Shown here: positions 1 to 64,000 of the stretch, one piece after another
How the letters are laid out: each line of letters begins with the position of its first letter
Numbering within the stretch: position 1 is the first letter of the stretch
DNA from: a virus
Taxonomy: Duplodnaviria; Caudoviricetes
Reading direction: 5' to 3' (one strand)
Virus record (IMG/VR): IMGVR_UViG_3300025848_000001
Location: 32,001-96,000 of that record
DNA: 64,000 bases
Program-made: the position numbers and the translations under genes
Notes under the pieces: model-generated
The model's database searches: none
What the model was told of the DNA's origin: nothing
The model's input: only the letters and a program-made list of their open reading frames with translations

Positions 1-200
1 TACACTCCAAAATCTGTTTCTTCTTGTTCTGCAATAGTATTATATATGATTGAGTTGGGATTAATTGATGGCAATATTAATGGATCTTGAGTAATGTCAT
101 AAACTTTAACTATAACATCGGAATCAGTAATAACTGGCTCTCCCCTATAATATAGTTTTGCCTTTATTGCTGTACTACGTCCTTTATATATCTCTGCCAT
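1..200 (-). CDS. Partial virion protein (head-tail joining region), runs off the window edge
   Basis: ATG at 200 (MAEIYKGRSTAIKAKLYYRGEP...), open to position 1; lies downstream of the capsid genes. Confidence 0.55.
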   Translation of the reverse strand, partial: MAEIYKGRSTAIKAKLYYRGEPVITDSDVIVKVYDITQDPLILPSINPNSIIYNTIAEQEETDFGV

Positions 201-209
201 TTATAAGGT

Positions 210-605
210 TTAGTTATAGTACTCTTGTACCTCTCTTGGCGAAGCCAATCTAAACCCTTCCTCCTTGTCAAAAATTTGCTGTGCCTTTTCGCTTGGCATT
301 GCAACAAACGGATGATCCTTGGTAAATGTATAACCTAGAACATCATATCTGTAATTATTTCTAGTCATTCTTACAAGTACTGCATCCTTGTCAACTTCTT
401 GAGCAGGATCAAATTTTGGAAGAACTTCTACCTCTTCTTTATTATCTTCAATATTTTTAATTGTATTTTGATATACGGACCATGTAACGCCTTCTTCTGC
501 TAGTGCTGCGATAACGTCTGCTTTGTTTTTTAGTCCTTCGGTGTCTACGGCAAAGTCTTCAGCAATTTGCTTTAATTCTTTTACCTTCAATGTGTCAAAT
601 GACAT
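210..605 (-). CDS. Capsid-associated protein with N-terminal Rho-N/HeH-like motif
   Basis: LKVKELKQIA...LKNKADVIAAL motif; directly after the major capsid gene. Confidence 0.55.
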   Translation of the reverse strand: MSFDTLKVKELKQIAEDFAVDTEGLKNKADVIAALAEEGVTWSVYQNTIKNIEDNKEEVEVLPKFDPAQEVDKDAVLVRMTRNNYRYDVLGYTFTKDHPFVAMPSEKAQQIFDKEEGFRLASPREVQEYYN

Positions 606-657
606 ATTATCTCCTTAATATTAGGTCTATTAATTATAGCATTAGTAGATTAAAAGT

Positions 658-690
658 AAAAGCCCCCAAAAATTAATTTGGGGGCTTTTT
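658..690 (-). terminator. Intrinsic terminator after the major capsid gene
   Basis: AAAAGCCCCCAAA-aattaa-TTTGGGGGCTTTT inverted repeat. Confidence 0.85.
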
Positions 691-711
691 TGCAGTTTAA
701 TTCCTATTTAA

Positions 712-1746
712 TTAGGAAGCAACCTTAACGTTCTTAACAACGACCCAAGCATCTGCTTGTTCAATTTGAGCTCCAACACGAGTATACATTGTATATTCGA
801 TAGAGTCCTTCTTTGGCCAGAAGAAACGATAGACAGTGACATCACGCTTGATACCAATAACAACGTTATTTGGGAATGTCAAGTGGATATCGCCCTGATC
901 TGAATCAGCGCCCTGAGTTTCCTTAAGCAAAGGAACTTCAACAATCGGAATACCGAATGCGAATGGAGCTGTGAATCCTGCTGGGCCACCAAGACCTGCT
1001 GTATCGCCACGGATAATGCTTGCTGCAATATCTTGTGGGTTTACGTTCTGGATATTTTGTGATGTTGAATACAAATAATCCTGAATTAGGTTTGATCCAG
1101 AAAGGAAGCGAAGGTCTGGACGACGTTGCTTGTACTTTCTTGGAAGTGCCTTGAGGGCATTATTGAAGACTTCACGGGAGATGTTAGCGCCATCGGCGTC
1201 AACAACGTGACCGTTTGCCTTTGCAATCTTTACAATGCCATCAAAAGCTTTGTATAGATTGTCAGATGAGAGAGATGTATCACCATTAAGAACTACATCT
1301 TCAAGATCATTACCAGCCTGTGTTGCCATCAGACGTGCAATGTGGTCTTCTAGATCGGCACCTTCGATATTGTCTTCGAGAGACTCTGTTGAAAGTTCCC
1401 AATCAAGACGTAGCTTCTTGGTTGTAAGAGAGATCTTTGAGAATTGTACGGCAGCGTTTGTGCCAGTATTCTCAGCTTCAGAAGCAAGCTTCATAAGCTT
1501 CTCACCTACGCCAATACGATCAATCTCAGTCGTATCAGCTCGCATGCGAACTGTACGTGCTAATTTACCGACTACTGTTGCATCGAACATGTAATCGAGG
1601 AATCGTGCAGACTGCTCTGGATTTAGTAGACCGCCTTTACCTTCGGATCCAACGTGGATACCGTCGGTGGGATCTGCTGCTCCAACCATGCTACCTGTCA
1701 TGGTAGTATCGGCTGCTGCTGCTTTAGCTAATAGTTCATTACTCAT
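712..1746 (-). CDS. Major capsid protein (HK97 fold)
   Basis: 344 aa; GGLLNPEQSARF, ESLEDNIEG, NDLEDVVLNGD, FGIPIVEVP motifs; follows protease and portal; followed by a terminator. Confidence 0.92.
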   Translation of the reverse strand: MSNELLAKAAAADTTMTGSMVGAADPTDGIHVGSEGKGGLLNPEQSARFLDYMFDATVVGKLARTVRMRADTTEIDRIGVGEKLMKLASEAENTGTNAAVQFSKISLTTKKLRLDWELSTESLEDNIEGADLEDHIARLMATQAGNDLEDVVLNGDTSLSSDNLYKAFDGIVKIAKANGHVVDADGANISREVFNNALKALPRKYKQRRPDLRFLSGSNLIQDYLYSTSQNIQNVNPQDIAASIIRGDTAGLGGPAGFTAPFAFGIPIVEVPLLKETQGADSDQGDIHLTFPNNVVIGIKRDVTVYRFFWPKKDSIEYTMYTRVGAQIEQADAWVVVKNVKVAS

Positions 1747-1764
1747 TAGTTATTTTCACCTACC

Positions 1765-3105
1765 TTATTTTATCAATTCACTAACGGAACCGAGGAAAGT
1801 GCCGTTCCATTTTGATTTTTTTATTGTTACTTCCCGTGACCCGCCAAGGTCAGAGGACTTCTTAATTGCAGTCTCAGATTCGACTGCGTCCACTCTCTTT
1901 TCTACACCTTCAATAGTATTCTTAATTGATTCTACTGCGGTAGAGAGTGCTGTATGTTTTTCTGCTAATTCTGAAATTCGAGCATCTACGCCCTTGCTAA
2001 ACGTTTCAACAGTTTCTTTAATTGCTGAAACCTGAGCGGCATTTGCCTCAGAGGCCTTTTCCAAAGTCTCCGAGAAGAAGCCTTTAAGGTCGCCTAGCAT
2101 TTTTGCAAAATCAGGTTCTACAACCTCTGTTGCTTCGGCTGCTGTTTCCAGAACTTCGGCAGAAGTGTTTTCTTCTGTAGAGACTACTTCTTCAGACTTT
2201 TCTACTTCAGCTACTGGTGCTTCAACTTCGACTTCAGCTTGAGCTGGAGCTTCTTGTCCTGGCACACGTAACTTTTCAACAGTCTCTTCGGTAGCTGTTG
2301 TGGTTTCTAAATTTTCCACTTCATTACCTCCTTCTGCGTTTGCCTGTTTTGCAATTTTTACATCAGGCAACGTGTTTAATCTTGACTTATATAAATCAAG
2401 AATCTTATCTATTTCTTTTGCTTTGTTTGTATCGTTTGATTCCACCCAACCAATAAGTTCTGTTTTCTTACCAGTTACTGGTGAAATATACTCAGCTTCT
2501 GTTGACATAAATACAGAATCGCTATCTGCACAATAAAAAATATTTTCCATTTTGACATCTGCAGCAATGCCTTTGAAAATCATTTGACCATTGACTTTTT
2601 CAATTGACAATATGTTGCATAATTCATTTGCTGGAGAATCTACTATTGACAATTCAACAAGTGAGTAATCCTTAATAAAGCGAACAGATTCTCCTGTTGC
2701 TTTGTTCATTTCTGTTTCTGAATCTATAATTTTTCCGCCGATTGAAAATCCTTGTAGTGTTCCATCTAATACTTTTTCCCAGGTATCTTGAGCACCCTTT
2801 GAAATATATGCATCTACATAAACACCATTGTAAAATTCTTTTGATTTTGGATCATAGTATGTTTCTGGTCTAAATGAAACAACTTTACCAACTGCGGTTG
2901 GCTGATGCATTTCTCTTAGATTGCCACGGAAATTTTCAAAAGCTTTCATGCTTGCTTCCATCGTGACAACATCACCAGTCTGGTCAAGGTTGTCTAATGT
3001 TGCGAACCCTGAGACTGTTCTTTTTTCTCTATTGACCTTCGTGAAAGGAACTGCTAAATTAATAACATTTCCCTCAGAAGACCAATGTGATTTTTCAATG
3101 GTCAT
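1765..3105 (-). CDS. Prohead protease fused to an acidic scaffold-like C-terminus
   Basis: RTVSGFAT..DQTGD, REMH, GFSIGG, ELSIVDSPAN protease motifs; Glu/Ala-rich coiled-coil tail. Confidence 0.88.
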   Translation of the reverse strand: MTIEKSHWSSEGNVINLAVPFTKVNREKRTVSGFATLDNLDQTGDVVTMEASMKAFENFRGNLREMHQPTAVGKVVSFRPETYYDPKSKEFYNGVYVDAYISKGAQDTWEKVLDGTLQGFSIGGKIIDSETEMNKATGESVRFIKDYSLVELSIVDSPANELCNILSIEKVNGQMIFKGIAADVKMENIFYCADSDSVFMSTEAEYISPVTGKKTELIGWVESNDTNKAKEIDKILDLYKSRLNTLPDVKIAKQANAEGGNEVENLETTTATEETVEKLRVPGQEAPAQAEVEVEAPVAEVEKSEEVVSTEENTSAEVLETAAEATEVVEPDFAKMLGDLKGFFSETLEKASEANAAQVSAIKETVETFSKGVDARISELAEKHTALSTAVESIKNTIEGVEKRVDAVESETAIKKSSDLGGSREVTIKKSKWNGTFLGSVSELIK

Positions 3106-3160
3106 ATGTGTATATTATAGGCTTTTATATATCTAAAGGCAAATAAGTAGTTGAGTAGGA

Positions 3161-4741
3161 CTACTCAACCTGTCTACCGTCGCCTTTTGCATTTCTGCCT
3201 TCCCCTGAATTATCTGGAGAATTTGCAGATCTATTTTGGTCTCTTTCACGACTTTGCATTGCTTGAGCTTTAATTTCAGCGGCCTGCGCCTGTAAATCAA
3301 CTGGCTTATCTCCGCCTTCTCTTGGCACTAACCCCATTCTCAATCTAATTTCATTAGGAGTCATTACCTGGAATCTTAAATATCTCTCATCAATTTTTGA
3401 CTGGGTATCAGAATCTGTCAAGCTTAATTCATTAAATTTAAGCTGGAGTGCATCTGTCATTTCCATAATAATTCTATTTAATTTCTTTTCTAGAATATCT
3501 TGTGCTGGGGCACATACCTGCTCTTTAAATGTTTTATCTGCATCCCTGGCATTTGCTAAAGATATTCCTGTGGCTGTTCCAATTTTATTTATTGGAACAC
3601 GATGAGCCATTAATATTTCATCTCTATTTGATTGTCTATAAATATTAAATGAAGACTCTTGAGCACCTGCCTCAATTGGTTCCATTTTAAATTCAGTTTT
3701 TGAATCTGGAGAATCTGGAGGCAATGGTATATATAAAGATCTGTGGTTTTTTCCACGAAGTCCAACCTGGAAAAATTCTAATAATTTACGTTCAGACTCT
3801 GGTGATAATTTAGCACCTTTAACGGTGATAATATATCTTGGGACTGCCTTATTTTCAAAATAATCTAAGTTATATTTTCCAGCAAATTCATTTCCAGCCA
3901 TTGCGCTTTGGGCTGCAATAATATCTGGAATTCCATAATAATTATTTTTTGGAGTATATTTCTTTAAATGAATAATTTCATTTGGTCTATCAGTAGCTCC
4001 AGCTATTGGATTTGCAGTTTCTTGATCTCCAAAATTACGGAAAAAAACTGCTTTGCCGTAAAGTAATTGTACAAAGCCATCTCTTAAACGTCTAACACGC
4101 ATGGTCTTTGAAGGAATATGTCCTATATATCCTATTTTCCCAGCAGTAGTTCTACCTATTTCTAAATAGCCATTTCCTGTTGCTTCTACGTCTGTGTAGA
4201 ACTTAATTAAAGTTTCTTTAAATGTTTCTTCTTCATTGCAATCTTCTAACCACTCATGCAAATCTTGTTTAATTCTAGAAAGTTTTCTACGGGCACGTTC
4301 TAATTGTTTTTCGTCTTCAATACCGTCCAACAAATCATTTGTCTTTTTTGTTTCTACAAAATCAAATCCTAAACCAACAATGTTGGCAACCTTAGCATTA
4401 ATTGCTGCATAATTATATGGAGATATCTCGTATATTGTAGATAAATAATCTAAATTATATTCAGGCATAACAAGATCAAATAATGCATATCCACTAACTG
4501 CCTGCTGTATTAATAACTGTTGAGTTGCTGTTCCTTCTGTTCCAACAAATTTTTTCTGTATATCTCTACTTACTCTTCTTCTAACTGCAGGGCTTAAACC
4601 ATTTAGCTTTAATATATCTTCGCCTTCAATAGAAAACGGATCTTGATTATTATTAATAGATGGGGTATTAAATTTCATCCAATCTGCTACATTAGATATT
4701 TCAATGTCTTGACTTGGTGTATCTTCTTCGTATTCAATCAT
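3161..4741 (-). CDS. Portal protein (PBSX/HK97 family)
   Basis: TGNGYLEI, YYGIPD, YFENKAVPRYII, ILMAHRVP, TPNEIR motifs. Confidence 0.92.
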   Translation of the reverse strand: MIEYEEDTPSQDIEISNVADWMKFNTPSINNNQDPFSIEGEDILKLNGLSPAVRRRVSRDIQKKFVGTEGTATQQLLIQQAVSGYALFDLVMPEYNLDYLSTIYEISPYNYAAINAKVANIVGLGFDFVETKKTNDLLDGIEDEKQLERARRKLSRIKQDLHEWLEDCNEEETFKETLIKFYTDVEATGNGYLEIGRTTAGKIGYIGHIPSKTMRVRRLRDGFVQLLYGKAVFFRNFGDQETANPIAGATDRPNEIIHLKKYTPKNNYYGIPDIIAAQSAMAGNEFAGKYNLDYFENKAVPRYIITVKGAKLSPESERKLLEFFQVGLRGKNHRSLYIPLPPDSPDSKTEFKMEPIEAGAQESSFNIYRQSNRDEILMAHRVPINKIGTATGISLANARDADKTFKEQVCAPAQDILEKKLNRIIMEMTDALQLKFNELSLTDSDTQSKIDERYLRFQVMTPNEIRLRMGLVPREGGDKPVDLQAQAAEIKAQAMQSRERDQNRSANSPDNSGEGRNAKGDGRQVE

Positions 4742-5076
4742 TTTTTACCCAACTTTTTCATTTCATCTTTATAAACGCCAATATCTAATTCGTCAGGAAC
4801 TAGTCCAAGTGCTAGTCTTGTCTTTTGACGCTGAAATTCTTCGTCATCTATTTGCCTACTACCTTCTAAAAACTTAGGCTTTCCCTCGTCAATTCCATAA
4901 CTTCTTACCGCCTGTGCAAGCAAATTTATTCTAGATCTATCTCCGTACATTGACTGTATTGATAAGAAATTTTTATCATCATCACCTATCCATCGGCCAT
5001 CTGGCATTTCCCATACATATACGCCAAGTCTGGTTTCTCCAGTCTTTATTTTTGATCCAAGCTTTTTAATTTCCAT
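4738..5076 (-). CDS. Hypothetical protein upstream of portal
   Basis: 112 aa ORF overlapping the portal start (ATGA). Confidence 0.7.
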   Translation of the reverse strand: MEIKKLGSKIKTGETRLGVYVWEMPDGRWIGDDDKNFLSIQSMYGDRSRINLLAQAVRSYGIDEGKPKFLEGSRQIDDEEFQRQKTRLALGLVPDELDIGVYKDEMKKLGKK

Positions 5077-5139
5077 AGGTTACTATTTTACCACTTTCAA
5101 AGTCTCAAGTCTAGGGTTTTGTCAAGTATTATGACAAAA

Positions 5140-7074
5140 TTATTGGTTAATTGTACGCTCCCATTCCAAATCATATGCCTCAACTGAGGATTCTGTCAGG
5201 GTCATGGACGAATTAGATAGGTCGAATAGGATATATACGTCACCATATCTGTATAAATTATAATTAGTTAATGCATCTAACGCAGTAAATTGATACTCAT
5301 ATAATGCAATATTCTGATATAGTCCCGAAGTGCCGCCGCCGATAGAAGAACCATTTATAATAATATCTCCCGTAATTGGCTCCATAAATGTCAAAACGAC
5401 ATAATTTAGATCTCCTTCGGTCAATATATCCTTAATATTGTTTTCGCCTGTCTTAGTGTAATTATTTACATATATTTCTTCTATATTTGCTCTGGCTATA
5501 TCTCCATTCGAATTCCAAGATAATAATGTAGTTCCAGCGAATATTATTGATCCAGCCTCAGAAAGGCTGTATGGGGTGTAGAAGAATTCTATTGTGTTTA
5601 TGTTGTCTGCGGTAGTTATTTTAAAGCTAGAGCCTGTATTGGCTTTTAAACCGTTTCTAGAGTCTCTCTGTAGGATCTCTGAGCTAACCCGTCCCAAAAC
5701 AAAAGACCCTTCTTCTGGAGTGATATAAGAAGGCCCATTTACGGCTAATTTTTTCATATTATTATAAAACTTTACAATTAAATAATTTAATCTGGGATTA
5801 TATCTACTTGAATCTAAAGTAGCAATTGTGACCCTAATAAATAATCTTCTTTCTTCGCTGAAGTTGTTAGATTGATATTGTGGAATTTCATCTCCATTAT
5901 TACATTGAACATATGATATACCATCATCACTTGTTTCTACAATTATGCCATTGTCTCCGTCCCACTCTATTTTAGACGAGTCCATAGTATTGCCTGGCAA
6001 AACAATTTCATCTTCTATTACAACTGTTTTTTCTTGAAGCGTTTCTGTTTTTAAAATTGATATATATTGTTTATCTTGATCAAAATATAAATCTTCAGTA
6101 ATAAATAATTCCCAAGCTTTATTAGATGGCCATGCGTACTGATAAGCTAATCTTGAATTATCGTCGTACAAATTAAACCATTCACCACCATTTGATTCAA
6201 TTAATTGAGACGGCCTAATTGCTTTAGCATCGTTATAATGATTATTAATTTGATTTTGAGATAAAGCATATCTATAAACACCAACACTATTTATAATAAA
6301 ATATTGTCCTATACCACAAGGACCTGTTTTAAAATTTACAGAATTTCTAGTAAATGGATTACTAGTTATTAATTTTGTAACCTCAAGAACATTATTGATA
6401 TAAAGAGATAAAGAAGAGTTTGTATAAATTGCAACGACATGGAACGCCTTATCTGTATATGGTATTGTATACTCTATTTTTTCTGTATCGACCTGAAATA
6501 CTATATTGTTTTTATAATAAAATAATCCTACTTCACTTCCCGTCGTTTTATCTGCAAATAAAGGTGTAAAAAATGATCCTGTTATTTTAGGCTTAAACCA
6601 AAGTTCTATTGTAAAATCATTATCTGCTGAATCTGACGTAGCAAATTTGCTAGACGTTGTTTGTCCAGAGTAATCTTTATCAATTATATATTCTATATAA
6701 TTTGAATCTCCTATTTTAGCCGCTGTTGAATTTCCTTTTACTATAGGGACAATTCCTCCTATTGGCCTTCCAACATATTTACTATTATTTTGACATTCAG
6801 AATTATCATACGCAATATCTCCTCCGAGATTTGCATAAGAAGCATATGCTGCTGCTACATCTGCATATGTTCCATAAGTTAAAAGTAATTCAGCATATGT
6901 TAAAGGTTTAGTTCCAGTTATTTGTTGATAACTATCATAATTATCTAAAATTTCTTGATAGTCTTCATTTTGTGCAAGCAGGTCTACATAACCAGCATCA
7001 CTAGATGTAGTAAAATCATCAAGAGGATAGTATGCTAGCGGGTAATCACTTAATACCGTAGATCTATAAGACAT
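5140..7074 (-). CDS. LamG/ConA-like domain structural protein
   Basis: VLSDYPLAYYPLD, FTIELWF, FHVVAIY, VYRYALSQNQINNHY. Confidence 0.75.
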   Translation of the reverse strand: MSYRSTVLSDYPLAYYPLDDFTTSSDAGYVDLLAQNEDYQEILDNYDSYQQITGTKPLTYAELLLTYGTYADVAAAYASYANLGGDIAYDNSECQNNSKYVGRPIGGIVPIVKGNSTAAKIGDSNYIEYIIDKDYSGQTTSSKFATSDSADNDFTIELWFKPKITGSFFTPLFADKTTGSEVGLFYYKNNIVFQVDTEKIEYTIPYTDKAFHVVAIYTNSSLSLYINNVLEVTKLITSNPFTRNSVNFKTGPCGIGQYFIINSVGVYRYALSQNQINNHYNDAKAIRPSQLIESNGGEWFNLYDDNSRLAYQYAWPSNKAWELFITEDLYFDQDKQYISILKTETLQEKTVVIEDEIVLPGNTMDSSKIEWDGDNGIIVETSDDGISYVQCNNGDEIPQYQSNNFSEERRLFIRVTIATLDSSRYNPRLNYLIVKFYNNMKKLAVNGPSYITPEEGSFVLGRVSSEILQRDSRNGLKANTGSSFKITTADNINTIEFFYTPYSLSEAGSIIFAGTTLLSWNSNGDIARANIEEIYVNNYTKTGENNIKDILTEGDLNYVVLTFMEPITGDIIINGSSIGGGTSGLYQNIALYEYQFTALDALTNYNLYRYGDVYILFDLSNSSMTLTESSVEAYDLEWERTINQ

Positions 7075-7273
7075 TTCCTAATGCCAGTATTTGATTTTCT
7101 TTTTCTGCAATTTCATTTTCCATAATTGAAATTTTTTCCAAGTCTGGATTTGATTTTGCTTTTTCTAATAAGATATCAATCTCTAAAGCATACATGCCGT
7201 ATTCCAAATTACGTTTAGCATTTATCTTTATTTGATTTTTTTCATTATCGTTTAGCTCTTCATATGATGGCAT
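7064..7273 (-). CDS. Small coiled-coil protein (possible fibre chaperone)
   Basis: 69 aa; resembles the neighbouring ORF (L..N.K..I....LE...Y.L.I). Confidence 0.6.
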   Translation of the reverse strand: MPSYEELNDNEKNQIKINAKRNLEYGMYALEIDILLEKAKSNPDLEKISIMENEIAEKENQILALGNVL

Positions 7274-7299
7274 TTTTTCTCCTATATAAATTATATAAA

Positions 7300-7521
7300 C
7301 TATTGTTCAAGTTCATTAAGCATACCATAAAGTTCATCTATAAAAATTATAGATTTTTGAATTTCTTGTTCTAATGCTGCCAACCCTTTTTCATCATTAT
7401 TTTTTTCAGCTTCTATTTTATTTATAGATAAAGAATAAAGGTTTCCTTCTAAATAATATATTTTTGATTTCAATATTACAATTTTATCATTTTGTGATAG
7501 AAAATTATATTGGTATGTCAT
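7300..7521 (-). CDS. Small coiled-coil protein, probable paralog of 7064-7273
   Basis: Likely start MTYQYNF at 7521 with a GGAGGAG RBS upstream. Confidence 0.6.
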   Translation of the reverse strand: MTYQYNFLSQNDKIVILKSKIYYLEGNLYSLSINKIEAEKNNDEKGLAALEQEIQKSIIFIDELYGMLNELEQ

Positions 7522-7522
7522 T

Positions 7523-9196
7523 TTATACTGCTCCTCCTCCACCGCCACCGCAGCTGTCTCCACCAAAATCTCCTACGCTATAAGCACTAACCCCTGAAGA
7601 ATTTCTAGCTCTAACAAACCAATACCAACTTCCAGAAACTCCAACAGTAGCACTTGGAATTGTTATTCCAGTAAAATCTGCACCATCTCCTGTATACTGT
7701 GTTGAAGAAGATTGATACCATAATTCATAAGATGTTGCGCCAGATACTGCATTCCAAGATAAATTTGTTCCGCTTCCATTATTACAAGCAGTTAATCCTG
7801 TTGGAGTTGCTGGAGCAGTACTTCCACCACCACCACCACCTGGAGCTGTCCATGAAATACTAGAAGTAGCAGTGTGTCCTGTAGATGATGTAACGGTCAA
7901 TGAAATACTATATGTAGTTCCAGCTGTGTGAGTTCCTATATATTTTTGTCTATCTGCATCTGCTGTGCCAGTGAATGATGAACCTCCTCCAGCGCCTCCA
8001 GTTGATGGGTTAACTGATATAGAATATGTATCTTGATAATCTACTGTCCAGTTTACATATGTTAATGTGCTACTGTTAGTTACAGATAAACTGCTAATTG
8101 TAGGAACAATTGGAGTGACTGTCCATTGTGCATAAAGTGTTGTAGTTGATCCTGGTGTATATGATGACCCAACATCAACTATTTTTGTTCCACCTGAAGT
8201 ACTATTCCACCAACCAGTACATGTATAACCAGATCTTGTTGGTGTTGGAGCTGTGACAGAACTTCCAGCATTTACACTGCTTGATGTTGGACTAACAGAT
8301 CCACCATTTGCATCCCATGTGACCGTATAAGTATTTATTTGCCATTGTGCATATAATGTAACTGAAGCTGTAGGATAATATGTATTTCCTCCTCCATTAA
8401 TATAAGTACCTCCAGAGGATGCGGTATACCATCCAAGAAAACTATAATTTGTTCTAGATGGCGTAGGCAATACAACTCCACCAGAATTAGTTCCAGATGA
8501 AGATGTTGGACTAACAGATCCGCCATTTGCATTAAATGTTACTGTATAAGATATTGCAGACCATTGTGCATATATTGTTGTAGTAGATGGAGGAGTATAA
8601 GAATTATTTGTTGTTCCCAAATAAGTTCCACCAGAGGCTGCTGTATACCAACCATTAAAAGTATAATAATCTCTGCTTGCTGAAGGCAAAGTGACTGCAC
8701 TTCCAGCATTTACTGTTGTAGATGTAGAAGCATTTCCAAGTACAATTCCACCATTTCCATTATATGTAAGTGTATATGTTGAAGCAACTATTGTTATTCC
8801 ATTGCTTGAATTAGCAGAAAGCGTTCCCCTATTATTAACAGCTGTGACGGTACAAGTTATTGAATTTCCTATATCTGCTGTCACTGTAGTATATGTTGAA
8901 GATGTTGCACCAGATATATTAGATCCAGCTCTTTTCCATTGATAGGTGTATGATGTTGGAGCATATGCTAAGTTAGTATTCCAAGATCCGTTCGTTACAG
9001 ATAGTGTTTGTCCTTGTGTTGTAGATCCAGATACTGTTGGAGATCCTGTATTTATTGGATATTCTGGATACCATTGCTTCCATAGAGAGCCATTCCATAT
9101 CCAGCCTTTTGTTGCATTTTTCCATGCGGTACCGTTATAAAGTTTTAATCCATTTATATTTTTCCAATTAGCTCCGTCATGAATTTTTGTAACCAT
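7523..9196 (-). CDS. Adhesin-like virion protein: Ig-like domain, 3 InlB-B/Listeria-Bacteroides repeats, FN3
   Basis: Three YTVTxxANGG...PTR.GY.F.GW...LYAQW repeats; C-terminal APATPTGL..LSWNAVSGATSY..VRARNS. Confidence 0.8.
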   Translation of the reverse strand: MVTKIHDGANWKNINGLKLYNGTAWKNATKGWIWNGSLWKQWYPEYPINTGSPTVSGSTTQGQTLSVTNGSWNTNLAYAPTSYTYQWKRAGSNISGATSSTYTTVTADIGNSITCTVTAVNNRGTLSANSSNGITIVASTYTLTYNGNGGIVLGNASTSTTVNAGSAVTLPSASRDYYTFNGWYTAASGGTYLGTTNNSYTPPSTTTIYAQWSAISYTVTFNANGGSVSPTSSSGTNSGGVVLPTPSRTNYSFLGWYTASSGGTYINGGGNTYYPTASVTLYAQWQINTYTVTWDANGGSVSPTSSSVNAGSSVTAPTPTRSGYTCTGWWNSTSGGTKIVDVGSSYTPGSTTTLYAQWTVTPIVPTISSLSVTNSSTLTYVNWTVDYQDTYSISVNPSTGGAGGGSSFTGTADADRQKYIGTHTAGTTYSISLTVTSSTGHTATSSISWTAPGGGGGGSTAPATPTGLTACNNGSGTNLSWNAVSGATSYELWYQSSSTQYTGDGADFTGITIPSATVGVSGSWYWFVRARNSSGVSAYSVGDFGGDSCGGGGGGAV

Positions 9197-9198
9197 GA

Positions 9199-10887
<1,689 letters not shown>

Positions 10888-10896
10888 AATTTTTAA

Positions 10897-11973
10897 TTAT
10901 ACCATCTGATATGTTCTAATATCTCGTTCATACCAGCCTTTCCCCCATAACTTTAATAAGTCTTGGAAGTATCTTTCATATTGATATTTTACAATATCTA
11001 CTGAATAAAGGGAAATTGCCCTATCCCTAATATATACTGGATCTAAGGATTTTACCGCCTCAACTGCCTCACAAAATTCTTCAAAAGTTCTACATCTAAA
11101 TCCAGTTTTGCCGTGCTCTACCGTTTCGGTAAATGCCCCCCAATCAGTTGTAATAACTGGAGTTCCACAAGCCTGGGATTCAATATTAACATTACCAAAA
11201 GGCTCTATATAAAGTGTTGGGACAAATGTAGCAATTGCATTACCCATAAGCTTAGCTCTTTCTTCTGGTCCAACGGGACCTACATATTCTCCATATCCTT
11301 TAAAATCTCCTGGGCCAGCAACTATCAACCTTTTACCTAATTCTTGACATACTTGTTGAGCTATGTGATAGCCTTTTCTATCTATTAGTCTTCCTATAAA
11401 TAAATAATAATCATCTTTTTTCTCTACAAGTGGAAACATTTCTGGATCTAAATATCCTGGAATAACTCTATCAAAAAATGCACCATTTGATGCTGCTGCA
11501 TCTTTATTCTGTGCATATATTGAATGCATCCAAGAATATGATTCAAATACTTTATATGGGCTAAAAACTCCTGAATATCCTACACCAAATTCTATAGATA
11601 TATGATTTGGAAATGAGTCAGCTATTATCTTATGAGCATGTCCACCAATTAAACAAATAAAATCTTTTTGTTTTATTCTTTTTCCTATTTCATTAATAGC
11701 AGTTCTGTTAAATGATACCCAATGTTGTTTTGTATAATCAAAAGACCCAGATGTAAAGTGCTGACCATTTAATGATTTTAATCTTTGTTCTTCTGTAATA
11801 CATGAAATTAATTCTGTAACTTCTGCCTCATTTTGATCTCCCGCATACAAATAAACTTCATGCCCCAAAGATTTCATCATATTACAAAAACGCCTAACTT
11901 TTTCTGTATAGGCGCAATTAACAAATTGTTTAGTTGTTTGAGTATGTGGTAAAGATACTACATGAAAACGCAT
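10897..11973 (-). CDS. Glycosyltransferase family 4 (GT-B)
   Basis: FIGRLIDRKG, EPFGNVNIESQACGTPVITTD, ETVEHGKTGF. Confidence 0.92.
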   Translation of the reverse strand: MRFHVVSLPHTQTTKQFVNCAYTEKVRRFCNMMKSLGHEVYLYAGDQNEAEVTELISCITEEQRLKSLNGQHFTSGSFDYTKQHWVSFNRTAINEIGKRIKQKDFICLIGGHAHKIIADSFPNHISIEFGVGYSGVFSPYKVFESYSWMHSIYAQNKDAAASNGAFFDRVIPGYLDPEMFPLVEKKDDYYLFIGRLIDRKGYHIAQQVCQELGKRLIVAGPGDFKGYGEYVGPVGPEERAKLMGNAIATFVPTLYIEPFGNVNIESQACGTPVITTDWGAFTETVEHGKTGFRCRTFEEFCEAVEAVKSLDPVYIRDRAISLYSVDIVKYQYERYFQDLLKLWGKGWYERDIRTYQMV

Positions 11974-12665
11974 TATTTAAGCCAGTGAGTTGTATACATG
12001 ATCTTACTGCCTTTAGTGACTGGTAAAGATTCATGTAGATATGGTGCAGTTGAAGGGAAAAGCACCAGGCTTCCAGCTTTTGGTTTTATTTTTACATCTT
12101 GATTTTTAAAATAAATTTCTCCGCCTTCATAATCATCATTAAGATATGTAACCATTGAATACTTTAAATTTGTTCCTGTGCCAGTAGGGTCTTCTGCGTC
12201 ACAATGTGGGCCCATACCCTGACCTTCATTATATTTATATAAATTTATATATTGTAAATTTATATTTGGTTTTTCTGGAACGTAATTAGATTTCATTTTT
12301 TTATGATAGATAATCTGTGTATCATAAAATCTATTTGCTGTCATTTCTGGAGACATCATAAGACTATTTATAACATATAAAATTTGTTTATTTAGGAAAT
12401 CATCGCCAGTATTTATATTTTTTTTAGAAGAATCAATATGTTTCCCAGAACCAATTATAAACGATTTATCATCGCTTGCGGTCCAATCTCCCCATTTACT
12501 TATTGCTTCATGGGACAATGGATTTAAATCAATTTTTTCTATTAAATCTACTAAAATTTCTGGATAGCTAACTGTATTTTCAAAATAATATATATTCTGA
12601 TGGTTGAAAACCATATCGAACATTACATACATCTGTCTTGGAGGTATGTTTTTAATTTCAAGCAT
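11973..12665 (-). CDS. 2OG-Fe(II) oxygenase (P4H-like)
   Basis: HCD...YLNDDYEGGE...H..LPV..GSK. Confidence 0.88.
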   Translation of the reverse strand: MLEIKNIPPRQMYVMFDMVFNHQNIYYFENTVSYPEILVDLIEKIDLNPLSHEAISKWGDWTASDDKSFIIGSGKHIDSSKKNINTGDDFLNKQILYVINSLMMSPEMTANRFYDTQIIYHKKMKSNYVPEKPNINLQYINLYKYNEGQGMGPHCDAEDPTGTGTNLKYSMVTYLNDDYEGGEIYFKNQDVKIKPKAGSLVLFPSTAPYLHESLPVTKGSKIMYTTHWLK

Positions 12666-13434
12666 CTATTTCTCCAGTTTCTGCTAACTCTGCATCATAT
12701 TCTTTCCAATCTGGAGTTATTCTTTTACCTTTGTTTCTTATCTCTTCCCACTCTTTTTGTTCTACAGCCTGCTTTGCTCTTGTTTCTTTAATTTCATCTT
12801 CCCAAGAAGATTTCTTATTTACATCATAAGCTTCCTCTGGCCTATCATCCCAAAATGATCCCACTGTGTATCTGTCATTTTTTGTTACAATTGTTACTTC
12901 ATGCATATTTTCATGGCCACCATCAAATATTGCGTACATACCAGCTTTTGGCTTTATACTTAAATCAAAATTTTTAAAATTTAATTCGCCTCCGCCAAAA
13001 TCATCATTGAGATACAAGAATCCTGCATATCTACTTCTTTCAAATGCGCTAGGAACTCCATCGTAGCTATTATCTGAATGAAATCCAGCAAATGCCCCAG
13101 GAATCCATTTTTGAGAATGAAAACTAATTTTATAAGCTGGGCCTCCAATAATTTGTTCTGCTCCCCATTTAAATTTTTCTTCTAAGTCTTCAAAAAAATT
13201 ATTTGGAAGTCCTGCATCTTTATACCATTTTTCTAAAGTCTTTGGATTGTTTGTAAGCTGATGCGGCATATTGTATGCATATGACTCATAAAAAGAAATT
13301 GGATGCCAGGAAAAATCTCCAGACTCTATTAAGTTATTAAACATTTTTATAATACCAGCACATTCCTCTGGCGTTATAAAATCTTCATAAACCCATACTG
13401 GGTGATCTCCTTCTCTATATTTTATTAAATTCAT
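12658..13434 (-). CDS. 2OG-Fe(II) oxygenase (P4H-like)
   Basis: HSD...YLNDDFGGGE...HEV...DRY. Confidence 0.88.
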   Translation of the reverse strand: MNLIKYREGDHPVWVYEDFITPEECAGIIKMFNNLIESGDFSWHPISFYESYAYNMPHQLTNNPKTLEKWYKDAGLPNNFFEDLEEKFKWGAEQIIGGPAYKISFHSQKWIPGAFAGFHSDNSYDGVPSAFERSRYAGFLYLNDDFGGGELNFKNFDLSIKPKAGMYAIFDGGHENMHEVTIVTKNDRYTVGSFWDDRPEEAYDVNKKSSWEDEIKETRAKQAVEQKEWEEIRNKGKRITPDWKEYDAELAETGEIDA

Positions 13435-14281
13435 TTATATAAATCTCCTTCTAATGGAATGTTTTCAATTATATCTTCATAAGGAATAATCTTTCCATCT
13501 TTAACATATAACATATTTCTTGGATCTTCATAAGCAACTCTTTCTAGTTCTTGCTTAGCCCATCTGTACGCTCCCAATCTTTTTTGATTAGCAAGCCATT
13601 CCTGTGACCCATCATAATCTGTCATAATAAAATTTCTAATAAAAAACTTATTGCCGTCTGGTATTGTTTTTACTCCATGCCAATATGGCTCGCCTGATGG
13701 AAAAACAACAATGTCTCCAGCTTTTGGCTTATGGTTTATAAACTGACCATCTATATAAAATTCTATATCTCCACCATTATAATTATCATTTATATAAAAA
13801 GTGCATGTAGTATGAAATTTTTCTCCTGGCATATCTTTTTGAGAAATAATAAAATCCGTATGATATTGCATTGTCATTTTATTATTTAACTGATCAATTT
13901 TATTAAAGTATTTACACCAAGATTGTCCGCTATATCTTGCATTTTCTGGAATTTTAATATTAGTATGTTTAAAATAATGTGAAATTGCTTTATCGTAAGA
14001 AACAGCTATCTCTTCATATAATTTTTTTTCTTCTTCAAAAATAATGCCTTTTTCGGCAGAATCAATTTCGCCTTCGCCTTTTGCCTGTGTATAAGTTCCA
14101 AAATGTGCCCAAGCATCCCATGTTTTAAAAAAATATTTTCCGTTACTGCTTTCTTCTGATCTCATCATAATTTTATATGCACTATCTGGATCAGACAACA
14201 TATTTCTATATACAATTATTCCTGGATATATTTCTTCCCAAGATAGCTCGTGTAAATCTTCTCTTAAATTTAAGTTATGCA
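13431..14281 (-). CDS. 2OG-Fe(II) oxygenase (P4H-like)
   Basis: HTD...YINDNYNGGD...HGV...GNKF; start uncertain (14281 or 14300). Confidence 0.85.
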
Positions 14282-15045
14282 TTTTGCGAATCTCCTCCAA
14301 AATATTTCTGCCATGCTGGTGATTTATAAAAATTATTTTCCGAACCTTCTGGTGGTTGTTTTTCTCCAGTATGCTTTAGGATGGTCCAAAAAAATGGAGA
14401 TGTAAATCTATTACCAGATCTTACTGGACGAACTCCATGTACATAATGTTTATCGCCTGGGAAAAAATATGCTGCACCAGCTTTGGGCTTGAACTCTATA
14501 CCCTGTCTTGGGAAATATAATTCTCCTCCTTCATAATCGTCATTAAAATAAAATAAGCCAGCAATGTCATACCATGGAAAATCATTTGGTCTTCCTTCTT
14601 CTAATCCAGTATGAAATTCTTTATCTGCGTGTGGTTCTTGTCTTGCCCCTACAGGCCATCTAACTATAGCAGGACCTGTCGCTTGAACATCAACATTAAA
14701 AAATTTATCTACTTCTATTTTTAATCTATCAATCATTTGCCACAATAAATCAACTATCTCTGGGTCAGATTTCATCAAAGAATTACCAGTACACACTCTA
14801 TCTTTCCAAATATTAGCATCATATAAAACAATACCATCTTCATCTACGTGTGTTTCTGTTTCGTCCCAAACTTTATTATTTAAAGCAAAATTTATTAATC
14901 TTTCTTTTTCTTCTTCTGTTAAAAAATTTGGAAGCTCTACTATATTACTAATATCTGTACCAAAAAATCCAGATGGGGTTACAGATATTGGGGCTCTTCC
15001 TCCGCCCATTATACCTTGATTTACTATTTCCACTGATTCTCCCAT
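14275..15045 (-). CDS. 2OG-Fe(II) oxygenase (P4H-like)
   Basis: HAD...YFNDDYEGGE...HGVRPV..GNRF. Confidence 0.88.
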   Translation of the reverse strand: MGESVEIVNQGIMGGGRAPISVTPSGFFGTDISNIVELPNFLTEEEKERLINFALNNKVWDETETHVDEDGIVLYDANIWKDRVCTGNSLMKSDPEIVDLLWQMIDRLKIEVDKFFNVDVQATGPAIVRWPVGARQEPHADKEFHTGLEEGRPNDFPWYDIAGLFYFNDDYEGGELYFPRQGIEFKPKAGAAYFFPGDKHYVHGVRPVRSGNRFTSPFFWTILKHTGEKQPPEGSENNFYKSPAWQKYFGGDSQNA

Positions 15046-15069
15046 ACTATTAATATATCATATTTAAAT

Positions 15070-15798
15070 TTAAATATCTATAGTTTTATCAATAATCTTT
15101 AATTTTATTGATTTTACTTCATGTTCGCCTATTGAATTTCCTTTATGATCAACTGCATCTCTATAAAAATTAGACCATTCTGCTTTCTTATTTAATTCAA
15201 TAATTGCTTGAGAGTATCCAATATTATCAGCATGATCATCACTTTCATGATTTAATATATGAACTTCTGAATTATTTATATTTGAAAGTGATATTGGAAT
15301 TATTGAACATATTGGATGACCTGCTGGAATTGTTATTTCTGTATTTGGTTTTGTTATCATCCAGGCTACTGGTAATTCCCCTTTAAAAAATGAAGTACTT
15401 ATTAATGTAGTAAAACATTGTGCCCCGTCAATAAAAAAATTAGGGGCTGGCATAGTAAGCAATGTAGTATTTTCATCGGTTTTAAATTTAATACCTGTAT
15501 TAAAACTTATTGTTGAATTTGCCCTTCCAGTGTAGGCATATTTTTCTCCTTTTATAATTTTAACATGTTTATCAGCAGAGTCAGAGATACCGTCCCAAAT
15601 AAATGTAATGTCTTCTGGAAATGATAAATACCAGCCTAATGTATTTGTTAATGTAACTGGAAAACAATGATACGCATGTTTTTTCCAAGTTTTATCCATC
15701 CAATTTCTTTTTACTGGTAAAGTATTTATTTGTGATAAATTTTTATTAGTAAGATATGCCTTTATGACTTCCATCTTTATCACTTTCTCTTGGCACAT
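15070..15798 (-). CDS. DUF6065-like protein
   Basis: HAYHCFPVTLTNTLGW, PAPNF, WMITKPN..ITIPAGHPI pattern; start may be internal (MEVIKAY). Confidence 0.6.
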   Translation of the reverse strand: MCQEKVIKMEVIKAYLTNKNLSQINTLPVKRNWMDKTWKKHAYHCFPVTLTNTLGWYLSFPEDITFIWDGISDSADKHVKIIKGEKYAYTGRANSTISFNTGIKFKTDENTTLLTMPAPNFFIDGAQCFTTLISTSFFKGELPVAWMITKPNTEITIPAGHPICSIIPISLSNINNSEVHILNHESDDHADNIGYSQAIIELNKKAEWSNFYRDAVDHKGNSIGEHEVKSIKLKIIDKTIDI

Positions 15799-16447
15799 TA
15801 GAATTCATTTTTTTCATTCTAAGCATATCAAAATCTGGATTATGTGTATTATCGTTATAATCCAACATAGTAACTATAGAATATTTTGTTCCAGTAGTGA
15901 CTGGTTTTGCTACATGAGAAAATAAATAAGTAGATGGGAATATAACAATATCGCCAGCCTCTGGCTTAATTGTTAATTTAAGTTTTGGAAAATAAAGTTC
16001 TCCACCTTCATAATCATCATTTGGATAAGAAACTAAAGATACTGTGGCTATATAAGAATATCCGTGATCTGAATGCTCTTGAAAATGTTGACCTGGGCCA
16101 TATTTAATAAAATTCATGGCTTCCCAATATTTCATTTCAATATTATACATTCTGCAATAATCTTTGACTGCATTAATTTGCATATCATATGCGTACTGCC
16201 AAATGTCGTTTAATTCTTTTCTTGCGTTATCCATGTCCATAACTTGTATGTTTTGTATTTTAAAATCAACACAATCTCTATAAGATGGAACTTTTTGAGC
16301 ATACCCTACAGTAGCTTCTGCCCAACTATATTTATCTGGATATTTTTTTAAAAAATTTTCTACATTATCAATTATATTTTTATTGATCTGATTTTTGTAT
16401 ACCCAGATTCCAGCAAATACTTCTTGCTTAACAATGTCATTAGACAC
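15746..16447 (-). CDS. 2OG-Fe(II) oxygenase (P4H-like)
   Basis: HSD...YPNDDYEGGE...FPS..H.AKPV..GTKY. Confidence 0.88.
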   Translation of the reverse strand: MSNDIVKQEVFAGIWVYKNQINKNIIDNVENFLKKYPDKYSWAEATVGYAQKVPSYRDCVDFKIQNIQVMDMDNARKELNDIWQYAYDMQINAVKDYCRMYNIEMKYWEAMNFIKYGPGQHFQEHSDHGYSYIATVSLVSYPNDDYEGGELYFPKLKLTIKPEAGDIVIFPSTYLFSHVAKPVTTGTKYSIVTMLDYNDNTHNPDFDMLRMKKMNSNVPRESDKDGSHKGISY

Positions 16448-16455
16448 TAATATCT

Positions 16456-16872
16456 CTATTCTTTAAACTGTGTACCGTCCCATGACATTCCAATTTTTAA
16501 ATTAGAATATTCCATATCAGTACAATCTACAGCAATAACCCCTTCGGATTCTGCAATATTAAATAGCGCTTTTCTTTTTTCTGTCCAAACTTTTATAATA
16601 CCTTTTACTGAGTTATCTTGAACTATCGCAAAAGCATATGGAGAATCTGTTGCTTTTCTTTCTAATTCACCTTCTACAAAAGAAGAAGTATTTGGATCCC
16701 ATACAGATCCAATTTGTACCTTTTTATTATTAGAAACATCTTTTAATAAAATAGGGTTGGAAAGAATTGAAGTATATCTTTCAACTCTTTCCAAGCTATC
16801 TCTAGATTCTTCTAGGTCGATAAACTCTATAATACCGTTAGTATTTGTGACAAGTGCCCAAACTTTTTTCAT
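16456..16872 (-). CDS. Hypothetical protein with two internal IG..WD repeats (fibre-assembly-like)
   Basis: VQIGSVWD and LKIGMSWDG repeats. Confidence 0.6.
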   Translation of the reverse strand: MKKVWALVTNTNGIIEFIDLEESRDSLERVERYTSILSNPILLKDVSNNKKVQIGSVWDPNTSSFVEGELERKATDSPYAFAIVQDNSVKGIIKVWTEKRKALFNIAESEGVIAVDCTDMEYSNLKIGMSWDGTQFKE

Positions 16873-16890
16873 TTTTTTCTCCTTATGTGT

Positions 16891-16919
16891 AGTGTACCAA
16901 AATTATATAATTTAGTCAA
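16891..16919 (-). promoter_or_regulatory. Sigma70-type promoter for the oxygenase/glycosyltransferase cassette
   Basis: Minus strand TTGACT-17 bp-TACACT with TG extension. Confidence 0.7.
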
Positions 16920-16921
16920 TA

Positions 16922-17815
16922 TTAATAAAATCTTGGCGACCAGAAACCACCGAATCCTGGAGGCGCAAAGAATCCTGGAGGCGCAAAGAATCCTGGAGGC
17001 GCAAAGAATCCTGGAGGCGCAAAGAATGATGGAGGCGCAAAGAATGATGGAGGCGCAAAGAATGATGGAGGCGCAAAGAATGATGGTGGGAAAAATGGAG
17101 GCGCAAAAAATCCTGGTGGGAAAAATGGAGGCGCAAAAAATCCTGGTGGGAAAAATGGCGGCGCAAAGAATCCTGGTGGGAAAAATGGCGGGCTAAAAAA
17201 TGATGGAGCTAATGTTGTTACAGGAGCTGAATATATACTAAATGCTCCAGAACCGTTAGCATTTCTAGCTCTAACTCTATAAGACTGGCTAGTATTTGGC
17301 TCATTTGTTATTGTTGTGCTACCACTACCTGCTTGTGTTACAGTTTTTGTTTTTGCTGGAGTTTCATTAGATTCAATATAATAATCTATAATTGTTGAAC
17401 CACCATCTGCTGGAGCAGTCCATGTGACTGTATCAGCATCTACTCCTGCCGTTGCTCCTGGCTGACTTGGTGCAGCTGGAACTGTTGTTACAACTATTGC
17501 AGAACTTGTTGTTCCAACACATTCCCCGTAAGCATCATATGATCTAATTGTATATGTATTAGAAGAACCTGTTGCTAATAAGGTATCTGAATAAGTGTTT
17601 GATGGGTGCGCTACAGTTGCAATTAACGATCCATTTCTATAAACTTTATAACCCGATGGAGTATTACCTGTAGATGGATTTGTCCAAGACAAATCTATTC
17701 TTCCATCATTGTATGGTCTGTTAGAAGGAAGAGGTGTAACAACTAAATTAGTCACACACGCTGGTCCGATAAAGTTATCTTGTGCTGATGACTTTGTACC
17801 TATATTTTTTGTCAT
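16922..17815 (-). CDS. Two-FN3-domain protein with a C-terminal Pro/Phe repeat tail
   Basis: LSWT..P.GYKVYR and TWTAP.DGGS.I..Y FN3 motifs; tail of (APPFFPPGFF)n and (APP[SG]FF)n. Confidence 0.85.
   Translation of the reverse strand: MTKNIGTKSSAQDNFIGPACVTNLVVTPLPSNRPYNDGRIDLSWTNPSTGNTPSGYKVYRNGSLIATVAHPSNTYSDTLLATGSSNTYTIRSYDAYGECVGTTSSAIVVTTVPAAPSQPGATAGVDADTVTWTAPADGGSTIIDYYIESNETPAKTKTVTQAGSGSTTITNEPNTSQSYRVRARNANGSGAFSIYSAPVTTLAPSFFSPPFFPPGFFAPPFFPPGFFAPPFFPPGFFAPPFFPPSFFAPPSFFAPPSFFAPPSFFAPPGFFAPPGFFAPPGFFAPPGFGGFWSPRFY
16950..17210. repeat. Coding tandem repeats of 18 nt (GGAGGCGCAAAGAATCCT/GAT) and 30 nt
   Basis: Directly visible; encode the PP/FF repeat. Confidence 0.9.
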
Positions 17816-17832
17816 TATTTATCCCCTATTCT

Positions 17833-20800
17833 TTATGCTTTCAAATCTCCAGCAAGCAACCAGGTGTTGGTTGCAACTTTAGTAAGCGTTGCTGATGAAT
17901 ATGTTGTTCTTAATGTTGCTCCTGGTGTAGCTAATATTGAAACTGATACATCAGCTCCAACAAAATTACCACCTGTGCCTGCTGATTGATAAAAGCTTAT
18001 TGTTGTTCCAACTGGATAAGCAGTAGTTGCATTTGTTGGAACTGTTATAGCGTGTGCTCCACCAACTGGAATTAATTGATCTCTTAATGCTAACCCACCT
18101 GTTGATAAGTTATAAGCACCTGTTGTAGCTGCTGCAATTGTTGTTAATGATGGAACTGCAGCTTTTGTTTGTGTTCCATCTGTGAATGCTACTCCAGATG
18201 CTGCAACTGTTACGGTTCCTGTAAATGTTGGATTTGCAGTTGGAGCCTTTGCATCTAATTGTGTTTGAATTGCTGAAGTAACACCATCAAGGTATCCAAT
18301 TTCTGTATCTGAAACTCCAGACACTCTGTATTGAACAGTTGATGAATCTACGGCAAGTGTACCTGGTGTAGTTTCTGTTAAACCAGTTCCAGCAGTTACT
18401 GCCTTAGCGGCGTTAAATGCTGCGTATGTAACATTTGTTGTTCCAATTGTAATTGCTGATGTATTAGAGCAAACATATCCATAACCTGAGTTTACTGTAC
18501 CTTCAAGAACAAGAGTAAAATCTCCACCCTTTAATTCTCCGTCTGGTGTATTATCTGCATCTGTTGCTCTTGTCCATGAACCTGAAGCAACTACATAAAT
18601 ACCATTTTGTGTCTGTGTAGTTTGATCTTTTACAAGAACACGATCACCGACTGATAGAGAAACTCCATCAATTGTTTGTGTTCCGCTAAGCGTAATATTT
18701 CCTGTTGTAGCAACACGAACTGGCTGATGGAAATTAATTCCTGCAGTTACATTGTCTACATATGCTTTTGTTGCTGCATGTGCGTCTTGTGTAGGTGCGC
18801 CCGAAAGTGTAAGTGCTCCTGTCATTGTTCCGCCAGCAAGAGATAGCTTAGCATCTAACGCTGTTTGTGTTGCAGTAGAAACTGGCTTATTAGCATCTGA
18901 TGTATTGTCTACGTTACCAAGGCCAACCATTGACTTAGATACACCAGAAACTGTTCCAGTAAATGTTGGAGAAGCAATAGGTGCATAAGTTGAAGCGGCA
19001 GTAGCAGAATTTAATTTAGAATCTATCTGTGTTTGAATTGCAGACGTAACGCCATCTAAATATCCTAATTCAGTACTTGAAACATCTCCAACTGAAGTTG
19101 TAGATGGCAAAACAACAGTTCCTGTAAAAGTAGGTCCAGCAAGAGGAGCTTTAAGAGCTAAATCTGATGTGAGGTTAGCAATCTTAGATTGTTCAATTGC
19201 TGCAGAAGAGTTAATATCTGCATTTACAATTGTTGCATTTGCAATCTTTGCTGATGTTATAGAACCATCAAGAATTTTAATTTCTGTTACTGCATCGTCT
19301 GCAAGTTTTGCAGTTGTAACAGATTCGGCTGCAATTTTATCAGTTGTTACATTACTATCTGCAATTTTAGCTGTTGTAACAGAATCAGAAGCTAATTTAT
19401 CAGATGTTACTGCTTGATTATTTATTTTTTCTGTTGTAACTGATATATTATCTAACTTGGAAGTCGAAACAGCTCCATCTGCAATTTTACTATCTATAAC
19501 AGAAGAGTCTGCTAGTCTTGTAGTGGTAACAGACCCTACGGCAAGCTTGTCTGTTGTAATTGCATCATCTAATATTTTTTCTGTTGTTACTGCATCTGTT
19601 GCAATTTTTGTATTTGTTACAGCAGCAAATCCAATCTTATCTTCTGTTACTGCTGAATCTGCTAATTTAGCTGTAGTAACGTTACTGTCTGCTATTTTAA
19701 TAGTAGTAACGTTATCATCTGCTATTTTCTCAGTAGTTACAGCCTGAACATCTATTTTTGCTGTTGTAATACTTGCATTTGCAATTTTATCAGTTGTTAC
19801 AGCATTATTTGCAATTTTTTGAGTTATTACAGAATCATCTACTGGGGTTCTTTCATTATTTAATCTTATATCGTCTGTATAAACTAAATTAGCTGTATTA
19901 TTTATACCGTGTATATTAGTTGTTAAATTTTGATGTGCTGTGAGCGCATTATCAGTATTTGAAATTAATCCTGTAACTGTAGATGCAAAACTTTCATCAT
20001 CATTAATTGCTGCTGCAAGTTCATTTAATGTATTAAGAAGTCCTGGAGCTCCATCTACTAAATTATTAACTGCAGTAGAAACAAATGCAGTTGTAGCAAT
20101 TTGAGTTGTATTTGTCGATGGATCTGCTGTTGGAGCAGTTGGAGTTCCTGTTAATGCAGGGGATGTTAATGATTTAGAAGTTAATGTCTGATTTCCATCA
20201 AGAGTAACTAATGCTGCTGTATCTACAATTCCATGAACATTTGTTTGATCACTATTATGATTATCTAAAGCGTCTGATGCTGCTGAAATTGCTGCAACTT
20301 GTGCATTTAATGCTGAATTGTCTGCATAGTCTGTTGCATTTGTTAATTGACTTAGTGGAACTAGCGTGTCTGCATCTAATGTGGCTACGCCTAATGCTGT
20401 TCCTTTTTCTGATAGTGGAACATAATCTCCAATAGTGTTATTAAGATTATTTCCTAAATTAGTAATTTCATCATCTACATATTGTTTTGTAGAAATTACA
20501 TCGGTATCAACTGATACTGTTAGGGTATTTGCAGCATCATTATAATTCTTTGTTATACCTGTTCCCGCCGTCAAAGCTTGATCGATAGAATCCTGGGCAA
20601 CTTCAGCTAATTCTGCCTTAGTAGCAATTACGGAAGTATCAACAGATACTGTTATTGTGTTTGCGCCATCATTATATGACTTAACAATACCAGTTCCAGC
20701 AACAAGGGCTGCGTCAATAGCATCTTGTGCTATTTCGCTAATTTCTGGATTGTCTGCTGCTATATAATTTAATGAAGCCCAGCCAGTGGTGCCATCACCA

Positions 20801-20916
20801 ATTTTAACTTTTCGTGTGTCTGTTTCAACACCCATTTCGCCAGCTGCTAGAATTGGGTTTGCGCTGGTCCATTGAGAGGCTGTACCTCTTCTAATTTGTA
20901 ATCTTACTGTTGCCAT
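17833..20916 (-). CDS. Long tail fibre with Mtd/hyaluronidase-type N-terminus and 10-aa repeats
   Basis: QIRRGTASQW..NPILAAGEMGVETDT..KIGDG; about 20 VTTxKIAxxx repeats; VRVATTGNITLSG..IDGV..GDRVLVKDQ module. Confidence 0.85.
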   Translation of the reverse strand: MATVRLQIRRGTASQWTSANPILAAGEMGVETDTRKVKIGDGTTGWASLNYIAADNPEISEIAQDAIDAALVAGTGIVKSYNDGANTITVSVDTSVIATKAELAEVAQDSIDQALTAGTGITKNYNDAANTLTVSVDTDVISTKQYVDDEITNLGNNLNNTIGDYVPLSEKGTALGVATLDADTLVPLSQLTNATDYADNSALNAQVAAISAASDALDNHNSDQTNVHGIVDTAALVTLDGNQTLTSKSLTSPALTGTPTAPTADPSTNTTQIATTAFVSTAVNNLVDGAPGLLNTLNELAAAINDDESFASTVTGLISNTDNALTAHQNLTTNIHGINNTANLVYTDDIRLNNERTPVDDSVITQKIANNAVTTDKIANASITTAKIDVQAVTTEKIADDNVTTIKIADSNVTTAKLADSAVTEDKIGFAAVTNTKIATDAVTTEKILDDAITTDKLAVGSVTTTRLADSSVIDSKIADGAVSTSKLDNISVTTEKINNQAVTSDKLASDSVTTAKIADSNVTTDKIAAESVTTAKLADDAVTEIKILDGSITSAKIANATIVNADINSSAAIEQSKIANLTSDLALKAPLAGPTFTGTVVLPSTTSVGDVSSTELGYLDGVTSAIQTQIDSKLNSATAASTYAPIASPTFTGTVSGVSKSMVGLGNVDNTSDANKPVSTATQTALDAKLSLAGGTMTGALTLSGAPTQDAHAATKAYVDNVTAGINFHQPVRVATTGNITLSGTQTIDGVSLSVGDRVLVKDQTTQTQNGIYVVASGSWTRATDADNTPDGELKGGDFTLVLEGTVNSGYGYVCSNTSAITIGTTNVTYAAFNAAKAVTAGTGLTETTPGTLAVDSSTVQYRVSGVSDTEIGYLDGVTSAIQTQLDAKAPTANPTFTGTVTVAASGVAFTDGTQTKAAVPSLTTIAAATTGAYNLSTGGLALRDQLIPVGGAHAITVPTNATTAYPVGTTISFYQSAGTGGNFVGADVSVSILATPGATLRTTYSSATLTKVATNTWLLAGDLKA

Positions 20917-20962
20917 TTTATTTTATACCCCTATATTAGAATTATACCATTTGCTAATTTTA

Positions 20963-21283
20963 TCAGGCTACTGTTCCTGAATCAAACGTTAAAGCAAATG
21001 ATGAAGTGCTTGGGGAACCGCCATCGGCCATTTTATTTGCCTCAGTGATAACCCCATCCCCACCAACAGAATATATTGGTGCGCCATTATAATCAATAGC
21101 TAGATCTATGTCGTTAAATCCCATATCATTTGAATCTGATATATCGATCCATTGACCATTGACCTGAATTCTTAATTTATTATTATCTGTATTAAATGCG
21201 AGGGGCACTGAGCCTAATGTAACCTGTCCTGATTGGACTACAAGGTTATTCTTTACTTTAAAATCTCTATTTGTTGTTGACAC
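20963..21283 (-). CDS. Small structural protein
   Basis: N-terminus (NRDFKVKNNLVV) resembles that of 21349-22977. Confidence 0.65.
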   Translation of the reverse strand: MSTTNRDFKVKNNLVVQSGQVTLGSVPLAFNTDNNKLRIQVNGQWIDISDSNDMGFNDIDLAIDYNGAPIYSVGGDGVITEANKMADGGSPSTSSFALTFDSGTVA

Positions 21284-21307
21284 GAGTTCAATATCCCCCG
21301 AATTTTA

Positions 21308-21331
21308 GGTGGGGGATTTTATTCCCCCACC
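21308..21331 (-). terminator. Hairpin/terminator
   Basis: GGTGGGGGA-ttttat-TCCCCCACC. Confidence 0.65.
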
Positions 21332-21348
21332 AATTAATTATTTAGTTT

Positions 21349-22977
21349 TTATGAACCGATTAAGGTTCCAGCAACCACTACGGTGCTGTTGTTATTTAGA
21401 GTTGTTACTCTAATTCTTACTTTGTTTGTATCAAAATCTGCTGAAATTGTAGATAGTGATCCATTTGTTCCAACCATACCATATTCAGTAAAGTGTACGT
21501 TATTGCTTGTATCAGTTGTTACAAGAATTTCAGACAATTCTGTATGTGTTCCAGCTGCTACCTTTACGGTAAATTTACCGCTTGTAAATCCATTATGATT
21601 CCATTGATAAGCAGTTACTGTACTAGCTGTTGGAACAGTTACTTTAGCTGCAACATTCTTTGCAAGACCATTAAAGTCAATTGCTGCATATACTGGCTCT
21701 GCTACTGCATTACCTGCAAGAATTGCTCCATCTGTATAAGATTGTGCGGAAGCAACTGCATCAGTTTCTGCCTGATCTACATATTGCTTTGTAGCTGCAT
21801 GTAAAGCATTTACTGGATCTGCATTAAGTGTTAATGCTCCAGTCATTGTATCGCCAGCCTTGGCGACCTTTTCTCCAATTGATGCTGTTACTGTTGTAAC
21901 AAAGTTCTCATCATCACCAATGGCTGCTGCTAATTCATTTAATGTATCAAGCAGGGCTGGTGCAGAATCAACAAGATCTGCAACTGCATCATCAACATAT
22001 TGTTTAGTTGAAATTACATCTGTGTCAACAGAAATTGCTCCTGTTGCATCATCATAAGAAAGTCCATTTCCTACGGCATTTCCTACCGCATCCTGTGCTC
22101 TTTCATCTGTAAAATATTTATTGGAAGAACCCTCTTCGATGTCATCTGTATCTAATGCATTAATTGCATTATCTGTATAGGTTTGTGCATTTCCTTCAGC
22201 TGTTGAAGCTGCTCCATATGCATCATATGTTCCAGAAGTTACATTGATAATACCATCTGCGGCATTATATGTAATTCCTGTTCCAGCCGATACTGCATTT
22301 CTTGCACGACCATTTGTGAAGTATAAATTAGATGAACCTTCATCAATATTATCTGTGGTTGCATTATCTATTGCAGAAGAAGCTGCATTGTCAGCATATG
22401 TCTTTGTAGCAATTGTATTGTCTACAGAAACTACGCCAGTTGAGTTATCATAAGATATTCCTGTTCCGCCAGAAATTGCTTGACGGGCACGTGTATTTGT
22501 AAAATAAAGATTAGTTGTGCCTTCTGCCAAATCATCTGTATCAGAATCTGCTACACCATTTTCAGCAGTAATTGTAAGACCAGCGCCAGTACCAGTAATT
22601 GTAATATTGGTTAAATTAGCATTAGTTAATAAATCTGCTGCTGATGTTTTAGCACGAGCATCTGTAAAATATTGATTTGTGCCTTCTGCAAGGTCGTCTG
22701 TATCGTGATTTGATAAACTAGAAACTGTACCAGTTACATCACCAGTTACATTACCAGATAAGTTTGCTGTTATTGTGCCAGCTGAGAAATTGCCAGACCC
22801 GTCACGCTTTACAACAGCGTTTGCTGTATTCGTAGAAGTTGCTTGCCCACCAATAAGGTTGACGATATAACTATCTGATCCACCTTCTACTAATATATTT
22901 TGACCATTTACTGTAGCTGTTGATCCTTCAACTACGAGGCCATTTTTAATTCTAAAGTTTTTGTTAACTGTTGCCAC
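21349..22977 (-). CDS. Tail fibre-like protein with TDDLxEGxxNxYFTxxRA repeats
   Basis: Four copies of the repeat; LDTLNELAAA and MTGALTL fibre motifs. Confidence 0.8.
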   Translation of the reverse strand: MATVNKNFRIKNGLVVEGSTATVNGQNILVEGGSDSYIVNLIGGQATSTNTANAVVKRDGSGNFSAGTITANLSGNVTGDVTGTVSSLSNHDTDDLAEGTNQYFTDARAKTSAADLLTNANLTNITITGTGAGLTITAENGVADSDTDDLAEGTTNLYFTNTRARQAISGGTGISYDNSTGVVSVDNTIATKTYADNAASSAIDNATTDNIDEGSSNLYFTNGRARNAVSAGTGITYNAADGIINVTSGTYDAYGAASTAEGNAQTYTDNAINALDTDDIEEGSSNKYFTDERAQDAVGNAVGNGLSYDDATGAISVDTDVISTKQYVDDAVADLVDSAPALLDTLNELAAAIGDDENFVTTVTASIGEKVAKAGDTMTGALTLNADPVNALHAATKQYVDQAETDAVASAQSYTDGAILAGNAVAEPVYAAIDFNGLAKNVAAKVTVPTASTVTAYQWNHNGFTSGKFTVKVAAGTHTELSEILVTTDTSNNVHFTEYGMVGTNGSLSTISADFDTNKVRIRVTTLNNNSTVVVAGTLIGS

Positions 22978-22993
22978 TCTGACAACCCCCTAT

Positions 22994-23545
22994 TTAAGCT
23001 TTAAGCGCAGTTCTTACAAATCTGGCTGTAACAGCAGAACTTGTAGGAGTTACGCATAAACTAATTATACCTGCATTTGATTCAAAAGTGACGGAAGCAA
23101 GATTATTTGAGGTATTTGAGATAATATTACTTTCTGATACGTTAATATCAGTGCCATCGTTTAATAATAAGAAGTCTGATGTATGGTATTCAGATCCTCT
23201 TGTTATTTGAAGATTATATTTAATTGTTCTATATACTGATGCCGCCCATGTATCTACAGCAGTCTTGTTTTCTATACCTGTTATAGTAAGGTCATTATTG
23301 CCTTCTAGTCCAAGTAATTCTAATGTAGAATCTGATTGATTATCTAAATCAGATAATTGAGATTCTAGCTGTGAAACTTTATAGTCTATAGAGCTTGCAT
23401 TTGCAGATCCATCTACGCCAAGTTTCGCTTGTATTGCTTCAATAGCATCATTTACATTTCCATGTAGTGCAGCATGTCCTGCCATGCTATCTGTGCCATT
23501 TGGATTGTTTAGGTTATCTAAACTTGCTGGGAAATTAGTTGCCAA
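22994..23545 (-). CDS. Structural protein (fibre-associated)
   Basis: MATNFPASLD...NDAIEAIQAKLG motif typical of virion fibre proteins. Confidence 0.65.
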   Translation of the reverse strand: MATNFPASLDNLNNPNGTDSMAGHAALHGNVNDAIEAIQAKLGVDGSANASSIDYKVSQLESQLSDLDNQSDSTLELLGLEGNNDLTITGIENKTAVDTWAASVYRTIKYNLQITRGSEYHTSDFLLLNDGTDINVSESNIISNTSNNLASVTFESNAGIISLCVTPTSSAVTARFVRTALKA

Positions 23546-23909
23546 TTTCTCCTCCGTCTAACAATGTTAACTGTGTATAAGAAGCATTGTTATATGTTGA
23601 TTCTGGTGCACCACCATCAAGTCCTATTATAACAGGAATTTCTTCTTCAACATTAGATTCGTTGTTAATATCTGTATTAAAGTTAATTGTTTCTTGTATA
23701 TCAATAGTATGAACATCTCCATCATATGAATGTGTATGCATATAAAATGGAGCAGGATCTGTAGAACCTGGAGTTAAATCAACCCAAATTGCACCATTAT
23801 AAATTTTTATGTTTTTAGAAACTGTATTAAAGTAAACATCTCCAGTAGAACCAGCAGCAGGATCTTCTTCTAATGTTACTAAGTTTAATAATGATTTAAG
23901 CTTTGGCAT
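23535..23909 (-). CDS. Structural protein
   Basis: GDVYFNT...IYNG..W fibre motif. Confidence 0.6.
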   Translation of the reverse strand: MPKLKSLLNLVTLEEDPAAGSTGDVYFNTVSKNIKIYNGAIWVDLTPGSTDPAPFYMHTHSYDGDVHTIDIQETINFNTDINNESNVEEEIPVIIGLDGGAPESTYNNASYTQLTLLDGGEIGN

Positions 23910-23920
23910 TATTAAACTCC

Positions 23921-25462
23921 TTATCCGATAACGACTACTCTGTAAGCTCCAGCTGAAGGCGCCACCGCAAACTTAATAGTAATTGCAGATGTTGATGTAT
24001 GTTCTACGTCTGCCTCTATTTGTGCAAATGGAGAACCGACTTCATAAATTTGTACAGTAACATCTTTTGTTCCAAGATTATGAGTTACAGTATATGATGT
24101 TGCTGATGTGCTTAATGTAGCACTATACTTTCTTGTTATCTCATGATAATTTATACCATCATTAGTTAGTTGCCATTGATCAGCAGATTCACTCCATTTA
24201 ATATCTACATCATTTTCTATTCCACGATGTACTTTAATGCCTGCATCTACTGAAGGAGAATTCTCCTCTGGCATATCACTATTTAAGTTAATATAATTAT
24301 CAGAAATATTAACTTGTGTTGTATTTACAGCATTGATATTACCAGTAACATTTAAGTCTCCACCAACATTTAAGTTATTAGCAATTGTTACATCATCTGG
24401 CAATCCAATTGTTACTGCAGCTGTTTCTGAGCCAGACCCAGATACTGTAATTTCATTAGCAGTTCCTTGAATTGTAGCAACATATGCGCCTGTAGTGTCA
24501 TCGCCAAGGGCTACTGAATTAGGCTGTACGGTTGTAGATATTGTTACATTTTGGCTGCCATCAAATGATACAGAACCAGCAACGTCTCCAGATAGAGAAA
24601 TTGTTCTTGCTGTTTCTAATTGTGATGCAGTATCTGCATTTCCAGTTAAATCTCCAGTAACATTTCCAGTAATTGTTCCAGCTACTGTTAAATTTTGATT
24701 TGCCTGTATATTTCCATCAAATGTTGCTGTGGAAGCTACATCTAATGTGGAATTTACATCTACTCCGCCTGCAACTGTTAAGAAGCTTCCGTTTGCAATA
24801 ATTACATCTTCATTAAATGTAGTTTCACCATTTACTACGGTTACTCCGCTTATATTTAAAGATGAATTTATGTCTACTGGATTATTAAATGTAGCATCTC
24901 CAGAAACAGTAAGTGATGTACCTAGTGTAACTGCTCCATCTACATTTAATGTACTATCTAGATCTACTGAGCCAGCAACATTTAGGGAGTCGTTTACTGT
25001 AGTAAATCCTTGTACAGTTGTAAAACCAGAAACTTCTAGATTGCCACCAACAGTTATGTGACCAGATGTGTCTAATGTGGCTGCATTTACATCTGTAACA
25101 TCTAAAGTGTTAGGAATCGAAAGGGTTACGTCTCCATTGCCAGCTTTAGATACTGTTATCTGATTTGTTGTTCCTAGTATATCTGCTACATCATGTTTGT
25201 GATCTGCACGTGCAACATAGGGTGAAGTACCATGACTTACTGCTTCACCAAACTTTAATCTTGTTGTATAATTACCTACACCGAAATCACCAGATGCTGT
25301 TAACCATTCTGTTCCATTCCAGAAATAAAGTAAATTGTCATTTGAATCATAATAAATTTGACCAGTAACTGGGCTGCTTGGTGCAACTCCAAGATTCTGG
25401 ATTCTGGCATTGAGTAATTCGTTTTTATTTAGGTCAATGCTAACCAAAAATTTTCTTGCCAT
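23921..25462 (-). CDS. Tail fibre-like beta-helix protein
   Basis: GQIYYDS..FWNGTEW; LxVxG repeats; [17 protein letters not shown]; HNLGTKDV C-terminus. Confidence 0.75.
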
Positions 25463-25474
25463 TTTTCACTCCCT

Positions 25475-25912
25475 TTAAGACAGATGCGCTGTCCCTGAAA
25501 ACGGCTGTGCCATTGTCAGTGTAATTATATTAAGACTATTATAGACTATTCCTGTTTCTAATATGTCGCCACTACTAGACTTGACTGTAACATTAGGATG
25601 AAACCCTAAATTATGCTCTATTTCTATAGAATATATGCCATCAACTGGCCCAGTAACTTGGGCTAATTCCCAAGAATGGGTCAATGCTATCTGTTTATCT
25701 AATATAAAACTATTATTTATATTCCATGTATTATTGTTTGAGTCTTTTGGACCCCAAAATCTAGTCGTAAGTTTATCAAAATAAAAATCTCCAGGAACTC
25801 CTAGTAAATTTGATGGGTTTCCTTCTCCACTAATAATTGTTCTTCCTGGTGCGCCAGAGGCTCTGACCACAACAAGTGGGTTATTTTCAGTTACTATTAG
25901 TTTTGTTCCCAT
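25475..25912 (-). CDS. Structural protein
   Basis: G.P...LG..GDFY.D...WGPK and HNLG..P.VTV motifs. Confidence 0.65.
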   Translation of the reverse strand: MGTKLIVTENNPLVVVRASGAPGRTIISGEGNPSNLLGVPGDFYFDKLTTRFWGPKDSNNNTWNINNSFILDKQIALTHSWELAQVTGPVDGIYSIEIEHNLGFHPNVTVKSSSGDILETGIVYNSLNIITLTMAQPFSGTAHLS

Positions 25913-26256
25913 TAAATTGTTACGGCTCTATTGAGAGTCATATACCCTTCTAAAAGTCTTGTTTTATTTACACTTGGATCTATAAGCACTAAATCGTATG
26001 CAGATTTTGGATAAAACATTTTATTTGTTCTATCTGCTGCAATAGATATTGATAATTTGCCTTCAGTTGGACTTATTGTAATTCCGTCTTCTTCTGTTAA
26101 TGTAAAAGCTATTTTTTTCCCACCCTGTGTATCTCTTACCTGCATTTTGGCGGTATGAAAATGAAGTTGTATTGGGCTCTCATCCTCGTCTAGATATTGA
26201 ACCTCAAATGTAAAAGTTGAGTTTTGATCAACTTCAAAATTCTTTTGTGCAGCCAT
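25912..26256 (-). CDS. Baseplate/tail-tip Ig-like (BppU-like) protein
   Basis: DQNSTF...AKMQVR...YDL......RLLEG motif. Confidence 0.6.
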   Translation of the reverse strand: MAAQKNFEVDQNSTFTFEVQYLDEDESPIQLHFHTAKMQVRDTQGGKKIAFTLTEEDGITISPTEGKLSISIAADRTNKMFYPKSAYDLVLIDPSVNKTRLLEGYMTLNRAVTI

Positions 26257-26327
26257 TAAATACCCCTAAAATAGGAAAACTCCTATGCTTTATTTTAGCA
26301 TAAGAGTTGTCCTAACTTGATATTAAA

Positions 26328-26555
26328 TTATGCCTTCTTGGTAAATCCAAAACTTGGTTCGTTTGGATTAAGTGCCTTTAAAATAACAGGCAAACATGCT
26401 GCAATTCCACCCTTAATTAAATCTCCTGGGTCTGTGTTGCCAGTCATGTATAGAGCAATAGCGGCACCTAAAAAGTGACGACCATAGCTTGCTAACGCTG
26501 CTAAAATTTTTTCTTGCATTGTTACCTTTCCATCATTATTAAGATCTTCTTTCAT
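26328..26555 (-). CDS. Holin-like small membrane protein
   Basis: Two short hydrophobic segments and a LNP...FG tail. Confidence 0.5.
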   Translation of the reverse strand: MKEDLNNDGKVTMQEKILAALASYGRHFLGAAIALYMTGNTDPGDLIKGGIAACLPVILKALNPNEPSFGFTKKA

Positions 26556-26620
26556 AAAGACCTCCTTATTCTGGGCCTTGTGCCCAGGAATTTAGGGTTT
26601 CCCCTAATTATATTATACTA

Positions 26621-28558
26621 CTAAGCTGAAATATCTACAATCTCACAATTTCCATCGGAAGTACAAGCTAAAGTTTGAGTTCCACTTGTTCCATCTTCTG
26701 TTTCATAAAAAGATAAATCTTCCCAGCGAATAGATTTAGGCATTTTAGAAACAAGCTCTTCATAATCTTCTTTTGTTACTTCTTGATATGGAGCTTGTTT
26801 ATATGAATGATCTGAATGTGGAAGGAATGAAATTCCAGACACTTCGTCAAAATGTTTGTATACCCAAGCACCAACTTCCATCCATTCATCTTCTTTTACA
26901 GATACAGTAATAGATGGTTTATGTTCACACCATGCACGTTGATATACCAACCAAGTATTTAAATGTTCAATAGCTGTTAAATCATTTCTTAGAATTGCGC
27001 CTTCTGGTGCTTTCACTGGAAATGAGAATACGTATGTATCGTTTGGTTTCATAAAATCATCTTCTACAGGAATTCCAACTTCTTTTAAAAATGTAGACAA
27101 AGGATCTTTCTTATCTCCACGAACTGTACGAATGTAATATTGTGAATGCCAAGGGTGCATTCCTGAAGATACCCCTACAAGTTGTGAAACTGTTCCTGAA
27201 GGCTTAACGCATGTTATAGCAGCAGACTCATTAATTCCGATCCTTGTTGCTTCTTCTTTATTTGTATCACGAGCATATTCACGAAGTCCTTCTAGGGTTT
27301 CTTGAAGTTTACTTAAATTTTCTTTTCCAGAAAAAAATTTGTTTCCAAATTGTCCAGTTAAAGATACTCCAAGTAGTCGCTCTTCCTCTGTATTGTCTTT
27401 CCAAATCTTACGAAGATATTTAAAATCTGTAAGTGTAGATTGCCATGTTCCTAGGATTGTAGCTAAGCGAACTTTTTCTGCTACTGTTTTAGGAGTATCA
27501 TTTTCACGAATTACAACTTCGGACAGATTACAGAACTGATAAGGGCGAAGGATAATTTCTGAGCATGGGTTAGTTCCATAATGGATTTCTTCGCTTCTGC
27601 GTCCCCATCTTGCTGCTTGCTTTTGAGCAGCGGCAACATTGTATATGCCACGCTCACCAGATTTTGAGTCATATAAATTCTTCCATTCAGCAATAAACTG
27701 TTCCATTTCTGGTTTACGAGAATACGCTACTGAGTTATTTGATAAAGCTCGTTGAGAATTGTTTTCCCACCAATTACCAGACTTTGCTGCTGCCATTTCA
27801 ATATCATTAATATTAGAAAGAGAAATCATTGCAGATCGACGAACTCCACCAACAACTACAACTTCACCTATCTTACACATAATATCATGAGCTTCAATAG
27901 GCTTCAACTGACGACCTGCTGCACTTTTAAATTTTGCAATTGTAAAGTCAAAAAGGTTTATAAGAGGCTGTGGTCCAGATGAACGACCACCCATTGTTTT
28001 AAGACGTGCACCTGCTGGACGAAGTTTTGAAACATCAATAGATGGAATCTGCCCAGCCCAAAGCATTGCAAGAAGTTCACGATATGCTTTAGCCCAACCA
28101 GTCTTTGAATCTTCTACTACAATGGCTGTAGAAGATTTTTCAAATAATTCTGGAACGGCGGGAAGCTTATTAACATATTTATATTCAACAGAGAAACCTA
28201 CTCCTGTTCCACACATAAGTATATACATTGTTTCATCAAATGATCTTGGATTGTCAACTGGAACAAAAGAACAATTGTATCCTGCAACATGGTCTCTATC
28301 AAGAGCAGCGCCTGCAGTCATTACTGCTCTCATAGATGGCATTACACTTCTGCTATAGACTGCCTCTTTTAGATCTTCAACAAGTTTTGAATCTGGAACA
28401 TAATTAAATGTTTTTAAATGATCTAATATAAAAGCAAAGTATCTATCTACTGTTTCTCCCCAAGTCTCACGACGATTATCTTCCGATAGCCATCTAGCAT
28501 ATCTCGATAATGCAATAAAATTCTCATATGGGTTTTCAATAACTCTTGACATATACAC
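26621..28558 (-). CDS. nrdJ: Class II (B12-dependent) ribonucleotide reductase
   Basis: RRETWGETVDRY, PSMR, GYNC, GGVRRSA, TNPCSEI, CNLSEV, TCVKPSGTVS, C-terminal ACTSDGNCE. Confidence 0.95.
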   Translation of the reverse strand: MYMSRVIENPYENFIALSRYARWLSEDNRRETWGETVDRYFAFILDHLKTFNYVPDSKLVEDLKEAVYSRSVMPSMRAVMTAGAALDRDHVAGYNCSFVPVDNPRSFDETMYILMCGTGVGFSVEYKYVNKLPAVPELFEKSSTAIVVEDSKTGWAKAYRELLAMLWAGQIPSIDVSKLRPAGARLKTMGGRSSGPQPLINLFDFTIAKFKSAAGRQLKPIEAHDIMCKIGEVVVVGGVRRSAMISLSNINDIEMAAAKSGNWWENNSQRALSNNSVAYSRKPEMEQFIAEWKNLYDSKSGERGIYNVAAAQKQAARWGRRSEEIHYGTNPCSEIILRPYQFCNLSEVVIRENDTPKTVAEKVRLATILGTWQSTLTDFKYLRKIWKDNTEEERLLGVSLTGQFGNKFFSGKENLSKLQETLEGLREYARDTNKEEATRIGINESAAITCVKPSGTVSQLVGVSSGMHPWHSQYYIRTVRGDKKDPLSTFLKEVGIPVEDDFMKPNDTYVFSFPVKAPEGAILRNDLTAIEHLNTWLVYQRAWCEHKPSITVSVKEDEWMEVGAWVYKHFDEVSGISFLPHSDHSYKQAPYQEVTKEDYEELVSKMPKSIRWEDLSFYETEDGTSGTQTLACTSDGNCEIVDISA

Positions 28559-28761
28559 CTTTTCCGCCTTTTGGCTAATTATTTTTTATTAAGTAGTTAA
28601 TTCTACCAAAAACATTTTTCTATGTGAAGACTTTTTATATTTTTTATATTAAAAATAAATAGTTTTATTAGTTAACTATAAATAAAATATTTTAGTCAAC
28701 TAACTTGACATGCATTATAAAACAATGTTATTATTATAGTCCGTTATCTCTAATGGAGGAA

Positions 28762-29322
28762 ATGCCAATGGAGAATAAAGAAAAACTTAGTGATGTATTA
28801 CATCATTATGTTGCAATAGCAGTTGGTTTAATGTTTTTATATTCTGGTTCGCCAGTTATTAATTCTACGCCAGCTGAGGCTTTGGTTGTAAAACCAGAGA
28901 CAAAAAATGAAGCACAACTGAAAAGAGAAACGCTGGAAAAATTCAGCAATACTGTATACAAACCTTCAGAAATGCTTACAGACAAAGAATTGAAATCACT
29001 TCTTAGAAATGTAGGATTTGAAGGAAACGCCCTTAAAATGGCGTGGGCTGTAGCTAAAGCGGAGTCTAATGGACGACCTATGGCTTATAACGGCAACAGG
29101 AATACTGGAGACAGTTCCTACGGAATTTTTCAGATCAATATGCTGGGAGCTCTTGGCACAGATCGTAAAGAGAAATTCGAATTGAGATCAAATGTACTTT
29201 TATTTGATCCAGTCATAAACGCAGAGATAACGTATCATATGACTCAAGGCGGAAAGAATTGGTCATCTTGGCCTAATTCTATTAATAAAGCAAAGAAATT
29301 GATAAATCAATTTCCAAAATAG
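28762..29322 (+). CDS. Secreted SLT/lysozyme-like transglycosylase
   Basis: N-terminal hydrophobic segment; AVAKAESNG, DSSYGIFQINM, NWSSW; GGAGG RBS before 28762/28768. Confidence 0.8.
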   Translation: MPMENKEKLSDVLHHYVAIAVGLMFLYSGSPVINSTPAEALVVKPETKNEAQLKRETLEKFSNTVYKPSEMLTDKELKSLLRNVGFEGNALKMAWAVAKAESNGRPMAYNGNRNTGDSSYGIFQINMLGALGTDRKEKFELRSNVLLFDPVINAEITYHMTQGGKNWSSWPNSINKAKKLINQFPK

Positions 29323-29334
29323 TTAGGAGATAAA

Positions 29335-29544
29335 TTGAAGATACAGGTTGTATCCAAATATTTATCTTTAGCAGAAGAGGGCCTTGTTCAAAAAATGGAA
29401 TGTCCATTAGATCAAGGCCTTCTTATGCCAAATCAGGATAACGATGATAAAATATTTTTATATTGTCTTTCTTGTGAGTATAAAAAAATAATAGGCTTAG
29501 AAATGTACAATAAAATGAAAAGAGCTATGGATGCAAAGAGTTGA
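29335..29544 (+). CDS. Zn-finger protein
   Basis: CPLD...CLSC. Confidence 0.65.
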   Translation: MKIQVVSKYLSLAEEGLVQKMECPLDQGLLMPNQDNDDKIFLYCLSCEYKKIIGLEMYNKMKRAMDAKS

Positions 29545-29722
29545 TTTAGATCAAGAACTTGTAAGAATGGTTGCACGTAGTATTCCATGTATACACATGA
29601 ATACTGATTTTTTAGCTGCAAATGCAATATCTGTTTTTTTAAAATATTTAAAAAATTGTAAAGAAAATTCATTATCTCTTGATGATGCAATTAATAATAT
29701 TAAGTTAAAAGATGTCGAATAA
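29531..29722 (+). CDS. Hypothetical protein
   Basis: ORF coupled to its neighbours. Confidence 0.55.
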   Translation: MQRVDLDQELVRMVARSIPCIHMNTDFLAANAISVFLKYLKNCKENSLSLDDAINNIKLKDVE

Positions 29723-29939
29723 CGACGGGTTAGAACCAAAAAATTTAGAAGATAACATACCACTAGTTAGCTATATAATGCTTCATAGAATATATGATGT
29801 ACTTACGCTAATAGCTAATTTATCTTCAAAAACAGAAGAAGATAGACTTCAAATATCAAAAATGGTAGAATATCATAAACAGGGCTACCTGCTAGGGCCT
29901 GCCCCATCTTATAATGAATCAGGAGATAATAATGGATAA
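29712..29939 (+). CDS. Hypothetical protein
   Basis: ORF coupled to its neighbours. Confidence 0.65.
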   Translation: MSNNDGLEPKNLEDNIPLVSYIMLHRIYDVLTLIANLSSKTEEDRLQISKMVEYHKQGYLLGPAPSYNESGDNNG

Positions 29940-30117
29940 AGAATCTATATTAAACCTTATGGTTGATAAATTTGTTGAGGGTAATAGATACCTCGGCGCT
30001 AGCTCTGGAATGACACCAGAGGAAATTGAATTAAAATTATCAGAAGGTATGATGGCAATAAATTATTTATTATCAGAAGTGTATGACGAGCTTCTTGCAA
30101 AAGATTTGCTTAAATAG
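29932..30117 (+). CDS. Hypothetical protein
   Basis: MDKESIL start after an AGGAG RBS. Confidence 0.6.
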   Translation: MDKESILNLMVDKFVEGNRYLGASSGMTPEEIELKLSEGMMAINYLLSEVYDELLAKDLLK

Positions 30118-30132
30118 TAAAATATATACTAT

Positions 30133-30172
30133 CGCAAAACCCTGAAGAATCCGCCTTCTTCAGGGTTTTGTG
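30133..30172 (+). terminator. Long hairpin/terminator
   Basis: GCAAAACCCTGAAGAA-tccgcc-TTCTTCAGGGTTTTGT. Confidence 0.75.
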
Positions 30173-30500
30173 CTGTTTGGTGGTATAATAAAAACATATG
30201 GAAACTAATAAAAAAGTAGAGAAAGTAGCTGAAATTATAAGAATGACAGCTCCAGATTTTACTGTTGCAAAATCTTATTTTTTGGCTTTTAATATAGTAG
30301 AAGCACTTAGAGATTTTCCTGAACAAGATTTAAGGGAGATCCCGTAATGGTTGATGGCCCAAGAAGACATTTTTCTAAACTAATGCATTCTCCATATTTT
30401 CAAACACAGCATTATAAAGAAGAACATACAAGTCTTGAACGAAAAATAGAAAAACCTATTATATATGTATTAAATAAAATATTATTTTGGAAGGATAAAG

Positions 30501-31343
30501 ATGTTTTACGATAGACCTGACTGTACAATACTTTCTAAATCAGTAGATGAATATGGAACGCCTACTGGTGTATTTGTATTTAAAAAAATCATACCTGAAG
30601 ATATGATAAATCATTTTGAATCTCAATTAAAAAAACAAGAAGAAGATGCAGTTGTTAACGTTTATAAAGACACTTTAATCGATTGGTATTCTGAAAAAAC
30701 AACAGCTCCAGTTGATGGAATTATTAATTTATGGGAAACAATTAGTGATATTATCTACCCAGAATATGTTATACACCCCTGCAGAAACTTTTTAAAAGTT
30801 AAACCTGGCGATAATGGAATGTTTACCCATTCAGATTCACCTGGTAAAAACTCTTGTCATTTACTATCTCAAGTAGATGTATTTAAAACATGTTGTATTA
30901 TAGATTATGGCTTAGTAGCATACCTTGGTGATTTTGAAGGTGGTGAAGTGTTTTATCCAAATTTAAATCCTGATGGAACCAAAAAGGTTGATAATTTTGA
31001 TGGGCCTTGTTTAGAATATAAACCAGAAAAGGGAGATGTTATTATTCACGGAGCATTTACTGATTATGCACATGGAGTAAGAGAAGTAAAGTCTGGAATA
31101 AGATACGCATTTTCTAATTTCGTACTTAAGTATGAAGAAAATCCAGGAACTTTTTATAATTATAAAACACAAGAATATTATAATCAAATAGGAGACAAAA
31201 CTTTAGATTTTGAATTAGACTGGATGACTCCACTAAAACAAAATCCACAATTTACTCCAGAACTCATAAAGCAATATCAAGAATCAGGATTAAAAGGCCC
31301 AGATCTAGCAGAACACTTTTTTAAAGATATGGTAGAAAATTAA
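30501..31343 (+). CDS. 2OG-Fe(II) oxygenase
   Basis: HSD...GDFEGGE...HGVREV.SGIRY. Confidence 0.85.
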   Translation: MFYDRPDCTILSKSVDEYGTPTGVFVFKKIIPEDMINHFESQLKKQEEDAVVNVYKDTLIDWYSEKTTAPVDGIINLWETISDIIYPEYVIHPCRNFLKVKPGDNGMFTHSDSPGKNSCHLLSQVDVFKTCCIIDYGLVAYLGDFEGGEVFYPNLNPDGTKKVDNFDGPCLEYKPEKGDVIIHGAFTDYAHGVREVKSGIRYAFSNFVLKYEENPGTFYNYKTQEYYNQIGDKTLDFELDWMTPLKQNPQFTPELIKQYQESGLKGPDLAEHFFKDMVEN

Positions 31344-31397
31344 TACTTATTTAGTGAAAAAGTGCGAAAAAGTGCGGCGGAAGTAGAAGAGAACATT

Positions 31398-31413
31398 TGT
31401 TTCACATGAAACA
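31398..31413. promoter_or_regulatory. parS-like site
   Basis: TGTTTCACATGAAACA, 15/16 match to parS TGTTTCACGTGAAACA; intergenic. Confidence 0.7.
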
Positions 31414-31527
31414 TATTATCCTTTTCTCCTCCAATGATCATTATCTTCATTAAGGGATGCCAATAAGGCAAATGCCATAAGAATAATGCCAGATATACAT
31501 CCAATAAAGAAAGCTATCTCCATATAA

Positions 31528-31719
31528 TCACCATTTACCAAGAGGACATGTGGCATTTTCTAATTTAGCCTTAGCAGGCATAATACAGCCACATTTCTTG
31601 CATTGTTGTGTTAATTGTATTAATTCAGGACATTTATCACAAATATCCAGTCTATAGGTATATAGTTCTTCTTTTGATCTAGGTTGTTTTGGATTAAATA
31701 GGTCCCAGGGTTTTACCAT
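31528..31719 (-). CDS. Cys-rich protein (DUF6171-like)
   Basis: RLDICDKC...QCKKCGC.M..K.....CPLGKW. Confidence 0.7.
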   Translation of the reverse strand: MVKPWDLFNPKQPRSKEELYTYRLDICDKCPELIQLTQQCKKCGCIMPAKAKLENATCPLGKW

Positions 31720-31747
31720 TGATTCCCCCTTTTAAATATTAAGATAG

Positions 31748-31822
31748 TAGGCCTAATCGGATTTGAACCGATACTCGATTGTATATAAGACAATTGCTTT
31801 CACCAGATTAAGCTATAGGCCC
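31748..31822 (-). tRNA. tRNA-Ile, anticodon UAU
   Basis: GGGCCTA/TAGGCCT acceptor; GCTT/AAGC D-stem; ATTGT-CTTATAT-ACAAT anticodon arm; ATCGG-TTCAAAT-CCGAT T-arm; no encoded CCA. Confidence 0.92.
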
Positions 31823-32077
31823 AAAGAATATTTGGATTGCTATGCCAGATATGATGGTTATTATGGCTATTGCTGTTATGGTGATAAGTAGTCTCATTTT
31901 AGATTTTTCCCGCCTTTTCTTGTATATATATAATATATATTATATAGTGATATCTGGGAATATTAGATTTTAGGAAAGCCCCCCTACCCCCCAAAAAGAA
32001 AAAATCTTTTAAGAGATAGAGAAGCTACATCTGGTGTATATTGAGTTCCAGTGTAAGCCCCCACAAACCAAACATAA

Positions 32078-32106
32078 GTATAACATTAAAAAAATTGAAG
32101 AGTCAA
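32078..32106 (-). promoter_or_regulatory. Sigma70-type promoter upstream of a structured leader and the tRNA
   Basis: Minus strand TTGACT-18 bp-TATACT with TG extension. Confidence 0.6.
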
Positions 32107-32115
32107 TAGGTTTTA

Positions 32116-32730
32116 TTATTCTATTTTAGTCGACTTCAATATTTCTGTATACAATTTTTCAATTTCAGGATATAAAAAATTTTCTTTAACTAAGGTATCT
32201 ATAAGTTTTCTATTATCTGATTTTTCTTTAGGACTTCTTGCTTCTAATCCAGAAATTGTTATACCTTCAAATATAAAATCATTCTCCATGCTATTTGGTA
32301 AATCTTTGTTAATATTTAAATTAAATTTAGATATTATTTTTTCAAACACTAATTTTGGATTATCTACAACATCTTTAAATAAAACAAAATAAACTTTTTT
32401 ATCTTTTATTTTATTTAAAAACATAAAATGATTATAACAGTAATCGTCAATTAATTTTTTAACAGCATCTAAATTAGAGATATCTATTTTTTGTTCATCT
32501 GGTATGTATTTATATGCAATGGATCTATCATGTCTTTCTACAGCTGAAGCTATGCAATTATCTGGAGATCTAAGTATACAGATATGATCTTCATTTTCTA
32601 ATATGTCATCAGCATTATGAGACTTTGTATAAACATTTACATATGCATTTTCATTTATAAAAGATTGTAAAAATGTATTTCCAGAACCAGCTGGAGAAGT
32701 CAAATATATTGTTTTTAAATTATTTGTCAT
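32116..32730 (-). CDS. Sulfotransferase-like/P-loop protein
   Basis: TSPAGSGNTFL, KSH, ILRSPDNCIAS, FKDVVDNP. Confidence 0.55.
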   Translation of the reverse strand: MTNNLKTIYLTSPAGSGNTFLQSFINENAYVNVYTKSHNADDILENEDHICILRSPDNCIASAVERHDRSIAYKYIPDEQKIDISNLDAVKKLIDDYCYNHFMFLNKIKDKKVYFVLFKDVVDNPKLVFEKIISKFNLNINKDLPNSMENDFIFEGITISGLEARSPKEKSDNRKLIDTLVKENFLYPEIEKLYTEILKSTKIE

Positions 32731-33476
32731 AGTTTATCAAAAATAAATTTATAATAACCCCAATGTTTATTATTATATCTTAAGTATGATTGAGATGAAA
32801 CAAAAGTCATAAATTCTGAAATTGATTTTTCTGAAATCCAATGGGCCATCGACTCTTGATCTTCTAAACAAGCCGCTTTAACGTTTTCAGTTATATCTTC
32901 GTAACTTAAAATGTTAAATTTTCCAATTGATTTTTTTATTGCATCAAGTGATCTTAATCCATTATCTAGTGCTTTTTGACTAATTGCATAGTTATCCATT
33001 AAAACTAGTCGACCATTTTTTTTGAGTACTCTATAAGCGTTTTCAAAAAATAAATCTAAGTTATCATATGCATGACAAGATTCTATGCAGATAATTAAAT
33101 CAAATGATTCATCAGGGTAATGTAAATTTTGAGCATCTCCTAAAATATAATTTAAATTATGATGATTACTGTTTTTAGTACAAAATATTATATTTTCTGG
33201 AGTTATATCACAAGCATAATAAGATGTAATAGGTTTATTTTCTATTATCCACTTTGATCCGCCGCCACGGCCACATCCTATTTCTAAAATATTTTTTTCA
33301 TATAAATCAATGTTTTCAAGAGCTTTATTATAAAGTGTTATTTGATGTTTAAATGGTAAATTTTCTACTTCAGGATCTGCAGGACAAAAACCATGATTCA
33401 TAAATGATAATGGGTAGTTTCCCAAAATATCATTTATTTCTTTATATATTTTTTGCTGCATAATTTTATTATACAC
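32727..33476 (-). CDS. Class I SAM methyltransferase
   Basis: FMNHGF, ILEIGCGRGGG, GDAQNL..PDESFD, RVLKKNG. Confidence 0.88.
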   Translation of the reverse strand: MYNKIMQQKIYKEINDILGNYPLSFMNHGFCPADPEVENLPFKHQITLYNKALENIDLYEKNILEIGCGRGGGSKWIIENKPITSYYACDITPENIIFCTKNSNHHNLNYILGDAQNLHYPDESFDLIICIESCHAYDNLDLFFENAYRVLKKNGRLVLMDNYAISQKALDNGLRSLDAIKKSIGKFNILSYEDITENVKAACLEDQESMAHWISEKSISEFMTFVSSQSYLRYNNKHWGYYKFIFDKL

Positions 33477-33722
33477 CCCTTATATTCTAGTCGACTACTT
33501 TTTAGATTTTGAAAAATGTTAATATATTTTTATGATGTATGATACATATATTGTACAAAACGGACATTTTGGATAGTGCGCCCATAATTGTGACGTATCT
33601 CACATGAATTTTGTGTGATGTCAATCACAATGTCCGAATTGTTCGCATTTTCAACTTGCAATTTGTCAGACCCCCATGATAGTATTTTATTATTAGATAG
33701 AAAAAAGAAAGGAAGTTTTATA

Positions 33723-33899
33723 ATGACTTCACTAACATTAGAGCAAAAGATTATCAAGGCTGCTCACCTTATCGCTGACGGAAAGTTAGTATCTTTCCGA
33801 GGTGCTTCGTTTGATACATACATGAAAGTAGAACGCCTTGCTAATCGTATCAAGCAAGAGCGTGAGTTTCCTCAATGCCCATGCGGTGAGTGTGACTAA
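33723..33899 (+). CDS. Early small protein with C-terminal CPCGEC
   Basis: GAAAGGAA RBS; first gene after promoter 33664. Confidence 0.7.
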   Translation: MTSLTLEQKIIKAAHLIADGKLVSFRGASFDTYMKVERLANRIKQEREFPQCPCGECD

Positions 33900-33987
33900 C
33901 CTCACACAATAGACACAGCGTGTCGACTTGATAAAATTGAATAAATCTGAAATAATACTAACTAACTAAATGAAAGAAGGTAGCAAA

Positions 33988-34185
33988 ATGAGTGCTAATC
34001 TATACAATATCGAAAGTCTACTAATAGGCAAGCCTTATCGTAGCCGCTCCGTTGAGGGCGAAATCGTGGAGGCTGAAAAGCATCCTAAGTGTGTCTACTA
34101 TGCGGATGCTGAGGCTTATCTAGTCCGTATCCGTAAGAGCATGGGCGGTTATACATACCGCACAGTAGCGGTGAGTGTGGCATAA
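33988..34185 (+). CDS. Early small protein
   Basis: GAAGG RBS; similar to 35049-35276 (E.LL.G..YRS....G.I..A.K....A.AY.VR.R....T.AVS). Confidence 0.7.
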   Translation: MSANLYNIESLLIGKPYRSRSVEGEIVEAEKHPKCVYYADAEAYLVRIRKSMGGYTYRTVAVSVA

Positions 34186-34283
34186 GTCACACATACCTAA
34201 CGGCGTGTCGTGTTGCGCTTGTCGGTGCGCTATGATAATCTACCGATACAAGATAAAGAATAAAAGAAAAGGAATAGAAAATA

Positions 34284-34427
34284 ATGGATAGATACTTACT
34301 AATAGAACTAGGCTCAGATGGAATTGCCTTTGAAACCGCTCAATTTGATTTCTACGCTTCATGGCTAGGAATTGGAATTGCTATCGTGTCAGTGGTAGCG
34401 TATAAGATTTATAAGAACAGAAAGTAA
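34284..34427 (+). CDS. Early small membrane protein (47 aa)
   Basis: MDRYLLIE...WLGIGIAIVSVVAYKIYKNRK; AAAGGAA RBS. Confidence 0.65.
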   Translation: MDRYLLIELGSDGIAFETAQFDFYASWLGIGIAIVSVVAYKIYKNRK

Positions 34428-34440
34428 AGGAATAAAAATA

Positions 34441-34617
34441 ATGTACGCAATGTCATGGGAAAGAAATACTAGAGACTATAAGTATGAAAGTATCCAGCAT
34501 GGATATGAGGTACTAGACTATCAAGATGAAGAACCACTAGAAATATCACTAGAGGAAATGCTAGAATTAGAAAATGAAGAAATGGAAATGGAAGAATTGG
34601 GTGAGATTTATGGCTAA
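34441..34617 (+). CDS. Early highly acidic protein (58 aa)
   Basis: ...DEEPLEISLEEMLELENEEMEMEELGEIYG; AAAGGAA RBS. Confidence 0.65.
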   Translation: MYAMSWERNTRDYKYESIQHGYEVLDYQDEEPLEISLEEMLELENEEMEMEELGEIYG

Positions 34618-34708
34618 GGATAAATGCTCTATGTGCTATGGTAGAGGTGTGATGTATGTAGGCGATAGGTATGAATATACAATAGAGCCTTGTGAGTGTA
34701 AAGCATGA
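34610..34708 (+). CDS. Early Zn-ribbon micro-protein (32 aa)
   Basis: CSMCYGRG...EPCEC; probable paralog of 35619-35774. Confidence 0.55.
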   Translation: MAKDKCSMCYGRGVMYVGDRYEYTIEPCECKA

Positions 34709-34869
34709 ATAGACTACTAACTAGCCTTGTGCAATTAGCCCTTGTTATACCCGCCCTATACATGGGGCGTATAGCGTGGGAAATGCTAAAAGAAGATGTG
34801 AGAGAACTCACAAAATAAATACGGCGTGTCGGCTTGACAAAAAGCTGATCGCCCGCAACGATTGTGGAG

Positions 34870-34899
34870 TTATCCACAGGTTTACGGGAGTTATCCACA
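34870..34899 (+). promoter_or_regulatory. Two perfect DnaA boxes
   Basis: TTATCCACA at 34870 and 34891, 21 bp apart. Confidence 0.7.
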
Positions 34900-35048
34900 A
34901 CCCCTGGATTTTTGCGACACGCCGAAGATTTTGTGATTTTTATCACACGAATTGAGCGTCTCAAAATATGGAATTACTCGCTAGTAAGTAGAAAAATGTC
35001 GGTGGGCTATGATACCCTTACAGGGTAACAAAATGAAAGGAAAACTAA

Positions 35049-35276
35049 ATGATAAAAAAATATTCTACTGAAAACATTCTTGAGGGAACTTATTATCGTT
35101 CCACTAATCGTTATCCTATGGACGGACTTATCAACTACGCTTCTAAGCGTCATTATTGGGTAGGCGAGGACGCTACTGCCTATGTCGTAAGGGTTCGCCC
35201 TATCTATGACCCATCTAACCCTAAAACATGGGGTAAAGATTTTTGGGCTACTATTGCCGTAAGCCATGCCGACTAA
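35049..35276 (+). CDS. Early small protein
   Basis: GAAAGGAA RBS after promoter 34997. Confidence 0.75.
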   Translation: MIKKYSTENILEGTYYRSTNRYPMDGLINYASKRHYWVGEDATAYVVRVRPIYDPSNPKTWGKDFWATIAVSHAD

Positions 35277-35323
35277 ATGTCGGTGGCTTCCGCTATAATC
35301 TAAATACTACGAAAGGAAAACTA

Positions 35324-35476
35324 ATGAAAATAAGTGTAAATGAAAATTATTACTCAACAGACGAAAGTTTTTTTTGCTGTGATGAACAGGTAATAAAAAT
35401 GTATTGCGAACCTCATGGCGAGTTTATGGGTTGTTATTTTTGCGAATTTGATTATACAGAAAAATGCGAATGCTAG
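35324..35476 (+). CDS. Early Cys-rich small protein
   Basis: ACGAAAGGAA RBS; CC..C.PH...C.FC...CEC. Confidence 0.7.
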   Translation: MKISVNENYYSTDESFFCCDEQVIKMYCEPHGEFMGCYFCEFDYTEKCEC

Positions 35477-35618
35477 GAGATAAAAAAATGGATTTGATCG
35501 ATTTTAGAAATTATGTAAAAGCTGAGCGTGAAGCAACACGCCAGCAAAACCTCACCGCAATTTTGTCGGTGGCTTCTGCTACAATTACAGAAAACAACGA
35601 ACGAAAGGAAAACTAAAA

Positions 35619-35774
35619 ATGAAAGTAATTCACACTCTATCTTTTGACTGCGATACCTGCTATGGAAAAGGTTGGTTATTTTATGGCGGAGGCGAGGACT
35701 ATAATGTTGAGCCTTGCGACTGTAACCCTAACTCTGATTTTGACGGCTCTTTATTTGTAAAGGAAAATGACTAA
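35619..35774 (+). CDS. Early Zn-ribbon small protein
   Basis: CDTCYGKG...EPCDC; AACGAAAGGAA RBS. Confidence 0.65.
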   Translation: MKVIHTLSFDCDTCYGKGWLFYGGGEDYNVEPCDCNPNSDFDGSLFVKEND

Positions 35775-35919
35775 TGAAAAAAAATGTTCTAATCTCTTTT
35801 GTTACTGAGGCTGATACTGATTTGGAAGCGGTATTTGACCTAAACAAAATTTTTCTAGCCTTGCCTGAAAGCGAACTAAAAAAGTTTGATGTATTTGATG
35901 TTTTGGAGGTTGTTGAATA

Positions 35920-36108
35920 ATGATGACACGAAAAGACTATGTTGCTACCGCAGAAATTCTGCGGTATGTATCAGACAAAACTCACCCTGCTGTATTTTCA
36001 AAAATGGTTGTAGATTTTGCTGAGATGTTCGCAAGAGATAATGAAAGATTTGATGCGAATAAATTTTATTCCGCAGCGAATTACAAAATACCAAGTTTTA
36101 GGAGTTGA
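35920..36108 (+). CDS. Early small protein
   Basis: MTRKDY...DNERFD..KF motif, common in phage early regions. Confidence 0.7.
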   Translation: MMTRKDYVATAEILRYVSDKTHPAVFSKMVVDFAEMFARDNERFDANKFYSAANYKIPSFRS

Positions 36109-36109
36109 A

Positions 36110-36256
36110 ATGAAATTACAAAATAAAGAAAGAATAAAAAAAGTTTTGGAAATTCGCCGCAGTAATGCGGCGACACCAATTCCATCTAAAAAAACTTATT
36201 CACGAAAACGAAAACATAAAAAAACCGCTGTTGGTAAAACTATGAATTGGGATTAG
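36110..36256 (+). CDS. Basic small protein
   Basis: RRSNAA.P..SKK.YSRKRKHK; AGGAG RBS. Confidence 0.65.
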   Translation: MKLQNKERIKKVLEIRRSNAATPIPSKKTYSRKRKHKKTAVGKTMNWD

Positions 36257-36440
36257 TTGAATTTTCAACTAATCGCCCGCAAGAACTGTGGGGGCGCCAA
36301 GCTTGTTACGTCAAGTCCAAAACACCCTTAAAATTTGTGATGTTTATCACAAAAATAATTTTTAGACACGCCGATAATAAAACTAATTTGTCAGTAGATT
36401 ACGCTATAATTCTCGCATAACAACAAACGAAAGGTAAAAA

Positions 36441-36692
36441 ATGAAAGACATGACTAGATGGGCATTATTCCCATTCACCGTTGACGGAGTAGAATTCGTA
36501 TCTAAGTTAGATATCGAAGGCTCAATGTATAATCAAGTAAAAAATCTGCCTGCTGGATTATTTACTGCTATGAACGAGGGTGCTATCCGTGAAATAATCG
36601 GTTCAGTATCTACTATGTCTAAATCTGAAATTCAGGCAGAATTAGACCGTGTAAATGAGGGTTATTCGCAGGCTTATTTAGCCCTAGCCTAA
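36441..36692 (+). CDS. Early hypothetical protein
   Basis: CAAACGAAAGG RBS. Confidence 0.75.
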   Translation: MKDMTRWALFPFTVDGVEFVSKLDIEGSMYNQVKNLPAGLFTAMNEGAIREIIGSVSTMSKSEIQAELDRVNEGYSQAYLALA

Positions 36693-36748
36693 TAATGTCG
36701 GTGGGCTAGTGTATAATCTAGCCCACTAACAACAAACGAAAGGGAATT

Positions 36749-37021
36749 ATGTTATCAACTGCTTCTGCTCTACTTGAGGCTACTCAAGAGGGAATAATTG
36801 GCGATGAACAAATGGAACTTGCTTCTTTTATTGTAAATGCTCGCCATGAACTAGACCAAGAACAATTTGCTAAAGCGATGTTTATGTATGCTACTGCTAT
36901 TGCTTCATGCGTAACTGATAAAGTTACTAAAGTATTACTAACTGAAAGTCAATTTAGAGAACTAATTGAAACTATTGACGAAATGGAAACAATGTCTAAT
37001 GAGGTGCTAAATGGGAAGTAA
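36749..37021 (+). CDS. Early hypothetical protein
   Basis: CAAACGAAAGGG RBS. Confidence 0.75.
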   Translation: MLSTASALLEATQEGIIGDEQMELASFIVNARHELDQEQFAKAMFMYATAIASCVTDKVTKVLLTESQFRELIETIDEMETMSNEVLNGK

Positions 37022-37283
37022 TCTTGCTTATGATTTAGCAAATGGCGAAATGGATTTATCTAGTGCTATTGCTATACACTTATCAGCTAATCATTATCCA
37101 CCCGTCCCCAAATTTATGGTGGAGCCGTGTATCGAGGCTATTTTTGCCTATGATGAAGGCGAAATAGATCGTGAAATAGCCATGCCCGAAGGAGTATCCT
37201 ATAAAGGTAGAGATACTGCTCCTGCGTGGGCTATTGTAGAACAGCACCACTTAGATGCGTGGATAACTAACTACGAGGAATAA
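37011..37283 (+). CDS. Early hypothetical protein
   Basis: HL.ANHYPPVP...HHLDAW motif. Confidence 0.75.
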   Translation: MGSNLAYDLANGEMDLSSAIAIHLSANHYPPVPKFMVEPCIEAIFAYDEGEIDREIAMPEGVSYKGRDTAPAWAIVEQHHLDAWITNYEE

Positions 37284-37335
37284 TTGTCGGTGGGGTGGTG
37301 TATAATCACCCTGTCAAACTAACGAAAGGGAAAAA

Positions 37336-37482
37336 ATGCTAGAAATCGGACAAACCTACACAACTACCCAAAGCGGTATTGTTGGAATTATCAAGGCGAT
37401 TGACAATCACCCAAGTGGAGTAAATCGTATTCTCCTTGATGTAAATGGCGCAGAACGCTGGACAAGCGCACCTGCTAAATAA
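37336..37482 (+). CDS. Early small protein (48 aa)
   Basis: MLEIGQTYTTTQSGIVG...; AACGAAAGGG RBS. Confidence 0.65.
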   Translation: MLEIGQTYTTTQSGIVGIIKAIDNHPSGVNRILLDVNGAERWTSAPAK

Positions 37483-37565
37483 CAACTAAATAGGCAGGGC
37501 TCACCAAAATGTCGGTGGGCTCTGCTACAATTTTGCTCAACAAATAACGAAAGGAAAATAAACAA

Positions 37566-37991
37566 ATGGCAAGAAACGGAAAATCTATTAGTGTCAAGAT
37601 TGCTACAACTAAAGTAATCAAAGCACTAGAAACTAAGTTAGCAGAATTAGAGGCTAACTACAAAAAGCAAGATGAAAACGAAGCAAAATACCAAAAGTCT
37701 ATGGAAAAATGGCGTAAAGAAGTTGGTAAGTTTGCTATTGCTAACATCTCAAAGGCAGAAAACTTCCGCACAAATTATCGCTCATGGAACAAAACTCTCA
37801 ATGTAGATTTTGACCTGACCTGTAATGAAGCAGATTTCCCTGCTGAACCTGTGCGTGATTTTGAGGTAATTCATCAGCACACATACAACGAGATGAAAGA
37901 GGAAATCTCTAACGCTATCCGTATTCTCAAGATGACAGATGAGGAAGTTGTAAGCACCTCAACTTACAACGCTATCGCTCGTTATCTCTAA
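37566..37991 (+). CDS. Early hypothetical protein
   Basis: 141 aa; AACGAAAGGAA RBS; followed by a hairpin. Confidence 0.8.
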   Translation: MARNGKSISVKIATTKVIKALETKLAELEANYKKQDENEAKYQKSMEKWRKEVGKFAIANISKAENFRTNYRSWNKTLNVDFDLTCNEADFPAEPVRDFEVIHQHTYNEMKEEISNAIRILKMTDEEVVSTSTYNAIARYL

Positions 37992-38064
37992 TAGCGTGGG
38001 GGCTAGACAAACTCTAGCCCCCTATGCTACAATTCGTATCCCTACTAACAAAGGAAATAAATAA

Positions 38065-38298
38065 ATGCGATTGGCTGAAATATTCGAAGTAGAATACTCA
38101 GTAAGTCCTGGCGGTGTAGATTGCTGGGAAATGGAAGTAAGAACAGGTGTGGGACAACATCACAACTATTCTGAATACAAATCTGCTGGTGAGGCGTTGA
38201 ATCACCTGCTATCGCTCTATCCTGATGAGCAATTAAACATAACAATAACAAATCTAATAACTTACAATAAACTTATTGAAGAAGGTGTTTATGCGTAA
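38065..38298 (+). CDS. Early hypothetical protein
   Basis: AAAGGAA RBS. Confidence 0.7.
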   Translation: MRLAEIFEVEYSVSPGGVDCWEMEVRTGVGQHHNYSEYKSAGEALNHLLSLYPDEQLNITITNLITYNKLIEEGVYA

Positions 38299-38548
38299 TA
38301 GATTTAGAATTGAGATCTATGATGAAAATAAGTTAAATGATTTAACTCTTTATTCTGAGCAAGGCGTAGATAAAGAATACTTAACTGAATTAGTATTTTC
38401 TAATTTATCTCAGTTTTCTGGTAGAGTAAAAGCATATGTCTATGATGAATTAAAAAAGAAAAAGACAGTTGCTTTGTTAATACCTGAAGAAACTGTAATT
38501 AATCTTAAACCAAAACAATTGACTAGAATTGAGTTAGGTTTAATTTAA
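38291..38548 (+). CDS. Early hypothetical protein
   Basis: Coupled ORF; GAAGG RBS. Confidence 0.7.
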   Translation: MRNRFRIEIYDENKLNDLTLYSEQGVDKEYLTELVFSNLSQFSGRVKAYVYDELKKKKTVALLIPEETVINLKPKQLTRIELGLI

Positions 38549-38782
38549 AATAATTGGGGCGGGTTTGAACTGTGTAATCATCTAGATTCCCGCCCCATTC
38601 CAATTTTTGCCCGCAAGAACTGTGGGGGCGCCGAGCTCTTTACGTCAAGTCAAAAACACCCCTTAAATTGTGAGATTAATCACAATGTCCGATTTGCCCT
38701 ATCTTACATCTAATCTGTTGCCAAATGTCGGTGGCGTAGTGTATAATTCAGATTCAATCTAACAATGAAAGGAAATAAATTC

Positions 38783-39793
38783 ATGGCTCATAACCTTGAA
38801 ACTAATGGCGACGAAGTCGCTTTCGCCCTACGTGGCACACCTGCTTGGCATAATCTTGCCAATCGTATCTTCAATCAAGATGAAGATGTCTCAACTCAAT
38901 TGATGTTAGACGAAGCAAAACTTTCTAATTGGAATGTTCGCTTGTCTCCAATTACTGATTTTATTCCAGAAAATTGGAATGACACATCAGATTCACAATT
39001 GGTAATTCGTACCAATCCATTCAATAATGGTACCGATGTTCTTTCTACTGTCGGCTCACGATATAAAGTTGTTCAGAATGAAGAATTATTTTCATTCGCT
39101 GACAATATCCTAGATGGCGATTCTCGCTGTGCTTGGGAATCTGCTGGCTCTCTCAAGGGTGGTAAAGTTGTATTCGGCTCTCTTACTGTCCCTCGTGAAA
39201 TGGTATTAGACCCACAAGGTGCTAACGATAAAACAAAATTGTATCTTATCGTTTGGACATCTCACGATGGTTCTGTCGCTGTTCAAGCAGCAATCACACC
39301 TGTTCGTGTTGTATGCCAAAACACTTTGAATCTCGCAATGCGTTCTGCTAAGCAATCTTTCAAGATTCGCCATACTCAGACTGCTGAAGGTAAGATTCAA
39401 ATTGCTCGTGAAACTCTTGGTCTAACTCTTGGATACTTTGACGCATTCGAGAAAGAGGCTCAGGAATTGTTCAAATCAGAAATTACTGATAAGCAATTCT
39501 ATGATTTGATTCGCACAATTTATCCTAAGCCTGCGGAAGATTCTTCCAAATTGGCTCAGACTAAGTGGGAAAATAAAGTTATTCTTCTTGATGACCTTTA
39601 TTTCAATTCACCTACTAATGCTAACATCAAGGGTACAAAATGGGGTGCTTTCAATGCGCTTACTGAACGCCTTGATTATTTCCGTCCGACACGGAAAAAT
39701 AATTCAGAATCTAAGTGGGCTTCCGCTTCAGGTTTTGACCCGATTATTACTGCTGAGAAGAATAAAATTCTTCAAGTTGTAAAATCATTCTAA
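38783..39793 (+). CDS. DUF932 / TIGR03299-type phage-plasmid protein
   Basis: MAH...PAWH.L, YKVVQNEELF, ESAGSLKGG, SHDGS, TPVRVVCQNTL, RHT, GTKWGAFNALTE. Confidence 0.85.
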   Translation: MAHNLETNGDEVAFALRGTPAWHNLANRIFNQDEDVSTQLMLDEAKLSNWNVRLSPITDFIPENWNDTSDSQLVIRTNPFNNGTDVLSTVGSRYKVVQNEELFSFADNILDGDSRCAWESAGSLKGGKVVFGSLTVPREMVLDPQGANDKTKLYLIVWTSHDGSVAVQAAITPVRVVCQNTLNLAMRSAKQSFKIRHTQTAEGKIQIARETLGLTLGYFDAFEKEAQELFKSEITDKQFYDLIRTIYPKPAEDSSKLAQTKWENKVILLDDLYFNSPTNANIKGTKWGAFNALTERLDYFRPTRKNNSESKWASASGFDPIITAEKNKILQVVKSF

Positions 39794-39798
39794 AGAAT

Positions 39799-39818
39799 GG
39801 GGCCCCGCAAGGGGCCCC
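39799..39818 (+). terminator. GC hairpin with GCAA tetraloop
   Basis: GGGGCCCC-GCAA-GGGGCCCC directly after the stop codon. Confidence 0.75.
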
Positions 39819-39974
39819 TCCTCTTCGATCTAATTTGACAAAGCTGCAAAAATGCCCGCAGAAGGTAAAGGCGAAAAATGTGTTTTACGTCACATTTTAA
39901 AAATCCCCTAAAAAGCCTGGACTTTTGTCAGTCAGGTCCGCTATAATACTCCATATAACAACGAAAGGAATAAA

Positions 39975-40439
39975 ATGGAAAAAGTAACACAAGATGCATA
40001 TGCTCCGCACCAATTGATAACTCTTAAGCAGATTACTGGCGAGGATGTTGAATTCGAGTTATATAAAGTAACTGAGTTAGAAACAGTTTTGCATGATGCA
40101 AAGAGTAGAATTAATCAATTAACTGGACGCTTAGAGGCACAGGAAAAGCAAATTGGTTTAATTTTAAATAAGATGACGTCAGATGAATGGTATTCATCCA
40201 GCGTTGAAAAGTTTGAGGTATTGTCAGACCTATGTGATATTCTTGGGTTTGAACCAAAGCAAAGCATTCGTATTACTGCTACCGTTGAGGTTGAAGTTGA
40301 CTACGATTGTCCACTTGATGAAATTGAAGACTTTGATGCAGGAGATTTCTTACAAGATGTTTTAACAATTGATACATATCATGGTGATGCTATGGTTTAT
40401 TCATACAACGTAGAATCAGCAGATTGGGCTACGCACTAA
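39975..40439 (+). CDS. Early acidic protein
   Basis: AACGAAAGGAAT RBS. Confidence 0.75.
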   Translation: MEKVTQDAYAPHQLITLKQITGEDVEFELYKVTELETVLHDAKSRINQLTGRLEAQEKQIGLILNKMTSDEWYSSSVEKFEVLSDLCDILGFEPKQSIRITATVEVEVDYDCPLDEIEDFDAGDFLQDVLTIDTYHGDAMVYSYNVESADWATH

Positions 40440-40651
40440 TGTATTATCAACTACAGGCACCCACTAGCGCAGCCTGCAAGGCTGCCTATTGGGAGGCAGA
40501 GTTTTCAGGACTTGACCCATATTGGCTTGAGTCTAATGTATTTGAATTAGGAACAGGAAGCATTGAAAAAGTTTCTGCCTTGATTTCCAAATATAATCTT
40601 GATATACTAGTTGAATCAGATTATCAACCAACTGGTTATACAAGGAGGTAG
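40439..40651 (+). CDS. Early hypothetical protein
   Basis: TAATG-coupled start. Confidence 0.65.
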   Translation: MYYQLQAPTSAACKAAYWEAEFSGLDPYWLESNVFELGTGSIEKVSALISKYNLDILVESDYQPTGYTRR

Positions 40652-40652
40652 T

Positions 40653-40817
40653 ATGGACTACAAAGACGGTTTTGAAGACGGAGTTAAGTTTACTCGTGAA
40701 GTAATCATTGCTAATATTCGTAAATGGGCTGAGGATTCTATTCTTGGCGAAGAAGGAGCAATTATGGACAGCGTTGCAGATAAAATCGAATTTGGGACAT
40801 TAGACAATGACCTCTGA
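40653..40817 (+). CDS. Early hypothetical protein
   Basis: AGGAGG RBS. Confidence 0.65.
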   Translation: MDYKDGFEDGVKFTREVIIANIRKWAEDSILGEEGAIMDSVADKIEFGTLDNDL

Positions 40818-41028
40818 GGATCTTACAATAGAATGGATTAAATGCGATTCTTGTTCCGCCCGTGCAGCTTGGCTTGCACGTGGTACTAATGGTGAGCTTA
40901 CATTTTGTGGACACCATTTAAATAAGAATAAGTCGGGCCTTGACAGTTGGGCCTATGAAATTATAGAATTGGGTAAAGAAGAACTACCTAAGAAACGAAC
41001 TAGACGAAAGGCGGTAAAAAATGGGTGA
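40807..41028 (+). CDS. Zn-finger protein
   Basis: CDSC...L.FCGHH motif found in actinobacterial and actinophage proteins. Confidence 0.7.
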   Translation: MTSEDLTIEWIKCDSCSARAAWLARGTNGELTFCGHHLNKNKSGLDSWAYEIIELGKEELPKKRTRRKAVKNG

Positions 41029-41425
41029 CAGAGCAAATTTTGTTTTTGTACAACCAAGCGGAGAGACCATTGTCCTATATGGACATTGGGCAGGACATAA
41101 CATGTTGGAGCATTTAGGCGAGGCTGTAGCCAAGGCACAGTCACGTTGGTCGGACCCTTCATATGCAACACGTATAGCAATTAGTCAAATGATTGGCGAC
41201 GGTTGGGGCATGGAAACTGGATGGGGACTGCAAGTAAATGAGATATCAGACAATGAACACAAGATTCCTGTGATTAATTGGCTGGAACAGACTATGTCTC
41301 TTCATGAGGAAGATTCACATTTCAACGAATCTAATAAGGTCCGTGGAATGAAGAATGAAGCGATATTCACAATTGATTTGCGAACGTTTGTAGAGAAATA
41401 CACGGACGCAAAACTTTTGGTATAA
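41021..41425 (+). CDS. Early hypothetical protein
   Basis: MGDRANF...LYGHWAG...RWSDPSYATRI. Confidence 0.8.
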   Translation: MGDRANFVFVQPSGETIVLYGHWAGHNMLEHLGEAVAKAQSRWSDPSYATRIAISQMIGDGWGMETGWGLQVNEISDNEHKIPVINWLEQTMSLHEEDSHFNESNKVRGMKNEAIFTIDLRTFVEKYTDAKLLV

Positions 41426-41556
41426 TATTAATAATGAGGTGCCGCTACTAGCGATTCCGCAAGTGGTTAACTAAAGCAGCATTTACTTAAATTCCTTTCG
41501 TTTGGCTAGCAGCCTCATATTAATAGGGCCCCTGGGATCCAGGGGCCTTTCCTTTT
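41426..41556 (+). ncRNA. Candidate small RNA antisense to the early-gene ribosome-binding leader
   Basis: Extended -10 TGGTATAAT at 41418; closing stem; ATTCCTTTCGTTTG at 41491-41504; terminator 41527-41556; no usable ORF. Confidence 0.6.
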
Positions 41557-41705
41557 GCCCGCAGTAACTGAGGGTAGCTAAAGCTTGTTACGTTGTCAAG
41601 TCAAAATCCCCTAAATTTTGATCAGCTGCGATGTGTCCCACATCATATAGACAAATGTCAGTGGGGGGATGTATAATAATGCTCCATAACGAGAAAGGAA
41701 TATAT

Positions 41706-42452
41706 ATGCCAAACTGGGTATATAACGGTCTAACTATTGAAGGTAATCCTTCAGAAATTAATGACCTTGTAGCACAATTAAATAAACCATTCAAAATGGT
41801 CCATGATTCATGGAACATGGAAAATGGACAAATGCAGAAGAAATTAACAACATATCCAAATCCTGTATTTGCATTCTATAACATCTATAACTATATTGAA
41901 GACGGTGTTACTGATTATGAATATCTTGCACAACCCGACCATTCTTTACCAATTGAAGAATCAATGAAATTTGCAACAAATGATTGGTATAACTGGAATG
42001 TTCGTAATTGGGGAACAAAATGGGATGTTGCTGTATCTTCAGATGATAAATATCCTGATACATATACTGAGGGACCTACTTCTAATGGTGAGAATCTAGT
42101 TGTATATTATAACTTTAATACTGCTTGGTCTCCTCCGTTTCCTGCCATTGCTAAATTATCAGGCCAATACCCAACTCTTCTATTTACACTTAGTTATGAA
42201 GAAGAAACAGGTTGGGGTGGCGAATGTGAATTCCTTCGCAATGAAATGATATCTAATTCAGAGTATTCTAATAAATGTAGAGACTGTGATTCAGAAGATA
42301 CATTAGATTATTGTGAGAATGATTGTGGAGAAATTTGCTCTGCTTGTAATTATTTAGGAGAGGCAGACCTTGAATGTGTCAAAGAATGTCAGACCCATAA
42401 GATATACTTGGATGAAAATCACGTACCTGAATACAGAATGGAGCAAATATAG
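41706..42452 (+). CDS. DUF1281/YubB ferredoxin-like protein
   Basis: MPNWVYN, DWYNWNVRNWGTKWD, FNTAWSPP, YEEETGWGG. Confidence 0.8.
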   Translation: MPNWVYNGLTIEGNPSEINDLVAQLNKPFKMVHDSWNMENGQMQKKLTTYPNPVFAFYNIYNYIEDGVTDYEYLAQPDHSLPIEESMKFATNDWYNWNVRNWGTKWDVAVSSDDKYPDTYTEGPTSNGENLVVYYNFNTAWSPPFPAIAKLSGQYPTLLFTLSYEEETGWGGECEFLRNEMISNSEYSNKCRDCDSEDTLDYCENDCGEICSACNYLGEADLECVKECQTHKIYLDENHVPEYRMEQI

Positions 42453-42670
42453 TGGAAGCGTTTACAGATACTCTAGGAGAACATATCCTAGGAGCAATTC
42501 AAGTAGATATTGAAGAACATCTATTTGAACAATGGAATCAATCTAATTTAGATGAAGGCACGGAATATGCTGAATTTAGATTTATTCAATTTGCACCTGA
42601 TAGTGTAAAACAATCATACAATGAATTCTATGGATATAAAGAAGGAGATGAATACTATGTTGGGATATAG
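42452..42670 (+). CDS. Early acidic protein
   Basis: GTG start with GGAG RBS. Confidence 0.65.
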   Translation: MEAFTDTLGEHILGAIQVDIEEHLFEQWNQSNLDEGTEYAEFRFIQFAPDSVKQSYNEFYGYKEGDEYYVGI

Positions 42671-42811
42671 TACAAAGGATGTATTTGATATGCAGAATGC
42701 TATTGAATTGGCTCTTCCTTATATTCCCGCCAATTCTTCAAATGATTTAGTTCGTGAAGGATTGTTATCTGCGTTTGATTTGTTAGAAGGACTAATTGTG
42801 GAAGGAAGAAT

Positions 42812-43009
42812 GTGAATCAGTTAATTGAATATATAAAGCTTCATGTAATTAGTTTGGAACAAGACCAGGAAGATGTTTCTAATGAAATGGAAAAACTGGA
42901 TATGAACTCTAAAGATTATATTGAATTAGACTTTGAATATAATCATCTAGGAGGACAGATTCTTTCTGCCCGCCATATTTTGTCAGTGGCGGAGGATATA
43001 CTAGGATGA
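42812..43009 (+). CDS. Early acidic protein
   Basis: Coupled ORF; its 3' end contains promoter 42981. Confidence 0.6.
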   Translation: MNQLIEYIKLHVISLEQDQEDVSNEMEKLDMNSKDYIELDFEYNHLGGQILSARHILSVAEDILG

Positions 43010-43287
43010 TGTACTCAATGGAACTGGAACCACGCCTGCAGAAGCAGGTTGACATGAACATCTCTGGAACAGATATTTTGCACGGGGAACTCAAAAACCT
43101 TATCTATGAGGCTGAAGCAGAACTGGCTCGTGCACAGGAAATAGAAGAAGAGAACGACTATGGCGACGCCATGGAATCTATGGAAAGAAAGTATTGGGAG
43201 GGCCAAGTGGACGGTCTCTCACATGTGTATGCATTAACATATCAACTTGCATTCGCAATTAACGAAAGGACAAAAGCACGTGGCTGA
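43006..43287 (+). CDS. Early acidic protein
   Basis: YGDAMESMERKYWEG motif. Confidence 0.7.
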   Translation: MMYSMELEPRLQKQVDMNISGTDILHGELKNLIYEAEAELARAQEIEEENDYGDAMESMERKYWEGQVDGLSHVYALTYQLAFAINERTKARG

Positions 43288-43609
43288 TATAGATCTAAAT
43301 AAACTATATAACGATATGGTTGATATTAATGATAGGATTACCAAACTTCCTGTATTCCCGTCCCTTGGCTGGGTATGGACCTTTGACATCCTTAGAGATA
43401 TCTTTGACAACGCCGATACTGGCTATGACGAAGCAATCACTGAAGGCGTCACATTACAACAAATCTTTAATAAGTTCTATGAAGACATCGACAAGTTGGA
43501 CATGAATATGGACCAAGGTGGGGAGATGTTACAGGAGACAATCAGAGACTGGATGAGAGACAACGACTTCCTCGTTGCCCTGGATGATGACGGGTGGCTA
43601 GATGACTAG
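43280..43609 (+). CDS. Early highly acidic protein
   Basis: GTG start after AACGAAAGGA; Asp-rich. Confidence 0.7.
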   Translation: MADIDLNKLYNDMVDINDRITKLPVFPSLGWVWTFDILRDIFDNADTGYDEAITEGVTLQQIFNKFYEDIDKLDMNMDQGGEMLQETIRDWMRDNDFLVALDDDGWLDD

Positions 43610-43778
43610 AAAAGACTATAAAGTATTTGGGGACAAATTGTCCAAATACTACGTAACAATCAATGCTGAGTCCCCTGAGATTGCTTGGGATGCGGCGGCA
43701 GGCATGGATACACATCAGTGGGAACAAATCCCAACTGATTATATAATCGAACCATACGCAGTAGAAGAAATAGAATAG
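43602..43778 (+). CDS. Early small protein (58 aa)
   Basis: MTRKDYKVFG...; coupled to the previous gene. Confidence 0.55.
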   Translation: MTRKDYKVFGDKLSKYYVTINAESPEIAWDAAAGMDTHQWEQIPTDYIIEPYAVEEIE

Positions 43779-43922
43779 ATCTAAGAGCTTTGTACGGAAT
43801 CGGACATTTCGGACATGGCTCTGGGCTAACGGGCCCAAAAATTGCTTTACGTAGGCTATTTACAAATTCGTAAATTTCCTATATAATATACATAATAACT
43901 CATCATGAAAGGATGAAAACAA

Positions 43923-44072
43923 ATGACTACACCAACAACTACACGTGAATATCTAAAGGCCCAGGGAATTACCGTGGGTAAGCGTGGCCGCTTCTCAGCT
44001 GCAGCAAAGAATGCAATCTCAGAAGCCTCTAAGAAGGGCGTTGTCTTCTCAGACAAGAAGAACGTCAAGTAA
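43923..44072 (+). CDS. Stand-alone Lsr2-type DNA-binding domain (49 aa)
   Basis: TREYLKAQGITVGKRGRFS with the RGR AT-hook; GAAAGGA RBS; own promoter TTTACA-17-TATAAT; hairpin after. Confidence 0.75.
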   Translation: MTTPTTTREYLKAQGITVGKRGRFSAAAKNAISEASKKGVVFSDKKNVK

Positions 44073-44159
44073 TAACAATCGTGGTCCCCTACAGCCTCCT
44101 ACGGGGCTTGTGGGGGATTCACTTTTTTGATATAATGCTAACAAAGAAAGGCGGATATA

Positions 44160-44495
44160 ATGGCAAAATCAAATGAAACTAAAGTAGCAGAAAAGTTGGC
44201 GGAAGGTCTAAATGATGTCACATTCTCACCAGCAGTTCTAGCAAATATCCTAACTACATATTATCCAATATATACCCAAGACAGGCTAATGGAGTTAGTC
44301 AAACATATAATCAAATATAATAAAATGCGTATGGAAAATGAATGGGACAAAGGCAATACATCCGAAGGATTATTGATGGCGGACCTGCTAGATGATGTCC
44401 TAACAGCCAAATATGGGGCGGAAGCATATGAATTCCAAAACATAGAATCTAGAACAAGAGATCCAAAATATGCAATGGATGAAGATAGCTTCTAA
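44160..44495 (+). CDS. Hypothetical protein
   Basis: GAAAGG RBS; TGATATAAT promoter. Confidence 0.75.
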   Translation: MAKSNETKVAEKLAEGLNDVTFSPAVLANILTTYYPIYTQDRLMELVKHIIKYNKMRMENEWDKGNTSEGLLMADLLDDVLTAKYGAEAYEFQNIESRTRDPKYAMDEDSF

Positions 44496-44518
44496 TTAAA
44501 TAAATATAAAGCCCAATT

Positions 44519-44554
44519 AGCACATATAGCTTTAATTAGTTATATGTGCTTTTT
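44519..44554 (+). terminator. Terminator ending the plus-strand block
   Basis: AGCACATATAGCT...AGTTATATGTGCT followed by a T-run. Confidence 0.7.
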
Positions 44555-44954
44555 GTTGTGCAAAATTATGGGCCAAATATCGTTTTTACGACAATTGATC
44601 AAAATCGTGGAAATTTTGTAGCAAATAGATCTAAATCTGTCAAGAATATAACAGAATTGTTATAAATATGACAAAATTGATCAAAATCATGTGGGCAAAT
44701 TTGATCATTTACGGGCAAATTTTAAAAATCGTGGAAATTTTATCCAAAATCTATTGACAAAATTTGATCAATATGCCATTATATTACGATACGATTTAAG
44801 ATTAATTGCGTTCCATTACACTAATATCTTTTTGTTATAAATATAATAGTAATTGCTAGATAATTAATAGTATGATTCTCCACTTTACTCCACAATTCTC
44901 CACTTTAAAAGCCTTTAAAAGGCTATTAGAAAGGAGATAAATTGGAGGGGGATA

Positions 44955-45626
44955 TCAGAGATAGGCCTTAAATTCTTGTGGCATTTGGGCAAAATCTTCA
45001 GATGTGCAAAGTCTCTTTGGATTATTTGAATCTTCGCCAATACATCCACAAGATCCATCTTTATCGCTATATAGGCTATCTCCTCTAATATTTTTATTAA
45101 AATATTCTCCAAATGAGTCTGCGTTTCTTATTTCTCTTAATTCAGATACAGATATAGGATATTGTGCTGGGTTTCCATTTTTGAATATTGTAGTTAACAT
45201 AAATGTACCTAGTGCTATATTGAACCACCATAATACTTTACCTAGGCTACTATCTATTTCACCCTTAGCCTTTGGTATCCCGCCATTTTCCATCAAATAT
45301 ACCTTTTCTTCCTCATTAAAGGACAGATAGGCTTCAACCATATCATCATCTACATCAGTAATGTCTACACCATAAAGTTCAGCTGTAGCTTCAACCTCAT
45401 CCCAGTCTTCTGGATTAGGATAGTTCTTATAAAATTCTTCAGAATCTCTCAAGCTAGTTTTATAGTCATCCATTATTTTAGCAATCAATTCTTGATCGTC
45501 TCTGTCTGGATAAGATGTGACTATATATCTAGCGTCATATCTGGATATACCGTATTTTCTAACTAATTCGTTTATTCTGTCTTCTGTTAGATCTTTTACT
45601 AGATCAGCCACCATAAACTTCTTCAT
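44955..45626 (-). CDS. Hypothetical protein with one TM segment
   Basis: 223 aa; acidic N-half; VLWWFNIALGTFMLTTIF. Confidence 0.65.
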   Translation of the reverse strand: MKKFMVADLVKDLTEDRINELVRKYGISRYDARYIVTSYPDRDDQELIAKIMDDYKTSLRDSEEFYKNYPNPEDWDEVEATAELYGVDITDVDDDMVEAYLSFNEEEKVYLMENGGIPKAKGEIDSSLGKVLWWFNIALGTFMLTTIFKNGNPAQYPISVSELREIRNADSFGEYFNKNIRGDSLYSDKDGSCGCIGEDSNNPKRLCTSEDFAQMPQEFKAYL

Positions 45627-45633
45627 AGTCCTA

Positions 45634-45921
45634 TTATACCTTTTCCTTGCCTAGAATCTGCTTTATAAGCTCTATTGGCGTTATTGGATCTTCATCTGGT
45701 AGTGAACCATATTTATGTAGTAATTTAAGCAATATTCCAGCTAGAAATATATCATCTGAATATGCCATCCATGGGAATAATATATCAAATAGGTCTATTG
45801 GTACTAATATGTATCCTACACAAGCCGCCGCCACAATTTTGACCCATATTGGAGATCTATCAAATTGATCTTTATAGGGTCTAATTATTTGGCGAATTGG
45901 GGTTCTATTTTTGCGTTTCAC
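45634..45921 (-). CDS. YkvA/DUF1232-like membrane protein
   Basis: P.WVK......GYILVPIDL.D......SDD motif. Confidence 0.75.
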   Translation of the reverse strand: MKRKNRTPIRQIIRPYKDQFDRSPIWVKIVAAACVGYILVPIDLFDILFPWMAYSDDIFLAGILLKLLHKYGSLPDEDPITPIELIKQILGKEKV

Positions 45922-46075
45922 TTAATCCCATAAATTATATGCGTATTCTGGCGAATTTAAGGATATCATCCTAGATTTGCCACATGGGCATGGTGGAGCT
46001 TTATGTATTTGATCTTCTGGCAATTCAGTCTCTATTGATAATAATGTCTTACATTCCTTACATTTAAACATATAT

Positions 46076-46672
46076 TTAGTCATTATTATCCTCCAATAAA
46101 ACTAAATTTTCTTTAATTAATGAAACTGATATATCGTCAGCTATTATAGATATGTCCTTCACATATAGGGATATTGATTCTTCTCTATGGGATTCTAGAT
46201 TTTTCGTACTATTCCCGCCTATAAAAATCATACATGGACTAATTTTATCATCAAATTCATAGGAAGTTATCAAATTGTTATCAATATAAAAAGATACTGA
46301 TTTTTCATTTAATAATAAATCTAGGTTATGCCAATCTTTATCTTCTATTGGACACCCCTCCCATATTTTTAATTCAAACCCATTATTTCTAATGTAAGTT
46401 ATTAAATTTTCATTTTGGTAGACTAAAGATGCAAATGAATGATATTCTGCACTGTGTTTAAAATCAACATCAATTATTGCAGCATTGTTTATAGGATTAT
46501 CTGAATATTTAAATTTCATGTTAAATTTAAGTGTTTTATCAAAATTTATCAAATCATATGAGCCCAAACATCCAAATTTTTTAAAACCAGATAAGCCTAT
46601 CTCATCAGATAATATTTTTAAATTATTTATGTTTGCCCATTCTAACATTTTGTTATTTTCCTTTAAATCCAC
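46076..46672 (-). CDS. Hypothetical protein, possible ConA-like fold
   Basis: DKDWHNL...VSFYIDN...IFIGG. Confidence 0.5.
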   Translation of the reverse strand: MDLKENNKMLEWANINNLKILSDEIGLSGFKKFGCLGSYDLINFDKTLKFNMKFKYSDNPINNAAIIDVDFKHSAEYHSFASLVYQNENLITYIRNNGFELKIWEGCPIEDKDWHNLDLLLNEKSVSFYIDNNLITSYEFDDKISPCMIFIGGNSTKNLESHREESISLYVKDISIIADDISVSLIKENLVLLEDNND

Positions 46673-47117
46673 CTATATTTGGATCCATTAAGCCTGGCTC
46701 TAATCCATTGGGATATTTACTATAGAATACTCCTTCGGCTTCCCGCCCCGCCTGTTCTACAACAAATCCATTTTCACGATCAAATAAAACATAATCTAGC
46801 TCTTGAACATCAAAGTATTGCTTGAATATTCTTAGTGCCTTATGTAGGTCAAGTGTTCCGCATGTATAGAGATCAAATTGAATTAAGCCTGGATCTATCT
46901 CATCCCAAATATGAAATGCAATATGGCTAGTTTCAATCATAACTACTGCGGTTAGACCTTTATTGCCTTCTGCATCAACATATGATGCAAATGGTCCTTT
47001 AATAATTTTCATATCAATCTGGTTAACTAAGAATTTTAGAAATTCAATACCCTGTTCTTCGGTATTCATTGGGTTCTTTACTTTAGCGTTAACGAGTAAA
47101 TGCTTATGATATATCAT
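46653..47117 (-). CDS. speD: S-adenosylmethionine decarboxylase proenzyme
   Basis: HKHLL, GLTAVVMIETSHIAFHIWDE, DLYTCG. Confidence 0.85.
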   Translation of the reverse strand: MIYHKHLLVNAKVKNPMNTEEQGIEFLKFLVNQIDMKIIKGPFASYVDAEGNKGLTAVVMIETSHIAFHIWDEIDPGLIQFDLYTCGTLDLHKALRIFKQYFDVQELDYVLFDRENGFVVEQAGREAEGVFYSKYPNGLEPGLMDPNIGGFKGK

Positions 47118-47375
47118 TATGCTCCTCACATACAAATATTATTCGATACCCGTCCGAATTTATACCAACGGATGCCTTCTTACAAAAATTGCATACAGAT
47201 GCTATTTTAACATTTCTATCCCTCAAATGCTGCAGATATGCAGCCTGAAATGGATCTTTCGGAAGAGGGTAATTGCTCACTATCCAATTTTACAATTTAT
47301 GACAGGTACTGTCAATATACCCTTCTACTTTTCCGCTTCACTTTTTGAGCTCCAAAATAGTATAATATGTGTATT

Positions 47376-47948
47376 ATGAGTAATAAATTATTAGATTTAA
47401 TTTCAGAAGCAAAAGATAGCAATAAAACCTATGCAGTTTTTAAAAATTGGAGAACCCCGCCAGATACAAAAATAATATCAGAATTACATGCAAATAATAA
47501 AGAAAGATATGCAAGAACTTCTATAATAAGTAAATACAATGAAAAAGAAATTGATTCTTTTTTAAATGAATGCTTATCTGTATACGATATACCAGAATAT
47601 GCTTTTTACATTATAAAAGGAATGTCTGGCCATGGACATAGTACACACAAAGATCCATACGATATAATTCACTGGCAGTGTAGTGGTTCTACTGAATGGA
47701 AAATTGGCAAAAAAGAAATAGGTAAATTATGGGAAGCTGGGCAAGCAAAAAATGAAAAAGATGGTTTTACAAAATGGAAAGTTAGTTGGCTAGAAGAACC
47801 AGATACTTTTATATTAGAGCCAGGTGACATAATGTGGTTTAGAGGAGACGCTGGCACTGATAGTGGCGCTTGGCATAGCACTCTTAATTTAGATGATAAA
47901 TATTCAATAGTTTTCGATGCTGGCAAAGAAGAATTTCCAGAATATTAA
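47376..47948 (+). CDS. JmjC/cupin-type oxygenase
   Basis: HKDPYDIIHWQCSG..EW, LEPGDIMWF, WH. Confidence 0.7.
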   Translation: MSNKLLDLISEAKDSNKTYAVFKNWRTPPDTKIISELHANNKERYARTSIISKYNEKEIDSFLNECLSVYDIPEYAFYIIKGMSGHGHSTHKDPYDIIHWQCSGSTEWKIGKKEIGKLWEAGQAKNEKDGFTKWKVSWLEEPDTFILEPGDIMWFRGDAGTDSGAWHSTLNLDDKYSIVFDAGKEEFPEY

Positions 47949-47952
47949 TCAT

Positions 47953-48549
47953 TTACACATAAGCAATATCTGTACATATTCTAGATCCGCTAGTTACTTC
48001 AGTTACAAGATGGATTGTATTTGAATCAAAAACTATTGCTTCTCCAGATAGTGGTTTTATTTTAATGTCATTTTTATTAACTTCAAATGTTTGATTTAAA
48101 AAATCAACACCAACACCACTTTCATTTTTAAAAATTACCTCTCCGCCTTCATAATCGCTAGTGAAATATAAAAGTATTGTTATATTTGGAACCTTTTTGC
48201 CATCTTTTGAATCCCAAGAATCACTGTGAAACCCAATGCTAGACCCTATGTTCCAGGTTTTAATCCAGTATACTTCTTCTCCGTCAAGACGATAATCGTT
48301 TAAATTTTTATTAAAATGATTTGTATATATTTTTAAAATATTTTTTGTGATCGGATTTAAAATTTCAAAAATATTTTTTTCTGGATAATTTAAATCTTTA
48401 GTTACTTCTACGTAATCACCACATCTAAAATGCTTGATTTCAAATTTTTCAGATTTTGACAGCAAAAGAACTTTTTCGATATCTTCTTTAGAAATACAAT
48501 TATTTAAATAAAGACCTTTATCATATATAATGCTATTTAATTCAAACAT
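47953..48549 (-). CDS. 2OG-Fe(II) oxygenase
   Basis: HSD...DYEGGE...HLV.EV.SGSR. Confidence 0.85.
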   Translation of the reverse strand: MFELNSIIYDKGLYLNNCISKEDIEKVLLLSKSEKFEIKHFRCGDYVEVTKDLNYPEKNIFEILNPITKNILKIYTNHFNKNLNDYRLDGEEVYWIKTWNIGSSIGFHSDSWDSKDGKKVPNITILLYFTSDYEGGEVIFKNESGVGVDFLNQTFEVNKNDIKIKPLSGEAIVFDSNTIHLVTEVTSGSRICTDIAYV

Positions 48550-48727
48550 ATATATATTATAGCAAATTATTTATTATTCTTAATAATATCAACAGCAAGC
48601 AATTTAAATCCAAGTGCGTTTATTTGATGTGGAGCATTTAAATCTATTTCATCTAATAACTTTAAAATGCGTTCTTGTTCTTGCTTTACTGCCTTCTTAC
48701 AGCCTTGACATGGACATAACCAGGCCA

Positions 48728-48943
48728 TTACTTGATTCTTTTTACTTTAGCCCAAAGACGCTCATGAATATAATATCCTAAAGCTTCCCACGCAATGTAT
48801 CCTAAAGCACCCAGAGTAGCATATTCATACTCTACATCGCCAGTTATAGCATAAGTAACAATAGCAATAATTCCTGCTACTCCAATTAAATGAAATGTTT
48901 CCCAGCTTAATGTTTTTAATAATGTTCTTTTATTTGATTCCAT
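48728..48943 (-). CDS. DUF2061-like membrane protein
   Basis: ESNKRTLLKTLSW...YYIHERLW. Confidence 0.75.
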   Translation of the reverse strand: MESNKRTLLKTLSWETFHLIGVAGIIAIVTYAITGDVEYEYATLGALGYIAWEALGYYIHERLWAKVKRIK

Positions 48944-49274
48944 TTTTAATTAGCCTAAAGGCATCTCCTGTTTCGTAATCTTCATAATCCCAATCGAGAT
49001 TATATTTTTCCCAGTAAGGTACACCTTCTTCGTCATAATCATTCCAGCCATCCCCGCTCATATCAAAACTAAACTCATAAAATGTACCAAATTTATAATA
49101 TACAGGCCAAGTAATTTTCCAAATAAATGAATGCATCTTGTACTGCCACCCAAAATTTTCTAGTTCGTCTTCGTAGGATATCTTCATAATTGCCCATCCT
49201 GCAATTGAACCACACATATTTGCAAACCAAAGTAAGGGAAGAACTTTAGTTTTATTTACTTTTAAATTACTCAT
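48930..49274 (-). CDS. Hypothetical protein
   Basis: 114 aa ORF. Confidence 0.6.
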   Translation of the reverse strand: MSNLKVNKTKVLPLLWFANMCGSIAGWAIMKISYEDELENFGWQYKMHSFIWKITWPVYYKFGTFYEFSFDMSGDGWNDYDEEGVPYWEKYNLDWDYEDYETGDAFRLIKNGIK

Positions 49275-49437
49275 GGTCTATCTCTTCTTCCCAGTCCATC
49301 TCCCAAGACTCCAAAGACTTAGCAAGATCGTCAAATGCTCTGTATGCGGTAAATGCTGCTGCAAATGCCGCCAATGCTATTATACTAATTTTTTTCATAT
49401 ACATATATTATACTTTATTTATATAACCTAGTCAATA

Positions 49438-50214
49438 TCAATCAAAATATTTTTTAGTCCAAAATTTTTCTTTATAATTTGTTGTATGTTCTATACTATC
49501 TTTATTTTCATACATTAATTTCATTTGTTTTCTATGCTCTAAGGATTGTTCTTCATCATAATAAATATTTTCATGCTCCCACTCTTCATTTTTAAACGGT
49601 ATTATTTGCATATATGGGGTGCCAGCTTTTATAACGCCTTCAAAATCTTCCTGAATAAAAAATGGAGCAAGTCCACCATTTATATAGCTACTGCAATCAA
49701 CAATTCCAGAAACAGTTAAAAATGGTAAATCAAATCTATTAAGTGGGTGTGTAAATAACGCTATGTAGCCCTCTGGTAATTGTGGAAACCAATTTGTTGA
49801 CCAAGTAAAGTGAACTGGGCTATATCCCTCTGGTGTTGGAAACCCATGTCCTTCACCCCTAATATTACAAAATGCAAAATTTTTAAGATTTACGTTGTTT
49901 GAAAACTTTTCATCTATTTTGATAGAATATGAATCTTTATTTTTTTTTATCTCTATATCGCATGGGGTAAATAGTAAATACCCTGAAGATATAGAATCAA
50001 AAACTGCTGGACAAGATTTAAAAGTTTTTTGTCTATCAAATTTTGTAGATCCATCTTTTGTTTTATAAAAATTTAAAGCTATGTTACCAAATTTATCTCT
50101 TATATATTTATCTGCAGACATAAACCAATTAGGGATAAACTTTTTTGCTGGAGCTGGATTAAATTCTTTGGCAGAATTATTTTGAAAAGTTTTAGAATGA
50201 AAAATTATTTTCAT
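49438..50214 (-). CDS. DUF6065-like protein
   Basis: P.PAKKFIPNW, TFKSCPAVFD..SGY, THPLNR, GIVD, IKAGTP.MQIIPF. Confidence 0.6.
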   Translation of the reverse strand: MKIIFHSKTFQNNSAKEFNPAPAKKFIPNWFMSADKYIRDKFGNIALNFYKTKDGSTKFDRQKTFKSCPAVFDSISSGYLLFTPCDIEIKKNKDSYSIKIDEKFSNNVNLKNFAFCNIRGEGHGFPTPEGYSPVHFTWSTNWFPQLPEGYIALFTHPLNRFDLPFLTVSGIVDCSSYINGGLAPFFIQEDFEGVIKAGTPYMQIIPFKNEEWEHENIYYDEEQSLEHRKQMKLMYENKDSIEHTTNYKEKFWTKKYFD

Positions 50215-50876
50215 TTAATTAACCCAACTATTCCAATATTTAATAAAGATTTTTTTATAGGAAATTGTGGAACTTCTGGGGAAAGCCAATCATGAAGACA
50301 CGTCACTATCGCATATTTTGTGCCAGATGTTACTGGGTGAGCTTTATGAGTATAAGCAAAATTAGAAGGAAAAAAAATCATGCTATTTGCTTCTGGTTTT
50401 AATTTCAAATTAAAATTTGTAAATTCTATTTCTCCTCCATCATAATCATCATTTAAATATATTACAACAGAAACAGATCTTGCTGTTTCTGTTGATCCAT
50501 CAAAATGAGGTTTATATTCTTCATTATTACTATATTTTAAAACTGTATAAGGCTCATGATAAAGTTCAAATGGAATGTTATATCTATTTTTATACCAAGC
50601 AATTGCTTCCTCCACTTTGGTAAAAATTAAATTATGAATTTTTTTTGCATTTTCGTTTCCAAATTTTGCATTTTTAGTTATAGCCATAGTGTAATTAGTT
50701 CTTACATTTTGGTCTGATCCATATCCAATTGTACCCGCTTTTTCCCAACTCCATGACTCTTGTTTTAAATTTAATTTATTTTCTTTTTCAAGAATATTTA
50801 TAATTTCATGTGAATCAGAAAAAACATCTTTAAATACTACTATGCAGCTACCTAGATCTTTATCGGGGTTTATCAT
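50211..50876 (-). CDS. 2OG-Fe(II) oxygenase
   Basis: HFD...YLNDDYDGGE...FPS..H.AHPV.SGTKY. Confidence 0.88.
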   Translation of the reverse strand: MINPDKDLGSCIVVFKDVFSDSHEIINILEKENKLNLKQESWSWEKAGTIGYGSDQNVRTNYTMAITKNAKFGNENAKKIHNLIFTKVEEAIAWYKNRYNIPFELYHEPYTVLKYSNNEEYKPHFDGSTETARSVSVVIYLNDDYDGGEIEFTNFNLKLKPEANSMIFFPSNFAYTHKAHPVTSGTKYAIVTCLHDWLSPEVPQFPIKKSLLNIGIVGLIK

Positions 50877-50877
50877 T

Positions 50878-51339
50878 TTAATTTAAAAGTGAGGGAACCC
50901 ATTCATCAATTTGCTCTGGCGTAACATTTGGAGACATTGATCTAAACTGATTTTTATCAACTAAAAACTTTGTAAAGTTCCACGGAACTGCATCAAAATC
51001 AGCTTTAGAAACTAAATATTTAAATAAAGGATGAGCATTTTCTCCATTTACATCAATTTTTTCTGAAATAATAAAATCTACGCCATACCTAGTCTCGCAA
51101 AAATTTTTAATTTCTTCGTTAGATCCTGGCTCCTGATTACCAAATTGATTACAAGGAAATCCTATCACTACTAGACCCTTGTCTGCATATTTTTTATGAA
51201 GTTCCTGTAGCCCCTTATACTGTTCAGTAAAACCGCAGTTACTGGCTACATTAACAATTAAAAGTAAATTGTCTTTAAATTTTGATAATTCTATTAAATT
51301 ACCTTTATTATCCGTAAAGCTATAATCATATATTGACAT
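50878..51339 (-). CDS. Glutathione peroxidase family (Cys type)
   Basis: NVASNCGFT, GFPCNQFG.QEPG, WNFTKFLVD. Confidence 0.92.
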   Translation of the reverse strand: MSIYDYSFTDNKGNLIELSKFKDNLLLIVNVASNCGFTEQYKGLQELHKKYADKGLVVIGFPCNQFGNQEPGSNEEIKNFCETRYGVDFIISEKIDVNGENAHPLFKYLVSKADFDAVPWNFTKFLVDKNQFRSMSPNVTPEQIDEWVPSLLN

Positions 51340-51415
51340 TTTGATTCCTTATTATAAAAACAAATATAAAAAATATTTGCCTGTGCTATATAATACTATA
51401 TTATATAGCCAATTG

Positions 51416-51955
51416 TCAAGGTTTAAAAACAAACTTTTGAATTACTATTCTTTCTCCAGATATATACTCCATGACTTCGTGCATTTCTTCTGATGGAAAA
51501 ATTACAAGAGTCCCATCTTTAGGAGTAATTTTAAGATTTAAATCTGGGAACACTAAGTCCCCGCCTTCACAATTATGTGCAAGATAAAATATTGCAGTAA
51601 GCATTGGCTGGGGATGATCTATTAATTCTAAAGAAACATCCTGAATGTGATCATTATGAAGTTCCATACCTCTACCAGGAACAGTCCAGCCTATTAAAAT
51701 CCATTCCGAAAAATGATATTCTTTTTTATCTAAATTAAAATTTTTTATATACTCTTCTAGGTACGGGTTAAATAAATTATCTAAATCTAATGTTGATGGC
51801 ATTGATTTATCCATTACCATTCTATAACCAGTGTGATGCTCTACTAAATCATATTTTCTTTTTTCGTATTCTTGCAAAATATTAATTTTTAAATCTGTGA
51901 TATTTTTTGCAGTATTATCCCACACCATTACCCTGTTTAAATTATTTTGTATCAA
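51416..51955 (-). CDS. 2OG-Fe(II) oxygenase
   Basis: HND...EGGDL.FP...HEV...GER. Confidence 0.82.
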   Translation of the reverse strand: MIQNNLNRVMVWDNTAKNITDLKINILQEYEKRKYDLVEHHTGYRMVMDKSMPSTLDLDNLFNPYLEEYIKNFNLDKKEYHFSEWILIGWTVPGRGMELHNDHIQDVSLELIDHPQPMLTAIFYLAHNCEGGDLVFPDLNLKITPKDGTLVIFPSEEMHEVMEYISGERIVIQKFVFKP

Positions 51956-52619
51956 GATTTAAAACCTGCCTAGCTTTAAGTTCAAATAAATCAAAAAGCT
52001 TTTTACTATACTCTTGCTTTAAGCCGTCTACTGGATGTGGCGCCAGGTTGTGAGTCATGCTTGGGGTTAATTCCCTAACACCTAAACATTCTAAAATTTC
52101 TTTTTGAGTAATTAAAATTTCTATATTGTTACTATCACATAGTTCATAAAGTTTATTTAAAAATTTCTTATTTTGTTCCAATCTTTCTTCATGTGTATAA
52201 TATGGGCTAATGCCCTCATATTTTAAAATCATTTCTGTAAATTGAGGTAAAGGTTCTATAATGTATATTTTTGAATTTTTAAAATAAGATTTCAATTGAT
52301 TAATATATTTTTCAACAACAAGCTCTGCATTATTATATTTTGTTAAATGAGTTCTTATATCTACATATCCAAACCAAGAAAATACTATGGAATCGTCTTT
52401 TATTTCATTAAAACCAATTTGTCCATCGCCTTCAAAATCTCTAATTTCTTTTCCAGAAGACATTTCGTTTTCATTTTTCATACTTTCAAAATCTATATCC
52501 CATATTTTTTTTGCTGCTTTGCCCCAAAATAAAATATCTAACTGGCTTTCTTCCTTTACGTAATGTTCTTGAACTCTAGAAAGGTGACAATCCCCGATCA
52601 TATAAATTTTATTTTGCAT
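51942..52619 (-). CDS. SGNH-like hypothetical protein
   Basis: IYMIGDCH, FGYVDIR.HL pattern; start probably MQNK. Confidence 0.5.
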   Translation of the reverse strand: MQNKIYMIGDCHLSRVQEHYVKEESQLDILFWGKAAKKIWDIDFESMKNENEMSSGKEIRDFEGDGQIGFNEIKDDSIVFSWFGYVDIRTHLTKYNNAELVVEKYINQLKSYFKNSKIYIIEPLPQFTEMILKYEGISPYYTHEERLEQNKKFLNKLYELCDSNNIEILITQKEILECLGVRELTPSMTHNLAPHPVDGLKQEYSKKLFDLFELKARQVLNLDTK

Positions 52620-53271
52620 TATCCCAAATCCTTTCTGATTCAAAACCTTCAAATTCATATTCTTTTTCTTTTACTGACCATAAAATTATAGCATATTTTA
52701 CACCGCTATTTATTTTTTTGCCTCCGTGCCACTGATCTGCTGGGAATACAATTGCATCAAAACTTTTAGGCTTAAAGACAAAACCATTATTTATATCTGA
52801 ATATAAATAAAAGTTTGAATCATATGCTGAAGAAATAAATTCTTTTTTATTAAAATTATTAACAAATGTAACTTCTCCGCCAGAGTAATCTTCATTTAAA
52901 TATATAACGCAACTCCAATTTAGAGATGCAAATGAATTATGTATATCTTGATGCATTCTTAACTGTATACCTTCAGATAATTTTGTTATAGAAACTCCAT
53001 AAAAATATAAATTTTCTTTTAAATTATATTCATCATTTAAAAACTTAATAAATTTTTTTGAATATTTATTAATAACGTTTTCTAAATCTTTAAATAAATT
53101 TGGAGCTTTTTCGTCTGGGAAAACTGCCCTTAATGCAATTCCCTCATTAAAAGCAACACCAATTCTTTTTCTAAAAAGATTATCTTTATGTGAATTTTTA
53201 TCTATCCAGTCAATTAAAAAAATAGCATCTTCTTCTTCTATAAAGTTGTTAATTATTTTTATTTTATCCAT
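52609..53271 (-). CDS. 2OG-Fe(II) oxygenase
   Basis: HQD...YLNEDYSGGE...WHG...GVKY. Confidence 0.85.
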   Translation of the reverse strand: MDKIKIINNFIEEEDAIFLIDWIDKNSHKDNLFRKRIGVAFNEGIALRAVFPDEKAPNLFKDLENVINKYSKKFIKFLNDEYNLKENLYFYGVSITKLSEGIQLRMHQDIHNSFASLNWSCVIYLNEDYSGGEVTFVNNFNKKEFISSAYDSNFYLYSDINNGFVFKPKSFDAIVFPADQWHGGKKINSGVKYAIILWSVKEKEYEFEGFESERIWDNAK

Positions 53272-54490
53272 TTTTGTACCTTTTAGAATTTAAATATTTT
53301 TCTGGATCACTTTTAATTGGACTATCGACACCAAAAATATCGTATTTTTTTTCTTTTGAAGCCCACATAGGCAACGCATATCTTATTCCATCAGTTACTG
53401 GAGTAATCATATGATAATAATTTGATGGAAATATTACAGCAGAATATTTTTTAGGCTTATAAGTTAAATCAAAATCTTTAAATTTTAAATATCCACCAGT
53501 AAAATCATCATTTAGGTACACTACAGCACTTCTGTAAAGATGTTCAGCTCCAATGTGATTATCTGCATGGTAGGGCAAGCGTGTATCTTTTCCTAACATT
53601 GTCATCCAAAAAGCACTTGGGTACAATATATCATCTTTAAAAAAATTTTTAAAATTTAATATCATTTTTGAAGTGTATTTTTTTATTAACTCTATTTGCT
53701 CAGAATGATTTGATAATGGTACGGTTTCTGGTATATTAGCCTCGTGTCTAACTCTCTTAAACTCTACCTCTCCACGAGTTAATGGAAATTTTTCTTTATT
53801 AGAACTATTTTTAAATATGTAATTAATAAAATTTTCTGCATCTTCTTCTTCTATAAAATTTTCTATCATATAAATTTTAGAATTTTCAGGAAGATTATTA
53901 TAAGTTTTGAATGAATATTCTGGGATAATATCAATTAATAAATGAACCCTATCTTGTTTACTATTATTTAAAACAGAATGTGGTTTAAAATTGTTTATCT
54001 CCCAACATTCTCCCTGTTTCATATTAATTTTTTCATCGTTAACTATATAAAATACATTTTCATTTGTTATTATTGGTATATGATATCTTCTTACAGTTGA
54101 TAAATATTCTCCGCCGTCAACGTGTGTTGCAACATCACTTTCAGAATTAAGTTTTATTAATAAAATTCTAGCTGCTTTGCCAACATTAAAATCTTCTAAA
54201 TCTTTAACTATATCATCTATCATTTTTAATAAAAACATATCCTTGACAACAGGGGAAGGGCTAGAACCAAATTTCCAGTCTAAAGGGTGATCTTGTATAA
54301 CATATGTATTTGTATATAAATGAGGATTACGCCTATCGTCGTACTTAACATTTTGCCTAGATGTATCTATTTCCCATTCTTTTGTAAAAAGAACAACATG
54401 ATCATGTATATTTTTTACTTCGTATTTTTTAAACATTTTAAAATTAAATGCTTCTAATTCTTTTTTAGGAACAATATCTCTTCTCATCAC
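53264..54490 (-). CDS. Fusion of an Asp/Asn beta-hydroxylase-like and a P4H-like oxygenase
   Basis: N: HVD..RYHIPIITN..GECWEINN..HSV.N..DRVHL; C: HAD..YLNDDFTGG..H..PV..GIRY. Confidence 0.85.
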   Translation of the reverse strand: MMRRDIVPKKELEAFNFKMFKKYEVKNIHDHVVLFTKEWEIDTSRQNVKYDDRRNPHLYTNTYVIQDHPLDWKFGSSPSPVVKDMFLLKMIDDIVKDLEDFNVGKAARILLIKLNSESDVATHVDGGEYLSTVRRYHIPIITNENVFYIVNDEKINMKQGECWEINNFKPHSVLNNSKQDRVHLLIDIIPEYSFKTYNNLPENSKIYMIENFIEEEDAENFINYIFKNSSNKEKFPLTRGEVEFKRVRHEANIPETVPLSNHSEQIELIKKYTSKMILNFKNFFKDDILYPSAFWMTMLGKDTRLPYHADNHIGAEHLYRSAVVYLNDDFTGGYLKFKDFDLTYKPKKYSAVIFPSNYYHMITPVTDGIRYALPMWASKEKKYDIFGVDSPIKSDPEKYLNSKRYKNG

Positions 54491-55290
54491 TGGCCTTCTT
54501 TATTTTTAATATAATTATAAATTTCAATATCTATTTTATTTAAATCATTAAATTTATTAATCTCTTCAACATTTAAAGATTTAATTAAATCAAAATGAGA
54601 TGATATTTGGTTATCAAAATTATATGTTGTAACATTAACTTTATCATTAAAATTAAATTTAATTTCTTTATTATGATTTTCTAAAAACCATTTTTTTATA
54701 TTATCGCAAAATAAATTTATGTTATCAAGGGTATTTACTATTTTAAAACTATCTATTTGTTCTTTAGCATTTTCAATTGAAGTATTGCTGTTGTCCACAA
54801 ACCAATCAAACCCTTGTCCATCAAAATATTTTTTCATTAATTTAGGTCCGCTATTTTCAAAAAATTTTTTTAAATCCCAAGAATCTTTATCAGCTGGATT
54901 ACATATAAATCTTGATTGATAATTATTATGTATTAAAAAATTTTTATCTTGGAAAAGGTAATAAACAAACTTTTCTTTTACGTCTTTAATACTTTTATAT
55001 TCTTCTCTTTCTTTTAAATATAACGGGTATATAAAAGTAAAATAGCTTGACCTTGCCTCTATTGGATTTCTTAATATTGTTGCTACATCTAAATCTTCTA
55101 CTTCATTCAACACAAAAGTTCCAGCGTGAGCAGATATATATATTTTATTTTTTAAAAAATTTTTATTATTTGGATAATGTGTACTTATGTAAGATAAAGA
55201 ATCATCATCTAAACTTTTTTTTATATTAGCAGAAATAAATTTACCAGCAGTTTTTGGTATATGTAAAAAATATAAAGTTTTATTTTTCAT
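54487..55290 (-). CDS. Sulfotransferase family protein
   Basis: YFLHIPKTAG, TILRNP..R..S, NYQSRF, NKIDIEIY. Confidence 0.8.
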   Translation of the reverse strand: MKNKTLYFLHIPKTAGKFISANIKKSLDDDSLSYISTHYPNNKNFLKNKIYISAHAGTFVLNEVEDLDVATILRNPIEARSSYFTFIYPLYLKEREEYKSIKDVKEKFVYYLFQDKNFLIHNNYQSRFICNPADKDSWDLKKFFENSGPKLMKKYFDGQGFDWFVDNSNTSIENAKEQIDSFKIVNTLDNINLFCDNIKKWFLENHNKEIKFNFNDKVNVTTYNFDNQISSHFDLIKSLNVEEINKFNDLNKIDIEIYNYIKNKEGQ

Positions 55291-55520
55291 AAACTTCTCT
55301 ACCTTTAATTTTTTTCCATTGTCCTATTTTGCCAATAAAAACTTTTTTTCTTAAAATTTCTGCAAAAGTTTGATGCGGTTCTGAAGCTCCAATATACTCT
55401 TGCCCAGTTTCCATATCTATTATCTTCCATTTAGAAGGGGCTTTAGTATGTATGATTAGGTCTATTGGGTGATCAAAATCTTCTACCTCTGAACCATCAA
55501 GGAGTTTTCTAAATTTAATT

Positions 55521-56372
55521 TTAAAATCCTAAATCTTCTACTTTATCTACTTGACTATCAATAGAATTTATTACATCTATGTCTAAATCTGTTGAACTAC
55601 TTTTTGTTTGACACATCTTTCTTAGGATGATTAGGCTTATAATCATCTAGAACAGCTTTTACTGTTCCGTCTTTTCTAAGCCTAACTATCTTGCCATCTT
55701 TAATTTGAGTAGCATTAAAAGGAAAACTTGCTCTACGTTGTCCAGAAGACATTATACTTTTTTTCTTCCAACTCTTTTAGGTTGTAAAACAGTTTCTCTT
55801 CGTATGCCGTGTTTATTTCTATCTATTTTTATAGCAGGTTTAAACTTGCCCTGATTAGGGTGTTTTTTTGTAGCACTTCCTGATGTTACTGTATTTTGTT
55901 CTGACATTATCTGCCTTTAACAGAATCAGAAGTTACAACATTGCGATCAGCGGCAGATTCATATTGAGTTTCTTCTACCCCTTCGCATCCACATTCTTTA
56001 CACATTAATCTGGGTCCTCTATACCTTCTCGCATTTCGTGAACTGGATCTTCTTCAATAAATTCTTCTCTTTGTCCACGTGTTGCAGTCATGTCAAGAGT
56101 CAATCCTGCATTGCCTTGACTTGTCATATCTATTAAAGATACTGGAGTTACGCCTACTGGGCTACCAACATTATTGCAACCGCATTCGACGCACATTATT
56201 ACTTACCGCCTTGTCCTACACCAGAACTGTCCTGTGTAGATTTATCTTCTGCTGCTGGCCAAGAAAGACCTGCACCAAATGATCCACCAGACGCTGGGGA
56301 CTGTGACGCTGCAGGCCACGGAGTGGTTCCTGCTGGCTTAGTATTATTAAAGCCGTCTAAATTTTCTGACAT
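55521..56372 (-). CDS. Chain of six tightly coupled micro-ORFs (56199-56372, 56005-56196, 55907-56005, 55752-55907, 55597-55752, 55521-55616)
   Basis: Three TAATG stop-start overlaps; two ORFs begin MCxECGC. Confidence 0.6.
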
Positions 56373-56564
56373 TATATTTCTCCTATAGGTTGTATTTAAG
56401 CGGGTCTAGAAGTCCGCTCATCTTTATATTATATCATTTTTTGTATATCGTGTTATAGCAGTCTCTACAGACTTGAATAATCTTTGTTTCTGTAGAAGTC
56501 ATATTTGTAGCTTTTTGACCGCAGCCAGGAATATCGCATATTTCTAAAATATCCACTAGACCCC

Positions 56565-57350
56565 CTATCTTTCAGACATCTTTTTAACAAATTCATGAAC
56601 ACGCTCAACCTCTGGGTCAAAAGGCATCCCAGTAATCATTAAATCTGTTACGCCCATCTTTTTTAACTCTTCAATTTTTTTAATTAAAGTTTCTTCAGAA
56701 TAGTAATAACACCATTTTGATCTTCCGTCTTTATAAAGATTATTTTTTATATTTTCAGCCTCTTCATCAGTATCTCGTATACAAATTTGTAAACTGACAC
56801 ATTTTTTATCAAATTTTGAAAAGAAATTAATATTTTCTAAAAAATAATCTACCATAACCATGCAGATGCCATTAAATTTTTCACAATAGCTAAAAGTTTT
56901 TTCAGATGTTCCGCTCATAAACATTTCAGGTAAATTATTTTTTATAATATCTATGTTAGTAAATTTTTCTAACCATTTCCCAGTATACTTTACTCTGTCT
57001 TGAGAAGATAATAAATAAGATGAATCTACTAAATCCTCTATGCTGGTTTCATCTTTATGAATATCACCAGATACTATATTGAAAATTAATTTATTATTTG
57101 ATATTTCATTAAATCCATTTATTATCATGGCAAGATATTCTGGGCTTATGGCGTAAGTTCTCATTGCAACAGTATATTTTAAATTTATTTCAGGGTCTAT
57201 TGCATGAGCCAATTTAATTAACATATCATTTTTTTTAGAATGATATGTTAGCATACAAGAATAATAACCATAATCATTTAATTCTTTAAAAACTTTTTTT
57301 AAAGAATTTGGATCATTGTTTTCATGCCTTATCATCCAATGATATTTCAT
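56565..57350 (-). CDS. Luciferase-like (LLM) flavin monooxygenase, SsuD-like
   Basis: LKYTVAMR.YAISP.YLA......IS..KL.FNIVSG; MSGTS; GVTDL. Confidence 0.7.
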   Translation of the reverse strand: MKYHWMIRHENNDPNSLKKVFKELNDYGYYSCMLTYHSKKNDMLIKLAHAIDPEINLKYTVAMRTYAISPEYLAMIINGFNEISNNKLIFNIVSGDIHKDETSIEDLVDSSYLLSSQDRVKYTGKWLEKFTNIDIIKNNLPEMFMSGTSEKTFSYCEKFNGICMVMVDYFLENINFFSKFDKKCVSLQICIRDTDEEAENIKNNLYKDGRSKWCYYYSEETLIKKIEELKKMGVTDLMITGMPFDPEVERVHEFVKKMSER

Positions 57351-57357
57351 TAGCTTA

Positions 57358-57984
57358 CTATAAAATACCTTGAGGAGACGGATATTTTCTAAATAAATAT
57401 CCGTTTGTAATATATCTCATACCACTTTTAACAAGTAAAACTTCATGCTCTGTTCCATCTGGGAATATAATTACAGAGCCAGCTTCGGGCTTAATGCTTA
57501 CATTATCGTCTTTAAATTTTAATTCTCCACCATCATAATCTTCATTTAAATAAAATAATGCTGTATATCCCCCACCATTTAAAGATAAAATGCCGTCGGA
57601 GTGAGAGCTCATTGTAGAACCTGGCAAATATCTTCTTATATTTAAAACACAATTAGAGTAATCCCATCTTGAGGCTACTGGATTTATATCAAGATTTTCC
57701 ATTGATATTTGTTCATTATTATGAATTAAATAATGTTTAATACAATCAATAAATACATTTAATATTTTTTCATATAAATCAACATTTGGCTTAAGACAAA
57801 AAACTTCACCTATTACTGAACTTTCTGCTTTAGTGCCATCTGGATTATATTCATTTGTATAATTATGCCAGTAAAAGTCAACAGATGAATTAGACAAATC
57901 CTCTATTTCTTTTAAAAAAATTTCTGTATTTATTTTTTTATTTTTATAATACCAAATTTTTTCTGTTAACTTAACAACTTCCAT
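57358..57984 (-). CDS. 2OG-Fe(II) oxygenase
   Basis: HSD...YLNEDYDGGE...HEV..VKSGMRY. Confidence 0.88.
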   Translation of the reverse strand: MEVVKLTEKIWYYKNKKINTEIFLKEIEDLSNSSVDFYWHNYTNEYNPDGTKAESSVIGEVFCLKPNVDLYEKILNVFIDCIKHYLIHNNEQISMENLDINPVASRWDYSNCVLNIRRYLPGSTMSSHSDGILSLNGGGYTALFYLNEDYDGGELKFKDDNVSIKPEAGSVIIFPDGTEHEVLLVKSGMRYITNGYLFRKYPSPQGIL

Positions 57985-57987
57985 AAT

Positions 57988-58260
57988 TTATAGTGCTTGT
58001 TGAGGCTTTCCTGATCCGCCAGACTTCTTGGCTGGTGCCTTCTTGGCTGGTGCCTTCTTGGCTGGTGCCTTCTTAGCTGGTGCCTTCTTGGCTGGTGCCT
58101 TCTTGGCTGGTGCCTTCTTAGCTGGTGCCTTCTTGGCTGGTGCCTTCTTATTTTCTTCCATATTTGTTTCCCCTAATCTTTTTGTTAAAATTTTTTCAAT
58201 TTCCTTTTGGTATTCTGTAGCCAAAGGGAACCCGAACCACTTTTTTAATTTATTTAACAT
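57988..58260 (-). CDS. Histone H1/HupB-tail-like basic protein
   Basis: Eight tandem KKAPA units encoded by 15-nt repeats. Confidence 0.8.
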
Positions 58261-58432
58261 GCTTTTTCTTTCTCTTCTAACTTTCTAATAATAAACCCAA
58301 GAACTTCTCTTGGTCTCCACTCAGGTGGAAATTCTAAATTTTCTAATTCATTTATCAATTCACTTAATACTTTTTGTTTTATTATGTGAAAATGATCCCA
58401 TTCCATATTATTTAATTCTATCATATTTAAAG

Positions 58433-58462
58433 TAATGGGGCGATATCTCTACCGCCCCATTA
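58433..58462 (-). terminator. Terminator
   Basis: TAATGGGGCG...CGCCCCATTA. Confidence 0.7.
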
Positions 58463-58471
58463 ATAATTAGA

Positions 58472-59632
58472 TTACTTTACTAAAGCAACCTTGGCTTTTG
58501 GATTAGCCTTGTTCCACTTTGCAGCGAGAGCATTGAATGCCTTCTTCATTGCTGCAAGTGCAGCATCATTATCTGCCTTAACCTTTGCAAGTTCTGCAGC
58601 ATGTGCAGCAGTAGCATCTGCAAGAGCTTTGTCAGCAGCGACCTTAGCAGTTACTGCTTCAGCCTTAAGCTTAGCAACTTCTGCATTAACTGTTACGAGA
58701 TCAGCAGCAGCCTTTAAAGCAGCAGCATCAGCAACAGCCTTTGCGGTTGCAGCAGCAGTTGCAGCAGCAGTCTTATCTGCTTCACGAGCAGCCTTTTCTG
58801 CAGCAAGTGCATCCTGTGCAGACTTTAGTTCTGCAGCGAGATCACGAATTGCAATTTCTACAAATGGATTAACACTTGGAGCGGTTAGTCCAGTTACGGT
58901 GCTTGCACCATCAGTAGAGGTTGTAAGTGTAACTGCTATCAAAGACTTGGTAAATCCTGTTGCTGGTAGTGTTACCTTAAATGTTGCTGTTCCGAAATCA
59001 GCAAGTGTTGCTCCTGTTGTGGCAGTAGCAGAATCAAGCGTTCCGCTTGAAGCCCAAACGCTTGCAGTAAGTCCCTTTCCAGAAACCTTATTGCCAAATA
59101 CGTCTGTTGCCGTTACAACGATGTCCTGCTTAGTTCCAGCAGCACCTGTTGCAGGGGCGGAAACAGAAAGAGTATTAATCTTTCCTGCTGTGCCCTGTAC
59201 ATAATATGTTAATGTTGTTCCTTGGTTAGTAATTACTACTGAACCAATTGCTGTCGTTTTAGTATATACATAAAACGTTGCGGTTGTTCCTGTGCCTGTA
59301 GCAATTGTCAAAGATGAAGATCCTGACGATGCTGATACTGGGGCAGCAGATGTATGTAATGCAGAAACAATTGTTGCATTTGTTGCTACGACAGAAACTG
59401 ATGTTCCTGTATCAACTGTTGCGACAAACTTTAGTGCATCTGTTGCATCCACTGTGTTATCAGCAGGTACTGGCAATGAAGCTGGTGTAGCAATAGCGGA
59501 TGCTGTTGTATTAGCAGTTCCGTTAAGGTCTACAGCGACTGTCATTACAGCAGCACTTGCAGGTGTTGCTACGATTGTTGCGGTAGTCATGGCTGCAACC
59601 ATGGCTAGAGCGATTTTCTTAAATGATTTCAT
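58472..59632 (-). CDS. Secreted Ala/Thr-rich surface protein with coiled-coil C-terminus
   Basis: Sec signal MKSFKKIALAMVAA..PASA; Ig-like middle; FNALAAKWNKANPKAKV end. Confidence 0.75.
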   Translation of the reverse strand: MKSFKKIALAMVAAMTTATIVATPASAAVMTVAVDLNGTANTTASAIATPASLPVPADNTVDATDALKFVATVDTGTSVSVVATNATIVSALHTSAAPVSASSGSSSLTIATGTGTTATFYVYTKTTAIGSVVITNQGTTLTYYVQGTAGKINTLSVSAPATGAAGTKQDIVVTATDVFGNKVSGKGLTASVWASSGTLDSATATTGATLADFGTATFKVTLPATGFTKSLIAVTLTTSTDGASTVTGLTAPSVNPFVEIAIRDLAAELKSAQDALAAEKAAREADKTAAATAAATAKAVADAAALKAAADLVTVNAEVAKLKAEAVTAKVAADKALADATAAHAAELAKVKADNDAALAAMKKAFNALAAKWNKANPKAKVALVK

Positions 59633-59843
59633 TTAATTTATTTCTCCTTATATACTCTGATTCTATATTGTGAATCAGAATTCTATTCTAATTCCCATAT
59701 TCTTACATGAAAAGAACATGGATCTTCGCCATCTTCCCATTGCTGGGACTCTTCTTCAGTTATCGGCGGACCTTCATGGGTATTGCAAAATACATCTGAT
59801 ATCCAACCATTATCATAACCAAACTTAATCCATTCATCAAATT

Positions 59844-60146
59844 CTAAATCCATTCTTTTACTTCTTCCATCATTATGTGTTTAGGTTTTGCTCCAACAAT
59901 TCGCTTAACTGGCTTTCCATCTTTAAACAGAATAGTTGTAGGAATACTAGTAACTTCATACTCCATGGGCTTAATAGGTTCATTATCAACATTAATTTTC
60001 CCCAACCATATTCCAGTTTCTTGAGAAACTTCTTCTATAATAGGAGAAAACATTTTGCATGGCCTGCACCATTCCGCCCAAAAATCTATCATAATTAATT
60101 TATGAGAGTTAATCATAGTGTCAAAATTTTCGTCAGTAACTATCAT
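59844..60146 (-). CDS. trxA: Thioredoxin
   Basis: DFWAEWCRPCK, SIPT..LFKDG..V..IVGAKPK. Confidence 0.92.
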   Translation of the reverse strand: MIVTDENFDTMINSHKLIMIDFWAEWCRPCKMFSPIIEEVSQETGIWLGKINVDNEPIKPMEYEVTSIPTTILFKDGKPVKRIVGAKPKHIMMEEVKEWI

Positions 60147-60613
60147 TATGCCTCCACATGAGTAGGCCAATAATAACTACATGACACGCAGCAAGTATAT
60201 CCTAGTTCCCTAAAATCCGCAAACTCAGAATAGAAGTAGTAGCTATCTGGATCTTTTTCATACAATCTACCTCTGTGTGAGTAATGAACACGCTCATCTC
60301 CGAGCCACCAAGGTGAGTCTGACTCTACACCCCAAAAGTTATCTTGATATATTTGATCAAATTGAACACGAGTACTATTTTTATAACCACGCATTAGTAT
60401 TTCTTTAATAATTGATTCGTTATACTGAAAAAGCCAATCTTCATGGCCAGCCCACATTTTTATGGCGGGGTGGTTTTTCCATGCGCCTGAAGTATATAGT
60501 CCAGCCAACGATTTTAGCACCTGTAGATTTTCTACGCTTTGTTTAATTAAACGCTTACGATCAAGATGCTTTGCAGTTTTGTCAAAATCACGATGTGGTA
60601 AAAAAGTTTGCAT
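60146..60613 (-). CDS. Pyrimidine-dimer DNA glycosylase-like (MSMEG_6728 family)
   Basis: MQTFLP...LD.KRL.KQ.VE..Q, W.NHPA..MW.G, PWWLG...HYSHR..L..KDP..Y. Confidence 0.85.
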   Translation of the reverse strand: MQTFLPHRDFDKTAKHLDRKRLIKQSVENLQVLKSLAGLYTSGAWKNHPAIKMWAGHEDWLFQYNESIIKEILMRGYKNSTRVQFDQIYQDNFWGVESDSPWWLGDERVHYSHRGRLYEKDPDSYYFYSEFADFRELGYTCCVSCSYYWPTHVEA

Positions 60614-60634
60614 ATCCGTATATTCTACTAAATA

Positions 60635-60660
60635 AGCAGGGGGTTGGTCAACCCCCTGCT
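60635..60660 (-). terminator. Hairpin/terminator
   Basis: AGCAGGGGGTTG-gt-CAACCCCCTGCT. Confidence 0.7.
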
Positions 60661-60668
60661 GTTATTAA

Positions 60669-61616
60669 TTAGCTATTAATTGCTTTTTCTGAATTAATTA
60701 ATTGTCCTATTTGATTAGGCAGCATTCCTTTAATTGGAGTAGATGTAGACTTAATCAAATCAAGAATTTGCTGTGCAGTTAAATTAGGCTTAGCAGTAGA
60801 TATTTGTAGCCATTTTGCTGCTGCAATTTGTGTGGATACAGATGTTCCATATGCGTATCCAGTTTGACCTCCTGGGAAAATAACTGGACTTGATATTGAA
60901 GCAAACATATCAATTAAATTAGGATCATAATTACTTGTTCTGGATATAAATGAACCTGAAGAACCCAAATCATCTGCACCTCCAACAGCAATTGCAAGAG
61001 GAGAACATGCGGGCCAATCAATTCTTTGAGAGTCTCTGTTGTTTCCAGCAGCAAAGAATACTGGGATATTTGCATCCCAAAAAGATTTAAGAATATTATC
61101 TACTGGAGTTGCTGGGCAATATGCAGAACCGCTACGTAAATTATGATGTCCTTGTGACATAGAAACAGCTTTAATATTATACTTTTCTTTATTGTTAAAA
61201 ATCCATGTCAAAGCATTTGGCACAGTATTTGTTCCAGTAGTTTGACGACTACCTGTTGATGTGTTTCCAATAATTCTAACAAATAAAATATTCATGTTTG
61301 GATTATTAGCGATTGCAATTGAAACCATCTGCGTTCCGTGGCTGAAGTTAGAAGTGCTTAATATAGACTGAAATAAATAAGTTGACCCTGAACCTTCCAT
61401 AAATTTTGTATTATTTGGACAAGAAGGCCAATCTAAAATACAAACTTCGTGAATAAGCTTTTGTTTAATTGATGGTACAGTAAAGTCAACAGCAGTATCA
61501 ATTACTGCTAATGTTGGGACTTGAGTACTGTTTTTTAATCCTGCCTTATTTGCATGAGCAGGTAGCGATGTTATAAGTAGTAGTGTGGCTACTAGAGCCG
61601 TTATTAGTTTTTTCAT
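60669..61616 (-). CDS. Secreted subtilisin-like S8 peptidase
   Basis: Signal peptide; AVIDT, HGT, AAGN, GTS catalytic motifs. Confidence 0.88.
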   Translation of the reverse strand: MKKLITALVATLLLITSLPAHANKAGLKNSTQVPTLAVIDTAVDFTVPSIKQKLIHEVCILDWPSCPNNTKFMEGSGSTYLFQSILSTSNFSHGTQMVSIAIANNPNMNILFVRIIGNTSTGSRQTTGTNTVPNALTWIFNNKEKYNIKAVSMSQGHHNLRSGSAYCPATPVDNILKSFWDANIPVFFAAGNNRDSQRIDWPACSPLAIAVGGADDLGSSGSFISRTSNYDPNLIDMFASISSPVIFPGGQTGYAYGTSVSTQIAAAKWLQISTAKPNLTAQQILDLIKSTSTPIKGMLPNQIGQLINSEKAINS

Positions 61617-61830
61617 GTATGTATTTTACTAAAATACTACTGGATTGTCAATAGTTATTACTGTTGTGGGGGCAAACGTCTTGGATACCATTTACCAGAA
61701 TCCATACGTACATTTTCTTGCGGAGCATTCTGAGCATTAATAATGCTATTAATAATTTCATGTACCAAATCTAATTCAATTCTAAGCTTATAAATCTCTA
61801 GTTCTAATATATTAATTCTTTGCGACTTTC

Positions 61831-62055
61831 TCATTCCGATCCATCTCTATCTATTGGCGTTGGAGCCGTTGCTAATGTACCACAATTGGCACATTCCATG
61901 TCTAAAAAATAACTTGCAATTTCAAAATTATAAAAAATTACTTTTAAATTAAAAATATCACAACCACAAGGACAAACATGAGTGGGAACTCCACGAACAT
62001 CCATAGCCTGACTATAGTCTGGTTTTAGATTATTTACATCCTGTGGCTCTTCCAT
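61831..62055 (-). CDS. Zn-binding hypothetical protein
   Basis: RGVPTHVCPCG...ECANCG..ATAPTP. Confidence 0.7.
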   Translation of the reverse strand: MEEPQDVNNLKPDYSQAMDVRGVPTHVCPCGCDIFNLKVIFYNFEIASYFLDMECANCGTLATAPTPIDRDGSE

Positions 62056-62069
62056 TAAATAATTATATC

Positions 62070-62636
62070 CTATACTTCTATAATTGTAAAGGGACCTCTT
62101 ACGCTCATTATAAACTTTGCAGATGACTCTAATGCCATCCTAACACGTTTACGTGGAGTTTTTATAGTACCTGTTGAAAATAGAGATCCCAATGCCACTT
62201 GCTGTCCACTTCCCTCTGCTAAGTATTCTACATCTACTTCTGAAACATGATAGTCTACGTCCATTGTAAAAATTCTACCAGTATTTTGAACAGCAATTAT
62301 TATAATCCCACCCTCATCACCATCTTCTGTTCCTTGACCAAACCTTCCGTAACCATGTTCTTGATATGCTTCTTTGATTGATTCAACAAACTTAGTTCTC
62401 ATAAATTTATCTAAGTTTTTAAAACCTGCAGTAGGTTTATAAACTGGAGGAGTCCAATTGTATTGAAGAATTTGACCCATTCTAAAACTGTCAACAAAGC
62501 CTATGCCAAATTGACCAACTTTAAAAACTTTTGGATCTGTTGTTTGTAAAATTAAACCAGACTTTTCATCAGATGCGGCTGAGTCACCACCAAGAAACAC
62601 TTTATTACCAACTGAGAGGGCTACTATACAGGTCAT
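62070..62636 (-). CDS. Ntn-hydrolase, HslV/proteasome beta-like
   Basis: N-terminal MTCIVA, GGDSA, PKVF, GSG...ALG.L. Confidence 0.75.
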   Translation of the reverse strand: MTCIVALSVGNKVFLGGDSAASDEKSGLILQTTDPKVFKVGQFGIGFVDSFRMGQILQYNWTPPVYKPTAGFKNLDKFMRTKFVESIKEAYQEHGYGRFGQGTEDGDEGGIIIIAVQNTGRIFTMDVDYHVSEVDVEYLAEGSGQQVALGSLFSTGTIKTPRKRVRMALESSAKFIMSVRGPFTIIEV

Positions 62637-62649
62637 ATACCCTATTGTA

Positions 62650-62973
62650 CTATTTATAAAATTCGGAGTCTATATCCTCATGCATTTCAATATGGCTAAG
62701 CTGAGTCAAAGCATTTTCTAATTCAGCTTTAAGCCCAATTAATTCCTGAATGGCATTATAATATTTATCTTTCCACTCAGTTAATTCCTTTTCTAATTTA
62801 TATAGGTCTATTTTAAGGTCTTTTATTTCTAATTTAAGGTGGTCTTTTTCTCGCTCTTCCCGCCTGACCTTTTCTTTTTTAGAGTCCCTGATCCCAGCTA
62901 TTATGGCCGTACCCATACCGCTTAAAATTGCTGCAAGAAGAGACAATACAACTGTCACATAATTAATATCCAT
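62650..62973 (-). CDS. Membrane-anchored coiled-coil protein
   Basis: N-terminal TM segment followed by heptad repeats. Confidence 0.65.
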   Translation of the reverse strand: MDINYVTVVLSLLAAILSGMGTAIIAGIRDSKKEKVRREEREKDHLKLEIKDLKIDLYKLEKELTEWKDKYYNAIQELIGLKAELENALTQLSHIEMHEDIDSEFYK

Positions 62974-63003
62974 TATAGTACTAATTATACAGTAAAATTA
63001 GAT

Positions 63004-63240
63004 TTAAACTAATAATTCTGAAGCAGTTATTTCTTGACCGATATATCTTTTCTTCTGAATTACTTCTTTTACAAATTCATGACCACTTGATCTGCCTGCT
63101 AGTATTACTACCCAGCGTGGCTCATATTTAGAATCAATACAGGTTTGGCACATAAATAAATTAATAGGCATTAAAGTAGATTGCCTTACAGATAATTTAT
63201 TCTTAGTCTTATTGCATGAATAGCAAAGTATTTTTTCCAT
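63004..63240 (-). CDS. Zn-binding hypothetical protein
   Basis: CYSC...CQTC...EPRW. Confidence 0.7.
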   Translation of the reverse strand: MEKILCYSCNKTKNKLSVRQSTLMPINLFMCQTCIDSKYEPRWVVILAGRSSGHEFVKEVIQKKRYIGQEITASELLV

Positions 63241-63381
63241 TATTCCTCTTCTATGAAGGTGAGATCTTCATTTTCAATATCTTCATATTGAATTTTACCA
63301 TCTTTAAAATATCTAACTTTTGACATAAATAATCCTATAGAGACAGCTTCTCCATAAAGATTTTCAGAATGTATTAACACT

Positions 63382-63699
63382 CTAACCGATTCCCTTTGCA
63401 CTTGGTACCCCTTCAAGTTCGCATCTTACCCCGTAGGACTCTATCATCTTTTTTACTCTCATAACATAATCTATAACTTGTTCTTTTTTACTTCCTGTAA
63501 ACTGTATAAAGTTATCTTCATATAATCTTAAAGCTAGAAATTCTGGATATTTAACAACATCCATTTCTAAAAGAAGTGGCTTATTCATTTCCCTAAGCCT
63601 TTTTCTCATCTCTTCGTTGTAAAACACTGGCTTGTTAGGTTCACCAGTCCATAAATTAATACCATGTTTAAAATGGTGTTTATCGTTATTAAATACCAT
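63382..63699 (-). CDS. Hypothetical protein
   Basis: 105 aa ORF coupled to whiB. Confidence 0.7.
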   Translation of the reverse strand: MVFNNDKHHFKHGINLWTGEPNKPVFYNEEMRKRLREMNKPLLLEMDVVKYPEFLALRLYEDNFIQFTGSKKEQVIDYVMRVKKMIESYGVRCELEGVPSAKGIG

Positions 63700-64000
63700 T
63701 TTTTTTATTAACTTGTTTCCAAATATCTTTTGTTTTATGAGTATTTCTCATTTTATCCACTCCGCCAGCATTTAAATAAATGCCTCCCCAAACACCATAC
63801 TCATTGTTTTCTACACCAGCTTGGTAGCACATAGCCATTACTGGACATGATAGACAACACTGATCTATATTAGTTGCTATTTTTGGATCAAGCTCGTACT
63901 TATCAAAAAATAAATTTGTATCCATTCCCTGGCATGCTGCTAAATGCCACCAATTAAGGTTATCTTCGTCCGTATTTAAATCATTTAAAATATTTGACAT
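63689..64000 (-). CDS. whiB: WhiB-family Fe-S transcription factor
   Basis: W..LAAC.G.DT.LFF...C..CPV...C......EYGVWGG. Confidence 0.88.
   Translation of the reverse strand: MSNILNDLNTDEDNLNWWHLAACQGMDTNLFFDKYELDPKIATNIDQCCLSCPVMAMCYQAGVENNEYGVWGGIYLNAGGVDKMRNTHKTKDIWKQVNKKNGI

Follow-up and report, generated by a model that had tools for sequence, protein, structure and literature searches.

The window analysed here, a stretch of 64,000 nucleotides from a 119,837-bp phage genome, contains a gene island of about 11 kb with about 35 small genes (Table 1), which according to the strand map is the only sizeable plus-strand block of the genome. Family matches among the island genes are limited to DUF932, DUF1281_C, and DUF7455, and most proteins of the island, as of the whole genome, are orphans. 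The island probably is a host-takeover or counter-defence module. The phage itself is, judged from its genes, an actinophage, because it encodes a WhiB-family protein and, among cultured phages, is most closely related to Streptomyces phages.

Table 1. Features of the gene island and its surroundings (window coordinates). SD, Shine-Dalgarno sequence.
Feature	Position	Strand	Remarks
Gene island	33589..44550	+	first CRP-like box to terminator-like hairpin 44519-44550; from strand map, ORFs, and terminator scan
Perfect CRP/GlxR-type palindrome, TGTGA-N6-TCACA	33589..33604		
Perfect CRP/GlxR-type palindrome	33614..33629		50 nt upstream of TGTC, promoter 33664
PafBC-type promoter, ACC class	33664..33685	+	TGTCAGACC..TAGTAT; first of the island; ATG 33723
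Perfect CRP/GlxR-type palindrome	33891..33906		upstream of a -35/-10-like promoter, gene 33970
PafBC-type promoter	34220..34241	+	TGTCGGTGC..TAATCT; ATG 34284
16th PafBC-type site	34387..34408	+	TGTCAGTGG..TAAGAT; within ORF 34284-34427; 33 nt 5' of ATG 34441
Perfect CRP/GlxR-type palindrome	34797..34812		
Perfect CRP/GlxR-type palindrome	34932..34947		65 nt upstream of TGTC, promoter 34997
PafBC-type promoter	34997..35018	+	TGTCGGTGG..TACCCT; ATG 35049
PafBC-type promoter	35278..35299	+	TGTCGGTGG..TATAAT; ATG 35324
PafBC-type promoter	35564..35585	+	final codons of ORF 35464-35616, in frame, reads ILSVA; ATG 35619
Perfect CRP/GlxR-type palindrome	36336..36351		53 nt upstream of TGTC, promoter 36389
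PafBC-type promoter	36389..36410	+	TGTCAGTAG..TATAAT; ATG 36441
PafBC-type promoter	36696..36717	+	TGTCGGTGG..TATAAT; ATG 36749
PafBC-type promoter	37285..37306	+	TGTCGGTGG..TATAAT; ATG 37336
PafBC-type promoter	37510..37531	+	TGTCGGTGG..TACAAT; ATG 37566
Perfect CRP/GlxR-type palindrome	38669..38684		57 nt upstream of TGTC, DUF932 promoter
PafBC-type promoter of DUF932 gene (38783-39793)	38726..38747	+	also -35-like TTGCCA, 18-nt spacing
PafBC-type promoter	39926..39947	+	TGTCAGTCA..TATAAT; ATG 39975
ACC-class site	40222..40243	+	within ORF 39975-40439; no SD/start close downstream; function least certain
Strong terminator-like hairpin	41525..41549	+	within island; 11 pairs, 8 G-C; terminator scan
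PafBC-type promoter	41656..41677	+	TGTCAGTGG..TATAAT; ATG 41706 (DUF1281_C protein)
ACC-class site	42387..42408	+	near 3' end of ORF 41706-42452; 44 nt before GTG 42452
PafBC-type promoter	42981..43002	+	final codons of ORF 42812-43009, in frame, reads ILSVA
WhiB-family gene	63689..64000	-	103 aa; Cys-X..-C-X2-C-X5-C and GVWGG

The 22-nt PafBC consensus TGTCRG-N10-TAnnnT matches the window 16 times (0.96 matches expected), always on the plus strand and between positions 33664 and 43002. The whole genome contains the same 16 sites, packed into 9.3 kb, and is free of them on the opposite strand and throughout the remaining 110 kb. A preliminary description of this DNA had counted 13 plus-strand copies. 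These are real and all on the plus strand, but the count was too low: the W-restricted pattern used for it, (W)TGTC(R)G-N10-TAnnnT, has 15 matches (33663-43002, all plus strand) against 0.52 expected, a number reached in none of 100 shuffles, and site 34387 was overlooked because of the restriction to W. A PWM scan of the sequence found no further and no degenerate copies of the site. The box TGTC(G/A)G, which corresponds to the tGTCgg -26 element with its invariant GTC, is present in all 16 sites, and the distance from the box to the TAnnnT -10 is exactly 10 nt in each of them and in 645 sites of relatives, so that the spacing is indeed invariant as had been described. An SD and a start codon follow 25-44 nt after the -10, within a shared leader, at 14 of the 16 sites, which bears out the earlier remark that most copies soon precede a ribosome-binding site and a gene. 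The SD is of a GAAAGGA-like type, and GGAG is found behind site 42387. The two other sites are 40222, without an obvious gene, and 42981, where ATG codons at 43006 and 43009 lie only 4 and 7 nt past the -10 in the manner of a leaderless mRNA. Both coding-embedded ILSVA sites of the preliminary description exist and are in frame, but three more sites (34387, 40222, and 42387) also fall inside ORFs. Altogether, the array is confirmed, and is stronger than first stated. At promoter 36696, the -10 is flanked by a perfect 9-bp inverted repeat.

Compact blocks of small orphan genes, nearly each with a strong promoter and SD, are known from the host-takeover module of Bacillus phage SPO1 and from the early regions of T5 and T4, and the island resembles them in this organization. 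The early promoters of SPO1, T5, and T4, however, are plain host sigma-A or sigma-70 promoters with -35 and -10 elements and employ no host stress activator, whereas the island has PafBC-type boxes.

Mycobacterial PafBC is a WYL-domain heterodimer that is activated by single-stranded DNA and wedges between sigma domain 4 and the DNA ('sigma adaptation'), whereupon SigA-RNAP starts at -10-only promoters (PMC8635444; PMC11804915). In vitro, 10-12 nt of single-stranded DNA activate PafBC, and no new protein synthesis is needed (PMC11804915). The ChIP-seq consensus of PafBC, tGTCgg(N10)tA(N3)T (PMC8635444), has the geometry of the phage motif, and its agreement in both sequence and spacing upholds the original assignment of this motif to the PafBC/RecA-NDp promoter. 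The strict motif lies upstream of recA in 45 of 60 sampled Actinomycetia genomes, low-GC genomes included, in the sense direction (opposite strand, 0/60). Among 42 distinct host recA sites, TGG (14) and ACC (11) are the triplets that most often follow TGTCRG, and the same two lead among 612 sites of the phage family (49 and 14%, respectively). With this likeness of the spacer classes, the match between the phage sites and host recA promoters reaches bases left unspecified at first. Directly 5' of TGTC, 73% of the phage sites have A, but T or C prevails in the host sites. Tandem WYL genes occur in an Aquiluna MAG and in five complete low-GC Actinomycetia genomes of 1.4-1.5 Mb, which are candidate hosts with orthologues of PafB and PafC (46-48% GC, as sampled in three of the five). 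The WYL pair of genome G118 gives full-length matches to PafB and PafC of M. smegmatis (PDB 7P5X; E 3e-41 and 1.5e-28), and its PafB, the only one aligned, retains the DNA-reading arginines (RMFER). PafBC and the motif at recA, for which the preliminary description had suggested a check in the host, are both present in Actinomycetia, the presumed host class, including low-GC streamlined genomes, so that the absence from the host lineage named there as a refutation was not observed.

With the PafBC-dependent promoters of Mycobacterium and other Actinobacteria, such as recA P1 (PMC8635444; PMC11804915), the phage sites share the 22-nt consensus, its spacing and invariant GTC, a SigA-type -10 that in most sites seems to stand without a -35, and the TGG and ACC classes. 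In contrast, they are located on a lytic-type phage instead of a chromosome, serve orphan genes and not repair genes, and are far denser, as the three candidate-host genomes scanned contain only 5-9 TTGTCRG-type sites per 1.4-1.5 Mb, recA included. They also differ in their near-consensus -10 (TATAAT, often with TGn), in a -35-like hexamer found in a third of them, and in the pairing of most sites with a CRP-type box.

Perfect TGTGA-N6-TCACA palindromes number seven in the genome, all of them in the island, where chance would account for about 0.06. The relatives contain 205 such CRP/GlxR-type boxes against one in the control; 158 of these 205 precede a PafBC-type site by no more than 120 nt, and their distances peak at 34, 44, 54, and 64-65 nt. 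As read from these distances, a phased box accompanies most promoters and lies on one helix face. An HTH_Crp_2 protein (230-aa frame) is encoded once in each of three candidate-host-like genomes and in none of six phage genomes. Class I CRP/GlxR-dependent promoters likewise have a perfect palindrome upstream of the core promoter and a 10-nt period of distances. The phage boxes, however, are combined with a PafBC-type core and are centred at about -54.5, -64.5, -74.5, and -84.5 from the presumed transcription start, in contrast to the E. coli series of -61.5/-72.5.

Similar arrays are widespread among relatives of the phage. At least four same-strand copies were found in 83 of 119 IMG/VR loci (maximum 18), and each of five near-complete relatives of 104-112 kb has one same-strand cluster with about 9-15 of its copies. 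WhiB occurs in 14 of 20 long relatives, including all five that are at least 90% complete. In 36 of 48 relatives, including ones whose protein is only about 50% identical, the motif lies 49-67 nt upstream of the DUF932 orthologue, and intergenic conservation in this region covers nothing but box, -10, and leader with SD. Arrays are lacking in 14 cultured actinophages (five Streptomyces phages, three Rhodococcus phages, and six mycobacteriophages). The proposed scan of other actinophages was thus positive for the IMG/VR loci and negative for the cultured phages. Since the cultured relatives have no arrays, the PafBC-type wiring is a speciality of this phage lineage and not a general actinophage habit. 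Of 120 high-GC viral contigs with a host-like site, 112 hold just one, whereas the arrays of this large, apparently lytic phage family comprise 9-18 sites and serve a whole module. A literature search found no description of such PafBC-type promoter arrays in phages, in line with the novelty claimed earlier.

The arrays in the relatives suggest that these phages may switch on island genes via the DNA-damage alarm of the host. The interpretation given in the preliminary description is supported in part; early expression and triggering by incoming phage DNA would be putative elements of it, and the -35-like hexamers and CRP/GlxR-type boxes had escaped notice there. For the phage studied here, we think it rather probable that the 16 sites are promoters of host SigA-RNAP with a PafBC-bound -26 element, and that the island fires on host PafBC activation. 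The housekeeping RNA polymerase (SigA) would then use all 16 sites, most of which would lack a usable -35 and instead offer the -26 element bound by actinobacterial PafBC. Nearly every transcription unit of the 11-kb block of small orphan genes would be placed under a PafBC box, and most units would additionally carry the host-type CRP/GlxR box on one helix face. Because no recognisable phage activator or sigma factor is present and nearly all units stand under the box, the block would fire once host PafBC becomes active. Single-stranded DNA for this activation might arise at the ends of the phage DNA, during replication, through breakdown of host DNA, or from earlier UV damage. As counterpoints, the earliest genes would seem to run a risk if their ignition had to wait for damage signalling, and the cultured relatives have no such arrays.

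That the TGTCRG box is read by a factor encoded by the phage or delivered with the virion, either a PafBC mimic or a 'sigma appropriation' pair like MotA/AsiA, is an unlikely alternative. T4 middle promoters share the layout, as they use host sigma-70 (here SigA) and have, in place of the -35, an activator box that precedes a normal -10 by about 12 nt (PMC8635444). Such a factor could be hidden among the many orphan proteins, and the differing base at -1 would also fit. However, T4 supplies both activator and co-activator, whereas the box of our phage is the site of the host's own activator. Moreover, six-frame searches of the phage revealed no WYL, Sigma70_r2, or HTH_Crp_2 match and no above-threshold HTH_11 match, although a small, divergent DNA-binding protein could slip past such Pfam searches. 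The search for WYL proteins advised earlier therefore came out negative, as it did for 11 relatives, and five relatives lack a Crp-type HTH. The sole tblastn match of host PafB in the phage was a 2OG-Fe(II) oxygenase and was rejected as spurious. An unrelated protein would also have to converge on the 9-nt consensus of host recA, its spacing, and both spacer classes. We likewise regard as doubtful that the sites are constitutive SigA promoters with the box, between -35 and -10, serving as an operator for shut-off or tuning by a phage repressor or by negatively acting PafBC. Lytic phages commonly shut off early genes. Among 644 family sites, a -35-like hexamer (at least 4/6 of TTGACA) is found at 17 nt in 19% and at 18 nt in 14% (background, 3-5%), and G occupies -14 in 72%; three sites in the window have such a hexamer, and the DUF932 promoter retains TTGAC at 18 nt across relatives. 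With a -35-like hexamer in about one third and an extended -10 in many, some of these promoters may fire without PafBC, and if many work activator-free the box could serve another purpose. Yet about two thirds of the 644 sites have no -35-like hexamer, the box lacks symmetry and is the same as an established activator site, and no repressor candidate was found.

A further possibility is that the sites are not promoters. Arrays of phage repeats can act as recombination, replication, or packaging signals or be selfish repeats. This is the least probable explanation, as nothing specific points to it, and it conflicts with the strict single orientation, the fixed distance to the TAnnnT box, the leader, SD, and start codon behind 14/16 sites, and the promoter-gene pairing kept across relatives. 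It is also very improbable that the host is not an actinobacterium and the likeness to the PafBC motif a coincidence. The 34% GC of the phage is far below that of most Actinobacteria, but its WhiB scores over the Pfam cut-off, a family detected only in Corynebacterium among 14 control genomes, and has orthologues in Streptomyces and Rhodococcus phages. Furthermore, the portal is 57-60% identical to those of Streptomyces phages, and the phage originates from freshwater, a habitat where low-GC Actinobacteria are abundant (PMC10202952).

The published 22-nt PafBC consensus, TGTCRG-N10-TAnnnT, has 16 matches (0.96 expected), all on the plus strand between 33664 and 43002, and none elsewhere in the whole genome on either strand. 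The preliminary description had counted 13 plus-strand copies; the strand is borne out but the number is not, as the same pattern gives 15 (0.52 expected). The array falls in the sole sizeable plus-strand block of a genome that is otherwise transcribed almost wholly from the minus strand. This island holds about 35 small genes, and family matches were obtained for three of them only (DUF932, DUF1281_C, and DUF7455). Most copies had been said to stand closely before a ribosome-binding site and a gene, and indeed at 14 of the 16 sites a common leader with a GAAAGGA-type Shine-Dalgarno (SD) sequence and a start codon comes 25-44 nt past the -10. At site 42981, whose -10 is TATACT, the ATG codons at 43006 and 43009 lie only 4 and 7 nt further on, the layout of a leaderless mRNA, which is frequent in Actinobacteria; the other island genes have leaders of 25-44 nt. 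Behind site 40222 no gene follows closely. The two copies described as embedded in coding sequence that reads ILSVA were both found as such.

In vivo, the PafBC consensus is tGTCgg(N10)tA(N3)T, with the box at -23 to -28 and no -35 element, and the GTC triplet is read by arginines of PafB (PMC8635444). The phage copies fit this consensus exactly, so that at the level of sequence their assignment to the RecA-NDp/PafBC motif holds. The strict motif also lies in sense orientation upstream of recA in 45 of 60 sampled genomes of the class Actinomycetia, compared with 0 of 60 on the other strand; the unpublished genomes G007, G015, G024, G030, G032, G036, and G043 contributed to a recA presence tally only, and none of the claims depends on them. 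The agreement extends to bases outside the search pattern. The triplet after TGTCRG is TGG in 14 and ACC in 11 of 42 host recA sites, TGG in 49% and ACC in 14% of 612 distinct sites of the phage family, and TGG in 10 and ACC in three of the 16 sites of this phage. It is chiefly this agreement that argues for the phage copying the host PafBC site and not the site of another factor. The ACC-type subclass, TGTCAGACC(CC), comprises sites 33664, 40222, and 42387, two of them inside ORFs. It recurs in the metagenomic relatives G162 (six copies) and G163, and corresponds to the TGTCGGACCC class among host recA promoters.

A second element accompanies the PafBC-type sites. The perfect CRP/GlxR consensus, TGTGA-N6-TCACA, occurs seven times (about 0.06 expected), always within the island (33589-38684). 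The loci of relatives contain 205 perfect boxes, compared with one for the reversed control, and 158 of the 205 precede a PafBC-type site by no more than 120 nt, with distance peaks at 34, 44, 54, and 64-65 nt, that is, with a 10-nt period. By their layout, the island promoters are therefore composite and consist of a CRP-type box, a PafBC-type box, often an extended -10, a leader, and an SD. One Crp-family protein each is encoded in three genomes resembling candidate hosts, and none in six phage genomes. A -35-like hexamer at a spacing of 17-18 nt is present as well in about one third of the family sites (background 3-5%), and a G at -14 in 72%. Because of these features, some island promoters may fire without PafBC. 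Ordinary -35/-10 candidates are likewise present in the island, for example before the genes at 38065, 41021, and 43923.

A scan of IMG/VR with the pattern ATGTCGGTGG-N7-TAYAAT matched at least 119 loci. Among the 119 matches listed, 83 carry at least four, and up to 18, same-strand copies of the relaxed motif, and the reversed control has almost no matches in them. The matches listed comprise 645 distinct sites in loci of 35-45% GC, and the family consensus is AA(A/T)TGTCRGTGG-N4-TGn-TAtAAT. In each of five near-complete relatives (104-112 kb), about 9-15 of the copies are gathered in one same-strand cluster. Fourteen cultured actinophages (five Streptomyces phages, three Rhodococcus relatives, and six mycobacteriophages) contain the motif not at all or in chance numbers. 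It is absent from the Streptomyces relatives StarPlatinum and Francob, and the 0-2 copies per strand in TM4, D29, Bxz1, Rosebush, Barnyard, Wildcat, Grayson, Weasels2, Trina, Ankus, Bmoc, and Annadreamy equal the reversed-pattern control. Arrays in high-GC viral contigs were sought with the host-like -10 TASCGT and discarded, 112 of the 120 loci found being single-site and the maximum being three. Thus, with no counterpart in the 14 cultured actinophages and mostly single sites in high-GC contigs, the arrays are a derived trait of the freshwater family.

Other explanations of the array have to be weighed. The box might be read by an unrecognised phage factor, such as a small divergent DNA-binding protein. 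The TGG and ACC spacer classes shared with host recA promoters argue against this, as do six-frame Pfam searches of this phage, in which WYL, Sigma70_r2, and HTH_Crp_2 had no match and HTH_11 had a single sub-threshold one (13.9 bits). WYL was not found in 11 relatives either, a Crp-type HTH is absent from five near-complete relatives, and no DNA-binding domain was detected by Pfam and PHROGs among 28 island proteins. The one tblastn match of host PafB and PafC to the phage (PafB, E = 0.1) is a 2OG-Fe(II) oxygenase and was rejected as spurious. Alternatively, the box could be a shut-off operator, or the sites a repeat without promoter function. In 36 of 48 relatives with DUF932 orthologues, down to about 50% protein identity, the motif stands 49-67 nt before the start, and conservation in the aligned upstream regions is restricted to the box, the -10, and the leader/SD. 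Metatranscriptome contigs from four runs of four studies cover most of the island and none lies on 33000-33400; DNA carry-over is possible in these data, and the contigs give no transcript starts or ends. The remaining rival is a host outside the Actinobacteria. The WhiB-family gene of the phage and its closest homologues, the WhiB genes of Streptomyces and Rhodococcus phages, instead mark it, as far as gene content tells, as an actinophage whose host is a freshwater actinobacterium, probably of low GC. Among 14 control genomes the WhiB family was matched only in Corynebacterium, and WhiB is encoded by 14 of 20 long relatives, including all five that are at least 90% complete.

The source record, of which the window spans bases 32001-96000, is a 119,837-bp IMG/VR phage of 34% GC whose ends overlap by 127 bp. 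Its genes include those for portal, protease, capsid, fibres, and ribonucleotide reductase, and the portal is 57-60% identical to that of ~130-kb Streptomyces phages (Stanwilliamsviridae). The same DNA is contained in freshwater and riverine metagenome runs, and no near-identical cultured phage emerged when the island was compared by megablast with 50,697 phage records. The only genome contig matched by the phage WhiB (58% identity) is CAZKLA010000002.1, a 57-kb contig of an 'uncultured Aquiluna sp.' MAG, which may be host or mis-binned phage DNA. Aquiluna was not retained as the host on this match; the MAG lacks the motif array and encodes PafB/PafC-like tandem WYL genes. Two adjacent WYL genes also occur in five complete genomes of 1.4-1.5 Mb, which resemble 'Ca. 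Nanopelagicales' in size and GC (46-48% in the first 3 kb of three of them). In the candidate host genome G118 the pair gives full-length matches to M. smegmatis PafB and PafC of PDB 7P5X (E = 3e-41 and 1.5e-28), with the RMFER arginines conserved. The three candidate host genomes scanned have 5-9 TTGTCRG-N10-TAnnnT sites each, recA included; 9.3 kb of the island therefore hold more such sites than any of these whole genomes.

On this evidence, the sites are rather likely to be SigA promoters that host PafBC reads by sigma adaptation, that host Crp/GlxR modulates, and that drive a host-takeover or counter-defence module. More tentatively, it is quite possible that a widespread family of ~105-120-kb freshwater actinophages, lacking its own transcription factor for this module, ignites its takeover or counter-defence island through two global regulators of the host, PafBC and Crp/GlxR, jointly, with infection or DNA damage as the signal. 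Single-stranded DNA of 10-12 nt activates PafBC (PMC11804915), which, being already present in the cell, could so react within minutes of infection. As the preliminary description had supposed, full-text literature searches turned up no description of PafBC-type promoters driving phage genes. To our knowledge, PafBC and sigma adaptation have been described only in the role of a host repair switch. A recent paper cites work that connects pafBC with mycobacteriophage resistance. If host PafBC does control a whole gene module of this large, abundant freshwater phage family, this would be the first instance in nature of a virus making use of sigma adaptation, and a host alarm for foreign or damaged DNA would become the phage's ignition, a new twist in phage-host conflict. 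It would also open a first way into the gene regulation of phages that infect the uncultured, globally dominant lake Actinobacteria, and the mechanism could be dissected with several hundred distinct natural promoters of PafBC type that vary in spacer class (two), in an optional -35, and in phased CRP boxes.

Features in and around the island (window numbering)
Feature	Position	Strand	Remark
CRP/GlxR-type boxes, one mismatch	34176, 39879, 42225		
Terminator-like hairpin	41525-41549		strong; in island
Terminator-like hairpin	44519-44550		island
Palindrome GGGGCCCC-TTGC-GGGGCCCC	39799-39818		directly 3' of DUF932 gene; terminator-like on minus strand
tRNA-Ile, anticodon TAT	31747-31822	-	only tRNA in window
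2OG-Fe(II) oxygenase/JmjC/SAM decarboxylase-like cluster	46076-50876	-/+	right of island
S-adenosylmethionine decarboxylase-like protein	46653-47135		in cluster
JmjC-like protein	47367-47948	+	in cluster
2OG-Fe(II) oxygenases	47953-48549, 50211-50876		member genes of cluster
WhiB-family gene	63689-64000	-	score above Pfam cut-off

Further structures were seen in the island. A perfect 9-bp inverted repeat, GTGGGCTAG / CTAGCCCAC (36701-36726), brackets the -10 of promoter 36696; as a general feature such repeats were rejected, those of at least 8 bp flanking the -10 at only about 2% of family sites. The palindrome behind the DUF932 gene is possibly bidirectional as a terminator. An intergenic unit at 41417-41556 has an extended -10 (TGGTATAAT), ends in the strong hairpin at 41525-41549, and includes AATTCCTTTCGTTTGG, the reverse complement of the leader/SD common to the island genes; it is possibly a small RNA masking their ribosome-binding sites.

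Follow-up and report, generated by a model that had tools for sequence, protein, structure and literature searches.

The window analyzed here covers 64,000 nt of a virus record that is 119,837 bp long and has direct repeats at its termini. Within it, an ORF-less stretch lies between a gene at 41021-41425 and a gene at 41706-42452. The upstream edge carries an extended −10 element on the plus strand (TGgTATAAT, 41418-41426, with the TG at 41418-41419 and TATAAT at 41421-41426), which overlaps the stop codon of the upstream gene. At the other end we observed a plus-strand intrinsic terminator (41525-41556), consisting of an 11-bp G+C-rich stem with a 3-nt loop (stem-loop at 41525-41549) and a T-run. 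The predicted RNA 5′ start, placed from the promoter, falls at ~41432-41434. With its ends placed from promoter and terminator, the predicted small RNA occupies 41433-41556 on the plus strand (~120 nt) and has no conserved ORF; no ORF of at least 25 aa lies inside the unit. A sequence-only reading of this DNA had described an ORF-less unit with an extended −10 and its own terminator at 41418-41556, and we observed each of these features at that position.

The portal protein of this virus is 57-60% identical to that of Streptomyces BE-cluster phages, and homologues of the upstream gene (41021-41425) occurred in actinophages only. Because of these two affiliations, the host is probably a low-G+C freshwater actinobacterium. 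The RNA is present in one copy in this genome and in one copy in each of five complete relatives (110-116 kb). When loci were fetched via the upstream protein, all 32 had the element at the same position and in the same orientation. In a second sample, which was selected by protein profile and was blind to the RNA, the element lay downstream on the same strand in 80 of 80 loci and yielded 56 distinct RNAs. Flanking proteins in the wider set of members ranged down to ~50% (upstream) and ~40% (downstream) identity. Pattern scans and a covariance model added 59 members in viral contigs and 105 in metagenome contigs, the metagenome matches being DNA contigs of at least 1 kb.

In total, the family comprises 310 loci with 148 distinct cores. 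The family is abundant and strongly conserved, with more than 300 loci in lake metagenomes and viral records, and it could now be formally described as new. When the window region and four members of other subgroups were scanned permissively against Rfam, only chance-level matches were returned, and GenBank phage DNA gave no match to the RNA. The prokaryote genome assemblies scanned contained no host homologue; the three true matches among them were on ~3-kb contigs of unrelated metagenome-assembled genomes (MAGs), which are most simply explained as mis-binned phage DNA.

We assessed the transcription signals of the unit in 93 distinct members with sufficient flank. A −10-like hexamer was present upstream of the RNA in 79 of them and TGnTATAAT in 54, and a terminator-like hairpin with a T-run followed the RNA in 81. 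Three members (L009, L015 and L020) had no TG extension and carried a full TTGACA-17-TATAAT in its place. The promoters of the surrounding gene island have another form, TGTCRGTGG upstream of a −10. This island motif was found in front of the RNA in none of 60 contexts, and it headed the next downstream module, 100-300 nt further on, in 51 of 56. The regulator and its proposed targets are for this reason expected to be under different transcriptional control. The RNA promoter is predicted to be of the ordinary sigma-70/sigmaA type, a class other than that of the surrounding island promoters. The unit also shows the general marks of a stand-alone small RNA gene, namely its own promoter, its own terminator and a covarying structure without a conserved ORF. 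Judged on these sequence features, it is a stand-alone plus-strand gene for a structured non-coding RNA of ~95-120 nt.

The core of the RNA (~95 nt) is a three-way junction of helices P1, P2 and P3, all given here on the plus strand. The 5′ strand of P1 (41434-41440) pairs with its 3′ strand (41512-41518); it holds an invariant GG and an invariant U·G pair, with compensatory change at four of the seven pairs. Just before the 3′ strand, A41511 alone forms junction J3/1, within an invariant GCAGCC. P2 (41441-41467) consists of five basal pairs (41441-41445 with 41463-41467) and a distal GCG/CGC stem with an AUUC loop. It was 99% paired, with compensatory change at three pairs and a distal part of variable length. 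Junction J2/3 (UAACUAAA, 41468-41475) follows the nearly invariant family consensus UAA-N-UAA-N, and TAA.TA was present in 56 of 56 distinct members. In P3 (41476-41510), GCAGC at 41476-41480 pairs with GCU(A)GC at 41505-41510, A41508 is bulged, and positions 41481-41504 form an open loop; this helix was 99.6% paired and showed compensatory change at three pairs. The nearly invariant residues of the core are GGUGC, UAA-N-UAA-N-GC and GCAGCC. In many relatives, a small 5′ hairpin is inserted between the promoter and P1.

Covariation supported this fold. Among the 56 distinct RNAs of the protein-anchored sample, 97.4% of cells held standard pairs compared to 78.1% in column shuffles, a level that none of 500 shuffles reached, and 10 of the 17 pairs showed compensatory change on both sides. 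When the partners were slid by 1-3 columns as a control, pairing fell to 23-49%. Two more covariation analyses on other samples gave the same structural picture. The sequence-only reading had named covariation in relatives as a check, and these values bear it out; it had also drawn one long closing stem, of which the outer part survives as the covarying P1, whereas the inner TGC...TAGC/GCTAGCA segments belong to P2 and P3. Folding compared to shuffles gave z = −3.1 for the plus strand and z = −4.4 for the minus strand. Both strands fold better than shuffles, so thermodynamics alone picks neither. The helices contain 123 G·U cells, and they are 95% paired when read as the plus strand versus 79% as the minus strand, which assigns the RNA to the plus strand. 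We found no support for a pseudoknot between J2/3 and the loop, in which UAAGUAAA is complementary to loop UUUACUUA in subgroup A: it showed no covariation, it has a C·C mismatch in the window, and the motif is missing in the other subgroups.

The loop CATTTACTTAAATTCCTTTCGTTTG, read directly from the sequence, lies at 41480-41504 on the plus strand and contains the 8-mer CUUUCGUU at 41495-41502, the proposed seed. Its complement is the leader AACGAAAG, and the 8-mer was unchanged in 56 of 56 distinct RNAs, a sample picked by neighbouring protein and not by RNA. The sequence-only reading had placed the reverse complement of the leader in the loop, which is where we found it. Scans for altered loops (CTTTCHTT and CTTTDGTT) returned the family signature in none of the 228 matches listed, all of which were at chance level. 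The loops fall into four subgroups, A to D. From folds of P3 computed for 38 variants, a short distal stem in subgroups B, C and D displays (U)UUCGUU(G) in an apical loop of 6-8 nt, a presentation shared with classical antisense RNAs, and in subgroup A, which includes the window, the loop is ~24 nt and open. The mean unpaired probability of the 8-mer was only 0.65 by single-sequence folding.

A likeness to the 16S anti-Shine-Dalgarno (anti-SD) had been pointed out in the sequence-only reading, which had extended the proposed regulation to host mRNAs. In subgroup A, the RNA shares what we take to be the 9-mer GGUGCGGCU of the 3′ strand of 16S helix 45, and UCCUUUC with what is presumably the 16S 3′ end. 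The anti-SD-like UCCUUUC occurred in subgroups A and C only, so that the likeness is real in the window's subgroup but is missing from two of the four and is not a conserved feature. The host-mRNA idea therefore rests on a property that is not conserved. Nor is the 16S-like 9-mer conserved, since P2 covaries freely. On these grounds we rejected mimicry of the 16S 3′ domain as a conserved feature of the family.

The leader is concentrated in the genes around the RNA. Ten copies of ACGAAAGG occur in the window compared to 0.87 expected, a number that none of 100 shuffles reached. Nine lie on the plus strand, from 35309 to 43269, and the tenth (41494-41501, minus strand) is the RNA's own complement. 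All nine plus-strand copies stand before gene starts within a plus-strand island at 35.3-43.3 kb, whose genes are putatively the early class; the minus-strand genes mostly have AAGGAG. The proposed targets, with the energy of the predicted duplex, are the copies at 35309-35316 (−13.7 kcal/mol), at 35601-35608 (−18.8 kcal/mol), at 36427-36434 before gene 36441-36692 (−15.2 kcal/mol), at 36736-36743 before gene 36749-37021 (−19.0 kcal/mol, the best predicted target), at 37322-37329, at 37547-37554 before gene 37566-37991 (−17.4 kcal/mol), at 39961-39968 before gene 39975-40439 (−16.0 kcal/mol), and at 43262-43269 before gene 43280-43609 (−14.4 kcal/mol). These are the eight positions that the earlier reading had listed, all of them correctly, together with a 12-nt perfect match to the loop complement at 39960, which is real and spans 39960-39971. 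One further copy, absent from that list, lies at 41004-41011 before gene 41021-41425, directly upstream of the RNA (−14.8 kcal/mol).

We observed the same bias across relatives. With the RNA masked and 3 kb counted on either side in 110 distinct related loci, AACGAAAG was the third commonest 8-mer on the RNA strand, with 267 copies there and none on the other. The two words ahead of it, TGTCAGTG and GTCAGTGG, both belong to the promoter, so the loop word is perfectly complementary to the word that is commonest in the island outside its promoters. Among 507 distinct GAAAGG-type starts on the RNA strand, the three preceding bases were A in 85%, A in 78% and C in 77%. The usual actinobacterial 16S tail, CCUCCUUUCU-3′, would prefer A at −1 and not C. 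The AAC extension is thus unexplained by ribosome pairing, and the RNA matches it. The leaders are A/C-rich and unstructured, and they lie a few to ~12 nt from the predicted transcript starts. When loop flanks and leader flanks were compared across subgroups for joint change, there was a single hint: the base just 3′ of the leader 8-mer was G in 98-100% of cases where the loop has C opposite, and A in 26-31% where the loop has U or A, a correspondence that is confounded by relatedness.

Predicted pairing of the loop favored the same gene starts. In this genome, the 26 island start sites had a mean of −11.7 kcal/mol with the window loop compared to −7.1 kcal/mol for the other 131 (P = 6e-8, Mann-Whitney). 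The ten best predicted pairing sites were all at island genes, with the best duplexes at −14 to −19 kcal/mol and covering the Shine-Dalgarno (SD) sequence, and none of 200 shuffled loops matched the observed island mean. Complete relatives from subgroups B and D behaved similarly, with means of −11.9 versus −8.0 kcal/mol (P = 2e-6) and −9.9 versus −6.8 kcal/mol (P = 1e-5). In each of the two, the island held eight of the ten best sites and none of 100 shuffles reached the mean. The duplexes are thus predicted to favor island start sites in three genomes that represent three loop subgroups.

We consider the likeliest reading, with a probability of roughly 55%, to be an antisense RNA that acts in trans, covers the shared leader and lowers translation of the island. 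Transcription of the RNA would be driven by the ordinary sigma-70/sigmaA-type extended −10 and ended by its own intrinsic terminator. P3 would hold out the unpaired loop with CUUUCGUU, which could pair in trans with the AACGAAAG(G) leader, itself overlapping the SD of some 10-25 island genes per phage. Such pairing would block 30S binding and would perhaps expose very short 5′ UTRs to decay. Because its promoter class differs from that of its targets, the RNA could restrain the whole island after a delay, as a stable RNA would build up. Stability, or the binding of a protein, is the probable purpose of the conserved junction. That the outcome is repression, and when it would set in, is purely what we infer; the off-switch paired with a PafBC-type on-switch that the earlier reading envisaged is likewise conjecture.

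The earlier proposal of one trans-acting RNA for the early regulon agrees with an invariant loop that is the complement of the leader and with predicted pairing that singles out island starts. It fits less well with the related lake actinophage DSL-LC01, which has a homologue of the upstream gene and 22 leaders of the form ACGACGAAAGGACAA but no detectable copy of the RNA. The leader therefore serves some function independent of the RNA, presumably to make initiation efficient, and one clade has the RNA in addition.

The conserved junction exceeds the needs of a simple antisense RNA and hints at another partner. GGUGC, UAA-N-UAA and GCAGCC vary no more than the loop does, and a bare antisense RNA needs none of them. 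This would suit a structured RNA that acts mainly via a protein or the ribosome, with the junction as a handle for a nuclease, chaperone or ribosomal component of phage or host, the loop as the site bound by that partner or as a guide to mRNAs with the leader, and steric antisense not as the main activity. To our knowledge, Actinobacteria are without Hfq, which makes another partner plausible, and the presumed helix 45-like 9-mer in subgroup A points in the same direction. The 9-mer is not conserved, however, as P2 covaries, and no Rfam rRNA or protein-binding family matched. The neighbouring 134-aa protein, examined as a candidate partner, also gave nothing informative in Pfam, PHROGs, PDB sequences or the atlas, neither a family nor a solved structure. 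We regard action mainly through a protein or the ribosome as unlikely, if worth keeping in view. Slightly more doubtful is the idea of a ribonucleoprotein in which the RNA would be the guide, its junction binding a phage or host protein such as a nuclease or ribosome-associated factor and its loop directing that protein to every mRNA with a AACGAAAG leader. If true, a dedicated RNA-guided system would switch phage translation or mRNA decay for a whole class of genes. The complementarity that argues for antisense repression would serve equally for an RNA that pairs with the leaders to their benefit, as an activator or stabilizer that shields 5′ UTRs from 5′-end-dependent decay or a host nuclease, or that buffers ribosome overload. 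Since the leaders lie so near the predicted starts, pairing would indeed cover the 5′ end. The duplex covers the SD itself, however, and in the known cases of c4 and sar initiation is blocked (PMC12197685). The unstructured leaders also offer no inhibitory structure to relieve, and we find a beneficial role improbable.

Two further readings dispense with pairing in trans. The unit directly follows gene 41021-41425, its terminator also ends that operon, and a compact junction followed by a terminator superficially resembles an OFF riboswitch; it could then be a cis element, either a 3′-UTR stabilizer or terminator of the upstream operon or a riboswitch-like sensor of read-through to the downstream module. 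Against this, most members keep their own promoter (a full −35/−10 pair in L009, L015 and L020), the downstream module has a separate promoter in 51 of 56 contexts, and by eye there is no antiterminator alternative between P1 and the terminator. Nor was any Rfam riboswitch significant, a c-di-GMP-I match scoring 15 bits against a threshold of 35 (E = 8.5), and the element does not belong with the riboswitches or cis-regulatory leaders. A cis element would also leave the invariant loop that mirrors the commonest leader unexplained, and we hold it to be more improbable than a beneficial role. We give almost no credence to a minus-strand unit in which an RBS-like AACGAAAGGA drives an M-L-L minigene, which the earlier reading had named as a potential refutation of its proposal. 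The minus strand of the window does read CAAACGAAAGGAATTTAAGTAAATGCTGCTTTAG, in which an RBS precedes a start codon, two further codons and a stop, but the ATG was present in only 4 of 26 sequences of the first set. On that strand the 123 G·U cells become A·C mismatches, with the loss of pairing given above, and the promoter and terminator both face the plus strand. The minigene was therefore rejected as a conserved feature.

The temporal program of phage development is commonly attributed to promoters, sigma factors and a handful of proteins, RegA and RegB among them, and most trans-acting phage RNAs known to us belong to immunity circuits of temperate phages and have a single target. If the antisense reading is true, one small RNA controls translation of a whole temporal gene class in phages of freshwater Actinobacteria. 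The RNA could also yield a compact, portable module for translational control in Actinobacteria. The data partly support the interpretation of the unit as an antisense RNA of a phage, in which a new conserved fold presents an anti-leader seed for many targets.

Known systems share parts of this design. The c4 antisense RNA of P1 and P7 has loops that pair around the RBS on phage RNA and block translation, with a single target, ant, in a temperate-phage immunity circuit (PMC12197685). The RNA described here is likewise phage-encoded, small and structured, with a loop complementary to an RBS region, a likeness of working and not of descent. Whereas c4 matures from the operon that also encodes its target, this RNA has its own promoter and terminator and predicted targets on many separate operons. 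It also differs from c4 as a three-way junction with an invariant seed for a many-operon leader, carried by large actinophages with terminal repeats. Membership in the c4 family was rejected, as there was no Rfam match and the RNA is not cut from a single target's transcript. At the level of logic, the proposal resembles T4 RegB and RegA, which recognize a motif in many early-mRNA initiation regions (GGAG for RegB) and shut down early synthesis as a class (PMC3014915). Those are proteins, whereas the proposed recognizer here is a base-pairing RNA.

Small phage antisense RNAs that lower phage gene expression include sar of P22 and OOP of lambda (PMC12197685). The RNA described here differs from both in being trans-encoded, with a short seed and many predicted targets. 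Both sar and OOP are cis-encoded, each fully complementary to one overlapping target. Host-encoded RNAs of Gram-positive bacteria and Actinobacteria, such as 6C, RsaE/RoxS and RNAIII, present pyrimidine seeds in loops, independently of Hfq, and pair with purine-rich RBSs of several mRNAs. Their seeds are C-rich (CCCC or UCCC), whereas the seed here is CUUUCGUU, is phage-encoded, and reaches 5′ of the SD into the AAC of a leader that is specific to the phage. We rejected membership in the 6C or RsaE type, given the U-rich loop and the lack of Rfam matches.

The slot of the RNA is occupied by a different RNA in StarPlatinum, a Streptomyces BE-cluster phage. There, a genuine tmRNA of 280 nt, which has a tRNA-like domain and encodes the tag ANSNVASAYALAA, lies directly downstream of the homologue of gene 41021-41425, on the same strand. 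The RNA described here shows neither of these features. ARAGORN detected the StarPlatinum tmRNA but found only a tRNA-Ile in the window, and our covariance model missed that tmRNA, so we rejected a tmRNA identity for the element. The two phages thus have the slot in common, and the RNAs themselves are unrelated in sequence.

Two classes of translation start were distinguished in the genome. On the minus strand (window 1-33500 and 44900-64000), genes for structure and replication carry AAGGAG-type Shine-Dalgarno sequences, whereas the genes of the plus-strand, putatively early island have A/C-rich leaders that end in GAAAGG(A). Genome-wide, we counted 15 AAGGAG-type starts; GAAAGG-type starts on the minus strand numbered four.

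We observed that the island also carries a recurrent upstream motif, TGTC[AG]GT[GA]G, with 11 plus-strand copies between window positions 34387 and 42989. Several of these lie 31-38 nt upstream of ACGAAAGG leaders. Across 110 related loci, the top 8-mers on the island strand were TGTCAGTG and GTCAGTGG. The island motif is similar to the RecA-NDp motif that PafBC recognises in mycobacteria. The existence of a RecA-NDp motif is documented (PMC6789036).

In Actinomycetia phage DSL-LC01 (OQ999401.1, 20000-46000), a CAACGACGAAAGGACAA leader is present at 22 gene starts, all on one strand. No copy of the small RNA was found across the whole 129-kb DSL-LC01 genome. This phage is a natural comparison case for the leader without the RNA.

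The small RNA is the predicted three-way-junction transcript at window ~41433-41556. Many relatives (loci L019, L024 and L028, among others) have a stable 5' hairpin between the -10 element and the P1 stem, ~30-45 nt upstream of the conserved GGTGC of the RNA core; TAGGCC-N4-GGCCTG is one example. This hairpin is absent from the window, where the predicted 5' end of the RNA falls directly at P1. Immediately downstream of the terminator and before the next promoter, a block at window 41557-41640 is kept in nearly all relatives. It consists of GCCCGCA, a small hairpin (CCCnCA...TGAGGG), TAGCA, TTTACG, GTCAA and TTTCCTGAAA.

Within the RNA, junction sequence UAAGUAAA (window 41468-41475) and the P3-loop sequence UUUACUUA (41482-41489) show perfect complementarity in most members of subgroup A, the window's loop subgroup (sets A1 and A2). 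A pseudoknot between these segments is possible, but we did not retain it: the pairing shows no covariation, the window has a C.C mismatch and the motif is missing from the other subgroups.

Streptomyces phage StarPlatinum encodes gp197, a homologue of the gene directly upstream of the small RNA (window 41021-41425). Directly after gp197 lies a genuine tmRNA of 280 nt (MH576965.1 99548-99827; locus L167, 3418-3697) with the tag ANSNVASAYALAA. One and the same intergenic slot is thus occupied by different RNA genes across actinophage lineages. The sole tRNA within the window is a minus-strand tRNA-Ile (anticodon TAT; 31747-31822).

The small RNA was also detected on three ~3-kb contigs (L155, L160 and L165) in prokaryote genome assemblies, under the MAG labels Bacteroidia, Polynucleobacter and 'bacterium'. 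All three are probably pieces of phage DNA that were mis-binned as bacterial.
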